Source of the DNA: Tubiluchus corallicola | Lineage: Eukaryota > Animalia > Priapulida | Direction: 5' to 3' | Assembly: GCA_030141605.1 (NCBI GenBank) | Contig: JAQGDQ010000028.1 | Coordinates: 372,001-436,000 of the forward strand | DNA length: 64,000 nt | Shown: piece after piece, positions 1-64,000 of the stretch | Position numbering within the stretch: position 1 is the first letter of the stretch | Layout of the letters: every line of letters starts with the position of its first letter | Program-made: the position numbers and the translations under genes | Notes under the pieces: model-generated | The model's input: the letters and a program-made list of their open reading frames with translations, nothing else | The model's database searches: none | What the model was told of the DNA's origin: nothing

Positions 1-1
1 C

Positions 2-3000
2 TTTACGTTTAACGGACCACTGTCTCAGAAAACAGAGATTGAAAAGGTCAACTACCTTATGACGTATATCGGAGATAAAGGTAGAGAAGTCTATAGCACT
101 TTTAATTTTGCGCCAGCAACAGTGGAAGGCGGTAACCAAATTCCCCCAGAAAACCATACACTCTAGGGTGTCTGTGCTAAATTTGACGCCTATATAGCTC
201 CAAAAAGAAATGAAATAAGAGCTACAGTAGCGTTTGCACATAGAAAGCAAGAACAGAATGAAAGATTTGATGATTTTGTTACATCACTAAGAATTCTAGT
301 TAAAAACTGTGGTTTTGATGCACTAGAAGAAAGAATGTTACGTGATACCATTGTGTTGAGGTGCAAAGAATCTACAGTACAAGAAAAATGTCTTGATAAA
401 GGAGACGAACTCACTCTAGATATGGCCATTGGCATAGGACAAAATTATGAAATAGCACAAGATAGTATGAAAGCTAATCGGTGCAGGGTGGGATGAAGAT
501 AGTAAAATTCACAGTGTGCGTCCCAAACAGAAATCTAAATCAAGATCTACCTACACTATGAAATCCAAATTTCATGCTAAAACTAAATTTCATGACCAAC
601 AACAGTTGCCTAGTAAGAAAGAGTGCCATCGATGTGGTTATGGAATACACTTTAAATCACAATGCCCTGCTGTTCATCAGACTTGCAGCAAATGCAAAAA
701 GAAAGGTCATTTTGCAAGCAAATGTAGAAACAACGGCATAAATATTGTCGAAGACATAGTCTCATCAGATAGTGATGCAAATGGAGATGTTTTCGAAATG
801 ATTAAAACTGTTAATAGTGCAGTTGGAGACACCGAAGATTGGTATGCAACAGTGACAATAGCAAACCGTAAAGTGCAAGTCCAAATAGATACTGGTGCAG
901 CACAGTGTCTTTTGCCATGGAAATTAGTAAAAACTATGACTTGTCGCAACAATCTAGTTAAGACTAATAAAAAGTTTCAATCATATACTGGACATAAAAT
1001 TGATGTGATAGGGTGTGTAAAACTGGCTACAAGCTACAAGAAAAAGCAAGTAGATATTAAGTACTATGTGGTTGACATGGACCAAACACCTATTTTCTCA
1101 GGTAAAGCTAGTGCTAAGTTGGGACTAATAGAACGCATTAAAAAGGTGCAAGAAGTGTACCCTAAGCAACAAGGCATGCAAGAAAAGTTTCCTGAACTAA
1201 TGAAAACTACTGGAACTTTACCAGGTACTTATTCACTAAAGATAGATCCTAATTGTAAACCTGTTGTGCATGGTCCAAGGAGATATTCTGCACACTTACT
1301 GCCAAAAATTAAAGAAAAACTGAAGGAAATGGAAAAAGAAGGACATATTGCCAAAGTCACACAGCCAACTGACTGGGTAAGTTCCATGCAAGCAGTGGTG
1401 AAGAATGACAAAGTTCGCATTTGTCTTTATCCTTCAGATCTGAATAAAGCCATTCAAAGGGAAAATTACCCAATTCCTACTGTAGAGGAAGTATCTTCAA
1501 TACCCGATGCAAAAGTATTTTCTGTTGTGGATGCAAAGTCGGGCTATCTCCAAATTCCTTTGGATTATGAATCCAGTCTTTTGACCACAATGAATACACC
1601 ATTAGGAAGATATAGATGGTTGAAGCTTCCTTTTGGTATTAAGTCAGCACCGGAAATTTATCAAAGAATTATGGATAAAATGGTTGAAGATATTGATGGA
1701 GCACGTGCAATCATGGATGATGTCATAGTAGCTGGTACAGACAATGAACATCATGACCAAACTATGAAAAAACTAGTGAATCGAGCAATGGAATGGAATC
1801 TAAAATTAAATTTTGATAAATGCCAGTACAGAAAAGCTGAAGTTAAGTATGTCGGTCATGTGGTTGGTGCTACAGGAGTAAAAGCAGATCCAGGTAAAGT
1901 TAGAGCAGTACAAGAAATGCCTGCACCCACATGCAAGGAAGATGTACGACGATTTCTAGGTTTTATGCAGTATCTAGGAAAGTTTATTCCTAAACTAAGT
2001 GAAATAAATGCACCACTAAGGGAACTAATTAGAGACAAAACTCTGTTTCACTGGGACAAACCTCAAATGGAAAGTTTCCAGAAACTCAAAGATCTGGCAT
2101 GTAAATCTCCAGTGTTGGCACTGTATGATCCCAAAAAGCAGCATGTGATCCAATGTGATGCAAGTAGTTATGCAGTTGGGGATGTTTTGCTGCAAGACGG
2201 TCAACCTGTGGCCTACACATCTAGAACGATGAGTGAAAGAGAACAAAGATATGCACAGATTGAGAAAGAAATGCTGTCCATTGTGCATTGTTGTAGCAAA
2301 TTTCACTACTACGTTTTTGGTAGAGAGATCAGTGTAGAAAATGATCATAAACCATTGTAAACTATTTTTTGCAAGCCATTATCATCAGCACCTATGAGAC
2401 TACAATCTATGCTACTTAAATTACAGCCGTATAATATTAAAATGATGTACAAACCAGGCAAAGAAGTAGTGATAGGTGATATGCTAAGTCGTGCTAACTT
2501 ATCAGATGTAGCTCCAGAAATAGAAACTGTGTATGTTAATATGGTACAGCACATATCAGTGGCACCAGACAGATACAAACAGTTTCAGGAGACATACAGA
2601 TGAATTATATGAGTTGTACAAAATGATATTAAATGGTTGGCCAGACACTTGTAAAGAAGTTCCACATTCAGTTAGACCTTTTTGGAAAGACAGAGATAGT
2701 CTTGCTGTGTACGATGGTATGGTCTACAAAGGTCAACGTATTGTAGTTCCGCCAAGCATGAGAAAAAACATGTTGCGTCAAGTGCACAACACTCACATGG
2801 GAATTGTGAAGTGTAAAAAGAAAGCACGTGATTTGTTGTTTTGGCCAGGCATGTCGGCACAAATTGAAGAATTGATTGGTGACTGTGATTTATGCAACAC
2901 ATATCAAAACAATCAAACAAAAGAGCCTTTATGTGCAACTAAGACTCCAGAAGTGCCATGGATGGAGTTAGCGTCTGATTTGTTTGAATGGGAGAAAAAG

Positions 3001-3981
3001 CACTACATTGTTACAATGGATTATTTTTCAAAATACATTGAAGTAGATCAGTTGGAAGACATGACTAGCTCGTGTGTTATTGATAAGCTGAAGAATCAGA
3101 TTTGCAGACATGGAATACCAGAAGTCATAAAAACAGATAATGGACCACAGTATAGTTCTGATGAGTTTGATAAGTTTTGTGAAGAGTATGGTATCAGACA
3201 TGTGACTTCTTCGCCAATGTATCCTCAGTCAAATGGACAGTCAGAAAGAGGAGTGCAAATTGTCAAAAGGTTATGGAAGAAATGTGAGGATAAACAGTAT
3301 GCTCTGCTTGATTACCGTACTACACCTTTAAGCTGTGGCTTGTCTCCGTCTCAACTACTAATGTCTAGGAGGCTGAGAACTAAAATACCCACATCAGTTG
3401 AATTGCTAAAACCTCAACCCTATGATATGCGAGATATTCAAAGAAAATTTGAAGAAGAAAAGAACAGACAACAGTTCTACTATGACCAGAAAGCTTGCCA
3501 GGACTTACCAGTTTTAGTTCCTGGAGATCCTGTACGCAAGGCTCCCTTTCCTGGAGCTAATAATAACCAGTGGCTTCCGGCTACAGTTATAGCACATCAT
3601 AATACTCCAAGGTCTTATATTGTGGAGTATAATGGCAAGAAGTATCGGCGAAATTGGAAATTCCTACATTTATCTACTTACCAAGCTAACAGGGAAGGAA
3701 AACAACGTCTTAGTTCCTATCCAACTAGAGGCCAATTGTTTCAGTATGAACTTCCTAAAGCTACTTATATACCTAGGATAAATAATCAAAATTTACCTAT
3801 ACCAGATGTTTCACCTGATAATTTAGAAGAGAAGTCTAATGGAAATCATGTTGCTGAAGAAATGAAAGTTCCTCAGAATGTGAAGTCCAGAAGTCCTAAC
3901 CGCAAGGAATTACCAGAAGAAAAAGTAGTTACTACTAGAAGTGGTCGTGTGTCAAAGCCACCAAAAAGATTTGACTATTAA
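2..3981 (+). pseudogene. gag-pol polyprotein, disrupted
   Basis: In-frame TAG at 164-166 in gag, frameshift near 480-515, stop at 2358-2360 inside the RNase H HKPL(E) motif, and a frameshift near 2600. The pieces match ORFs 516..2360, 2394..2603 and 2533..3981. Confidence 0.9.
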
Positions 3982-4534
3982 CTGCAAGTTACTTATGTTT
4001 TCCTGTTCACAAGTTTAAATTTTGTGGATATTGTATTAGCACTTAACTGATTAAGAAGTCAAGTGGTTGTAGACATTTTCATTTTAATTGTGATTTTACT
4101 TGATACATATATAAGCACAAAGTTCTTGTAATTTATTAACCACTATGAGCTACAAAGTTAAGTTAGCTGTTAAATTGGTTTGTCTAAAAGTTCAATTTGT
4201 AACTGTTTGCAGCAGATGTGCATTCATGATTTGTTTGAGTACTTCTGACAGTTATAGTTAAATGAAAATTAAGTTCATTCCATTGTATTGCTGGAATTGT
4301 ACTTTTGTACCATATCATAGCTACTACTGAATTGTAAATTAGAAAGTACCCTCTATTTTATGCCCTATGCTAATCTAAGATTATTCAGAAGTTGAATGTA
4401 GTTAAACTGTGGAAGAAGCTTTGCTGAAGTTTTGTAATTCATACACTTTCGTTTAATGTAGTAGACTTGGAAGTTGACATTCTAAATTCCGTTTTGAGGT
4501 CAATAGGATTGTATCGCTTTGTGAAAAAGGGAGA

Positions 4535-4664
4535 TGTAACATATAGTCATAGATGTAGAACCTTGTACTAAAAGGTTACCCATGTTACTCGTAGATCCTC
4601 GTGGTAATAAACACATCATTTATGCATATCTGACAGTAATCACATATATCTCATATCAGATACA
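4535..4664 (+). repeat. Putative 3' LTR (~130 bp, TGTA...TACA)
   Basis: Starts right after the polypurine tract GAAAAAGGGAGA, contains AATAAA (~4606), and ends TACA where LINE-like sequence begins. The 5' LTR is not in the window, so the right end is inferred. Confidence 0.6.
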
Positions 4665-5130
4665 AATAGCTAAACCCACAGATATCATCACCAACATCAA
4701 ATCCTGTCTTTCCAGTCTTTTTCTACTAACATTATATAATAATTAATTTTGCCCTATCTAAATTATTTTATTGTTATATGGGAAACTATTTATCTAACAA
4801 AAATTGAAGTTTTAGCAACCCTGCAAGGAGATTGCTTAAAATATACTGTATGGATTAATTAAACATTCTAAAGTTCTTATCACTTAATTCATACAATGTA
4901 AACTACTACAAATAGGTGAATAGGTGATTTAATCAAATTTAACTATTCTAACTTTAACTAACATGCGTTTCTGTATGCATGCAACAATGGGTTGTATTCA
5001 AATTTTTTTGCAAATACAGTCAAGCTAGCATTAAATATGTATAATGCAAGATACAATGACTATACTTGTCTTTCTGAAGAAGGAATATCATTAAACATTT
5101 CATAACATTTCAAGGAAGTAAATCTTAGAA
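4665..5130 (+). mobile_element. Old LINE (CR1/L2-like) ORF2 C-terminal fragment, probably the Gypsy insertion target
   Basis: Degenerate reading LYN-LILPYLNYFIVIW...LQ near 4730-4840; same motif type as the LINE relic at 32855-33343. Confidence 0.5.
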
Positions 5131-6582
5131 TGAAATAAACCATTCAACAAGAAAAAGCCTAGAACATGATTATGCTTCATTAGCATGAGTGAATTTGTGT
5201 ACGTGCGCCAAGTTTATCCGCTCTTGCAGCAGTCAGTAAATCCAGTTTTCATTCACTATGTCTCTTTTCACCAAATGTATAAGTGTATAAATTATAACTA
5301 TTTCTTAATTAAGCGGCTTCTTCACGTTCTAGCCTCTTAATTAGTCTTCATTTGGTGTATTACATGCAGTACGTCGGCTTTCATCCACCGTATTATTCAT
5401 ACTCTCACTTCATAACATTAAAAGAAAACTGGATCCGATCTTAACCTGTAACTCAAATCTGTTTGTTCAAGTATAACTTACGAAAAAATGATTACCGCAG
5501 AAACCTAATTTTGCCTTCGCACATCTAGTTCTTCCCTGTTACATTGTGCCATTCACTAGTTAGTATTTACATAGTGCACTAGTGCCTGCATCTCCAAAAC
5601 ACTTTGCACATAAACAAGCGGTGTATGTTTCAGTTCAGATTTTGTTCAGTTGTGTCATACTGCACACGTTCGAGAGCTCATGCAGTAACGGACATTTAAA
5701 TTGTTAAACTTAAAATATGCCGGGCTTTTGTGTATCACATTGAGTGTTGTATAGTAGCACTGTACTTCAATTTTCACTTTTGCAAATATGTGCAACACGC
5801 TCGTGGAATGTTTGTGATGTAGAAAATTATGTTCATTTGTGACATCATCACTAGTTGGGCTCGTCCACCATTAATTAAATGTAATTATCAGGAACAGGTT
5901 GATATTATTATAGGTTATTAAGTTATATACTTTTTACCATACTTCAAAATGTAGAAGGATATGAAAAATAACCCTGTTTTCCTTAATTTATCGTTACTAT
6001 TTTAAATTTCTCATGGCATGACACTTGTTCAAGCTCTGCTTTTGTTTTTGCAGTTACACGTGCATTTCATTTTGTAGATCTTTCTTGTAACAACAACCCA
6101 CAATGCAAACTGATCTTAACATTATGAAGCCATAATAATCGATAATGCATGATCAGTCATATGTTTTCCAACACTTTATATATGCATATGATCTTGTCAA
6201 TCTTTTTGCAATAAAAATCGCGTTTCTAAACAGTACAAGACGTAACATCTAATTGGTGCAGTAACATGTCTGTATTGTGTCTTGCAACACTTGCTGTAAC
6301 TTATATTAATAACTGATTTATAACCTTGAATTGTAATTATGATGTAACGTTAAGGAATGCAATATGTGCTTTGTGAAATAAATAATCTTGAAGTCTTGAC
6401 TTTTGTTTGCTTGACTGATGGATTTTAAATTGCAAGCATACAGTCTAGTAATTACTTAAATGTAGAGCTAGACAGTTTGGTTTTGGATAATTTCTGAACA
6501 TAATTTACGAATATTTGATTGTGTTCTTAAATAACGTACATCTATTTTTTTAGACTTTAGCAGGCTTTAGATTCCTGACTTC

Positions 6583-9500
6583 ATGGCAGTGACAGATTTT
6601 GTGGACTATGAACACCTTTGCTATGATACAGACAGTGATTTTGCATTTGCCTTGCAATTGCAAGAAGATCTTGATGCGGAAGCAGCACGTCAGACATCGT
6701 TGACCTTCAAATCTGAAACTGAAACACCATTATATGATGTAAAAGCTGGTGCTAGTTCTAGTCATTTACCACAACTTCCAAGCATAGACAACAGTAATGA
6801 ATTTCGTAAGGAAAGTAAAACTAAGCCCATTTCCATTATTGATGAATCCTGGGAGCTCCTAGACCCAAATCCCGATATTCGATCTTTGTTCATTGAGTAT
6901 AACAAAACATATTTCTGGGGACGGCTGGATTCCGTGGAAGTTCGTTGGAGTCCAAAAATGACTTTGTAAGTTTGTAATTTGTTGCTATAAGTTTGTAATT
7001 GTTTTTAGTGTATTTCTTTCTTAGTAAGATTACAAACCTGGTATAAACATTGTTTTTCTCTGACGCAGGTGTTCACAAGTAGTGCAACAAGACTCTCTTA
7101 AACACTGAAACATACTTCTTAAGTTTCTCTTTCATTTATGTTATGTTGCTGTACTGTTGGTCTTAGTGAAACCTACTAAGAATTTGTTTCATAAAAATTA
7201 TACTTTACATTTTATTAAGTTTTTGGGTATTGTGTCCACGTAAAGAAACGAAGAAATCACAAAAGTTTGTAGTGTTGTTGTTTGAGATCTTTAAACTAAA
7301 ATATAAATGCTCTAGTGTGTCATTATAATTATAAACAGTTGATGTTTAGTTCGTAGTTGAAAAATTTCTCGTTTTTTAACAATTTATCGAAGAGTGAACT
7401 GCAGTCAGTTTCTACTATTACAGCTGAACATAACTTTTGTATTCAAATTCGTAATTTGTTTGTAAAATGTTGTTATATTGTCCATTTTACCCATTATTGT
7501 TATAATAGGTGTGCGGGAATGTGTTGCTATGAAGGTAGAGGAGGATTGTGTTCAATTAGACTGAGCCAACCATTGCTCAAACTTAGGCCTCGTAAAGACC
7601 TTGTAGAGACTTTGCTGGTAATTACGCATATTTATTTTGTAAATATAACTTATGAGAAGGATTTAAAAATATTTTCCTGCTGTTTATGCTGTTTAGCACA
7701 GTTTATCTGAAATAATAACAATTTCTTGTAGAAAATTTTGAATTGATAATAAGTACCCGAGTATCAAGCCAATTTATACATGCTGTCCACAGTGATGTGG
7801 AAGAAAAAACTTTCATTAAAAAACTTCAAAACGTAAAAATATTAAAATCAAAATAAATGTTGTGACTACACAGCCTAGCAGTCATCTTCAGCTTGAAGAG
7901 TTTATAAACAGCAATAAGTTTTATCTAGCGAACCCTACAGTACATTACATGAAAATGTCTAATTATATTTTCATACAGAAGCTAAAGATGTAGTAAAAGA
8001 GACATGTAGGGAACAAAATATACAGTAAAACTACATTAGGTGTTTGAAGACAAAATTAGAGGAATTAATCTACTTTGTACATTAAGAGAAGGAGTGTTAG
8101 GATACATGAACAAACTTTCGTTTATAATTAAAACTGGTTGCTGTTTGTAATATCATCACACTGAATGTGATTGCTAAACCGTGCAATCAAAACATTATTC
8201 GTAATTTTAATATATTTATGTTTTAAAGTTTTTTTAATAAAAATTGTCTTTCACAGTACCAAGTATACAGATGCAAACCTGCATAGCTTGAGTGTTGCGG
8301 GTGTTTGTTATGGAAAGTTATGCATAGTCAGGTCTGATTATTAAATGGATGGATGACAGGGAAAGCAGCGTCTAGGTGATGTCATTCACTGTATCGCCTT
8401 TAAGAGAGGCAATGTATTGCTTGTATTGGCTATTATCCTTTCAAGTGAGGATATATAAATGTGACTAAACACTTGCTTTATTTGGGGATTACCCTTGATA
8501 ACGAGCCAAATTATGGTCTCACAGTCATCTATACTAAGCAGGCTTCTTTACTGAGTGCTGGATTCAGGTTTCCAGGTGTCAAATCATGTAAGAATTAAAA
8601 GTGTTACAGCAGAAGGCACGTTAGAAAAAATTGTTAGAATCCTGAGAGTAATATGGGAAACTTACTCAAGTTGCAAGATTTGATTTACAAGTGAGATTGT
8701 ATAGGTGTCCCTTGTGTTTCTTACAGCATGAGATGATACATGCATTCTTGTTTGTTACCAACAATGACAGAGATCACGATGGCCATGGACCAAGATTTTG
8801 TCATCACATGAATCGAATCAACCGTCTCAGTGGTGCAAAGATTACAGTAAGTAAAGTTCTTTATAATTATTTAGTGACAGGTGTGTTAATCAATAGGCTA
8901 ACTAGGCTATAGCCTAGTGCGCCAAAGTTTGTGTGGGCAGTTGCTCAGTGCAGCTTTATATAAGTGCCACATAACGAACAGGTGCAAGGTATTACACAAC
9001 AAGCAGTTGTGCAGCTTGCTTGAATATAAGTGCTATGCAAATACATGTTAATTAATAGTGCTTCTAATGCACCACAAGTAATTGTTTATTGTGCTCATTA
9101 CATAATACATAAACAACCATAAGTTCACAATAGAGATGGGCTGGACAAAACTATCAGCCTAAGGCGATGTAAAGTCTTGATACGCTTGTTTAGTCAGTAT
9201 ATTTATTAACAGCTTGTGTTCATCGACTGTGTAAATCATACTGTTCTAGCAATTCAACAAATATAGTTCTTGTAATGTGTGCTCAATTAGTACTTCGCTT
9301 GAATCATGCACATATTCTTGTCTGTTATCAGTATGGCTTTTCTTAGCTTTGTATGACATAAAAAAATGTGCAGTAGTTAATTTTTAATAATATATATATT
9401 ATGATATAATTTTCTGTCTAGTGTCTTGGTCAAGATGTGAAACTTTGTTTAATCATGCTCAGGAAGTTTATTAAAGGTATAAATTGGAAATGCCTTGACA

Positions 9501-12500
9501 AAGAATTTTTGAAAATATTTATAGAACTGGTACTTGGATTAGATATAGTTTTACCTACAGAAATTCTCAGGCGATTTTTGCATAAAACGAATTAAATCTT
9601 AGTATTTTATGAATGGGACTCAGTGTATTCGAAAACTGCCATTTATTGCTTTTTATGCAAGGTGAGGTCAATAAAACTAATTTTACAATTGTAAACCGAG
9701 AAAAATTTTCATGTAATAAATACTTTTTAAGTACATATCTTGTAGTAGGGAGATGAAGACATACCAATCATGCACTCTGTGGGGAAAACACCAAATTTGG
9801 CATGTCAAACCTGTTATGATTAGAAATTTTTTCACCGTAGACTCATGCTGTACAAGACTTCTAATTGTCATAATAATTATTTAAATTTTAGACTGCATTA
9901 GCATGCCATAAACACTAGTGCATTGCGATCTTATCAGTAACAAGATAGTCTTTTAATACTATACCATTAACTGCAATTTCTGAGATCATTTACACTTCAT
10001 TTTTGCAATACACAGTAGAAAACATACTCAACTTCCAGCTCGCAACCAGTGTTTATGGATTGATGTATCTTTACTACATTTTCAAATGACTTTACAGATG
10101 ATTCAAGTTTTTAAGTTAGCCGCTCACCTACTCGCATATCAGTTACATATGTATTATTTTTTGCGTTTGTTTGGACTCTACTAAGCACGTTATTTATTCA
10201 CTTTGCCATTTAACATTACAATACGTGTAGCTGTAATTTTCATCATTGTACACACACAGTAATATTAAACGAAGAAATACATAAATATAAATGCTGCTTG
10301 TATTTTGTAAGTACCACCTGTTCTGCAGTTATGATATGTTTCTTATTAAGGACACGTATAAAATATACAATATTTTTAAAAGGTAACATTAGCAGGCTGT
10401 AAAATGTCTTGCGCTAGCTAGCTTGTACACATCTTGTGAAACAACAAATAAATAGAAATTTACGTTGTTTAAATTGGATAAAATATAAAAAAATTAATAA
10501 AACATAAGCAAAATCTATACATGATATAACATAAAGTGTCATAATTAAGAAAGATCATTGAATAGGGGTAAAGATGTTTTATAAAAATCGATTAATTTTG
10601 CTATATTTTAATAAACAGATTTCTGCAAGCTTCATACTAAAAACTGGCAGACTGGATGAGTTCACAGTATCATAACTAAGGTTGTTCCAGATGATATAAA
10701 TTTATTTTGAGAAAGAGCATGTGTACAAGTTCAACATAAAAGAATAGACTAAAAATTTACAGTTATGTTCTCGAAAATGTGGAGTTGGAGCAAAAGTAAA
10801 AGATATCTTCAAAATGTTGCTTAATTTCTTAATGACATCAGGTAACAGTCAGTTAGTGTTTGCACGATGCATAGAGCTTTAAATCGTCAATGTAACAATG
10901 GGAACGTCAAATATAAACAAAAACAGCCCTGGGATACTGCCTTGAACAGTGCCAATAATAAATGATCCATATTGTAAGAAATCAGAACCAATAATTACAC
11001 GCTGGCTATGATTACTCAGAACGCAATAGGCCCTTTTTATTTTCTAACCATGTTTTAGAAATCTTGGAAAGGTTTGTTATTCTCGTTCTTATAAGCAGTT
11101 CAATTTGTATTAAAAAAATTTCACATTTTCTGTTTTTCAAGTTTGTTATCAAAATTTAACTAATTGTGGGTTTGTACCATCATTTTTTATTCTCATGTAC
11201 CACAACAGTAATCAATGAACTGATAACAATCAGGAACTCGAGAGCATTCCACCTATGAGATGTACTCTAACCTAGCATTAATTTGGAAAAGGGCCTCTTA
11301 TTAAGGTGACCAGAGGCATCAATGAAATTCCCGTAGTTACCAAGTACGTCTGAGTGGAGTTTGATACAAAAAGATTCTATTTGGATTTCGGTATGCACAC
11401 ACAACTTTGTTCCAGTTATAAATGTATATGCACAATTAACAAAATGTGGATGTAAATCATGAAAGGAATGCCTTTCTCCAGGGGCGTATCAAGAGTTTAC
11501 GACTCCCTAGGCTGATAGTTCTGTCCCGCCCATTTGTGAATTTTTGTAATGAGCAGATTAAGCAGTTACTTGTGGTGTATTAGGAACACTATTAAGCTAG
11601 TTTCTACGAGTGGTTATGATTAGGTTATTATTAATTACATGTATTTGCATAGTGCTTATATTCAAGCAGGCTGCACAACTGCTTGTTGTGTAATACCTTG
11701 CACCTGTTCGTTATGTGGCACTTATATTTTATAGCTGTGTCCAGTAACTGCCTGTGGTGTGTTGTAAAATGTGCCCTTTACATGAATATCAAAGTATACA
11801 TGTTTTCCGAGGAGAACAAGAATTTTTTCTAAAATGTGATTCCCTGAAATTTTGGCGCCCTAGGCCACAGCCTAGTTAGCCTACTGGTTAATACGCCCCT
11901 GCCTTTCTCCCTTAAATGCATATATGCCTGTTTACAGTGCACTACAGTGTGTGGCTGTGGAGGAAATTGCCATTTGCTAATATACTACAAATGATATCTG
12001 GCAATGCAGTGTGACAAGTACACGTGTAAGCACATGTTATGGCATATTTGAATGGATCTGTCCTTCTGCCACTCTAAAGTAAGATAGACTTGCCCTTTCA
12101 AAACTTAACAAGAATCCACAAAATATAAAGAAAGGAAGTAAATAAATACGTCTGTTATAATTTTTCGTTTATTACATCTTACATTTTGATTTTACATCTG
12201 CAGCATACACATAACACCACCTTGTTGTGGAGCCTCCCTCGCAGATCCACATGGGTCTACGGTGAAAATTTCCAAATTTGTTCAAGGGTCATCTGTTCCA
12301 AATTTCATGCTTCCTACCTAGATCGCACTGCTAGGTAGATTGTTTCTGTTCCAGATATATCATAACTTTCACGATGAAGTTGATTCGTATCGACAGCATT
12401 GGTGGAAGTGCAACGGACCTTGTCAAAAGAGACCGCCATATTTTGGCATTGTTCAACGTGCCATGAATCGTCCGCCATCGCCCAATGATTTCTGGTGGAA

Positions 12501-13596
12501 AGACCATCAATTGACGTGCGGCGGGACCTACACTAAGATAAAAGAACCAGAAAACTTCAGTAAAAAATCGTGGAAGCGTAAAAGCGAAGATGATCTTAAT
12601 GCTATTTCAAAAAAGACTAAACCCAATACACGTGATATAAAAGATTTCTTCGTAAATGGAACTCAAGCAATGCCCAAGTCGTCCTTAGACAGTGCTGAAA
12701 TTAACGGTAATGACCAAGTTGCATTTAGTTCGGGGTCTGACATTAAAACTCTTGCTGACATTAAAGCTATAGTTCCACGGAAAGAGAAATATTTGAGAAA
12801 AGAAAGCACCTCAACGATATTGAAGCCTAAATTGCATGACAACAATAACAACAACAACAATGTTGCTGCTGAAGACGATGTTTTGTTAATAAAACACCAG
12901 TTTCCTATTAACAGACGGGGTGTGAAAACTGGCTGGACGGGTAGCGTGAGCAAGGGTGTTGCTCACAGAAACCCCACTCGGCGATCCGATTTGTCCTCTT
13001 CTGTGTTGATCCCATCTATCTCGACATCTGTTCGTGCCAGTGATTGGTCAGATACTAGCCGAATGTCAGTAAAATCAGAAGAAAGACTTAGTACATTATC
13101 CAATGTGCCTGTGATAAAAAAACCTGAAGTAAATGCAGCAATAGTTAAGTCATATAATGGCTTAACGATTATTGCCAATGCAAATACTCCTATTACTAAC
13201 AGTTGTATTTCAAATAAAAAGTCTTCAGACAACAAACGTGACCCAAGGGTGTTTTCTGGAACAGGATACGTGCTTGGTACAGGTGACTCCAATTTAAAAC
13301 CCATATGTGAGAGATTTGGCAAAAGTGTTACCAAAGCAACAGTGCCAAGTACGTTGAACTCCAGCCTATCTATAGTACCTTGTAACCCAATAAGCGGTGG
13401 TATAAACAAAAGCTGTAATAGTGCGAATGAAAGTAACAAACCATTTCAAGCTGATGAAGATGCTGATGTTGTTATAACTAATCAGTCTTTTAGTACATCT
13501 AGCAAAGCTGATCTGTCCTTAGTGGAATGTCCAAACTGTCAGAAACGTGTGTTTGAATCAAAAATAAATGAACATCTTGATTACTGTTTGCTATGA
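6583..13596 (+). CDS. SPRTN: SprT-like DNA-dependent metalloprotease Spartan/DVC1 (4 coding exons)
   Basis: Exons 6583-6965, 7509-7617, 8727-8846 and 12355-13596, all GT-AG and phase-consistent. SprT domain (WSPKMTL-CAGMC...LLKLRPRKDLVETLL-HEMIH), Zn-binding HWWKCNGPC, PIP-like DIKDFF, SHP box FSGTGYVLG, C-terminal UBZ CPNC...HLDYC. Confidence 0.95.
8878..9188 (-). mobile_element. hAT-type MITE, degenerate copy, inverted relative to 11479-11901
   Basis: Long reverse-complement match to 11479-11901. Flanks TTTAGTGA / TTTAGTCA resemble an 8-bp TSD (7/8). Confidence 0.7.
10540..11010 (-). mobile_element. Degenerate LINE RT 3' fragment
   Basis: Minus strand has a PQGS-like remnant (~10930) and an F....i..WNNL-type CR1 C-terminal remnant (~10680-10720); no intact ORF. 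Confidence 0.35.
11479..11901 (+). mobile_element. hAT-type MITE
   Basis: TIRs CAGGGGCGTAT / ATACGCCCCTG; perfect 8-bp TSD CCTTTCTC at 11471-11478 and 11902-11909. Confidence 0.88.
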
Positions 13597-15409
13597 TTGA
13601 CTTGCTGTCTTCAGTGAAGAAGCAATAATAATTGTTAGTGCTGAGTACTGCCGACAGGTAAACTGCTTGATGAACTGTAGTTGGTACATTTCTTGCCAGA
13701 CTGGTTCACAAAATATTCGCTTTTGTGAATGTGCTTTGTTTTAAAAGGTTATTTGTTAGCTTTTGTAAAAGAAATTTAATTAGTAATGTGTGCTTCTGTT
13801 ATCTTTTTCTTGTTTTTATAAAATAGTCAAATAATGTCTTTAAATTAGACACCCTTATCAATTTTTTTTAAAAATTTCAATGACACCTGAGAGGTATCCA
13901 GTAGGGTTTATTTCTTGTTGTTTCAAGCTGTGTGATCAGAAATTAGTTGTTATTGTTACGTTCTAAATATAGATTCAGTAGAATTTGTCTAAAAATGCCT
14001 GCAGTTTCTTTTCTTATCTCGTATGCTAGGTTGCAGTAAAGGCACAATGTGGAGTTTTCAGTGCAATTAACTTCAAGAACTAATTGCGACAACACTTTTC
14101 TGGTACCGTTAAACATACATAAAAATTCAAGAAGTCCTTATGATTCGAGTACATTTCTCTGGTTCAGTGTCAGTTATTTTTTTAAAAAATCATCTAATTT
14201 ATTGTTTATTGTAAATACTTATTTAGTTAAAGTATATTGTAAATTAATTTTCTTTTTTGTGACGTCTTCTACGGTATCCTAGTTAAACCAATTATGCCAG
14301 GCAAATCTCGCATATACTTCTGAAAGTAATCTTGTCATGTGATGTTACTGATTGCACCCAAGTTTACTCTAATTATGTAATTCGAATTATTTTGTTAATG
14401 TGCTCTCTGAAAAAATGCTTTAACTATTTGCAAGTTTCACAATACGTTAGCAGAATATATTTGATCTTTACTGGTAAATTATAATTGCTTTTTATTTTTA
14501 AGTTTTTACTTGTAATCTTGAAGTTGCTTTTCAAAAATGCAGTCTCAGTAACCAATTTGTATGAATTGTCTTCATTCTTTAAGTACAATCTTAAACTCTT
14601 TCTGGTAAAATTATGTTATTATTTATCATGTATAATAAATTGCAACAGTTTAATTATTATTAATATGAGTTTTGCAAATGTTTTCTAGAAATTTAACTGA
14701 ACTTGTTATTTAAATTGTAGAGGAATTGGTCTAATGACTGTTTGGTTAACATTGCACTGATGTTTCCTAGATCAGTTTGCATCTTCAATGCAGATAATAC
14801 TGTGTAGGCATTACTATGCAAGCTATAGGTATGTATAATTCAAACTGGTGAAACATTCAACTCTAACAGTAAAATAAAAATCTTCAATTTGCGAAATAAA
14901 ACCTATTCCATGTTTATTATCTAAATATAATACTCCTAATTGCACTCAAATACAGATCGTCATTAAATTTTAACAATTTCAGAGTATTAGTTTAACACTG
15001 ACATTAGTTGAACTAGATGTAGCACCATTTACAGTAAAAAAAGAGACTACCTCAAAAACCAAATGAAAAATTCAACGTTGGTTGCCTATGAACCAAATAT
15101 TTTACCCCGGGGTTATGTAATTACACAATACATATGGCAACAAATTCAACAATAGAAAATTAAAAAAGTAATAAAAAAGTTAGCACCTGATGAGACAATA
15201 ATTAAATATATACCATTCAATAAATGATTGAAAGGCGACATTTCAGGATCAATGATGGCACACAAAAATATACGACTTAAAGAAAATATTGAACAGTACA
15301 AAAAATCCCAAATAAAAAAATCGTGTTATCGTATTTACTATTACAGTATAAAAAAGTAATTATTAATACAGTATAATTTCAATTCTTACAAATTTCTCGG
15401 TGCACTCAC

Positions 15410-15440
<31 letters not shown>

Positions 15441-15519
15441 TCTAATTAATTAATTACTACTCTAATTTATTACTACTTCTATTTGCAAACATAGAAAATA
15501 AAGTGTCAAGCAACAGAAC

Positions 15520-16200
15520 AAAACAGCTGTGAAATGGCAAATGCTGTGTCCACATGTTTCAAGTCAAGTGTGCATTAGTGACCCTAAATATTCCAGGACC
15601 TCACTAGCAGTAGTTTGATGTGCCAACTTTAATTTGCTTTGCCTCAGTGCCTTAAAGACTATGTAAAGCCTCATAAAGCCCTATGACTTTTCACTTCAGG
15701 TATCATAGCGACCCTTTCCTTGCTACTGCTATCCATGTGTTGAGAATGGCTGACTTGGGTTCAATAGGAGTTGCAAATATAAATGCAAAATACTTGGTGC
15801 CTAATATAAAATCCAGCCAATCAATGTCAACCTCAAGATCAAATATCTTATAGTGACCTTTACCCCACTAGCCAAAACTACCGATTTATGTATCAAATGT
15901 GACTGACAAGGCTTTTCTGGCTTTATAATACAATGCAAAATGTGGGCATGAAAAATATTCTGCACCAGATGTAAGTTCCGATCTGAAAGGAAAAGTGATA
16001 ACTTTCCCCCTGCAAATGCTAATACTACCCATGTGGAAATTTACTCGTCTTGGCTTCAGTGGCATTACAGACATAATAAACATCCTCGGAGAGCTCCATT
16101 GCCAACAGTTTGTTAAGGGGAGATAATGAAACTTTGAAGTTAACTCTGCTTAAGGTATGAAGCAGCCACTGGCCATCACTGGAATATAGAAGTGTACGGC
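15520..16200 (-). mobile_element. Degenerate non-LTR retrotransposon RT fragment (L1/Tx1-like)
   Basis: Minus-strand remnant LSPL..LLAMELS resembles the RT motif PLSPLLF.LAME.L; heavily decayed. Confidence 0.35.
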
Positions 16201-16360
16201 AGTATGAAAATCCGTTCAACATACTTAACATATTTAACAACATAAGAAGTACAAGTGACAACTATTCAGTGATTGACAATAAAAGCAAAATAAAATGTTA
16301 AATATTACCTATAAAATAACAAAGTTTTTTAAGGGTGTAACAATGAGAAAGGATGTGGCC

Positions 16361-16543
16361 TACAGTTAGTGAACTGCAAGTACATTGTTAACGATTTGAT
16401 TTGCAGTTACTAAACTGCAAATACTTTATTAACGATGTCGCTTGCAGTTAGCATTATCAATATCGCTTGTAGTTACTGAACTGCAAACAAATTGTTAAGA
16501 ATGTGGGTTGCAGTTAGTGAACTACAAATACATTATTAACAAT
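16361..16543. repeat. Minisatellite of about four ~40-bp units, each carrying the palindrome TTGCAGTT-N4-AACTGCAA
   Basis: Repeated (g/a)cagttag/ct(g/a)aactgcaa.tac.tt.ttaacgat units, visible directly. Confidence 0.7.
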
Positions 16544-17184
16544 ATTTGAAATAAACCACACAACATTTTGAGCAATTTTTATACCTAGCCATGTCCTAAT
16601 TTTATAGCCAACAATATTATAAATACAATTACAGTCACTTAACAAGCACAATGATAATGACTGAAATTATTCTACAGTAAAATGTATTTAAATATTATAA
16701 AAACTATTCATGGTTAGTAATTTAAAAGTGTTAATAAAAGTACCGCAAACTATAAAACTATCAAAGTTAGCAATAATCAATTCGGATTAATTAAGACTCG
16801 TCACACTAAGCTGATCACCATAATTACCATTGTGATATTGTTATGTCATACGATAACAACTGAGAGAACCACTTTTTGTGAGAGAAAAGAGATTTGCTAT
16901 GAAAATCGAAAACAGTCAAAGCTATCTGACTATACAAACAATTGTCAATGAAGACACTCAGTTCCATATTTAATAAACTAGTTGGCTGATATGCCAATTC
17001 ATTGTTTGTAAATCACCAATGAAATGCATTAAAAGCAAATTCTTTTTTTCTAGTTAACTATGTGCACCATAATCTTGTTTATTAGTAATGAGAGCTGTTA
17101 CTACAATAAGGTGAGACAATGCTTTGATTAAATAAAGAATGGTGTATTTTTGTAGGTTCAATTTACAAGTATCTTTGTTATATA

Positions 17185-18261
17185 CATTAGTGTACAGAAG
17201 GGGAGGCAGGGGGTGCAATGCCCCGGGCATCTATATAGGGAGGGTATTATATCAAAGAGTGAGTTCTTCAAATTTGAAATTGTCTCTGTTAACTTTGTTG
17301 TACAAGTGCCCTACAGACCCGCAAGCTGGTGTAGAAGGACCGGAGTAGAAAATCTGTTACATCTAAATACTGTGCATTGCATACAGATTACTGCTTACCA
17401 TCGCATTTTCAATTGCAACTTGTGAAATGTCGTTTTCAAAACTGAAATTAATAAAAACACATCTGGGGTCTTCCATGTCACAAGAGCGACTGACCAACCT
17501 TGCTTTGAACAGCATTGAAAAAGAGTTCCACACAGTTGATGTAAAAAATGAAGTAGTTGAAGTGTTTTCTGACAAGAGATCACGTTTACTGTTGAAACCT
17601 TAACTTAGTATTTTCACAAGCTTCTTAAAGTGCTGTTGCCAAATATCAGTTTTTTTATTAGTTTTCAATCATATTGCTTTATAACATATTATTTCAGCTG
17701 ATAGCATTGTGTTGTATTGAAAAACGACCACACTGATTGTGATTCTCAAGTTTTCTCCATTGTAAAAAACTCCTGAAAGCAGCTTAATCAATCATTTTTA
17801 CTTGTATTGTAATGGTTTAATTTATTAGCTTTATTAGTGTTAAATGTGCGATTAACTTTTACGTTATTTGTTCTAATGTACTATCAAAACCTTGGCTTAG
17901 TAATTTCACATGCTTCTTAAAACGCTATTGCCAAATAACAGTTTTTTATCTGTGCTAAATTACTGGCATGTTAACAGTCATACACTTAACATGTATTTAC
18001 TGTTAATCAGTAAAAAATTAGTGGTAAATAAAAAGATTATTCTACGTATCTCTCTATCAATCTATTTGGGCAACCGAACTTAATAAACGGGCCGATTTAT
18101 ATTTAATTTGGATAAAGGGTTTATTTCATGTTTCATCTGTTTTATATTCTTAAAATGTCTTCATTTCTCAGTACTAGGTCCTATAGGCCCCCTACTTGAG
18201 TCTTAGGGACATACAATCAAGGAATTGGACCCGGGCATCACTAAAGCTCTGTACGCCACTG
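17185..18261 (+). mobile_element. Internally deleted hAT DNA transposon
   Basis: Perfect 8-bp TSD GTTATATA (17177-17184, 18262-18269). Imperfect TIRs CATTAGTGTACAGA / TCTGTACGCCACTG. hAT dimerisation-domain remnant ATCEMSFSKLKLIKTHLGSSMSQERLTNLALNSIE at ~17410-17520. Confidence 0.88.
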
Positions 18262-18437
18262 GTTATATATATCATGTGGAGCTGACAAAAAACATTGCCT
18301 GGTCATATTTGACAAAAGCAATTAATCTAGTCCAAGATAAGATTGTAATCAATAATCTCAGACAAATATTTTCATTATGTAAAGAACAGGTACACTGTAA
18401 GAATGATTAACAAAGTAGAAAATGGAAATAACAATGT

Positions 18438-21400
18438 TTAACTACCAAAGAAATGAAAGTCTAACAAGATATCATGGATTACTTTTCTATTTGACCATAA
18501 GATGAATCCTGCAATGGCTGTAACAGCAAGAAGAGAGAAGTTTCGCACATGTCTTAAAACCTGTAACATGAATGAAAAAAATGTAAACAAAGAAAAAAGA
18601 AAGCTTTCCATGGTTCCACTCGAGGTGTGTGTTGCTAATTTTGATAGTAAATGCCTTTCACTCTATGTATTCTTTCACTTCATCATCTCCTTACTTTGTC
18701 ATTTGAAATGGTTTGAACATGCCTGTTGGAGTACTTCGTTTACCTGGGCAGAAAAAGCAATACCTGTTCTGGACAGTAAAAATCGGAGTTTTCACTGGTA
18801 CAGACACTCGTTGTTGATCTGGTCAGTGGGCATGGTTCCAACATACCTGTAGCTGATGTATTTTCTGGAAAGGCTGGTACACAATTTGTGGTGTAACTTC
18901 TTTATCAAGGAGAGCTGAGCTACATGTTGTTGGTGGCAAAAAGGACAGTGTTCCTGTTGTATAGCCTGTTTTTTTCTCAGCCTCATTGCTGTTACATGGT
19001 TTGGAGAGCTGGACAAGCTACAGCAGTGTGATGTTGTTCCATTCCAATCAGCTGCTTGTATGTTGCTATTGCAGTCTACAAAAGGTGCTAGAAGCTGTTG
19101 GTTCAGCTGTTATTATCTGCTTTGTTATGGCGCATGGAGGATCATCATGTTGCCAGCGTGAGTGTTGTCATAGAGGGAGGAGGATCATCGTATTGTGCAG
19201 AATATAGTCACGAACATTCAAATAAGTTATGTGCATTGATTTTCTTATTCTTGTCTTTCCTAGAGGGTTTTGAGTAGCAAGCCATTCATTGTGATTTAGA
19301 ACTGTTGATATTGAATTTGTGTTTTGCTTTGTTTTCTGTTTACAATGGCTTTAAAATTTATATTTAATCTTGGTTTTTTGTTTTCAGCTAATTATCCTTT
19401 AGCAATTAAATAGTATTACTTTCATCATTACATAAAAATTAGAGATGCCTCAGCCTCAGCCCCGGCACATTATACATTATAGTCCATTCATCAAAAACAT
19501 CTTATTCAGAAAAACGACAGTGTGCAAAACAAACCGCGGGTTGCCTGAACTAAGGTTCAAACAGTCAGAACAAAAGCGAAACAAAAGAGCCGGCTGAAGT
19601 GATTGCAAAGAGTCATACCTGATCTTGCCAGACTTTTCTTTCTGCTACTTCACTAAACCTAATCCTCGTGTACATTACCTGTAAAAAAATATTGGCTGAA
19701 ATGAATGTGCTTATCTGTGAAACACAAATACATGAAAATTTTTAACCAAAGCAAATTTGGTTAAAGCATATAAGCTGCAAGATAAGTTCACATTAACAAT
19801 TTTTCTGCTATGGAAAATAGGCGTGCTTTTAAAAGACTTTTGCTTCTTAAATGATTTTATCACTCATCACAGTATTGCATAAAATGGTGATTTAATTTTC
19901 AAAAGATGCGACTCCAACTTCAAATGACATTCAAAAGCTGCTATTACCAAGTGAATGTCTGACATTATCTTACCCAGTATAAAACATGCAACTAAAATCC
20001 AACATGTGCAGCACGTTGACATAATTTAATGTATGTCGGCTTACCATGCTGTAGAGAGGTATCCATGCTGATGGAAAAAGCTTGTTAAGAAATTTGTCAA
20101 TTTTCTTTCTTCTCACATACCAGGCGTGATTCACATGGTCTCTCATCTGTTTGAAAAACATTTCTTAATCAGAAGAAAGCCAGTAAAATGGAAAAAAATT
20201 CTTTCCAAACAAAGACATTTTACATTTAATTCCACCATCTTGACAAGTGGTCAGTCTAACAAAGTTGATCTTTCCGCTTTTTTATTAGTCATTTCTTTAG
20301 CAGTTATCTGAGAATTAGCCGCTCCAAGACTTGGTCAGCTGGTCTTTGTTTATTTCATTTTTTTAATAAATTCCCAGTCAAATTACTTCATTTTAACTGT
20401 TTCACAGGTAACACAAGCAAGCAATGCAGTAACCACAGAATGTGAAACGTGTTATTAACATCTATATTTGTACAGAAGTCACCACTTAATAAAGCTAACA
20501 TGAGACCAGCAATTAATAGTCTTAATAAATGTGGTTGTTATTAATTGGTGGCCTCTTGAAGCTTGTGTATTTGGCAAAGTACAGTACATGACAGTTTTGT
20601 ATGCTGTGGTCGTATTAAATGGCGCGCTGGTTTTATTAGTCAAATTTTCTAAACAATAGTTTCTGCAGGAATAATTCCAGACCATGCTTATAGAGTTCTA
20701 AAATGCGGCTGGTTTTACTAAACGGTGACTACTGTAATAATGTCTTTATGTGCCTAACAATCACCATGCGTTTCATCAGTAACTTGTACGTACCTCTAGA
20801 TAATTTCTCATTGACAAATCACAGATGGCCTTAGCATCCACATTTCTGATTCGTGTAAATTCTGGCAAAGCGACATCTATTGAAAAAAAATCACTACTGC
20901 TAAGCTCAGAAGCTACTATATAATTTTATCCAAAATTGTTGACTGAATTGTTATTTCAGATCAAGGTGGCATAACCAGTGGCGTTGTGCCATAGGGGCCC
21001 GCCCCCCCCCCCAATTTTTTTAGAAAATGTCAAAAATTTGAAGGGTGTCAGCGGCTCGTAATGAGACCGGTAAGCAAATTTATTTCCGACTTTTTGACAC
21101 GCAATAGCGGGCCAGCGCTCCATAAATGCGAACAGTATGAGCATGAGTATGTGTTTACCTGAAAGTCAGGATGTAGTTAATTTGTTTGCATGTAATCTAT
21201 TCAGGAGGCAGGCAGGAACAGTTAACAAAGCAGCTCGTTGAGTAGCATTAGCGTCTTTGCACAAAAGACTGTTAGTTAACAAAACGGCTCAGTTAGCACT
21301 CGAGCTTCGTTCAGCAGTGTGTTATAACAGAAAATAAGTGAAACAATAGAGCAAAAACAATGCAAACATTGAAGTCATGTTGAGCTAGCCTAGTACCAGA

Positions 21401-24400
21401 GAGTCGGTTTGGGAGATACAAATTGATGAGCCACGGCTCAGCCACCTCCTGATTGGACATTACTGACTCCGCGGTCACGACGAGTCTGAAGATTCTGACA
21501 ATAAAGGAGTGTTCATGGAGATCACAAATCTTCTCTCTCGATGGACCCCTGACCTGGCTACACACCTCGCCAAGTCAAGTGCCAATCCAAAGGGATACCC
21601 CAGCTACACGTCTCCCAGTTCTCAGAACGATTTGATTAAGTGCAGCGCTGATGTGATCCGTTCTGGAATTATCAAGGACGTAAAGGCAGCCAAGTATTTC
21701 GCCGTGTGCTTGGACACTACACCAGACACGAGCAAGCAAGATCAACAGTCAGTCATTCTCCGTTATGTCGATAAAAGTGGAGTGACCTGATGATCCTTGC
21801 AGTTGAGGCTGAGAAAACAAAGAATATGGACTTGAAGTCTGTGGTTGAGCTCTTCTGGAGTGATGTTCTGCGTTGGATTCCTGACAGCTAATAAATGCTT
21901 AATTAAATTTTTAATTTTAATTAAGTTTCCGTTGCTATAGATTTAAGTTAAATGCCAGTTGGGAATAAATAAATCGTTTTTCTTGCACGCAAAATACTGT
22001 TTATTTTTTTTCAAAATTATACGTTTTTTAAACAGTTAAGTTCCGCCATTATATACAGTCGGGCCCCCCCCAATTTTTTTTGGTGCACGACGCCCCTGGG
22101 CATAACATAAGATAAGTAAGATTTGAAATTTGATCATAACGTTGAGTTCTAATTCTTAATAGGTTTATTATAATGCGATTAAAAAGTATCCTACCAAAGT
22201 TACTGTCGCACTTTTCCATTATCTCATCCAGTAATAAGCAGTCTTCGAAACCCTGAAGATAAAGCAAATTTAATTCTAAATGACAAGAATATCTATAATT
22301 AATGAAAAGTGCCACAATTTTCTTCTTCTGTTTCTCAATTGTGTGATTTTTCATTAGCCCTGTAAGAAAACAGCACAAAATAATTATACAATGAATTAAA
22401 GTGCAAATAGTAATAGTGGATGAGACAGAAGCTGAAGCCATCAGACAGTCAAAATGGCGTTGACAAATTGCTTTTCATATCAACACACAAATCCAGACAC
22501 AAATACAGAAGTTGAGTTGCAATTTTTTTCACTTCTTTAACCCATATTTTGATTCAAGCGTCTTGTGGCTTTATCTTACTTGTTACTTTGTGCATCTGTA
22601 AGACCGTAAAATCACCAAAAAACTTCAAGCTCGTTATCTTTGTGAACTTACAAAAAAAGCTATTGCAAATGTTTTGGAAAATAACTATTAATATCTCCAT
22701 TGTGCATAAGGTTAATAAACATAAAAAACACTACATCCATGACTATTCACTCACCGTGTTCATGCCGGACCCATGAAATGGCACCATTGCGTGTGCTGCG
22801 TCACCCATTATCAATAAGCTACCATTAACGTGGTACGGATGACACTGAAAAAACATTCTCCAGTTTAATTTATCTAAAGCAGGTCTTCACAGAGAAACTG
22901 TATGAAGGAGAACATATAGATTAGATAGCCATTTAAGACATATTAGGAAAACCTTACATTTTTTGCTTACATCTTCTACATAGCATATACCACAATAACA
23001 CAGCAATAATGTGTCATAAAATGACAATGTATGCGGTGAAAGATCCAGCTAATTTTTTAGCTCTATTCGTAACTATAACCGAGCAGAGAAATGAAAGAAC
23101 TATCTTAAAAACAATGTCATTGTTTTAACAAAAAGCTGTCAAGTTTATCCCAGATTTACCTAGGACTTTTTTGGGCGTGAGGTAGAAGTTATAAAATTAG
23201 AATAAAATGCAAAATGGCATCAGAAAATTCTATTCTACTCAATAACAAATGTAAATATTTCTGGATGCTTTTGAACTTATATCTCACAGCAGCTGCTCCC
23301 AGTACAGATTCCTACCTTTACTTGTATTAAAGGTAATGGATCCAACTGAAAATAATCCTTCAACAAATTTTCCCTGAAAAAACAATAAAAAATAAGAACT
23401 GATAACCATTCTGCACTTGGGTCAATACATTCTCAATAAATTTATTATGTTGAGATATAAAGTATTCTACTAAAGTATTTCTCACATTATAACTGACACA
23501 AATTTCTTTCCTTATACATCATAATTATAGAACTTAATTTCTGTTCAATACAGCAGGTATGCATACATAAGTAATCAGGTATTTGAGTTTTTGAAATTTG
23601 AGTTGTATGCCCTGCAAATATGAATCAAAACTGTACATGAACTAATGCAAACAGAACATTTTGTTTTGTACAATTTGGCACTCTACAAGACAAGATACAG
23701 AAGGCGATCAACGACAGCGCATAATTAATTTTTGTATACGTAGTTATGTAGTTAGTGATGGGCTTGAGGCAGGACTTTAACCTAATTAATTATCAACATT
23801 AATGACTCAGACAAGACACTAAACCAGGAAAGATGTCTTAGCTATATTTGGGCACATATACAATCATACATTCTCTCTCAATGAGCAGCAATGTTTAACT
23901 TTTATAGTTATTTGTTTACAATATTCCACACATTTTTCTGGTTGCCTGAAAAAACAATACTATAAGACATTATAAAACAATCTTTAAAAATGATTTTCAC
24001 TACATTGTTTATAACATTAAATAAAAACTAGCTCTAATGCTTCTTCTTTGGTCAAGAAATTGAGCCACAAAAATACAGCAAAGTAAAAACGCTTTTCTAT
24101 CATAAAGCTAAAAAATATTCATAAAATTTTGTATCATCTACATGTCGTCTTACTGCACACATAGCTTCTATTAGCAGTAATGCTGTACAAAACTTGAAAA
24201 TTTAAATTCCCGTGATGACTGTTAGGTACGTTAGACAATCTTAAGAATAAGTTGTCTGAAACAGTTGTTTCAGATAACATTGATTAAATTTTGAAAAAAT
24301 AATCACAGCATTCGTAGTACACACTTTACTAACTAAGCAAAAGTTTAAATTACTTTATCTTATCAATAAAGTTGATAAAAATATGTTTTTGGTAAGCCAG

Positions 24401-27400
24401 TGATGTTTTTGGTTGCACAGTTGATAGGATAGTAACGTCTTACTAGCTGGCACGAACATTTTGAATTATTATGGATTTTCTTTGTGAGTCGCCTTTCTTT
24501 CAAACAGGTAAGGCATGATGCAAAGTAATATAACTGCATATGGAAAGTTTTCTGAGACACTTTAATTCCCTTTCGATTATTATCTACATTCTATAAAATG
24601 AAAATTGATGTTGTAACAAACTACAAAACCTACTTTCCCATCAAATGCAAGAAATCTGGAAAATTCTCACGAAAGAAATCAATACAGCCTTCATCCGATT
24701 GAATTCCATGAAAAACTTCGTATGGCATAAACATTGTGCAGGTAAACGTCTTGTCCAAGTTAGGAAGAGCGATTAGCATAAACTTTCCACGTGGCCAAAT
24801 GTGCAGATAATTAGCTTTCATTGCAAACTGAAAATAGTGCACAGTAAAGACCAGATAAAGCAAGAAATAACTCATTATGCAATAGTTGATTTTGAGTTAT
24901 ATGAACAGCTGAGTGTGTGCTTAGCAACTGAAGTTAGGCAATGCCGAGCTTGGCTAATGAATGGATAGGTGATTAACTGGATGACTAATGGGGGTTCAAT
25001 AATCATTCGGGGAAACTTTGTTTGTCATATTGCTTCCGTTATTTCTTTCATTGAAGGAGGAGGTAAATGCATCTCTACCAATTCAGAGTTTCATGTTAGA
25101 CTGTTAAAGGATTATCCTTGATGAGGTTTTAACATGTATCTGTCCCACCACAACTACCCACATTGAGTAAGTCCCATCGATTAAAACAGGATTTTGGTTT
25201 GCAGTGTGCATTTCCACAGGCATTTTAGGATGAATGAAGTATGAATAAGCTGCACGCATTGTCCTTGTCATAAAATTATTACTACATAGTGATAGAACTC
25301 ATACACATGAACACTTCCAGCAGTTAATGTAAAGTGGCCATTTCGAACCTTTGATGACACAAATGACTTTTCAACTTAGATAAAGAAGATACTTACTTCC
25401 CCATTTATGGGTCTTAAACACAGTTCTTTGTAAGCATGTGCAATATACTCCTGGCTGTAATTAAACTGTTGCCTCTTGAGTAGTGAAGTACGAACGTTAG
25501 AGTGAGCGCCATCACAGCCAATTATCACGTCAGCTTTAGCTTGTTTTATCATACCATCTGGTCTACAAATAAAATAAGACATATTCTAATAAGTTTTTAG
25601 TAATTTTACACGATTTCTTAGCTGGAGTTAACTGTTTCTGAAAGCAAGATAGTTTCATACGAGTGAAGCACAAATATTGATCTCTGAAAAGACACTGTGC
25701 AAATTTTTTTTGAGCCGAATCTTTGCAGACTAAGTTGAGCAAGGTAGATGATAACAATTTTATTATGAAAATTAGAGAATACTTACTTCTCAAATTTCAT
25801 TGTTCCAGATTCTGGATCACAGGAAATGAGTCTGTGTTTAAAGTGAAAGTGCACATTGTTGTATGCTTGTGCCTCGTTAAGAAGTGCCTCATTTAAACCT
25901 CTTCTGTCCATGGACAAATTGTACTAAAAAGTGTAAATACAGTATTATGTTAGCTAAGAATGTTTAATATTAGAAAATTCATTTGGTATAGTATACTTTA
26001 CACAGCATGCTTTGCATGAATACAATCCTGATCAAACATCACAATTTAAGCACCTTCCACAAAATCATTATAAGCCATAACTGTGAACAGATTTAGACTT
26101 TAGAATCACTTAGAATACTGTGAGAATTCAAGTGAGAGCACTGAAATTCTCACACTGTTTGACACAGCATAGACACATCTAGAAATACATGCGAAATAAC
26201 ACTGAAGACACTAATTAGTTTTCGCTGTTACAGTATGGGAAACAATAAATGCATGCAAATTTTATGAAAATATGTTCTTCTGACAGTTTATATTTAAAAA
26301 TAACACAAACTTTCTGTGACAGAAGGCACAAAATGCGTCCCTCCGAAGAAATGCATCAGCAGCAAATGGAAATCAATAAACCAACCTGACCGTCTTTTCC
26401 ATACGGAAGAAAATGGGCGGTGCCATCATGATCGTGAACCATCCGGCCATGCATGGGAATGCCCTTTTCAACAATGCGGTCTTCGATGCCAAGCGCACGC
26501 AATGCGGCTCTTCCCCGTTCAGCCATAGCCAAATTAATACTCTTGCCCTGAACATATTTCAAAGTCCTAATGTCTGAAATGTTAAAAACAGGAATAAGAA
26601 AAAGGCCAGCAAGCAGCAATTTTCAAACTTCAATTTAGGAAATAAACTATTTAATACTCTAATAGCTGTAAAATGCTATGTTAAAAGACTCGCTCAAGGA
26701 GTAAGTTGGACTTGCACAATTACAACTGCTTAAATAATAAAATCCCAAAAAACTGAAAAAACTGGGCTGGTGTTTAAGTGGTTTGACCTAATTTATCTTG
26801 TTAATGAATGACTTTTGCTCATTATTACAGTTAAAGGAAAACAGGATAACTTTTCATATCCTACTCCTTTTTGAAGTACAGTAAAATGAATACACTATAA
26901 CACCTATAATAATGCAAAAACGTTTCTAGTAATTAATTAAAAACTTAATTAACGGCAGGTAAGCCCAACTTGTGATTACATCACAACTGAACATAATTTT
27001 CCACAGCACAAATATTCCACAAATGTGTTACATGCCTCTTTGAAAGCGAAGCCTGAATTATAGTCCTACTGAACGACATTCAGTGTGACATACAAAAAAT
27101 TTGTGAAATTTTAAGTTTAAAATTCAAAATTCAAATTTACAACTGTGATCACAAATGAGTCCTCGAAAGTGTGCACAACATCACAACTGAACATTTCTGA
27201 ACAGAGAGGTACAGCACCTGTTTTTGTGCAAAGTGGATCTGAGGTACAGGCACTAGCACCAATCTAACTATAGCTGCTAAATGGCTAAATTCGTGTAACA
27301 GTGAAGAACTAGCCATGCAAATGCGATGCCAGGTTTCTGCGTTAATATTTGTTTCACGTAAGTCATTCTTGAAAAAATAGTACGCTCCCTTTCAATATTT

Positions 27401-30266
27401 TATAGGATAGTTTGTTTTGAATTATAGTTGAAGACTGAATCCAATTTTTCTTTAAGGGCAAACAAGAAACGTTTCACCAAACACGGTGTGGTAGTTCATA
27501 TAGGATTTTGGGCCCCCAGAAATAAACAATGTAGGAACACCAGCGACGTTACTGCTTTTGTTATTCATCAAAGTGTCAAAAATATCAGCATTTATTACAA
27601 CTGATCAATTTGTATGTTTTGGTGCCACAATGTACTCTCTCTTCTCACAAAGATGTTTTCAAAATTTTACAGCTAACTAGTATTAGCGAAACTGTGCAAT
27701 TTTTGGATTTTTAGTCTGCTGTAAACATGAGTTCTAGCAAAAAGGACGAAACAATTATAACAACATATAAAAATAGCTCCTCAAGGTCTTGTGCTTCCAA
27801 GAACTTCAGTACGAGAAAGTAAAACAAAATAATTGTAGCAGTCAAACTCCTTCCCCAGAACTACATGTGATAACTACAATGCTTTTAACTATTTCCTGGC
27901 ATATAACAAGAGATTTCTTAACTGAAATTAACAAACACGCATATAAATGTCCTTTATACACAACCTGATGTTCTCTTATTCAAATCTTTAACAAAATGCA
28001 ATAAGATTATTACTAAACTTTACCATCACGATATTCATATAAATGAACTTCAAATCCTCTTCGTGCCAAAAAAGTAGCTTCTAGTGAACCCACCTAAAAA
28101 CAAAATATTAGCATAAACAAATAAAGGTATTACTAAATAGAAAAGCAGATATTAAATAAAAACTGCTAGAGATGAGCAATATAATCGAAATTAGTGTTAA
28201 ATACAGACAAACACGACCTGAAAGCACAGAAATTGTACAAACTGTTGTACAGCTAATATTTTAACTATATAGATGATAATGTTAATACTGTATAACTATA
28301 GTAACTTTTCTATACGAGCCAGTTTATATGGCAATATGTAATAACTCCACATATCAAGTAAATTTAAAATGAGGCTAATATAAATTACACCATTAAATAA
28401 TTAAGTTTATCGGTTGAGTAAATAATTCAGATTACCTCTTATTTATATAACTACTGCCTGGTTATTAACTGGCTAATTCATTTCACTGATTGTTAATTTA
28501 ACCTAGAAGTAAGTGGGCCATTTATACAGTGTAAAAATGCAGTCAAACAGGTAGTAATGTTCATAAATGCTCCACCAACACAGCTGATCATTCAATTATC
28601 CAATTACTACTAACTATCTTACCGGCTGTAGTAAGCCACACTAACAATTCAAATAACCACCAGAACAACAACAGCATTCACAAAAACTGCACACAGATAC
28701 AAAGATAAAACTGTAAAAATAGGATTGTTTCTTTCAAAATAGTTGGCAAGTACAACTCACACAATTATCTGAATTCAAGAAATTCAATCAAATGACTCAT
28801 AATTAAAGACCCTTTGTGGCCTGTTATTAAACAATTTAAGCACTGCAATACAAGCACTTATTGAGGGTAACTTTATTGAAAAGAACATATGAAATTACAA
28901 AAACATGACAATTCATTAGACAAAATCTTAGAAGGCAAAATAAAAAAAAAACTGGTTAAACTGAACAGTTTCACTTCTACCTAAAATTAATGTGCCATAC
29001 ATTAAACTGAGTTGTCTCTCCTCGGGCCCTATTCTGTCCACAAGTAGCTTAATTTATTATGCACCTAGTGCATGCACAATGCCAAAGGCAATGCAGCAAC
29101 TCTTCAGTTTCAAGGCTAGTGGAAAAATGTGTACCTGAGCTACGCAGTTGAAATTTTACAAATAAAACGTCATACCTCAACTATTAAATAATATATTATG
29201 GCATAAAAGTGGTTATAAATTACCAGGTAAATGTGCAGATGAATTCAAAACTATCAGGCAGATAAAATTAAATCAAATCAAACTAATAGGAGAACACTAG
29301 AGACACAAATTGCCACGTTGCTCTTTCAAAAACAGCCAGCCTATTTAAAGCTTTTATTTCAGCAGACTAACTGCAAATCTGTCTTTGTTTTGTATTTGCA
29401 TGTATTAATCTTAAAGGTCAATGCTATTATTAGTACAAAATACTATACAGTACTAATATCAAGTATCAGTATGCAGTATATTATTTATTAGTATGCAGTA
29501 TATTACTCGTCAATCGATGAACTTACAATAGTGCTTACAGTAATATCAATTATACTTTCGACTTGGGGCAGTCAACCTCGAGAAACTATCTTATCGTATT
29601 AGCTGAAGAGGAAAGGACCTACGATAAATTTGCTGTGAAAAAAGGGAAAACAGAATAAATGCTTGTGGACAATGCACCATGTGACAATCCCAGACAGAAT
29701 CTTCATCAGACTGGACCATGCAGGTTGAATATTCCCTGGCAAGCAGTAGCTACATTCTCTAAAATGCTTTGCAGTAGTCACTGTTTCCTTCATATATTAA
29801 AAAGTTAGCAGAGCATCACATGTAAAGTAGTAGCCCAAGTTGAGTTTGGCAACGCATTACAACTCAACTTGGCGATAATCGCAGACATTAGCAGCTTAGG
29901 TGGTTTTTACAGAATAAATGAATAATACATGAATTTCAACACAGTATTCATTATTTTTAACGTGACTATGGCAGTACATCACTTCACATGCATGCACTGC
30001 TGAAAAACACCTAAAATGCAAAATGACCCTTGAATTCTTACTTATTTGTCTAGTAAATAAAAACTCTGGTCCTCTTTAAATTGCATTCATCAACAAATCG
30101 ATGGAAGACTTCAAATGAGCTTAAGGTTGAGGGTACCATTGTATTATACCGTAGCGTATTATACATACAAACACTTACAATATCAGGCGGCAGAACAAGA
30201 TGTAATTTACGAATTTCTTACCAGTCCACCGCCGACAACTGCAACACTTTTCTTTTTATTCGACAT
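18438..30266 (-). CDS. KMO: Kynurenine 3-monooxygenase (cinnabar homologue), 13 coding exons
   Basis: Exons (-): 30222-30266, 28024-28093, 26386-26573, 25787-25923, 25397-25562, 24634-24827, 23316-23373, 22755-22844, 22195-22252, 20794-20876, 20045-20146, 19619-19678, 18438-18561. Motifs [72 protein letters not shown] and a C-terminal TM segment. The end of the last exon is less certain. Confidence 0.95.
20976..22098 (+). mobile_element. Internally deleted hAT (Tip100/ZMYM-like) transposon in a KMO intron
   Basis: Perfect 8-bp TSD GGCATAAC (20968-20975, 22099-22106). TIRs CAGTGGCGTTGTGC / GCACGACGCCCCTG. Transposase remnant [11 protein letters not shown]...[26 protein letters not shown] (ORF 21509..21790). 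Confidence 0.92.
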
Positions 30267-30834
30267 ACTTTTAAAGCAAAAAACGACGTGACGCCACGCC
30301 GTAAATTACACGTGAAGCAAACTGTAGAACCCGTCTTTTGTAAAAACCGGGTTGGCACACGGACACACACTTACACATCGTCTGCTCTGCAGATCGCAGT
30401 TTGCATGCCAAATTCTGCAAAACCTTAGCACGTGCGACGTAACCTTTGACCCAACACCTGATACAAACAAAAATTAATACGCACTACAGTCTAAAAAATA
30501 AATTTGTTAATAAATGCATCCATTTAAAAAGCAAAGGACTAATTTAGGACACCCAATTATTTTTAGATAAAAAAGTGTTAATTTTATTCATATTTTTTCT
30601 TGCTTTTACACAAGTGGACTATTTTTTCTCATTTTTGTGTTTGACTTCCGGGGTTCCTAGGCACTTCCTGTAAAATCAGCAGAACTTATACTGACTTAGC
30701 TTCATTGCATGCAAACTACTTAAAAGCAAGATTGTTTCAAACTGACAGCAGTTTAATTGAAAACTAGGTGTGACATAAAGATTTCATCAGTCGTGATCAG
30801 CTGTGAATTTTACAGTCATTTATGATAAAGGAGA
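30267..30834. promoter_or_regulatory. Putative bidirectional promoter shared by KMO and CEPT
   Basis: Divergent ATGs only 568 bp apart. CACGTG E-boxes at 30309 and 30429; ETS-type ACTTCCGG (30644) and ACTTCCTG (30663); locally CpG-richer. Confidence 0.6.
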
Positions 30835-31980
30835 ATGAAGATAGAAAGCTTATCTGAGGTGCAATTGAAAAAATTGAAAGAACATAAATACAGTTGCGAA
30901 AATGTATCTATTCTGGATCCATACATGCAGGTGTTCTGGAATGCTGCTATTCAAAAATTTCCATTGTGGTTAGCTCCAAATACGATGACAATTATTGGAC
31001 TAGGTGTTAATATAATTACATCTTTGCTAGTTTTTGGTTACAATCCCGATGGAAAAAGTGACTGTCCAGCATGGGTATATGTCTTTTGTGCTGCTGGACT
31101 GTTTATATATCAAACACTAGATGCATTAGATGGCAAGCAAGCAAGGAGAACAGGATCATCTAGTCCTTTAGGAGAGCTGTTCGATCATGGATGTGATTCT
31201 ATATCTACTGTTTTTGTCACAATTGCAGTCAGCATCACTATGCAGCTAGGGCAGCGACCAGAGGTTTTATTTGCAATGATAATGTGGTCATTGTTTCTTT
31301 TCTACCTAGCTCACTGGACAACATACGTATGTGGAACTTTACGGTTTGGATACATTGATATCACAGAAGGTCAGTTTATGGCAATTGGATCATTTATTGT
31401 AACCGCCATTTTTGGAGCTGCATTCTGGGAAGCTAGAATTCCATTCCTTTATCTACCATTATGGGTCTTACCTGTACTTTTTTCAACAATAGCTGGTGGA
31501 GTAGCTGCACTGACGTGCTTTAACGTCATTTTTACTGGTGGCGTTGGAAAAAACAAATCCACTGTTGCCGATACCAGCGTTTTATTTCCAGCTGTACCAA
31601 TATTATCGGCAATTATTCCAGCTTACATTATTTATTGGAAGTCTCCAAGTCACCTTTACCAAAACCATCCATGTGTGTATTTGCTAGCGTTTGGTTTTGT
31701 GGCAGCTAAGATCACTTGCAGACTTGTAGTAGCTCATATGACAAAAAGCGAGATGGATGCTCTGGACACAGTACTGTGGGGTCCAGCACTGTTGTTTCTC
31801 AACCAATATTTTAATTGTCCAATTAGCGAGCATTTAGTTCTTTTCCTGTGTTTAATTTATTCCATTGTGAATTTAACTATGTACTCGGTGCGTGTTTGTC
31901 GGCAAATTTGTGATTATCTAAATATTTTTTGTTTTACTATTAAAAACAACAAATTACATTCTGCCTCCAATAACGGTTGA
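30835..31980 (+). CDS. CEPT1: Choline/ethanolamine phosphotransferase (CEPT1/CHPT1 family), intronless, 381 aa
   Basis: CDP-alcohol phosphotransferase motif DALDGKQARRTGSSSPLGELFDHGCD, plus LKEHKYS, WLAPN, GGVGKNKSTVA and LVVAHMTKSEM; multiple TM helices. Confidence 0.95.
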   Translation: MKIESLSEVQLKKLKEHKYSCENVSILDPYMQVFWNAAIQKFPLWLAPNTMTIIGLGVNIITSLLVFGYNPDGKSDCPAWVYVFCAAGLFIYQTLDALDGKQARRTGSSSPLGELFDHGCDSISTVFVTIAVSITMQLGQRPEVLFAMIMWSLFLFYLAHWTTYVCGTLRFGYIDITEGQFMAIGSFIVTAIFGAAFWEARIPFLYLPLWVLPVLFSTIAGGVAALTCFNVIFTGGVGKNKSTVADTSVLFPAVPILSAIIPAYIIYWKSPSHLYQNHPCVYLLAFGFVAAKITCRLVVAHMTKSEMDALDTVLWGPALLFLNQYFNCPISEHLVLFLCLIYSIVNLTMYSVRVCRQICDYLNIFCFTIKNNKLHSASNNG

Positions 31981-32819
31981 TGAACAATTGCAAATTTATT
32001 ATATACAGACATTTACTGTGAAAAAAGCATCTATGAATGTAATCTTGAATATATTATTAAATAGTCAATTGTTTTATTCATCACAACATTTCTATGATAA
32101 TGTTGAATGTTAATGTATGTTTATTGTATGTAATTAACTTGTAAATTATGTTAAGAGCTTGCATTATTATACTGAAGATTCGCAAAGTCATGCATTTTAA
32201 TCTAGTTAAAGTTTGAAACTTAAATTGTAAGATTGGGTGTTGTGTAATTCTGTGTAGTTTGTACTTTGTATGTTATAAGTGCAGAAATCTTCAGCTGAAA
32301 AATATATACTCACTTGATTGTACATAATAATTATGTAGCCTGTGAACAAACCAGAAGAACAAGTTCTACTATTAGTTTTAGAACTAATATATAATGAGTT
32401 TTAGAACTAATATATAATGTAACAGATTAAAATTTTAATATTGTTAATGTTATTTTATTGCTTAGTTCCTGTTTAATCGATTAGGATTCAATTTCATGGA
32501 CTAAGTTTTTGAACTGCACAGTAGCACATGGAGTTAACTAAAACAGCCATTTTTATTTGCACAGTTAAAGTTGTCTTCTTGCTTCAAAATGGATATAATT
32601 TTACTCTAAATTGGCAATATTCAATGCAACGCAGTATGGTAAAAAATGTGATTCACTTAACAAAGATGATTGCTATAAATTTTTGCTTCCAACTTACATG
32701 CAGTGCTAATAAAAAACAAAAAGGGTTATTTAGCTAACAAACTGCATTTTTTTCATGTAGAAAATTAAAGTACGCAATGGACCAATCAAAATTTGGTTAT
32801 AATATGTACCACAAACAGT

Positions 32820-33410
32820 CATAGCTTAGTCTTTTCTGTAAACAAAAAATAAACATGCCTCATATAAACATGATAAGTCAAAAAATTGCAAAAAAACATT
32901 GGAATAATTTCATTTATCAAAAACTATGTAAATTTCATTTATCATCTTTATATAATACATTAATTTTGCCTTACTTAACTTACTGTTGTGTGTTATGGGG
33001 CAGAACTTATCTTACGAACCTGGTTACCTTAAATAGATATCAAAGAAAATTTCTCCGCATTATGAAAGGTCTCTCAAAATATACAACAGTACCTAAATTA
33101 TTGTTTCGAAACAGTAGTATTTTAATTTTAGAAGATTTAATTTTATTTAACCTCTCTACGGATGTGTACAAAACACATTTCGGTTTATTTCCAACTACTT
33201 TATTTAATCCAGTATTACGTAACCAAACACAATTTAGCACACGTTTTAATGAGCATTTTATACCATATTGTAGAAAAATCTTGGTAGACATTTTCTTAAA
33301 TTCACAGCTCCCTTACAATGGAACAATATTTCACCAAACATAAAAAGCAGCAAATCTATAAATATTTTTAAAAAATATTTGAAACATCATATGTTTTTGT
33401 CTTGTCTAAT
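32820..33410 (+). mobile_element. LINE (CR1/L2-like) 3' end fragment
   Basis: LYNTLILPYLTYCCVLWG...QRKFLRIM is a typical LINE ORF2 C-terminus; followed by a simple-repeat tail. Confidence 0.7.
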
Positions 33411-33419
33411 AGTGACTAA

Positions 33420-33790
33420 TTCACTCTCTATCTCTCCCTCAAGCCTCTTTCTGTCTCTATCCTTTCTTTCTACATTTCGCAATTTTCAGTTCAGCTAAAC
33501 AAAGTTTTTACAATCTCCCTCTCTCTTTCTCTCTCTCTCACTGCCTCTCCTACCTTTTCTCACACACTCTCTTTTATTCTCTCTCTCCCTCGTCTCCTCA
33601 CTCTCTCTATCTATCCCTCTTTCTCTCACCCACACACACACACACACACACTTATTCTCTTTCCCTTACTCTCTCTGTCTCTCCCTTTCCCACTCTCTTA
33701 CTGTCACTCGCACTCACACACTCTCTCCTCTCTCTCACTCTCTATCTTTCTCGTCCTCTCTTTCTGCCTCTATCTTGTTTCTCTCTCGAC
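33420..33790. repeat. (CT)n/(CA)n low-complexity microsatellite
   Basis: Pyrimidine-rich CT repeats with an embedded (CA)n run at ~33630-33651. Confidence 0.9.
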
Positions 33791-34554
33791 ATTTTGCACT
33801 TTCCAGTTCAAAATTTTCAGTTCGTTTCACAAATTACAGTAAGCCGGTTTGAACAAAACCTGACTATTGTTTTTTATTCAAAAGGTAAAACAAGGTAAAA
33901 AAATGCTACAATAAATTTTTGCCCGTAGTAACTTCATGTCAAAGTGTGGATCTGTACCTTTGTTGAGTGGGCTCCAGTTGTTACTGCCTTTTGTTTGTTT
34001 TATCGGCTGAAAAAAAACGTAATGTAAACAGAGTATAAAGTGTAAAACAGAAGAAAACAAACATTAACTATTATTACCAAACATGCATAAAAAATCGCAG
34101 TGCCAGTGCAAATTAAAAATAGCCTATAGTTTCTGGAAAGATCATCACAACAAGAAGTAACATTTCTAGAAGGTACTCCATGCCTTCACATGACGTGATT
34201 TTGAACAAGAGGTGTAGCAATTAGGAGGTTACAACACCCTTTGTAAACATCTGTTTCTGTTTCGCAGTGAACATTTTGCTGCAAAGCTCTGTTTTATTTC
34301 TGAGCTGAAATAATTTACTTTGAAGATGAAATGTGTGTAAGCAGATGCTAGAATCTTCAGAAAAGCGCCGGTGAAATTTTCTACGGTGAGTTTGTAATAT
34401 TGTAGCAGTAAAAGACTTTGACCGGGCTACGACAAGTGTTTTGTTTAAAAACTGATAACCCAGCCTTTTATTATTTGTGATAAAATATAGTCAGCTGCGT
34501 GAGTATGCTTCTAGCTTCTCGCAGTTTTGAATGCTGTCCGTGGATGCTTATTGC

Positions 34555-35142
34555 CAGGGCCGGATTTTGATTTTGTTGACCGCTGAGTTACAGTTCCCGG
34601 ACTTCCCGGCCCTCAGTGACAATTAACAAAAGCCTGAATGTTGGATTCTTCAATCAGTTTATTCAACTTTTATAATATAATGCCAACATTAGGCCTACAT
34701 AGATTGGTACTAGTGTAACACAACAAAAAGAGGAGAGGTCCTTCAAATTCAAGAACCGGGACTAAGAGTACCTAATCCATTGGTCCACTTGTCCAGTATA
34801 TGCCAGAGCCTATCGAGATTAGTGGCAAATTACCAGTGAGTTCCGTTAGGACAGAGATATCTCTGTCAGAGGAGATGTGATCTGAATTCCCACAAAACTG
34901 TGTCATTGTAATCAGGATTGCCAGTGTGGCAGTACTAATGAGTTGGAATAATGGGCAAGAAAACAATTCCAGTGTATTATTGTACAGTATATTAATTAAT
35001 TGAGCCCTTTTTAAAGAAATAATTCAGCGTACTTCTTTCATTCTGTAGTAACTTTTCATAGTAAAATTAATTTCACTTATTAAGCTGGCAGAGGTTCTTG
35101 GTCTACAGCCCATAATAAAGCCCATGCCTTAATCTGGCACTA
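34555..35142. mobile_element. Old hAT-type MITE
   Basis: Imperfect TIRs CAGGGCCGGATT / AATCTGGCACTA; degenerate 8-bp flanks CTTATTGC / CTTGTTGT (6/8). Confidence 0.4.
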
Positions 35143-35749
35143 CTTGTTGTGTAACTCAAAGTAAGCGAAAACTTATAAAAACCCATTCTCGATCGACTAT
35201 GATGCAAGACAGATTAAATTTTTGGCAATTATCATCAGAAATTAATGATTGTCAATAGAAATTGACCTTGGGCAAACAAATTTAAACTGTACTGTAAAAT
35301 CGTTAAATTTGCAGCATAAATTTAAGGAAAACATGTTTTAGCAACAATAACGTAAGTTTTTAAATGTACGCTCTTTTTTGCTCTTTTAGTCTTTAATTCA
35401 TTAATTTAAAATTCATTAGGTTTACAATTTTTAACATTATGAGCTTGGTGAAATACAGAATCTGGGCTGTTGTAACACACCGCAAACAGTTATTGGTTAC
35501 TCCCATAATATTAAGAGCTAATGCTATGTAATACAGCAAATATAAGTTGTGTACCTTTCATGTGTAGTAAAACTGAAATAAAGTAATAGTACACCACAAG
35601 CATTTACATTGTTAGAATCAACACTAGAATCGAGGATGGAGAAGTAGGGTTTACTAGTTTGAAGTAGTGCTATTAACACTCCTGAAATAGCAGTACAATG
35701 TGTCTGTTAAATAAATGTATCTAATCGGTACGTGTCCTTCCACATGTGA

Positions 35750-36040
35750 TGAGGTTTAGCATTTCCGAGGTTGTGGCTGATGGTAGGACCTGTCTCATAT
35801 CTAATGAATACATGCTGGACTGTTATCTGAAACTGAATCACCGATAACGACACACTGTTTTCTTTGCGTAAAAAATAAGCAATCTGCTGTAGCAGTGACC
35901 ATATATACCAAAAGACTTGGTGCAATTGTACAGTTGTATGACTAACTGTATCAAAGACCTTTTTAAAGTCTACTATCAGTATTTTTACCTGGATCTGTAC
36001 TGCCTGGTTCCACTCATACATAACAACTGCTCGCATGTGG
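35750..36040 (-). mobile_element. LINE RT fragment
   Basis: Minus-strand VDFKKVFDTVSH corresponds to the RT motif DFxKAFDxVxH. Confidence 0.6.
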
Positions 36041-38851
36041 ACATGCCTATCAGAAAACCAGGCTGTTCACGAAATAAAAGAGTCTTCATTCTTAGACATT
36101 TAGTAACATTTTCTGCGATAACAACAATTTGCATGCTACAGCTACACTATTCAGCGATACTGGTCTGTAGTTGTTTTGAGCAAAACTTTCGATTTTTTAA
36201 ATATCGGGTTTATGTCTACCAGTTTCCATACTGACTAAATAGAGAGTTTTTATTTGCCGGGTTAGCAGCCGCGGTTACCAATCGGTTTGAATAACACAAA
36301 CCATTTGTGATCACATCAGGAATTAAGAAAGATCGCAGTAAGGGCGCAAAAAATGCGCGTAACTACAGAAAAAAGGTGTCGCGTTGTGCTGCCCATAGAT
36401 AACTGTGAAGCATTCTCCTATTGTCTGTCTGTAAATTTCAGGGCATGATTAGAAAGTGATGCTGACAAACCACTTACATAACAGTGCCTAGTTTTTTTGC
36501 TGGATTACTGCTGTGCGTACCTGTCTTGGGGGCAGATTTCAGAATATTTAGAATTATTTCAAAATTTTAATAAATCATCTCTGTTAGTTTTAATGTATTC
36601 CCCTTGAACTAATCTCATTACTTTACTATAATTATATTATCATAGTACATCTTTTCATCAAAGTGTAAAATTGTTATTATTATTATTTCTTCGCAGCTAT
36701 GAAAAGGGAAGGTAAACACGCAATACAATAGGTCGAAGTATGATTGAAATAGGTCTCACATAATCTTCAAACAAATCCAGCAACTACAACACTTTTTCTC
36801 ATACACAATTTTTTATAATTTTGTCTGCTCCACTTATGTTTTTGCTTGCATATTATGCTTTTCTCACTTCATATATATTCACTTTATTATAATTATTTTG
36901 CTCATTGTTTCACAGTTATCATTAAGTCTTATTATATTTTTGAGCTGTTAGTATATTGTCTGTTTAGTCACATAGTGACATACTCATGTTTCACTACATA
37001 TTTTGTTTACTCCATTTTTCTGCACTAGTTCTTGTGTTCCATGGTACTTTATCATTATGCTTAACATAATTTGATTAAACACAGTTGCATATTTTTGTTT
37101 CATTATATTTTGTTTGATTTTATCATGCATATTTTGTTTCCTCACTGATTTATTATTTATGTTTTATTTTTTCTTTTGGTTCGACTTTTTTCTAGTTTGT
37201 TTTATGTTTTAATCAGTTAGTTAAATGCTTTACATTTTTTGTTAATCATCGTTTCATATTTGTTCATTTTATTTTAATGCTTCTTTGTTGCATTATTCCC
37301 CCATAAATTTATGTTAACAGCAGCACTACAAATTTTTTACAAGTTACACTAACCTGAGAAGGGTAGCTGACTTGATGACCAATTGGTCTTTTGCTACCCT
37401 TTCTCCTGCACCCCCCTAACTCTTTCCTTTATGCTTAATTTATCCTTTTTAATTAATAACTATAACAAAAATAGTCTATTGTATTTTGGTGTAAATGAGG
37501 AGATAAATAAAAATGTCTATGTCTGCACAATGTGTCTACAATACATGTAATGGGCATTTGATGATGATGATTAGTCGCTGGTTTTGATTTTAGAGTTCTG
37601 CCTGCCCAATATCTACAAGAGACATAGTGGACATGGTGATGATGATGACTGGTTATGCTTTCTTATGAATTTTTTAAACACATTCACCGTTTTCGGGCTA
37701 TAAGCCTTATTTTTACCATTATAGGTGCACTTGCAGTTTAGGTGGTTCTCACACCTTACTACTACTACTAGTACTACCTTCCTATATCAGTCCCACTGCC
37801 AACGCTCTACCTCCTTCCCACTCCAAACCTCCCCTCCTACTTCATCACCAAGAACGCCACACTGCCAAGAATACCAAGCTGCCAAGAATGCCAATTCACC
37901 AAGAATGCCAAGAAAGCCAAGCTGCCCAACCCAACCTGCGATACCGCAAACTTGTCAAAACTAATTGGTTGACTAATTGACTAGCTTAGCTAGCTAGCTA
38001 ACTAACTAACTAATTAATAATCTTCGTACAGTCACCTTTTTACAGTATAAAGCCTCAAATTATCGTGTGTTCCAGTATTATTTATTTTATTGTATAAACC
38101 ACAACCCTGCTTTGCTGGTTGCGCCTCATTTCGAAAGAGAAACAAAAGTTACTAAACAATGCCGGTAGAGGCACACACAGATGCTGCAAAATGGCGCACA
38201 TTGAGAAAATTCGCCTGAAGCTTTTTTTAACTTTTCAGTAAGTTTGCAATTTGGTTCTTTTTTGTGAAGCATGTGAAGAGATTTTCTAGGCTGTGGCACA
38301 CAGTAGTAAATAAAAAATATCGCTCTCTGCTACCTCCCAAATGAAAATATTTCATCAAATTGGCCAATCTTTGTCCGTCTCGCGACGCTAACAGTAAGTT
38401 TTTTAAAATCATTTTTTTTATAAATAGGTGGAGGTACGTTTCAACTTTTCTTTACATCAATGTGCAGATAAAAGATGCATCTTCGTATTGTAGCTCTGCT
38501 TTCAGTAATATTTCTGATTTAGGTGATGTGAGAGTGCCTTCAAAGTGAACCACCTAAACTGCAATCTACCCCCATTATATTTTAATTTTGCATTAGAATT
38601 ATGCATTCATGCAAAAATCTCTGACCAAGATCATGTGCAGGTCAAAATTCTTGGTAATTACATTTATCACCTTTGGATGGCCGAACCGCTTTAGCTTTTA
38701 TTCCTTTGTGGAATTAATGCTTGAAGACAGAGGAAGAAATGTATCAATATAAAATTGCAGTAATAGTTGTTTTATTTCATTTTCACCAGGTATTGTGTAC
38801 TATATTATCTATGAACAATACCGTCCAAATTTACCTTTCAAAGTTAACAAC

Positions 38852-39790
38852 TCAGCTGGCCACATGGCTTTGACGCTGAGCCCTCAATTTGCTTTTGAAA
38901 ATACTAACATTTGACACACTAATCACATCGTGCGGCAAAGCATTCCAGCAGGGAATAACTCTTTCGGTGAAAAAGTGACCTCTTATGTGTGTATGATAGA
39001 AATCCTGGAACAGTTTCATCAAATGTCCTCGTAGGTCATGGTGGCGATGAGCAGTCATCTTTACTCCAGATTTTATTTTCAGAATTCTGAAGCAACGAAT
39101 AAAGTCTATGTTTTGCATCTCTGATACAATATAGTAACATCTTCAGCTTGTCCTTCAGTTATAATACGAAAGCAGCAACTCTGAATCCGCTGAAGCTGGC
39201 ACATTAAGGTGATGTACTGCAGTAACCAGGCATCTCCTGCAGACTCAAACTTTGGCCAAACTAATGTTTTATACAATGGGCCTATAACTTTGAATAACTG
39301 TGACAGAACAGCCCGTTTGATCAAACCTATGGCTCTGATTACTGACTTTTCGATCCTAGTTATATGCTTATTCCATTTTATGTCCTTTGAAGTCCATTTG
39401 CCCAAGCCTTTCACATGAGTTGGCTGATTAATTTTGGACCCACAAAGTTTGTATCTGAAATCATGCTTGGGTCTAATGAGAAGCACAGAACACTTAGCTG
39501 GTTTTGGTGTCAGTAGGTACAACATCTTTCTACCTGGACTGCAATATTTTGTAGATCGATGCTGTGTCAGTATATGTGTGTTGCCTTGTAGATTTTTGCG
39601 TCATCTACATATAATACTGAATTTCATTAAGACACCTGGAAAGATCATCCACATGGATTAGGAAATGGTCCCGAAAAAAGTTCCTTTTGGGATAACACTT
39701 TCTGCACGTGTCCATCCAGATGAATTTCCAGCTAACACAACTCTCTGGAAATGGTAACACAGGAAGTTCTTAAACCATCTGAAAAGCAGA
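38852..39790 (-). mobile_element. CR1-like LINE 3' fragment (RT C-terminus)
   Basis: Remnants KCSVL, KGLGKW..DIKWNKHI, LYKTLVWPKFE and FFTERVIPCWNALP...FKSKL across frameshifted ORFs. Confidence 0.8.
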
Positions 39791-40011
39791 TCTCGAACAC
39801 CAGCTTAAGTAGCGACTTATTGAATTGTCATCACTGTAGTAATTATTAGAGTGGCTGACTCGATAACTTGAGTTCATTCCTCGCACCTTCACTTATAGAT
39901 AACAATTAAAAATTAATTATCTATTTATATTTGTTTTAATTCATTACAGTTTTATTGTGCTATTATTTCTGCTAACAGGTGAAAAATAAGCAAATTGTAG
40001 TGACAGCTATC

Positions 40012-43000
40012 ATGGTTGTAACAAGGAGGCACATTCGACAAGAAGAGCTTTCGCTTTCTAAAATAGCGGCAACACCACAGGAAACTCCTCCTTTACCACC
40101 GGAAGCTTTTTCCGATTATGAATATCGAAAGAAATTTGACGAGGATGCAGCTCGAGCTTATCGTGAAGAAAAAGACCAACGGTGATTAAATTTAATTTGT
40201 GCTCTAGATTTTACAACATGTGAAATTGTGAATAGATTCGCCCAGGCATTCGACTTCATCTATATAATAGTTAACATCGTTATAGAACATCACTGTTCAA
40301 TGTTAGCACATAACTGCCAGGCGTCATGTCAACTGATGTACATTACCTCCATAATGCGGAAAAGTAGTGTGGATCTTGGTGGGAAACCAAACTTAATAAA
40401 ACAGTAGCACAACGCATATTAGTGGGTGTGTAAGACAATTAAAATACATTTTAGCATTCTCTGAAATACCTGTACATTGTACAGTGCTTCTTGGTAAAAT
40501 ATTCCGCTCAATCGTATTATGTGGGAAAAAGTTGATTTTGTAGTTTTCAGTACTGCACTGTTCTGGCGTATAGCAGAGATTGTGTGCTTGTCTTGTCTTT
40601 ACTGGGTTTTATGATGTGACTTCGACTGCCTTCAATCGCGCTAGATGTTCTCCCATAGTCTGCCATCACATGTCTTCTTTCCACTGTCTGAACTTTCAAG
40701 TTTCGCCAAATATGGTGATTTAAGGGGTAGTGCACCTGTTTGGTCTTTTCTCTTGGCTGCCACAAAGTGTAAAAAGTTTTTAGATACAGTATGTAAATTT
40801 TTGGTGTTCAGAATGCTTATTACATTTCTCCTGTCCATTTTCTACTTTACACATTACATTGTTTCTTAGTCGTCTGAATCCAGCCCTATCACTTTACCCG
40901 TCCATCTGCTTAGCTTTATAAAATACTCTTCATCTTATTCTCATCTATCTCTTTATCTCAGTGGTTGTAAATGGAATGTCGATCTCTGCTTTTTTCATCT
41001 TTCTTGGTGTGTTTATTCATGATAGAGGTTGGGTGAGATGTATATTATGTGGTGGTCTTTTCACCTTGTAAAGGTCTTTTTGGCCAATTTATTGTGTTAT
41101 ATCTTTTTAGTATTGTTTTAATTTGTTATGGCTAAAATAAATATCGAATATTTCAAAATATATCTCTGATTTGAACCTTAAAATTGCCCCAGTTTTCATT
41201 AACTAAGTTTTGTTTAATGTTATCATAACTTGTGGAATTTGCAATTATGACAGGCATTGTATTTTTTACCAGATACATTTGGTCATTCATGTGTTGTACA
41301 CACTCACATCAAGCATGCCCATGATGTATCATATTTGACACGAAAGAATTTTTTTTAAATCCAAGATGTAACATCTATGTAACAAAAAAATTTTTAAAGA
41401 TCTTTTTCCAGAAACTTTGCACAAATTTTTCATTATCATTTCTGAAATCTACGGTATAAATAGCACTAGTAAGAATTTTTGACATTTTTTTCAAAGAAAA
41501 ATCATGCATTTAAGGGTAAAGATGTTTTACTTAATAGTTCATTAATTATCTGTTTTAAGGATTTGCTACATTGTTTAATGCTTCTGATTCTACAACTTGA
41601 CTTCTCATGTGTTTGTTCGTTTGGTCTTGATTTTAGAATTAAAGTATTTAGTACTGTTTTAGGAACGTTTGAATTACACTTTCCAGCATCAAAGCAGGTT
41701 TATATATATTTATGTGATTTTCAGGATCACTTGGATTACCATGGTGTCAATTGTGTTTATGACGGCAGTCTTTCTACCATTATCATTTCTTGGACTTCTG
41801 AACTTGATTCTGGAGTCACCAATTGCACCTCAGCGATACCTGTAAGTGCAGTTCTGTTGGTATTCCCACTGCTCACTTAACATCGCTAAAAACTCACTGT
41901 AATTTGCTGGTATGTTAATAAATAGACAGTAACATTTTAATCTTCTACTCTGAACTGTTTGTAGGAGATAGTAAAAAAACATGCACAAAAATCTGTAAAA
42001 CGTAACTGTTGGATTTTATAATAATAACATTACCGCTGATTAAGCTTAAAAACAAATTACACAAAAATGCAAAAGAGAAAAGTGAAATATCATAGAAAAA
42101 TGTAGTAATAAAAAATACAGTTAGAATAATTTCCTGGTCCATTTTTCATATATTGCACTGTGCATGGCAAGAATGCTGTATTATTAACTATTGGGGAAGA
42201 GTGCTGGTAAATACTTGTACAAGTAGAAAGTGAGAATGTATTGATGGTAGCTGTGGGACCACTCAATTATAATTTGTGTCAAAGTTTATAATGTAACGCT
42301 TTGTTTCACTTTTTAGTTTAATTATTATTGTATAGATTACAAGAAAGACCAAAGTTTGATGGACTGCTGCTGCCCAATTCCAAACTACAGGATGGGGAGA
42401 AAATCTATGTGAATGGTCTTACGAGTTTTATTATAAGAAATGGCAAGTAGAGCAGCTAGAGTAGTCTGTGTACTGTGTGATGTTGGACCTATAATAATAA
42501 TGGACCTACAACTGTTAAGTATAGTCACATTTGACTAAAAAGAGTTTGTAAAAAATATAGTTTCTATCATTCCTTGTGTTTTTTGAAAGTTTATCATTTT
42601 TGTGGATGTTGTCAATGATAGTTAATAATTGATTAAAGTTATTTAGGGAGACTGCTTCTGTCAAGTGTTGAACCTTTTTATTCTTTCATTGTGGGATTAA
42701 TGCATTAATATTAGAGAGGACAGTGATGCCAATGAGACCGTGCAACCAATATGGACTGTTTTGATATTTTAGGTTACGTTTATGCTGCAGTGGCCAATGG
42801 AAGCATTTTGAGGATAAAGAGTGAAGCGACTAAAAGAGTAGCTCATATAGAAGATTCTGCAAGTTGTAGTAAGTTATTAAGAGATGGCTTGGGTAAAACT
42901 CTTATTGCTTTAGTTTTTGATTGCTGTATTTCTTTTACATGACTTTCATAAATTGGAATATTTGTGATAATTGCATCACTAGTTTTTGTTCTTTAGGTTA

Positions 43001-46000
43001 TAGAGCAATTACTTCTGCTGACAGAATTGAAGGGTACAGTATATCACCAACAGTGAACACAGTTTATTGCATATACGCCAGTAATGCGAACTCTCAAAAA
43101 AGAATGAACTTTCTCCGTTTATTTAACTAGTATGATAGCTTTGAATACAGTGTACTTGGTTATTGCATATTGCGGACCTTTTATCGGGCCACAGTGCCTG
43201 CATTACAATGTTTTTATAAGTTTTTTGTATCCTTTACTCTTGCCAGCCATTTGCAAATTAATTTGCATTTAAATTTAGCCCCTTGTTCATGCTACTGTAA
43301 AACAAGTTGTTTGGCAAGCAGCTCGTGGAGTTGTTAGCAGTGTCCCGTCAAAAGGTTATTTTGTCTACTACTGTATAAAAACAATAAGTCACCCAGCAAC
43401 TTGTCGCCTAGCTGTTTTTCATGCGTACACTGATAGTGAACTGCTGAATTGTTTCATCAAGTGATGAACCCTACTGCAGTTGTTTTTCTGCGAAAACTTT
43501 TTCTACAAGAGACAAAGAGAAATTTTGTGCAAACAAAATTGTTTGACTTTTAAATGTCATTTACTTTACTGTACATGTTATGTAAATTTATAGCTAAACC
43601 TGTACATGCAATTTAATATGAAATTTTCATAAATTTTTAGTTTATTGAAGTCACATAATATATATTTCAGTGAATTTCAAATATATTTCAAATTCATTGC
43701 AGTATACACATTGCAGTTATCTACTTTGCAGTATATTTCAATATACTGCAAAGTAGTTGATACTTGAGACTATCTCTGTGAAGCCACACATTGTACATTA
43801 TTTATACGATTTTAATACGTGCTTGTCCATCTAGTTGTCATGTACATATGATTAGCCTCGTATGCTTATAGAGTACCTCGGTCATAGAGTACCTTTTTCT
43901 GATCTGGTATATTGCTATAACGACATTGACCTGTTTTGTATTTGAAAGCAAATAAGGGAAAGAGCAGCTATTTTCCAGCTGCATCTCCTGTCGCAGTGCT
44001 TTTACTAAAACCTATGAGGGGTATTATCATATCAAACATTATTGTCAGGTAGCAGTCAATTAGGAAACTGCGGTGGTTTAGTAGCTCTACAGTTTGACCA
44101 GCAAAACCATCTTCTTGCATTAGATGCGAACAATGGATTATACAGAATTCATACTGACTCAGGTTAGTTGCTTACCAATTTGTAGGAACAAATAGAATTT
44201 CACTTGAAAATAGTTACACAGTGATATACTAAAATGTTACATCTTTTTTAATTTATTTATTTTTGTATTTTTTGTGATAGGATATGATGCTAGAATAGTA
44301 GACATGTCTTTACGTTGCTCCAACTACACGAGAACACTTGCAGTATAGTCCATATTATATAATTATGTAAATAAAAATCTAACTGAAACAATTTGTTTTT
44401 TAGGAAATGTGCAAACGTTCTTGTCAACAGCTGACCAGGGACACAAACTAAATTATTTAAGTGGTTTTGTAGTTGATGCTAATGGAACAATATATTTTAC
44501 AAGCATCAGCTCAAAGTGGAGTAGATCATATAGCCTCTATGCTATGTTCGACCATTCCAGTGGAAAGTATGGATTTTTTTCCATTTGCACATTACAGATA
44601 ATGAAAGCACGAATATAATAACTGCAGTAGGTGAAAGAAGTTGTGCATTGTTATATGTCTTTCCAAAGGCATTTGTTATTGTTAATACAATTGTTTTAAC
44701 AGCACTAATGCGAGTGTACGAAAAATAATTTATAAAATTTAAAGAACTTGAAAGAATAAAGTGCATATGCTGCAATTTCTCTAAATTTGTTGCACTGTTG
44801 GACTTAAGCGTAAGAGTTAACCTTGCCAGCTTTAGACTAGTACAAGTCTTGAGTCCTTACCATCATACCTATTTATTTAAATATAAGTTTATTGTTCTTT
44901 ATTTACCATTTTATATGCCACAAAAAATATATTTTTTAATAAAAAGATAAATAAATAATAAAATAAATTATTTTTATATAAAACTACAATTTAAAAAACA
45001 AAAATACATTTTGTAAGACGAATTAAGCATGAAACTGCACAGAATTGGCTCGACAAATTCTAAGAGTATTGTCTGTCATTATTAGACATCTTCATTCGAG
45101 TTTTTCCTCAGAATTTATTGATATTGCAAAATTCGCTGTTTTGTTCAATCAAATGGTTAGTATAGTATTCCAAAAGCCAGTTTACATAAAAATGACATAA
45201 ATTACAATGAGCAAGACAAATTATCAGACCAAAAGTACAACTTGTAAGCTCTGAGCCGAATAGGCGATATGGAATGGGGGGGGGGGGGCAGGAGGTGCAA
45301 AATAAAAAAAGAAAATCATGAAAGGTTATGAATGTGAAGATGTGGTGACAAAGATGGTGAAACGATGGTTAGTTAAAAAGGCGGGTGCAAATTTTACAGT
45401 CTGCTGTAGAATTTGTGCGTGAAGTTAGCCTTGTAAGCTCGCTGACGGAAAGCAAGAATGCGTGAAGTCAGCCCTGTAAGCTCGCTGACGGAAAGCAAGA
45501 ATGCAGCCAACTCAGCTAATTTGCCTGTTTTTATAAAATAATGTGAGTGCCAAAAGTCTTGGTGACATGCATGCAGGTGTTTATCAAATCTTTAATGTAC
45601 CATTTTTATCTGGTATTACAAAACAGTAATTCTGTAAGAACTTCCTTTTTGTATTAAAAATTGATTTCACGACTGTAGTTTAATCATGTCATTAACTTAA
45701 TTAACTTAAGGTATTAACAAAAATGTTAGCTTTCTGTAATTTCTTCATGAATTTGTTGTAGTTTGTACAGTGTTACTTCAACTGGAGATGTAACACAGTT
45801 GCCCCAGTGCCACTGCCCTAGCAGCATTGCCTGGTATGCAGATCCTGTAACCACGGTAACAAATTCTCTTCTAATCGCAGAACTGCCAAAAGCTAGAATT
45901 AGACGGTAAGTGATTATTATCAAACTTACTCCATGTATGCCATCTGAAAAATATGTAGATTGTAGATTGTATTGTAAAAATTCTAATATCCACAATCTAA

Positions 46001-48904
46001 ACTGTTAACAATGCAGGAACAGAAATATGTCTTTTTTTGCATTTTAAATATGAAATGGAGTAAGCTTAGCTTAATAAAGAGATGTAATTAACAACTTATA
46101 TTTGTACATGTTATCTTTCTGCTGATGCTCCAGTATTGAGGGTATAGCAAAAACTGCTTTGCATTCTGCGAGCAGCCAAGATTGTTTTTGCTTGGTTGTT
46201 GAGCAATATCGCATCCTTGCACGGGTACACTGCAGCAGAATTTATGCCAAAGATACTCAGCATAATTAATATGCTATTTAAATAATGTGCTAGCTATGGC
46301 CAGCGATCAGTGGTATTGTGTATTAACCCATGGTCGATAGTTGAACTTCTTATTATGTCAATTGTCTTCTCAATTTAATGTAAATGTTTTCATTCTTTGC
46401 AGCACATTCTTTACCTTGCATACTGCCATCATTATTTTAGTATTGCTTATTATTTATTTATTATTAATTATTTTTGCCAGTTTTATGTGTCAGAGGAGCA
46501 ATAGAGCACTTATGTCAAAGAGCAAATATCCAAGCAGTTAAAGCAATTAAAGTGTAACTAGATTAGCTTCATTGCTCTGCTAACACAGCTCTTGATATTT
46601 GGCAAAAGAGACTGAATTATTGCTACATGTGCCGCAATGGACTACACAATGATATCAGTGATTTTGTAATAATTTATTGGATCTTCAAATGCAAAGTTTG
46701 CTAATGTTATGTGAGGTCAAAGTTTATATCATTCACAATAACAAAACTAGAGTTATAAGTTTGATAATCAAGTCATGTTAGCATACCTGAAAAATTAACT
46801 CACTCTTTCAGATATTATATTCAGTCAGAACTGAAAACACACAGAGCAAATTTCGGGATTTTTGCTGAAAACTTGCCTGGATTACCGTCTGCAATTTCGC
46901 CGAGTAGCACGGGTGGCTACTGGGTTGGGTTTTATGCTATTCGTAGAGCGGAGTGGTTCTCAGCTGTGGACCTGCTGTCAACCAAGACATCTTTATCTAA
47001 AGTATTAAGCAAGGTGGGTAATATTGCATCTCTAATCCGATCATAAGTTTGTCCTGACATGGCTGTCTCCTATAGTAACATTTTCAAATTCAAAAGGTCT
47101 GGACAGTTTTGCGAATCAATTTACAATTAGTCCTGTTTTAATGACTCCATGTTAATAAAGGGAGTTAACAAACATGTCGATAAAAGAAGCCATTCTTAAT
47201 ATGTGGATGTGGAATGATGGGCTGAGTTATTTTTTCAATTTGCAATGTAAAGGCACACGTGTCATTAGAGGTGTCAGTCTTGCAAATTACTACTTATTAA
47301 CTATTTTTGTGCATAGCTTATTTTTGTGGATAGCTAACACTTAAGTGAGTGGATGGCTCACTTGCTTGTGGAACTAGAACATGCTCCAAAAGTGAGCTTT
47401 TTATCACTTTGAATCAGGACCGGCTATACCACTAGCAAACTAGGCAGTTGCCAATTTCTTGAAGTAATTCATTAAGTTTTAAGTTTAGTAGCATAGTGTA
47501 TGTGTAATTTCATAAGTGCACAACACTAATTAAATGAAATGAACAAGTTGCATTATTTTCCTGTTAAAAGGTATGAGTCATACATGCGTCATCGTTGTCG
47601 TCATCATCAGCATCGTCGCCTTATTATTATTTCCTCTTCCCCTTTTTTCTCCCTTTCCTCTGTTTTTCTCCTTGTCATTTGTGGGGCAATCCTCGTGCCA
47701 TCACCTTCCATTTCTTCTTTTCTGGTGACAGCAGGAATTTATTACCCTCCAAGATTTCTCTTTCCTTAGAAAAGAATTTTTATGGATTACCTGCAGTGAT
47801 AGTAACATATCTGTCCAACTAAAATTTAAAATAATTTTGATGTACGTGTAATTCCAAAATGCATGCTGCAGTTACAGTATTTCTTTCTTTGTAACTTTAT
47901 TTGCTGCAATAACGTGTGTACTAAAAACAAACTTTAACCTGTGGCTATAACAGCCCAATTGAAAAGTCTAGTCAAATCCTATGCCACTGCTTTCCTGCAG
48001 CAAAACATTCCATTTTTGCTTTATCTGGTATCCCAAAACAAAATTGGGAGCTTGGTCGTGGAAATGGTTGACCGTTGAGGAGGGGGTCCTAAAAATACTT
48101 TTGCTTAGGGCATCAAATTACCTAGAGCCAATCCTGCTTTGCATTAATTTATCGCACTATTTTCACGTTTGAGCTTCGAGACTTTCCTACACACATTATC
48201 GCTGGCACAGGTGAACTGTGTCTGCTTTCCAAAGGTGTTATTGAGTTGTTACAAACGTTTTGGCTCACTTGATTCTTCACGTGATTTTTTACCATTCAGA
48301 TAAACATTGGGCTTCAGTACTCATAATATACAGACTTTTAAAACGTGCTACTTTTAATACATTGAAAGAACTGTTTGTTTGCTTAATGGATATTGAATTC
48401 TTGTTTAGCTGAGCTTCACATTCACACATCTATTTATGACAAACTAACAGTGAGTCATAAAGTTTCATTTCACGTTTCTTAGCAAATTTTATTTTTCATC
48501 ATTAAGTGTATCAAAAGTTCTGATTGGTCGAATTTTACTAACATTAGCTGCAACACTAGTGGCTGGCATTTCAACGGCAATTCGCATGGGAACATGTACT
48601 CACTCCATAGAACTCAATTGCTGAAATTCTCATTTCAACTTATTTAATGATATCAAGTTCGCGGAAAAGTTGTTTTAAATGGGAAATATTCTTATTTCAG
48701 TTTCTTCCTCGCAGTATGCTTCACTGGTTAGCTTTCCACAAATATGGGTTGGTGGTAAAACTAGACGAAGATGGCAACATTATACACAGTTTACATGATG
48801 CTACGGGTTATACAGTATCCTCAGTACATGCACTACAGGAAGCCGACGGATATTTGTATGTTTTTGATCAAAGCAAAAATTATATTGTAAAAATTAAATT
48901 ATGA
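40012..48904 (+). CDS. APMAP/hemomucin/strictosidine-synthase-like type II membrane beta-propeller protein, divergent (9 coding exons)
   Basis: Exons 40012-40181, 41725-41841, 42336-42442, 42773-42868, 44049-44162, 44404-44566, 45762-45905, 46812-47013, 48701-48904, phase-consistent. N-terminal TM then ESPIAP, LLPNSKL, LDANNGLY, GTIYFT..SSKW, FAENLPGLP...GGYWVG, YGLVVKLDEDGNIIHSLHD. Confidence 0.85.
40640..40900 (-). mobile_element. LINE ORF2 internal fragment in an intron
   Basis: Minus-strand KNFLHFVAAKRKDQTGALPLK resembles the KxFWxYxKxKRKxxxGIxPL segment of CR1-type ORF2. Confidence 0.45.
45417..45504. repeat. Tandem duplication of a ~43-bp unit
   Basis: gcgtgaagt(t/c)agcc(t/c)tgtaagctcgctgacggaaagcaagaat occurs twice in tandem. 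Confidence 0.85.
47415..48136. mobile_element. hAT-type MITE in an APMAP-like intron
   Basis: TIRs CAGGACCGGCT / AGCCAATCCTG (9/11); 8-bp flanks CTTTGAAT / CTTTGCAT (7/8). Confidence 0.65.
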
Positions 48905-49149
48905 TATCAAAATTAATGTTAAATAAATTTTTCTATTTGTACTACAATAATAATTATTTAGCATTTTTCTGAGTTGTTTTGTTAAAAAAGTATAATTTGT
49001 CATTGATTGAGGCATTATTTGGCAGATGCAATAAGAGTAATTCTGAAAAAGGTTCGGGCAATTCTCTCAATTGCTCAGAGTAAGAATGAAATTCTAAAAA
49101 TGCTTAATAAATCTACCTACAATCAAACCTTCTACTTCGGGACTCCAGA

Positions 49150-49950
49150 AAGTTGGCATTACGCGATTTTGGTATTATAATGAGGTCATTAATGCATACA
49201 TCTACGAAAATGTAGACATTTTGTTTTGCCAAAATTTAGGCATTAAGCGAGGTTGGTGGTTATAAAGAAGGGCATTCTAAGGACATTTAACTGTATATTA
49301 TTAATTCTCCGGGTGCACTTATATCTGTCTTGATATGTATGTGCATATCATACCTAATTTTCTCGGCTACCACTGAACCATTTGCGTCAAATTATATATC
49401 AAACGAATATATCTGACCCTCCTGGAGTCCCACAAGGAGCTCATTTCTCGATCTGGGCGGACTACAAGGAATGAGGAAGCGAAGTCCACAAGAATTCCTT
49501 TCGGCATTGTCTTTCCTGGACCCACCTACCAGATTTGTTCCACATTTTCATGGTGCACCATATAGAAAAAATGCAGTACTTCACGAGGGTCTTTGAAGTA
49601 GTTTTATAATTCTGAAAGACTCTGAACTGGGCACCATGATGATGAGGGTCTCTTTTACAAACACCAATATAACAAAATCAACTTGCTAAAATAAGTACCA
49701 AAGTACGACAACTGAAGTTATTTTTAGTTATCTCTAAAACCAGTAATAATGTGATTTATGTTAATTACTCTTAATTAGTGCTTTGATTAATATGTTTCTA
49801 GACTCATCATCCTCTATAAATGCAATCGAGATCAAGAAACAACAATAACAATTGAACATTCCTTTATTCAATTTTTCTATTACAAGCACAAGCAAAAATT
49901 TCACGCTATTATCACAGGACGAACTTTCTACATATTCACATCATTTTGTT
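49150..49950 (+). mobile_element. Highly degenerate LINE RT relic left of the viral array
   Basis: PGVPQGAH remnant (RT GVPQGS motif) at ~49420-49445; the rest is fragmentary and the boundaries are approximate. Confidence 0.4.
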
Positions 49951-50353
49951 CATTTAATAACTAATATTAACAACTTATGTTAGAATTGTGTAGTTCTTAA
50001 CAAGGTTATAACCTTTCTTAGACATGGTAATTGACTAAAAAAATTTAGTTGATAGAAAGATATTTGAGAAATGTTATAACAATATGACAAGCGCAAATGG
50101 TATAGAAACATGCTACCAATTTAGACTGAATTTGCAATATAAGTCTTGACCAAATCCAGTTCAATTACACCCTGCAAATAAGACGCAAATCTGCAGCAAA
50201 GACTCGCAAAACAACAAACTTTCAAATCTTATTTTGCATGACCACTGTCCTTTAGACAATTTATATCAATAGCCATCACGTTGAACTATGTCAGTGTTTA
50301 AGAATTTTTGTTTTAGAGCTAGAACAAGTACAGAGCCCAGTTTCGAGGTCAAA

Positions 50354-51364
50354 ATGGAATATTATAGTTTTATAGTCTTTTTGAGCCTACTGGCACTCAG
50401 CCAGGAGACCATCATAAGCGTCAACAGCATCATTCCTCAATTGTCGCAAGACATAATATACAAGCACCAAGACGCCTTGGCGACCTATGGAATCACAATA
50501 ACGGAGCCAAAACCAATCGGTTACCAGGTTGCACAGTCCTTCAAGGTAGTCAAGATTGAAATGTCTAAGGCTTGGAATGTACACTACAACCTTTTCCAAG
50601 ACAAAAGCAAAGACAACTCTTCGAATTACACAAACAGGAAAAAGAGATTTTTGGGCTTGATCATGTCAACTGCAGCCATGGCAGAAGCGACGGCCGCCTT
50701 GGCCCTTGGGGCACCAAATCGTGCTGAAATTAACTCGTTAAATGCAAAAATGAGTGAGTTAAGAAAAAACCAGGGAATTATAGCTCATGAGGTGCAGATT
50801 GCAAACAAAGAAATTGGAATCTTGGGGCACAACTTGGAGGAATTAGAAAGAGTAGTGGGAAAATTACATACTGAGTTATACAATCTGATGTTAGCTCACT
50901 CCAATGATATGAAAAGGCTCCATGACTACCTGAACTCCATCAGATACGGGCACGGTTTACAGTCTATAACTTCCACAAAAATAGACCCTTTATTGATTAG
51001 TCCGACACAGTTTGATTCTCTAATGTCAAACAAAGAAAATAATATCCCATTATCGTATGGGGCTAGCAGGGCGATCGTTATCAGATCCGAACCACAACAA
51101 TTATGGATGTTGATCAACGTGAGGGAGATTGTTCAGGTTCCAGGGAAAGTACATGTCACAACCCAAAATGTACCAATCAACCAGAATGTGGGAAGGAACA
51201 AATGCTGCTCACCAATCGAGTGCAGAAATACTTGGGAGTATCATGACATCAGGTCAGGTGGTATCGGAAAAATCCGGTCACCCCCTTGTTGGCTACATTC
51301 TCAGCCTGGTGGATTCTTGGTTATTTCTGTTATCAGAGTGGCCAAAGTGGAAGAGAATAGATAA
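50354..51364 (+). CDS. Endogenous viral class I fusion (F-like) glycoprotein, N-terminal half, copy 1 (336 aa, no TM anchor)
   Basis: Signal peptide MEYYSFIVFLSLLALSQE, sequons NSS and NYT, furin site RKKR, then a hydrophobic fusion peptide FLGLIMSTAAMAEATAALALG and a long heptad repeat, followed by a Cys-containing segment. The frame ends just past the junction with L. Confidence 0.75.
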   Translation: MEYYSFIVFLSLLALSQETIISVNSIIPQLSQDIIYKHQDALATYGITITEPKPIGYQVAQSFKVVKIEMSKAWNVHYNLFQDKSKDNSSNYTNRKKRFLGLIMSTAAMAEATAALALGAPNRAEINSLNAKMSELRKNQGIIAHEVQIANKEIGILGHNLEELERVVGKLHTELYNLMLAHSNDMKRLHDYLNSIRYGHGLQSITSTKIDPLLISPTQFDSLMSNKENNIPLSYGASRAIVIRSEPQQLWMLINVREIVQVPGKVHVTTQNVPINQNVGRNKCCSPIECRNTWEYHDIRSGGIGKIRSPPCWLHSQPGGFLVISVIRVAKVEENR

Positions 51365-52763
51365 TGTTGACCTACTAGCTCTAGCAATCACACCCAGTGA
51401 TTTCTCCTTCGTTCCATTCCTACCACCTACGTTTTTCTGTTACCATGGCCAACAAGATCGACTGACCCATGGATTAAGCTTCATGTTCTATGTTCTTAAA
51501 AACTGTGTTGATGAAACCAATCCTATCCACAAAATTGTGGCACGGCTCCTTTCGGTGAAAACTGTTGCTCCTGAGACTCTACAACTACTAACCTTAATAA
51601 AAGATCCCTGTGCTCTCAATTTTGAGCAACCAATGGCTTTGTCTACTCTATTAAAACAGACAGTACAACAAAAAGTTATTCCCATGGTCAAAAACGACAG
51701 AATTAAGATGTATTTAGATATCCTGGAAGAAGATGCTTTTCCAGGAGTGGTTAAGTATTACACTTCTATCGTTCCCTACCCAGCTAGAATTATAAACGCA
51801 ATTTTTACTTGTACTGTGATGGGTACTGCCATCAACTTCCTTGATTTTTTTGCCCAACAATCAACTTTACTGAATATGCTAGAAAAAGAAGACAAACTCA
51901 GACTAGAGACTCGGATCAACAAGGTTGAGAGGAATCTGATCAGCAGTGTCCTTAATCGACTCAAGACTCCTCAAAGTAAAAGCTGGGAAGAATTATTAAT
52001 AGAATTAAGTGGGAGCTCATCGCTTTGTTCTTATCTGATGGCAGAAGGGTTAAGAGACTCTACATGGGGCTTTAAAATAGTAGATGTGACTGCCCCTTGT
52101 CCCTGGGATCAACTCTCCCCAATATCAGTCGAGCTAGCTCAAATGAGAAAAGATGTTATTAGTTTAAGATACTCTGATTATCCAGACAAAACTGCAGTGG
52201 GGCCTTATAGAATGGTCGTAGGAAGTAGGACGAAAGAACGGATCAAGCCTTTAGTAATAGCTCCCAATATCCCAAAGGGGCTGACAAGAAGGCAATCTGT
52301 TGCCATTTTAATAAAACTCCTTTGTTGGATGGCTGACAAGCCTTTAATCGTCAAGCTCATTCAAGATGCACTTTTTGAATTGGGGGCAACCAATTATGAG
52401 GCACTAATTCCTAAGGGTTACACACTATCTCTAGGGTCAACCGCTCATCGACTAGAAGCTGCAGATAGGAAGTCATCGGTCTACTTTAACCTCAGAGACA
52501 CAGTTGCCAGCCATATAGTAATTAATACAGATAGAGCGACTCTTTATAGGGGAGAAGGGGCAGACTACACTAACAGACTACTTTTTGAGCCTACTGGCAC
52601 TCAGCCAGGAGACCATCATAAGCGTCAACAGCATCATTCCTCAATTGTCGCAAGACATAATATACAAGCACCAAGACGCCTTGGCGACCTATGGAATCAT
52701 AATAACGGAGCCAAAACCAATCGGTTACCAGGTTGCACAGTCCTTCAAGGTAGTCAAGATTGA
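51129..52763 (+). pseudogene. Endogenous negative-strand RNA virus L protein fragment, copy 1 (L-like part ~51330-52571)
   Basis: CR IV motifs (P..F...HG..DRLT, KDPCALN, VKN, PYPARII) and capping/PRNTase motifs A (CS..AE.LR..TWG..I..VT.P.P.DQ), B (GSRT), C (W) and D (HR). The RdRp GDN core is absent. Confidence 0.85.
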
Positions 52764-53569
52764 AATGTCTAAGGCTTGGAATGTACACTACAACCTTTTC
52801 CAAGACAAAAGCAAAGACAACTCTTCGAATTACACAAACAGGAAAAAGAGATTTTTGGGCTTGATCATGTCAACTGCAGCCATGGCAGAAGCGACGGCCG
52901 CCTTGGCCCTTGGGGCAACAAATCGTGCTGAAATTAACTCGTTAAATGCAAAAATGAGTGAGTTAAGAAAAAAACCAGGGAATTATAGCTCATGAGGTGC
53001 AGATTGCAAACAAAGAAATTGGAATCTTGGGGCACAACTTGGAGGAATTAGAAAGAGTAGTGGGAAAATTAAATACTGAGTTATACAATCTGATGTTAGC
53101 TCACTCCAATGATATGAAAAGGCTCCATGACTACCTGAACTCCATCAGATACGGGCACGGTTTACAGTCTATAACTTCCACAAAAATAGACCCTTTATTG
53201 ATTAGTCCGACACAGTTTGATTCTCTAATGTCAAACAAAGAAAATAATATCCCATTATCGTATGGGGCTAGCAGGGCGATCGTTATCAGATCCGAACCAC
53301 AACAATTATGGATGTTGATCAACGTGAGGGAGATTGTCTGAGTTCCAGGAAAGTACATGTCACAACCCAAAATGTACCAATCAACCAGAATGTGGAAGCG
53401 AAACAAATGCTGCTCACCAATCGAGTGCAGAAATACTTGGGAGTATCATGACATCAGGTCAGGTGGTATCGGAAAAATCCGGTCACCCCCTTGTTGGCTA
53501 CATTCTCAGCCTGGTGGATTCTTGGTTATTTCTGTTATCAGAGTGGCCAAAGTGGAAGAGAATAGATAA
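52581..53569 (+). pseudogene. Glycoprotein fragment, copy 2 (no ATG; frameshifted)
   Basis: Extra A in the A-run near 52970 and further changes near 53336-53402. Confidence 0.75.
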
Positions 53570-54968
53570 TGTTGACCTACTAGCTCTAGCAATCACACCC
53601 AGTGATTTCTCCTTCGTTCCATTCCTACCACCTACGTTTTTCTGTTACCATGGCCAACAAGATCGACTGACCCATGGATTAAGCTTCATGTTCTATGTTC
53701 TTAAAAACTGTGTTGATGAAACCAATCCTATCCACAAAATTGTGGCACGGCTCCTTTCGGTGAAAACTGTTGCTCCTGAGACTCTACAACTACTAACCTT
53801 AATAAAAGATCCCTGTGCTCTCAATTTTGAGCAACCAATGGCTTTGTCTACTCTATTAAGACAGACAGTACAACAAAAAGTTATTCCCATGGTCAAAAAC
53901 GACAGAATTAAGATGTATTTAGATATCCTGGAAGAAGATGCTTTTCCAGGAGTGGTTAAGTATTACACTTCTATCGTTCCCTACCCAGCTAGAATTATAA
54001 ACGCAATTTTTACTTGTACTGTGATGGGTACTGCCATCAACTTCCTTGATTTTTTTGCCCAACAATCAACTTTACTGAATATGCTAGAAAAAGAAGACAA
54101 ACTCAGACTAGAGACTCGGATCAACAAGGTTGAGAGGAATCTGATCAGCAGTGTCCTTAATCGACTCAAGACTCCTCAAAGTAAAAGCTGGGAAGAATTA
54201 TTAATAGAATTAAGTGGGAGCTCATCGCTTTGTTCTTATCTGATGGCAGAAGGGTTAAGAGACTCTACATGGGGCTTTAAAATAGTAGATGTGACTGCCC
54301 CTTGTCCCTGGGATCAACTCTCCCCAATATCAGTCGAGCTAGCTCAAATTAGAAAAGATGTTATTAGTTTAAGATACTCTGATTATCCAGACAAAACTGC
54401 AGTGGGGCCTTATAGAATGGTCGTAGGAAGTAGGACGAAAGAACGGATCAAGCCTTTAGTAATAGCTCCCAATATCCCAAAGGGGCTGACAAGAAGGCAA
54501 TCTGTTGCCATCTTAATAAAACTCCTTTGTTGGATGGCTGACAAGCCTTTAATCGTCAAGCTCATTCAAGATGCACTTTTTGAATTGGGGGCAACCAATT
54601 ATGAGGCACTAATTCCTAAGGGTTACACACTATCTCTAGGGTCAACCGCTCATCGACTAGAAGCTGCAGATAGGAAGTCATCGGTCTACTCTAACCTCAG
54701 AGACACAGTTGCCAGCCATATAGTAATTAATACAGATAGAGCGACTCTTTATAGGGGAGAAGGGGCAGACTACACTAACAGACTACTTTTTGAGCCTACT
54801 GGCACTCAGCCAGGAGACCATCATAAGCGTCAACAGCATCATTCCTCAATTGTCGCAAGACATAATATACAAGCACCAAGACGCCTTGGCGACCTATGGA
54901 ATCATAATAACGGAGCCAAAACCAATCGGTTACCAGGTTGCACAGTCCTTCAAGGTAGTCAAGATTGA
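53334..54968 (+). pseudogene. L fragment, copy 2 (L-like part ~53535-54776)
   Basis: Near-identical to copy 1; frame open. Confidence 0.85.
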
Positions 54969-55764
54969 AATGTCTAAGGCTTGAATGGGCAACCTTTTCC
55001 AAGACAAAAAGCAAAGACAACTCTTCGAATTACACAAACAGGAAAGAGATTTTTGGGCTTGATCATGTCAAACTGCAGCCATGGCAGAAGGATGGCCGCC
55101 TATTCCCTTAGCAACAAATCGTGCTGAAATTAACTCGTTAAATGCAAAAATGAGTGAGTTAAGAAAAAACCAGGGAATTATAGCTCATGAGGTGCAGATT
55201 GCAAACAAAGAAATTGGAATCTTGGGGCACAACTTGGAGGAATTAGAAAGAGTAGTGGGAAAATTAAATACTGAGTTATACAATCTGATGTTAGCTCACT
55301 CCAATGATATGAAAAGGCTCCATGACTACCTGAACTCCATCAGATACGGGCACGGTTTACAGTCTATAACTTCCACAAAAATAGACCCTTTATTGATTAG
55401 TCCGACACAGTTTGATTCTCTAATGTCAAACAAAGAAAATAATATCCCATTATCGTATGGGGCTAGCAGGGCGATCGTTATCAGATCCGAACCACAACAA
55501 TTATGGATGTTGATCAACGTGAGGGAGATTGTTCAGGTTCCAGGGAAAGTACATGTCACAACCCAAAATGTACCAATCAACCAGAATGTGGGAAGGAACA
55601 AATGCTGCTCACCAATCGAGTGCAGAAATACTTGGGAGTATCATGACATCAGGTCAGGTGGTATCGGAAAAATCCGGTCACCCCCTTGTTGGCTACATTC
55701 TCAGCCTGGTGGATTCTTGGTTATTTCTGTTATCAGAGTGGCCAAAGTGGAAGAGAATAGATAA
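54786..55764 (+). pseudogene. Glycoprotein fragment, copy 3 (disrupted)
   Basis: Cluster of indels at 54980-55110 destroys the furin site and fusion peptide. Confidence 0.75.
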
Positions 55765-57163
55765 TGTTGACCTACTAGCTCTAGCAATCACACCCAGTGA
55801 TTTCTCCTTCGTTCCATTCCTACCACCTACGTTTTTCTGTTACCATGGCCAACAAGATCGACTGACCCATGGATTAAGCTTCATGTTCTATGTTCTTAAA
55901 AACTGTGTTGATGAAACCAATCCTATCCACAAAATTGTGGCACGGCTCCTTTCGGTGAAAACTGTTGCTCCTGAGACTCTACAACTACTAACCTTAATAA
56001 AAGATCCCTGTGCTCTCAATTTTGAGCAACCAATGGCTTTGTCTACTCTATTAAGACAGACAGTACAACAAAAAGTTATTCCCATGGTCAAAAACGACAG
56101 AATTAAGATGTATTTAGATATCCTGGAAGAAGATGCTTTTCCAGGAGTGGTTAAGTATTACACTTCTATCGTTCCCTACCCAGCTAGAATTATAAACGCA
56201 ATTTTTACTTGTACTGTGATGGGTACTGCCATCAACTTCCTTGATTTTTTTGCCCAACAATCAACTTTACTGAATATGCTAGAAAAAGAAGACAAACTCA
56301 GACTAGAGACTCGGATCAACAAGGTTGAGAGGAATCTGATCAGCAGTGTCCTTAATCGACTCAAGACTCCTCAAAGTAAAAGCTGGGAAGAATTATTAAT
56401 AGAATTAAGTGGGAGCTCATCGCTTTGTTCTTATCTGATGGCAGAAGGGTTAAGAGACTCTACATGGGGCTTTAAAATAGTAGATGTGACTGCCCCTTGT
56501 CCCTGGGATCAACTCTCCCCAATATCAGTCGAGCTAGCTCAAATTAGAAAAGATGTTATTAGTTTAAGATACTCTGATTATCCAGACAAAACTGCAGTGG
56601 GGCCTTATAGAATGGTCGTAGGAAGTAGGACGAAAGAACGGATCAAGCCTTTAGTAATAGCTCCCAATATCCCAAAGGGGCTGACAAGAAGGCAATCTGT
56701 TGCCATTTTAATAAAACTCCTTTGTTGGATGGCTGACAAGCCTTTAATCGTCAAGCTCATTCAAGATGCACTTTTTGAATTGGGGGCAACCAATTATGAG
56801 GCACTAATTCCTAAGGGTTACACATTATCTCTAGGGTCAACCGCTCATCGACTAGAAGCTGCAGATAGGAAGTCATCGGTCTACTTTAACCTCAGAGACA
56901 CAGTTGCCAGCCATATAGTAATTAATACAGATAGAGCGACTCTTTATAGGGGAGAAGGGGCAGACTACACTAACAGACTACTTTTTGAGCCTACTGGCAC
57001 TCAGCCAGGAGACCATCATAAGCGTCAACAGCATCATTCCTCAATTGTCGCAAGACATAATATACAAGCACCAAGACGCCTTGGCGACCTATGGAATCAT
57101 AATAACGGAGCCAAAACCAATCGGTTACCAGGTTGCACAGTCCTTCAAGGTAGTCAAGATTGA
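55529..57163 (+). pseudogene. L fragment, copy 3 (L-like part ~55730-56971)
   Basis: Near-identical to copy 1; frame open. Confidence 0.85.
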
Positions 57164-57968
57164 AATGTCTAAGGCTTGGAATGTACACTACAACCTTTTC
57201 CAAGACAAAAGCAAAGACAACTCTTCGAATTACACAAACAGGAAAAAGAGATTTTTGGGCTTGATCATGTCAACTGCAGCCATGGCAGAAGCGACGGCCG
57301 CCTTGGCCCTTGGGGCAACAAATCGTGCTGAAATTAACTCGTTAAATGCAAAAATGAGTGAGTTAAGAAAAAACCAGGGAATTATAGCTCATGAGGTGCA
57401 GATTGCAAACAAAGAAATTGGAATCTTGGGGCACAACTTGGAGGAATTAGAAAGAGTAGTGGGAAAATTAAATACTGAGTTATACAATCTGATGTTAGCT
57501 CACTCCAATGATATGAAAAGGCTCCATGACTACCTGAACTCCATCAGATACGGGCACGGTTTACAGTCTATAACTTCCACAAAAATAGACCCTTTATTGA
57601 TTAGTCCGACACAGTTTGATTCTCTAATGTCAAACAAAGAAAATAATATCCCATTATCGTATGGGGCTAGCAGGGCGATCGTTATCAGATCCGAACCACA
57701 ACACTTATGGATGTTGATCAACGTGAGGGAGATTGTTCAGGTTCCAGGGAAAGTACATGTCACAACCCAAAATGTACCAATCAACCAGAATGTGGGAAGG
57801 AACAAATGCTGCTCACCAATCGAGTGCAGAAATACTTGGGAGTATCATGACATCAGGTCAGGTGGTATCGGAAAAATCCGGTCACCCCCTTGTTGGCTAC
57901 ATTCTCAGCCTGGTGGATTCTTGGTTATTTCTGTTATCAGAGTGGCCAAAGTGGAAGAGAATAGATAA
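56981..57968 (+). pseudogene. Glycoprotein fragment, copy 4 (open frame, native ATG missing)
   Basis: ORF 56985..57968 keeps RKKR/FLG but begins inside the signal peptide. Confidence 0.75.
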
Positions 57969-59367
57969 TGTTGACCTACTAGCTCTAGCAATCACACCCA
58001 GTGATTTCTCCTTCGTTCCATTCCTACCACCTACGTTTTTCTGTTACCATGGCCAACAAGATCGACTGACCCATGGATTAAGCTTCATGTTCTATGTTCT
58101 TAAAAACTGTGTTGATGAAACCAATCCTATCCACAAAATTGTGGCACGGCTCCTTTCGGTGAAAACTGTTGCTCCTGAGACTCTACAACTACTAACCTTA
58201 ATAAAAGATCCCTGTGCTCTCAATTTTGAGCAACCAATGGCTTTGTCTACTCTATTAAAACAGACAGTACAACAAAAAGTTATTCCCATGGTCAAAAACG
58301 ACAGAATTAAGATGTATTTAGATATCCTGGAAGAAGATGCTTTTCCAGGAGTGGTTAAGTATTACACTTCTATCGTTCCCTACCCAGCTAGAATTATAAA
58401 CGCAATTTTTACTTGTACTGTGATGGGTACTGCCATCAACTTCCTTGATTTTTTTGCCCAACAATCAACTTTACTGAATATGCTAGAAAAAGAAGACAAA
58501 CTCAGACTAGAGACTCGGATCAACAAGGTTGAGAGGAATCTGATCAGCAGTGTCCTTAATCGACTCAAGACTCCTCAAAGTAAAAGCTGGGAAGAATTAT
58601 TAATAGAATTAAGTGGGAGCTCATCGCTGTGTTCTTATCTGATGGCAGAAGGGTTAAGAGACTCTACATGGGGCTTTAAAATAGTAGATGTGACTGCCCC
58701 TTGTCCCTGGGATCAACTCTCCCCAATATCAGTCGAGCTAGCTCAAATTAGAAAAGATGTTATTAGTTTAAGATACTCTGATTATCCAGACAAAACTGCA
58801 GGGGGGCCTTATAGAATGGTCGTAGGAAGTAGGACGAAAGAACGGATCAAGCCTTTAGTAATAGCTCCCAATATCCCAAAGGGGCTGACAAGAAGGCAAT
58901 CTGTTGCCATTTTAATAAAACTCCTTTGTTGGATGGCTGACAAGCCTTTAATCGTCAAGCTCATTCAAGATGCACTTTTTGAATTGGGGGCAACCAATTA
59001 TGAGGCACTAATTCCTAAGGGTTACACATTATCTCTAGGGTCAACCGCTCATCGACTAGAAGCTGCAGATAGGAAGTCATCGGTCTACTTTAACCTCAGA
59101 GACACAGTTGCCAGCCATATAGTAATTAATACAGATAGAGCGACTCTTTATAGGGGAGAAGGGGCAGACTACACTAACAGACTACTTTTTGAGCCTACTG
59201 GCACTCAGCCAGGAGACCATCATAAGCGTCAACAGCATCATTCCTCAAGTGTCGCAAGACATAATATACAAGCACCAAGACGCCTTGGCGACCTATGGAA
59301 TCATAATAACGGAGCCAAAACCAATCGGTTACCAGGTTGCACAGTCCTTCAAGGTAGTCAAGATTGA
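57733..59367 (+). pseudogene. L fragment, copy 4 (L-like part ~57934-59175)
   Basis: Near-identical to copy 1; frame open. Confidence 0.85.
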
Positions 59368-60172
59368 AATGTCTAAGGCTTGGAATGTACACTACAACCT
59401 TTTCCAAGACAAAAGCAAAGACAACTCTTCGAATTACACAAACAGGAAAAAGAGATTTTTGGGCTTGATCATGTCAACTGCAGCCATGGCAGAAGCGACG
59501 GCCGCCTTGGCCCTTGGGGCAACAAATCGTGCTGAAATTAACTCGTTAAATGCAAAAATGAGTGAGTTAAGAAAAAACCAGGGAATTATAGCTCATGAGG
59601 TGCAGATTGCAAACAAAGAAATTGGAATCTTGGGGCACAACTTGGAGGACTTAGAAAGAGTAGTGGGAAAATTAAATACTGAGTTATACAATCTGATGTT
59701 AGCTCACTCCAATGATATGAAAAGGCTCCATGACTACCTGAACTCCATCAGATACGGGCACGGTTTACAGTCTATAACTTCCACAAAAATAGACCCTTTA
59801 TTGATTAGTCCGACACAGTTTGATTCTCTAATGTCAAACAAAGAAAATAATATCCCATTATCGTATGGGGCTAGCAGGGCGATCGTTATCAGATCCGAAC
59901 CACAACAATTATGGATGTTGATCAACGTGAGGGAGATTGTTCAGGTTCCAGGGAAAGTACATGTCACAACCCAAAATGTACCAATCAACCAGAATGTGGG
60001 AAGGAACAAATGCTGCTCACCAATCGAGTGCAGAAATACTTGGGAGTATCATGACATCAGGTCAGGTGGTATCGGAAAAATCCGGTCACCCCCTTGTTGG
60101 CTACATTCTCAGCCTGGTGGATTCTTGGTTATTTCTGTTATCAGAGTGGCCAAAGTGGAAGAGAATAGATAA
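59185..60172 (+). pseudogene. Glycoprotein fragment, copy 5 (open frame, native ATG missing)
   Basis: ORF 59189..60172. Confidence 0.75.
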
Positions 60173-61571
60173 TGTTGACCTACTAGCTCTAGCAATCACA
60201 CCCAGTGATTTCTCCTTCGTTCCATTCCTACCACCTACGTTTTTCTGTTACCATGGCCAACAAGATCGACTGACCCATGGATTAAGCTTCATGTTCTATG
60301 TTCTTAAAAACTGTGTTGATGAAACCAATCCTATCCACAAAATTGTGGCACGGCTCCTTTCGGTGAAAACTGTTGCTCCTGAGACTCTACAACTACTAAC
60401 CTTAATAAAAGATCCCTGTGCTCTCAATTTTGAGCAACCAATGGCTTTGTCTACTCTATTAAGACAGACAGTACAACAAAAAGTTATTCCCACGGTCAAA
60501 AACGACAGAATTAAGATGTATTTAGATATCCTGGAAGAAGATGCTTTTCCAGGAGTGGTTAAGTATTACACTTCTATCGTTCCCTACCCAGCTAGAATTA
60601 TAAACGCAATTTTTACTTGTACTGTGATGGGTACTGCCATCAACTTCCTTGATTTTTTTGCCCAACAATCAACTTTACTGAATATGCTAGAAAAAGAAGA
60701 CAAACTCAGACTAGAGACTCGGATCAACAAGGTTGAGAGGAATCTGATCAGCAGTGTCCTTAATCGACTCAAGACTCCTCAAAGTAAAAGCTGGGAAGAA
60801 TTATTAATAGAATTAAGTGGGAGCTCATCGCTTTGTTCTTATCTGATGGCAGAAGGGTTAAGAGACTCTACATGGGGCTTTAAAATAGTAGATGTGACTG
60901 CCCCTTGTCCCTGGGATCAACTCTCCCCAATATCAGTCGAGCTAGCTCAAATTAGAAAAGATGTTATTAGTTTAAGATACTCTGATTATCCAGACAAAAC
61001 TGCAGTGGGGCCTTATAGAATGGTCGTAGGAAGTAGGACGAAAGAACGGATCAAGCCTTTAGTAATAGCTCCCAATATCCCAAAGGGGCTGACAAGAAGG
61101 CAATCTGTTGCCATTTTAATAAAACTCCTTTGTTGGATGGCTGACAAGCCTTTAATCGTCAAGCTCATTCAAGATGCACTTTTTGAATTGGGGGCAACCA
61201 ATTATGAGGCACTAATTCCTAAGGGTTACACACTATCTCTAGGGTCAACCGCTCATCGACTAGAAGCTGCAGATAGGAAGTCATCGGTCTACTTTAACCT
61301 CAGAGACACAGTTGCCAGCCATATAGTAATTAATACAGATAGAGCGACTCTTTATAGGGGAGAAGGGGCAGACTACACTAACAGACTACTTTTTGAGCCT
61401 ACTGGCACTCAGCCAGGAGACCATCATAAGCGTCAACAGCATCATTCCTCAATTGTCGCAAGACATAATATACAAGCACCAAGACGCCTTGGCGACCTAT
61501 GGAATCATAATAACGGAGCCAAAACCAATCGGTTACCAGGTTGCACAGTCCTTCAAGGTAGTCAAGATTGA
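59937..61571 (+). pseudogene. L fragment, copy 5 (L-like part ~60138-61379)
   Basis: Near-identical to copy 1; frame open. Confidence 0.85.
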
Positions 61572-62377
61572 AATGTCTAAGGCTTGGAATGTACACTACA
61601 ACCTTTTCCAAGACAAAAGCAAAGACAACTCTTCGAATTACACAAACAGGAAAAAGAGATTTTTGGGCTTGATCATGTCAACTGCAGCCATGGCAGAAGC
61701 GACGGCCGCCTTGGCCCTTGGGGCAACAAATCGTGCTGAAATTAACTCGTTAAATGCAAAAATGAGTGAGTTAAGAAAAAAACCAGGGAATTATAGCTCA
61801 TGAGGTGCAGATTGCAAACAAAGAAATTGGAATCTTGGGGCACAACTTGGAGGAATTAGAAAGAGTAGTGGGAAAATTAAATACTGAGTTATACAATCTG
61901 ATGTTAGCTCACTCCAATGATATGAAAAGGCTCCATGACTACCTGAACTCCATCAGATACGGGCACGGTTTACAGTCTATAACTTCCACAAAAATAGACC
62001 CTTTATTGATTAGTCCGACACAGTTTGATTCTCTAATGTCAAACAAAGAAAATAATATCCCATTATCGTATGGGGCTAGCAGGGCGATCGTTATCAGATC
62101 CGAACCACAACAATTATGGATGTTGATCAACGTGAGGGAGATTGTTCAGGTTCCAGGGAAAGTACATGTCACAACCCAAAATGTACCAATCAACCAGAAT
62201 GTGGGAAGGAACAAATGCTGCTCACCAATCGAGTGCAGAAATACTTGGGAGTATCATGACATCAGGTCAGGTGGTATCGGAAAAATCCGGTCACCCCCTT
62301 GTTGGCTACATTCTCAGCCTGGTGGATTCTTGGTTATTTCTGTTATCAGAGTGGCCAAAGTGGAAGAGAATAGATAA
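61389..62377 (+). pseudogene. Glycoprotein fragment, copy 6 (frameshifted)
   Basis: Same extra A in the A-run (~61780) as copy 2. Confidence 0.75.
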
Positions 62378-63680
62378 TGTTGACCTACTAGCTCTAGCAA
62401 TCACACCCAGTGATTTCTCCTTCGTTCCATTCCTACCACCTACGTTTTTCTGTTACCATGGCCAACAAGATCGACTGACCCATGGATTAAGCTTCATGTT
62501 CTATGTTCTTAAAAACTGTGTTGATGAAACCAATCCTATCCACAAAATTGTGGCACGGCTCCTTTCGGTGAAAACTGTTGCTCCTGAGACTCTACAACTA
62601 CTAACCTTAATAAAAGATCCCTGTGCTCTCAATTTTGAGCAACCAATGGCTTTGTCTACTCTATTAAGACAGACAGTACAACAAAAAGTTATTCCCATGG
62701 TCAAAAACGACAGAATTAAGATGTATTTAGATATCCTGGAAGAAGATGCTTTTCCAGGAGTGGTTAAGTATTACACTTCTATCGTTCCCTACCCAGCTAG
62801 AATTATAAACGCAATTTTTACTTGTACTGTGATGGGTACTGCCATCAACTTCCTTGATTTTTTTGCCCAACAATCAACTTTACTGAATATGCTACAAAAA
62901 GAAGACAAACTCAGACTAGAGACTCGGATCAACAAGGTTGAGAGGAATCTGATCAGCAGTGTCCTTAATCGACTCAAGACTCCTCAAAGTAAAAGCTGGG
63001 AAGAATTATTAATAGAATTAAGTGGGAGCTCATCGCTTTGTTCTTATCTGATGGCAGAAGGGTTAAGAGACTCTACATGGGGCTTTAAAATAGTAGATGT
63101 GACTGCCCCTTGTCCCTGGGGTCAACTCTCCCCAATATCAGTCGAGCTAGCTCAAATTAGAAAAGATGTTATTAGTTTAAGATACTCTGATTATCCAGAC
63201 AAAACTGCAGTGGGGCCTTATAGAATGGTCGTAGGAAGTAGGACGAAAGAACGGATCAAGCCTTTAGTAATAGCTCCCAATATCCCAAAGGGGCTGACAA
63301 GAAGGCAATCTGTTGCCATTTTAATAAAACTCCTTTGTTGGATGGCTGACAAGCCTTTAATCGTCAAGCTCATTCAAGATGCACTTTTTGAATTGGGGGC
63401 AACCAATTATGAGGCACTAATTCCTAAGGGTTACACACTATCTCTAGGGTCAACCGCTCATCGACTAGAAGCTGCAGATAGGAAGTCATCGGTCTACTTT
63501 AACCTCAGAGACACAGTTGCCAGCCATATAGTAATTAATACAGATAGAGCGACTCTTTATAGGGGAGAAGGGGCAGACTACACTTTATGTTTCCAAGAGG
63601 TCTTCTGTGCTTTAATGACAATGAATGCTGTATCTAAATATCACCTAGTATCTAACCCTCACCAAGCACTACCAAACTGA
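62142..63680 (+). pseudogene. L fragment, copy 6, with native continuation (L-like part ~62343-63670)
   Basis: Past the repeat end it reads DYTLCFQEVFCAL, supplying the F-Q of PRNTase motif E that copies 1-5 lack. Confidence 0.85.
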
Positions 63681-64000
63681 CCAGGTCAGTTACTCTTGTC
63701 CAGCTCCAAGTGATTTACATGCGGTCAACACAAAAAGAGAAGCACTGAAAAATGTATCAGCCGTTTTTGAACCTCTTGGATGGATTAGTCCTTTATTAGT
63801 CGAAGCAAAGAGATTCATAGCAACATTATGGAAAGAACATGTCGATTGGGACACTGTGTTCACCCAAGAGCAGCAAGTTCAATGGGAAAATGTTGCAAAC
63901 ACCTTATCATCAATTTACAGTCTGAGGATTCCCAGATACACTGAAACAGGTGATTTTAGCAAAGTAGATATTGTGTCATTCAGTGACAGCTCTTCATGGT
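63673..64000 (+). mobile_element. BEL/Pao LTR retrotransposon pol fragment (RT-RNase H connector, Peptidase_A17-type region), continuing past the window
   Basis: Open frame not in the ORF track: TDQVSY...TKREALKNVSAVFEPLGWISPLLVEAKRFIATLWKEHVDWD...QW...LRIPRY...IVSFSDSS. It matches the Pao pattern TKRxxLxxxxxxFDPLGxxxP...AK...LW....WD...IPR...FxDAS. Confidence 0.85.

What the first reader, a model, noticed from the sequence alone, without database searches (positions are those of the whole stretch)
50354..63680. Six-fold tandem array of a chimeric negative-strand RNA virus EVE (fusion glycoprotein + L capping domain)
Seen: a 13.2-kb head-to-tail array of ~2204-bp, nearly identical units in an animal gene neighbourhood; the L-like frame has no stop in any copy. 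Established: R..W/G.T.P, GxxT, W, HR and FQ are the PRNTase (capping) motifs A-E of Mononegavirales-type L proteins, and such viruses have no DNA stage. Inference: a very recent non-retroviral integration amplified into a satellite-like array. It may serve as a template for antiviral piRNA/siRNA or as a dosage-amplified viral decoy. Tandem amplification of a two-gene EVE is unusual.
Basis: partly seen in the sequence, partly recalled or inferred. Interest (0 to 1): 0.92.

Follow-up and report, generated by a model that had tools for sequence, protein, structure and literature searches.

The report
Amplified RNA-virus fossil in priapulid worm
A marine worm genome (likely a priapulid) carries at least six near-identical head-to-tail copies of a 2.2-kb piece of an undescribed negative-strand RNA virus joined to a retrotransposon fragment, likely captured by that retrotransposon's reverse transcriptase and then duplicated in place; the process is known from mosquitoes, the virus lineage looks new, and no function is shown.

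Summary
The array is real. Six 2.2-kb units are at least 98.8% identical, and the same tandem junction is in public sequence of two samples from two studies. Each unit joins the first ~260 codons of an F-type fusion protein (weak evidence) to a Mononegavirales-type L fragment (Pfam E 1e-13).

Corrections: capping motif E is only in copy 6. Only copy 1 has the F start. Contig depth suggests about 9-16 copies, not six. The open L frames fit recency (7 of 10 changes non-synonymous).

Best model: reverse-transcriptase template switching made one Pao-L-F chimera, one duplication made the junction, and unequal exchange multiplied it.

A host gene groups with Priapulus. L is at most ~29% identical to its relatives and falls in no sampled family. 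Tandem RNA-virus EVE arrays have precedent (Aedes, yeast STORM). No piRNA or decoy evidence. Neither array end is bridged in public contigs.

The parts
50322..50353 (+). Possible 5' untranslated leader of the F-like gene; left viral boundary not fixed
   Evidence: Weak. A GAACAA hexamer at 50322 resembles the artovirus gene-start GAAACAA (PMC6394706 passages) but is one base short; such hexamers occur 0.074 per 100 nt in the flank. The single-copy flank contig of X1 stops at 50324.
50354..50376 (+). Unique (non-repeated) 5' end of the F-like ORF: ATG and start of a hydrophobic leader
   Evidence: Sequence; present only before copy 1
50354..51364 (+). Copy-1 ORF, 336 aa: ~260 aa of F-like class I fusion protein (leader, RKKR site at aa 95, hydrophobic peptide, long helix; cut before any membrane anchor) plus ~76 aa read out of frame through L
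   Evidence: Pfam Fusion_gly E 0.006, below cut-off; 5 of 6 PDB hits are paramyxovirus F but E 1.2-1.9; Atlas top cluster Fusion_gly 0.95, 203 shared features; no Cys in 260 aa
51123..51135 (+). F-to-L junction inside each unit (copy-1 coordinates)
   Evidence: L similarity to P0121 starts at the first codon after the stop at 51120-51122; bridged by contigs of X1, X2, X3
51123..52571 (+). L fragment of copy 1: end of the RdRp domain plus capping (PRNTase) domain up to just before motif E
   Evidence: Pfam, PDB best hit E 1e-8, 25% to Beihai rhabdo-like virus 3 L residues 718-1204
50377..52580 (+). Unit 1 (2195 bp + 9-bp junction insert)
52572..52581 (+). Tandem junction with a short insert that repeats 8 bases from 13 nt upstream; identical in all five junctions
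   Evidence: seen in contigs of X1, X2, X3
52581..54785 (+). Unit 2 (F frame broken; clustered differences near 53338-53401)
54786..56980 (+). Unit 3 (F frame broken; clustered differences near 54984-55110)
56981..59184 (+). Unit 4
59185..61388 (+). Unit 5
61389..63584 (+). Unit 6 (F frame broken; no junction insert)
63585..63665 (+). Unique in-frame continuation of L with motif E (FQ)
   Evidence: not covered by any contig in X1, X2, X3 or X5
63666..64000 (+). Internal pol segment of a young multi-copy Bel/Pao LTR retrotransposon, same strand as the viral ORFs, 5' part missing; runs off the window
   Evidence: Pfam Peptidase_A17 E 6e-21; other copies in X1, X2, X3 align from 63666 and carry different sequence before it; 21 of 24 X1 contigs laid on 63400-64000 (array end plus Pao) are 95% or more identical

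Best explanation
This is a chromosomal fossil of an undescribed negative-strand RNA virus, likely made when a Bel/Pao retrotransposon's reverse transcriptase switched template onto viral plus-sense RNA, and likely multiplied afterwards by ordinary tandem duplication with no function required. Shown: order [single-copy host DNA]-[F 5' part]-[L fragment]-[Pao pol], all on one strand; unique viral ends on both sides of the repeats; one junction type; the junction in two samples. Inferred step 1 (~0.75): during Pao minus-strand synthesis the enzyme left the Pao RNA at 63666, copied ~1.5 kb of L backwards, then continued on F and ran to about the 5' end of the F gene. The F-L join came either from a second switch or from a deletion-type defective viral RNA, since F-then-L is the normal gene order. 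Inferred step 2 (~0.8): the chimera integrated in the germ line 1.4 kb behind a host gene. Inferred step 3 (~0.75): one repair or fork-restart event duplicated the inner 2195 bp and left a short templated insert (pattern recalled for polymerase-theta end joining). Inferred step 4 (~0.7): unequal exchange, or a circle of that unit re-entering its own locus, raised the number to about 9-16. The array most likely drifts neutrally. It cannot make a polymerase, and only copy 1 could make a secreted, truncated F.
For: Pao pol abuts L directly at 63666, same strand; the Pao family is multi-copy and near-identical in X1-X3. Same-orientation LTR/EVE pairs and the template-switch model are reported for Aedes (10.1101/127498 passages; PMC5497376 passages). 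Viral DNA made from defective genomes as chimeras with LTR elements is reported in flies (PMC5857290 passages). Unique F start and unique L extension bracket the repeats and 5 of 5 junctions are identical; an 8-base copy from 13 nt upstream sits in the insert, chance about 0.005 by a rough count. Junction in S1 and S2, and X3 differs from the window at flank positions such as 46179 and 47312-47364, so probably another individual. Clean copies differ by 5-8 substitutions in 2.2 kb. No sign of purifying selection: 7 of 10 L changes non-synonymous against 77% neutral. F and L parts have equal contig depth in X1 (2750-2920) and form one unbranched circular contig in X3, so F is not an extra gene of the multi-copy Pao family.
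Against: No listed contig bridges either end of the array: 63585-63665 is uncovered in X1, X2, X3, and bin arithmetic implies 50325-50376 is uncovered in X1. Linkage to host DNA and to Pao therefore rests on the window's assembly alone. No Pao LTR or 5' Pao part was found on the left flank, and the Pao 3' end lies outside the window. Some copy differences are probably sequencing error (31 of 48 variable columns are clustered in copies 2 and 3; isolated substitutions are 7 transitions to 9 transversions), so the selection test has little power (n = 10). X1, X2 and X4 may be the sample the window was assembled from. X3's type is not on record.
Confidence: 0.7

Rival explanations
1. The array is a working antiviral memory locus: copies are transcribed into piRNA/siRNA precursors, or copy 1 makes a secreted truncated F that acts as a decoy, and copy number is selected.
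For: EVEs next to LTR elements give antisense piRNAs in Aedes. Present at high copy in two samples. Copy 1 has an uninterrupted ATG-leader-RKKR-fusion-peptide frame with no membrane anchor.
Against: No purifying selection visible. Five of six copies lack the F start. The left 50 kb is an ordinary gene neighbourhood (SPRTN, a CDP-alcohol phosphotransferase), not a dense transposon cluster.
Confidence: 0.15
2. The F-like piece is not from the same virus as L but from an F-type env of a retrotransposon, joined to L in the same template-switch series.
For: F-type env with furin site and fusion peptide is widespread in metazoan gypsy elements and known in Pao (Roo) (PMC13524379 passages). Atlas rank 2 (0.94) is a mostly eukaryotic Baculo_F cluster. 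No F relative was found at all. The passages read on one artovirus G do not call it F-like.
Against: Atlas ranks 1 and 3 are Negarnaviricota Fusion_gly clusters; PDB hits are paramyxovirus F; F precedes L as in mononegaviral gene order; no extra F depth or F-only contigs were seen (tables cut); GC of F and L is the same (0.413, 0.416; Pao 0.406, so not discriminating).
Confidence: 0.2
3. Most of the depth comes from an extrachromosomal 2204-bp DNA circle (or the assembler unrolled a circle), with one linear parent copy in the chromosome.
For: X3 gives one closed 2234-letter contig and no bridge to flanks. Circular viral DNA from defective genomes exists in insects.
Against: A tandem array gives the same closed contig. 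The same junction and a similar depth ratio occur in two samples from two studies. Some variants are shared between copies (1 and 4; 3 and 4).
Confidence: 0.07
4. The virus integrated by end joining or LINE activity, independent of Pao, and the Pao adjacency is a later deletion or insertion.
For: No Pao sequence found on the left; the Pao is 5'-truncated.
Against: Direct join inside pol, same strand, young family, no poly(A) tail at the L end. An LTR element that inserted later would begin with an LTR (established).
Confidence: 0.12

Closest known systems
Non-retroviral EVEs (NIRVS/nrEVEs) of Aedes next to Ty3/gypsy and Bel/Pao elements (10.1101/127498; PMC5497376)
   Same: Fragment of a negative-strand virus in the same orientation as an adjacent LTR element; Pao linked to Chuviridae EVEs; duplication after one integration; template switching proposed.
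   Different: Host is probably a priapulid; gene-rich site rather than a shown piRNA cluster; no small-RNA evidence; exact 2204-bp periodicity with one junction type.
Tandem arrays of <1%-divergent flavivirus EVEs in Aedes (PMC9752770, section 8, 'data not shown')
   Same: Recent intra-germline tandem amplification of an RNA-virus EVE.
   Different: Negative-strand donor, two-gene chimeric unit, junctions and retrotransposon join resolved to the base. The same paper reports a flavivirid EVE in Priapulus caudatus.
STORM, tandem totivirus-derived array of Scheffersomyces yeasts (PMC13756089, abstract)
   Same: Tandem array of non-retroviral viral ORFs; cap-related viral function in the unit.
   Different: STORM is at least 15 My old, diverged, expressed and under selection; this array is near-identical, truncated and shows no selection.
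LTR-retrotransposon/defective-viral-genome chimeric vDNA of flies and mosquitoes (PMC5857290)
   Same: Discontinuous viral pieces joined to LTR-element sequence, some in the coding region.
   Different: That is transient, somatic and from positive-strand viruses; this one appears inherited and amplified.
L proteins of Artoviridae and Nyamiviridae (Berhavirus)
   Same: Best score: Beihai rhabdo-like virus 3, 26%, E 8e-27. In trees, sister to the artovirus clade with support 95, 96 and 90.
   Different: Long branch outside both; berhavirus grouping rejected (AU p 0.0013), bornavirus p 0.02, chuvirus-like not rejected (p 0.21). The glycoprotein looks F-type.
Pao elements carrying a chuvirus-like glycoprotein in mosquitoes (Dezordi 2020, as cited in PMC13524379 passages)
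   Same: Pao joined to a negative-strand-virus glycoprotein.
   Different: There a gB-type gene is part of the element; here a truncated F-type piece lies upstream of a 5'-truncated pol with L between, and does not travel with the other Pao copies.

Membership tests
Non-retroviral EVE (Monjiviricetes) | Homology to an RNA-virus-only protein | tested here: met
   Two L Pfam families above gathering; 229 hits at E<=0.001; all 19 named ones among the 30 looked up are negative-strand virus proteins, 17 named polymerase/L and 2 'hypothetical'
Non-retroviral EVE (Monjiviricetes) | Present as DNA | tested here: met
   In the assembly and in runs guessed to be DNA (X1, X2, X4) at 10-16 times flank depth
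Non-retroviral EVE (Monjiviricetes) | Physically joined to host chromosome | tested here: inconclusive
   Joined in the window; no bridging contig listed at either end
Non-retroviral EVE (Monjiviricetes) | Inherited (more than one individual) | tested here: inconclusive
   Same unit and junction in S1 and S2, whose flank alleles differ; X5, same species label, shows neither flank words nor array
PRNTase (capping) domain of L | Motifs A-E (definitions recalled; conservation counted here) | tested here: met
   R311 94/123, W315 95/123, G367 123/123, T370 123/123, W402 113/123, H442 121/123, R443 114/123, F486 97/123, Q487 108/123. Two deviations (D for G in A, V for aromatic in B); E only in copy 6
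Artoviridae | L falls inside the family clade | tested here: not met
   Sister to, not inside, the clade; long branch
Nyamiviridae, genus Berhavirus | L monophyletic with the genus | tested here: not met
   AU p 0.0013 under LG+G4 on 28 rows, long-branch caveat
Jingchuvirales | L monophyletic with chuvirus-like L | tested here: inconclusive
   Not in the best trees, but AU p 0.21
Paramyxovirus-type F (class I fusion protein) | Leader, basic cleavage site, hydrophobic fusion peptide, heptad helix | tested here: met
   Sequence, RKKR at aa 95, predicted helix 123-197 in a low-confidence model, Atlas 0.95
Paramyxovirus-type F (class I fusion protein) | Significant family match and F2-F1 cysteines (cysteine pattern recalled) | tested here: not met
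   Pfam 15.3 bits against cut-off 29.8; no Cys in 260 aa
Paramyxovirus-type F (class I fusion protein) | Fold; second heptad and membrane anchor | not testable with these tools
   Model pLDDT 44 without an alignment; the C-terminal half is absent from the unit
Bel/Pao LTR retrotransposon (right flank) | Pao pol domain | tested here: met
   Peptidase_A17 E 6e-21
Bel/Pao LTR retrotransposon (right flank) | Integrase, PPT, LTR, target-site duplication | not testable with these tools
   Window ends 335 bp into the element; no genome held
piRNA-producing EVE | 24-30-nt, 1U-biased antisense RNAs | not testable with these tools
   No small-RNA data were available

The most novel reading that the evidence does not exclude
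A priapulid is caught in the act of building antiviral memory: a Pao element captured a defective F-L RNA of a family-level new negative-strand virus that pairs an arto-like polymerase with a paramyxovirus-style class I fusion protein, and the host has amplified it to 9-16 copies as a selected small-RNA source or secreted fusion decoy. The virus-lineage half alone (new deep lineage, F and L from one virus) has a probability of about 0.6; the probability given is for the whole statement, including function.
Probability: 0.12. Interest if true: 0.8.

Novelty: new member of a known kind. Interest (0 to 1): 0.45.

Why it matters
The locus records, nearly base by base, the steps usually only inferred for non-retroviral EVEs: a retrotransposon-virus join, an internal F-L join, one duplication with a templated insert, and amplification. 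It points to a recent infection of a probable priapulid, a phylum with almost no known viruses, by a deep Monjiviricetes lineage that may carry a class I F-type glycoprotein in an invertebrate host. That bears on where paramyxovirus-type fusion proteins come from. Its youth and likely copy-number variation would make 'is EVE amplification neutral or selected?' testable outside arthropods. The mechanism itself is not new, and no function is shown.

Tried and rejected
No genome is held for the window, so other copies, the Pao 3' half and an empty site could not be searched. Word-based protein searches found nothing for F (0 of 5891 candidates) or L (0 of 7996); both covered longer proteins only, so this is weak. 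No relative of L in IMG/VR contigs; no F match in phage records. The single-sequence F model was too poor to use (pLDDT 44), so no fold search was run. No RNA holder listed; this says nothing about expression. Uncovered stretches at both array ends may come from graph cleaning or filtering and are not read as proof of mis-assembly. P0246, a hit with 8 stretches, is an unrelated repetitive protein and was left out of the trees; of the other 149 listed hits, the 123 of 1200 aa or more were kept, then 43 and 27 of these for the smaller trees. The first tree run timed out and the careful tree did not finish (the quick mixture tree was used). Rejected: open L frames as a sign of selection; an L-F fusion protein across the junction (F follows in another frame); F as env of the adjacent multi-copy Pao family (no extra depth). 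A second Atlas query did not complete. Earlier findings of the scan held nothing relevant. Literature searches listed no paper on a mononegaviral EVE in a priapulid or on an F-L tandem unit; the library is open-access only and supplements were not read.

Full report
1. Observation. Units start at 50377, 52581, 54786, 56981, 59185 and 61389, and copies 2-6 are 98.8-99.6% identical to copy 1. Among the four clean copies (1, 4, 5, 6) pairs differ by 5-8 substitutions in 2.2 kb; pairs with copies 2 or 3 differ by 11-19 substitutions plus indels. Of 48 variable columns, 31 are clustered in copies 2 and 3 and look like unpolished long-read error; 17 are isolated. All five internal junctions are identical. 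GC is 0.40-0.43 over the array against about 0.33 in the left flank.

2. Public sequence data. Four of six listed runs hold the stretch, from two samples in two studies. The tandem junction, with its 9-base insert, is in contigs of X1 and X2 (sample S1) and X3 (sample S2), and in X3 the whole unit is one unbranched 2234-letter contig. X3 differs from the window at several flank positions, so it is probably another individual; its library type is not on record. Single-contig depth of unit over flank is 15-16 in X1, 11-13 in X2, 10-11 in X4 and 9-17 in X3. The tool warns that depth is no copy number, and S1 may be the source of the assembly, so I take only that six is probably too few. Against the reading: no listed contig covers the unique L extension 63585-63665 in X1, X2 or X3, and bin arithmetic leaves no room for a contig over 50325-50376 in X1. 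Short low-depth links next to a high-depth repeat can be removed in contig cleaning (my inference), but linkage to the chromosome rests on the window alone.

3. The L part. It matches Mononeg_mRNAcap (E 1.1e-13) and the last quarter of Mononeg_RNA_pol (profile 798-1063 of 1068, E 1.5e-10). The best solved-structure hits are 1711-1756-aa L polymerases, E 1e-8 (I recognise them as Borna disease virus L from memory, the output does not name the virus). The capping motifs are conserved against 123 relatives, with two deviations, and motif E lies only in copy 6 (motif definitions recalled). The fragment has no GDN motif and no gene start, so it cannot be a polymerase. Of 229 hits none reaches 1e-30; identities among the 149 L-like listed hits are 20-29%. 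The best is Beihai rhabdo-like virus 3, but three trees put the fragment on a long branch as sister to the artovirus clade (support 95, 96, 90). AU tests reject a berhavirus grouping (p 0.0013) and weakly a bornavirus one (p 0.02), but not a chuvirus-like one (p 0.21). It is a deep Monjiviricetes lineage whose family is undecided.

4. The F part. Copy 1 has an ATG at 50354, a hydrophobic leader, RKKR at residue 95, a hydrophobic peptide and a long predicted helix. Support for an F-type class I fusogen is consistent but weak: Pfam E 0.006, below cut-off; 5 of 6 PDB hits are paramyxovirus F at E 1.2-1.9; the Atlas top cluster is viral Fusion_gly at 0.95. Against close membership: no cysteine in 260 residues and no sequence relative. 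F-type env genes are common in animal gypsy elements (PMC13524379 passages) and the Atlas second hit is such a eukaryote-rich cluster, so a retroelement origin stays open (~0.2). Equal depth of F and L, and the normal gene order, favour one virus. L similarity begins right after the stop at 51120-51122, which fixes the F-L join at about 51123-51135. The F frame is broken in copies 2, 3 and 6; copies 2-6 lack the start.

5. Ends of the array. On the left, at least 23 bp of F are unique, preceded by single-copy DNA at flank depth; a weak gene-start look-alike sits at 50322. On the right, L continues 81 bp in frame and then meets a Bel/Pao pol frame on the same strand (Peptidase_A17 E 6e-21). Other copies of this Pao in X1, X2 and X3 align from exactly 63666 and carry other sequence before it, which I infer is their normal upstream pol. 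Their depth is about 4-6 times the flank in X1 and identity is mostly 95% or more, so the family is young. The structure is therefore A-(B)n-C-Pao, with A and C viral. The B-B junction holds an insert whose last 8 bases repeat 8 bases 13 nt upstream (rough chance 0.005).

6. Host. The window holds a gypsy element, SPRTN, a CDP-alcohol phosphotransferase and, ending 1.4 kb before the EVE, a beta-propeller exon (APMAP-like from recall). The phosphotransferase is 68% identical to Priapulus caudatus and at most 58% to the other 119 listed hits, and groups with it at support 100 among 26 rows. One gene only: the host is likely a priapulid or another scalidophoran.

7. Mechanism. Most likely (0.7 overall), Pao reverse transcriptase, copying its RNA from the 3' end, switched at 63666 to viral plus-sense RNA, copied L backwards, continued on F (second switch, or a deletion-type defective RNA) and stopped near the F 5' end. 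The chimera integrated in the germ line. One repair event then duplicated the inner 2195 bp, and unequal exchange or circle re-entry multiplied it. The polarity, the join inside pol and the single junction type are shown; the order of events is inferred. Same-orientation LTR/EVE pairs and template switching are reported for Aedes (10.1101/127498 passages; PMC5497376 passages), and LTR/defective-genome chimeras for flies (PMC5857290 passages). Templated inserts as a polymerase-theta signature are recalled.

8. Function. None is shown. Seven of 10 isolated L changes are non-synonymous against 77% expected, and no stop in 10 changes has P 0.61; the test is weak and some changes may be errors. A small-RNA or decoy role is possible (~0.15) but untested.

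9. Novelty. Tandem amplification of RNA-virus EVEs is in print: Aedes flavivirus EVEs (PMC9752770, passages and section 8; that paper also lists a flavivirid EVE in Priapulus caudatus) and yeast STORM (PMC13756089, abstract). Also read: PMC10010136 (whole text), PMC6394706 (passages) and 10.1101/2024.12.15.628590 (passages), which treats class I fusion proteins among mononegaviruses as going with the vertebrate-infecting paramyxo- and pneumoviruses. Ten searches listed no mononegaviral EVE from a priapulid; no supplements were read, and these may list such EVEs. Verdict: a real, unusually well-resolved new member of a known kind, whose main news is the virus lineage and host. Interest 0.45.

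Noticed in passing
window 167-3981 (+): Ty3/gypsy-type element with RT, RNase H and integrase in long open frames (E 2e-24 to 1e-12); looks young.
   Followed up: partly
window 30829-31980 (+): Choline/ethanolamine phosphotransferase in a single 383-aa open frame with no intron; may be a retrogene. Used as the host marker.
   Followed up: partly
window 6571-13596 (+): SPRTN (Spartan) gene exons: SprT-like, zinc-binding and UBZ domains.
   Followed up: partly
window 48611-48904 (+): Last exon of a six-bladed beta-propeller gene (APMAP/strictosidine-synthase-like from recall), same strand and 1.4 kb upstream of the EVE; read-through would give sense transcripts.
   Followed up: partly
window 50760-50769 and the same site in each unit: A motif identical to an artovirus gene-end signal (TAAG followed by an A run) lies inside the F frame; the A run differs in length in copies 2 and 6. 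Homopolymer error or chance are both possible.
   Followed up: no
window 50324: The single-copy flank contig of X1 ends here with 11 unaligned letters (record 4): adapter tip or the start of an empty-site allele; unresolved.
   Followed up: partly
window 8958-9185 and 11484-11897; 5459-5984 and 26834-27380: Inverted repeats 2.5 kb apart (96% over 100 bp), and a dispersed inverted pair (72% over 550 bp); probably DNA-transposon remnants.
   Followed up: no
window 47390-48130 and 49040-49275: Short multi-copy interspersed repeats in the left flank (raised contig depth, many loose ends).
   Followed up: no
window 21467-21790 (+): DUF4371 fragment (E 2e-13), typical of hAT-type transposase remnants (recalled).
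   Followed up: no

Follow-up and report, generated by a model that had tools for sequence, protein, structure and literature searches.

In the nematode Bursaphelenchus xylophilus, a nodavirus RdRp lies inside a Bel/Pao element (eBxnv-1), and copy-choice by the reverse transcriptase (RT) has been proposed as its origin; the accessible text of that report describes two LTRs, a primer site, a purine tract, a gene of a positive-strand virus, a single copy and a degenerate pol (PMC5177903). In Aedes, EVEs are enriched on the same strand beside Pao and gypsy elements (10.1101/127498, PMC5497376). Chuviridae EVEs occur there beside Pao, one EVE lies within a full-length Pao, and template switching has been proposed (10.1101/127498, PMC5497376, PMC6797480). 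Hybrid DNA of viruses and LTR elements has been described in infected cells, with homology apparently not needed for its formation (PMC6797480). Elements that have captured an env gene include mosquito BEL/Pao with a chuvirus-like glycoprotein, Roo, and errantiviruses with an F-type env (PMC13524379). In the priapulid Priapulus caudatus, a flavivirid-derived EVE of a divergent lineage is on record (10.1101/2021.09.19.460981). These accounts follow the accessible portions of the sources cited. In the literature searched, which lay mostly outside subscription papers, this flavivirid was the only priapulid EVE, and no negative-strand RNA virus was reported in priapulids.

The locus considered here lies at the right end of a 64,000-nucleotide window (the whole stretch of DNA analysed) from Tubiluchus. 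Part of a viral glycoprotein gene (G) joined to part of an L gene is repeated there in tandem, and the last L copy leads into BEL/Pao pol (Table 1). As in eBxnv-1, a non-retroviral RNA virus is joined to Bel/Pao pol outside arthropods. Unlike in eBxnv-1, as far as the accessible text describes it, the virus is negative-strand, the left LTR is absent, pol is young with an open frame, and the viral fragment forms a tandem array. Membership in the class of viruses lying between two LTRs was rejected, because the left side has no 5′ LTR, no primer site and no 5′ genes of Pao. With the Aedes EVEs, the locus shares the same-strand adjacency of EVE and LTR element. In their accessible descriptions, however, the Aedes cases are mostly statistical adjacencies within mosquito piRNA clusters, whereas the Tubiluchus breakpoint is placed at single-base resolution by comparison with the family of the element itself and has an ordinary gene-bearing flank. 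The linkage of an LTR element to viral fusion-glycoprotein sequence, F-like in Tubiluchus, recalls the env-capturing elements. In the accessible account those are intact, repeated elements with a whole env, whereas the Tubiluchus G is truncated, fused to L and placed upstream of a 5′-truncated pol. An env-carrying retrotransposon was also considered and rejected, since G is cut at no more than about 270 codons, where L follows, and the 5′ half of the element is missing. The locus resembles the Priapulus caudatus EVE in being an RNA-virus EVE of divergent lineage in a priapulid, but that EVE derives from a positive-strand virus, and no retrotransposon junction is mentioned in the accessible part of its report (10.1101/2021.09.19.460981).

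Virus capture by Bel/Pao being already published, what is new here is the host and the virus lineage. The mechanism of capture is seldom visible to the base because the EVE and the retrotransposon have usually decayed; at the Tubiluchus locus each remains about 99% intact, and the genome still carries the donor family. The locus is also a fossil of an unplaced negative-strand RNA virus lineage in a likely priapulid host. We regard the virus-Pao junction as a real feature, and its mechanism as plausible and of a known kind, if short of proof.

Table 1. Coordinates of the viral, retrotransposon and host features in the 64,000-nucleotide window
Feature	Position	Strand	Basis
Host CEPT1-like gene, not part of the element	30835..31977	+	68% to Priapulus caudatus
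Left flank, AT-rich, low depth	49280..50324		Contig depth mostly ~12 in X2 and ~179 in X3; repeats form short peaks
Candidate 5′ UTR of the viral insert	50325..50353	+	X3 flank contig fits to 50324
Viral glycoprotein gene (G), 5′ part, cut where L starts	50354..51167	+	ORF; end inferred from start of L homology
Six-unit tandem G-L array	50377..63584	+	Unit of ~2196 nt plus 9-nt linker
L fragment, copy 6	62181..63584	+	End of RdRp domain and capping domain; Pfam PF00946 and PF14318 above cut-off
Single-copy L continuation past the array	63585..63623	+	13 codons; profile score gain, bornavirus L alignment
42 nt open in the L frame	63624..63665	+	Score equals shuffles; Pao family contigs do not fit
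BEL/Pao pol, from the Trp motif after RT into the PF05380 region	63666..64000	+	Open frame, continues past the window end

The junction between viral L and Bel/Pao pol

The L frame of the last array copy comprises 514 aa, of which residues 16-496 (62181-63623) aligned with 281 bits to a profile built from 30 other L proteins. This frame stays open beyond the array end at 63584 up to a stop at 63678-63680. Adding the 27-codon tail beyond the array raised the L profile score from 257.7 to 280.4 bits (+22.7), a value reached by none of 200 shuffles of the tail, and a bornavirus L also aligned across 63584. The gain came from the first 13 codons of the tail; the last 14 (63624-63665) scored no better than shuffles and may represent variable L sequence or filler.

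On the other side, positions 63667-63999 matched profile positions 1-89 of PF05380 with 75.7 bits (E 5.2e-21; cut-off 22.3), and the 335 nt of Pao in view, up to 64000, was 44% identical to one Pao protein and 35% to another. Contigs of the same Pao family from three of four sequencing runs (X1, X2 and X3, with none from X5) match the window from 63666 onwards and have loose 5′ ends, placing the breakpoint at 63665/63666. When 30 letters of these loose ends were read by hand, they contained a conserved K-x-LG-x-x-W motif, RT itself lying outside those letters. In the protein P0002, this motif is found at residue 1016, between RT (858-985) and PF05380 (1051-1212), and the cut at the Tubiluchus locus falls on its Trp codon. 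The family contigs differ from the window by 1-4 letters per 130-185 nt, some with a 9-nt gap; members of this young, repeated family are about 98-99% alike. Its depth relative to the left flank was approximately 5-10× in X2 and X3 and 2-4× in X1, which is a rough figure and differs from copy number. Among 316 metagenome contigs, one was a distant Pao (34%).

Frames are open on both sides of the junction, and neither an LTR nor an element terminus was found there. L and pol share a strand and differ in frame; given also the L stop at 63678-63680, the locus makes no L-Pol fusion protein. No contig of X1, X2 or X3 covers 63585-63665, where the bin depth is 10/87 of the array depth, and none covers the left link at 50325-50376 either. 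Short connectors seem to have been dropped from the contigs, and the coverage hole at 63585-63665 is evidence neither for nor against the junction. A 7-bp hairpin at 63675-63691 was rejected as evidence because the same kind occurs 63 times in 50 kb.

The earlier note had described L as continuing for about 90 nt after copy 6 and then switching near 63660-63680, without a spacer and on the same strand, into the middle of an open Pao pol frame with no LTR or terminus at the junction. The family contigs agree with the position of this switch, and together with the PF05380 match and the ORF they bear out the shared strand, the entry in mid-frame and the BEL/Pao identity of the downstream frame; the absence of a terminus also stands. 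The run-on is open in the L frame and measures 81 nt, with recognisable L reaching 63623, and the absence of a spacer is unproven, since up to 42 nt (63624-63665) could be filler.

The virus, its tandem array and the left flank

Each array unit consists of the 5′ part of the glycoprotein gene joined to the middle of the L gene, with the G-to-L junction at 51168 in copy 1 and at 62181 in copy 6; a codon-usage scan placed this switch only loosely (51150-51204). The joint lacks the remaining 3′ portion of G and about 740-800 codons from the start of L, and the genome order is kept. The locus contains neither a complete G nor a complete L.

Judged from its sequence, the glycoprotein looks, if faintly, like a class I, F-like protein, having a hydrophobic N-terminus, a basic cleavage site, a fusion-peptide-like stretch and a long helix. 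Its match to Pfam Fusion_gly (E 0.006) fell below the cut-off, the comparison with a PDB fusion protein gave E 0.89, and in its top Atlas match (0.94) Fusion_gly occurred in 26% of the members, with a low recognition score. A fold search with G returned no match at E ≤ 0.001, the single-sequence model being poor (pLDDT 43); the single-sequence fold of L was also poor (pLDDT 33). For L, the Atlas gave no usable match and a word-based protein search gave no match, and neither of two pattern matches among viral contigs was confirmed.

The L fragment had 230 protein matches at E ≤ 0.001, none of them reaching 1e-30; among the 150 listed, identity was 20-29%, a short repeat-like match at 40% being the one exception. 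No close relative was found among 1.84 billion representatives. The best-scoring match was Beihai rhabdo-like virus 3, of the nyamivirus group (26%, E 1e-26), followed by nyami-, lispi-, arto- and xinmo-type proteins. In trees (FastTree, 131 rows; IQ-TREE quick search, 35 rows), the 495-aa fragment lay outside the nyamivirus clade, on a long unstarred branch beside the chuvirus group and in no starred clade. Its closest known counterparts are L proteins of Nyamiviridae (Berhavirus group) and Jingchuvirales, and in both trees it falls between chuviruses and Mononegavirales. Berhaviruses come from echinoderms and sipunculids (PMC10010136). On the L sequence, the virus is to be read as an unplaced lineage of Monjiviricetes, with no family assignable.

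The array units start at 50377, 52581, 54786, 56981, 59185 and 61389, and the last ends at 63584; a 9-nt linker follows every unit except copy 6. The copies differ pairwise by 5-19 substitutions per 2196 nt. The G start codon (ATG, 50354) is present in copy 1 only, and L past the unit end in copy 6 only, which argues that an inner segment of one longer insert was duplicated in tandem. The array thus likely arose by tandem amplification at the DNA level after a single G-L chimera had been captured. In the linkers (52572-52580 and four others), seven of the nine nucleotides repeat L sequence just upstream; this weakly resembles a templated insertion of the kind made in polymerase-theta-type repair, and would arise by chance about 5 times in 100.

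Contigs from X1, X2 and X3, runs that come from two studies, contain the head-to-tail joint between units, and in X1 contigs the unit formed an unbranched loop. The runs of one of the two studies containing the unit are DNA by our guess, the sample of X2-X4 is possibly the source of the assembly and so not independent, and no RNA run was listed among those with the unit. Array depth was approximately 8-17× flank depth in four runs, compared with six copies assembled, although contig depth, as the tool warns, is no measure of copy number. A collapsed assembly, length variation or sister arrays may account for the excess. Copies 2 and 3 also show clustered differences resembling consensus errors; together with the excess depth, these indicate that the array assembly is imperfect.

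On the left, the flank up to 50308-50324 is covered in X2 and X3 by long low-depth contigs with 0-1 other letters. The X3 flank contig leaves the window after 50324, with 11 non-fitting letters, 29 nt before the G start codon; this departure is a candidate left breakpoint, or a second allele. Repeats in the flank form short peaks at a distance of at least about 1 kb. No LTR-like or long repeated element, primer site or Pao gag/pol was found left of the viral insert, and a tblastn search of the window with a full Pao Gag-Pol matched only at the window end, with nothing left of 63721. Lacking a left LTR and a 5′ Pao half, the insert neither sits as cargo in a complete provirus nor marks a clean insertion into an intact Pao. 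The earlier note had suggested that the array could be cargo of a virus-Pao chimera and that a matching LTR might be sought left of 50310. No repeated LTR is present there, and the anatomy of the array is that of later tandem duplication. As worded, carriage of the whole array is therefore unlikely; probably one unit was captured, and the array arose afterwards.

Possible origins of the virus-Pao junction

We favour, with a probability of roughly 60%, a one-sided template switch in which the Pao RT made a virus-Pao cDNA; this value and the grading of the other origins reflect our judgement rather than a computation. During minus-strand synthesis, the Pao RT would have started at the 3′ end of its own RNA, proceeded across the integrase and RNase H regions and then jumped, at position 63666, to positive-sense viral L RNA. 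A second jump from L to the G message, or copying of an antigenome already deleted, would have followed, ending near the start of G. Repair-type or one-ended integration could have brought the resulting cDNA, with one retrotransposon end at most, into the germ line. Duplication of 50377-52571 with 9 nt of filler would then have seeded the array, which unequal exchange would have enlarged.

A switch of this kind is suggested by a break in mid-pol that has no terminus, the family contigs continuing 5′ into the post-RT motif. It is likewise suggested by the agreement in strand between the viral coding sequence and pol, as minus-strand copying of two plus-sense RNAs requires. Both partners are young, the array copies and the Pao contigs each being near-identical and the pol frame open, and the Pao family is repeated. 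The insert already contains a second junction, virus to virus, from G to L in genome order. Furthermore, the 5′ half of Pao does not lie left of the insert, where one would remain had the virus simply inserted into an intact element. Against these points, the absence of a left LTR and primer site excludes normal two-ended integration and requires an extra step. The filler-joined duplication is a rearrangement at the DNA level, so that deletion might also have made the junction; strand agreement is a one-in-two chance, the 42 nt before the junction may be filler, and LTR pol is not rare in the window (gypsy pol at 167-3981). The template switch by a Pao RT put forward in the earlier note is thus the most economical origin and has precedent in the accessible parts of published reports (PMC5177903, 10.1101/127498, PMC6797480), but it is not proven.

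Alternatively, virus cDNA and a Pao copy could have arrived separately at one spot, in either order, and a deletion could then have removed the rest of L together with the 5′ half of Pao. The absent left LTR would require no special step, strand agreement would be a coin toss, the 42 nt at 63624-63665 could be repair filler, and DNA-level rearrangement with filler is seen at the locus. However, a young low-copy Pao must then have inserted no more than a few kb from a young EVE and shed gag, protease, RT and the 5′ LTR, with the rest staying about 99% family-like, and its 5′ half has left no trace anywhere in the window. We consider this sequence of events possible, though on the unlikely side. 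A viral cDNA made by another RT, from a LINE or another LTR family, could also have patched a break and recombined with a Pao copy or cDNA, Pao being the landing partner. The one-sided structure without an LTR and the presence of other retroelements (the gypsy pol) are consistent with this, but the viral piece stops in mid-L, with neither a poly(A) tail nor a gene end at its 3′ end, and no second retroelement touches the insert, which makes such an origin quite improbable. Lower still we place a misassembly where a collapsed repeat ends. The depth of about 8-17 units per flank copy against six assembled, and the differences clustered in copies 2 and 3 in the manner of consensus errors, would suit it, yet 63585-63623 is L sequence outside the repeat unit that could not be built from the array, and the frames are open on both sides of the junction.

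Host setting and neighbouring features

The EVE is embedded in host DNA, with host genes within the same window. The best match of the CEPT1-like gene was Priapulus caudatus (68%), the other 119 matches listed reaching at most 58%, and in a tree of 42 rows the gene was sister to Priapulus with 100/100 support; this tree used 41 of the 120 matches, chosen to span phyla, with Priapulus as the only named scalidophoran. The flanking gene suggests that the host is likely a priapulid or a member of a close phylum. Arthropod EVEs had been cited as precedent; an arthropod setting is not supported for this locus, where the flanking CEPT1 gene groups with Priapulus.

A further contig of 2049 nt (depth 88.8 in X1) fits 62329-62363 with five differences, and its loose ends are shared by X2 and X3. 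Either loose end, translated in the same frame, gives L sequence in which most residues are similar. This contig is likely a second, diverged and repeated L-derived EVE of the same species. A wider reading, in which a deep, undescribed F-type negative-strand lineage has recently entered a priapulid germ line more than once via a currently active Pao family, and the captured pieces are multiplied into arrays that act as heritable sources of antiviral small RNA, would count the contig as an independent case. We consider this doubtful; if true, it would extend mosquito-style EVE immunity to Scalidophora.

The CEPT1-like gene is intronless, consisting of one open frame (30829-31980). Exons of a Spartan-like protease gene (PF22934) lie at 6571-13596. 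A last exon, putatively strictosidine-synthase-like, lies at 48611-48904 and ends about 1.4 kb upstream of the viral insert. The gypsy-type pol at 167-3981 is unrelated and spans several frames, with RT, RNase H and integrase. A DUF4371 fragment is present at 21467-21790, which we take to be probably a decayed DNA transposon.
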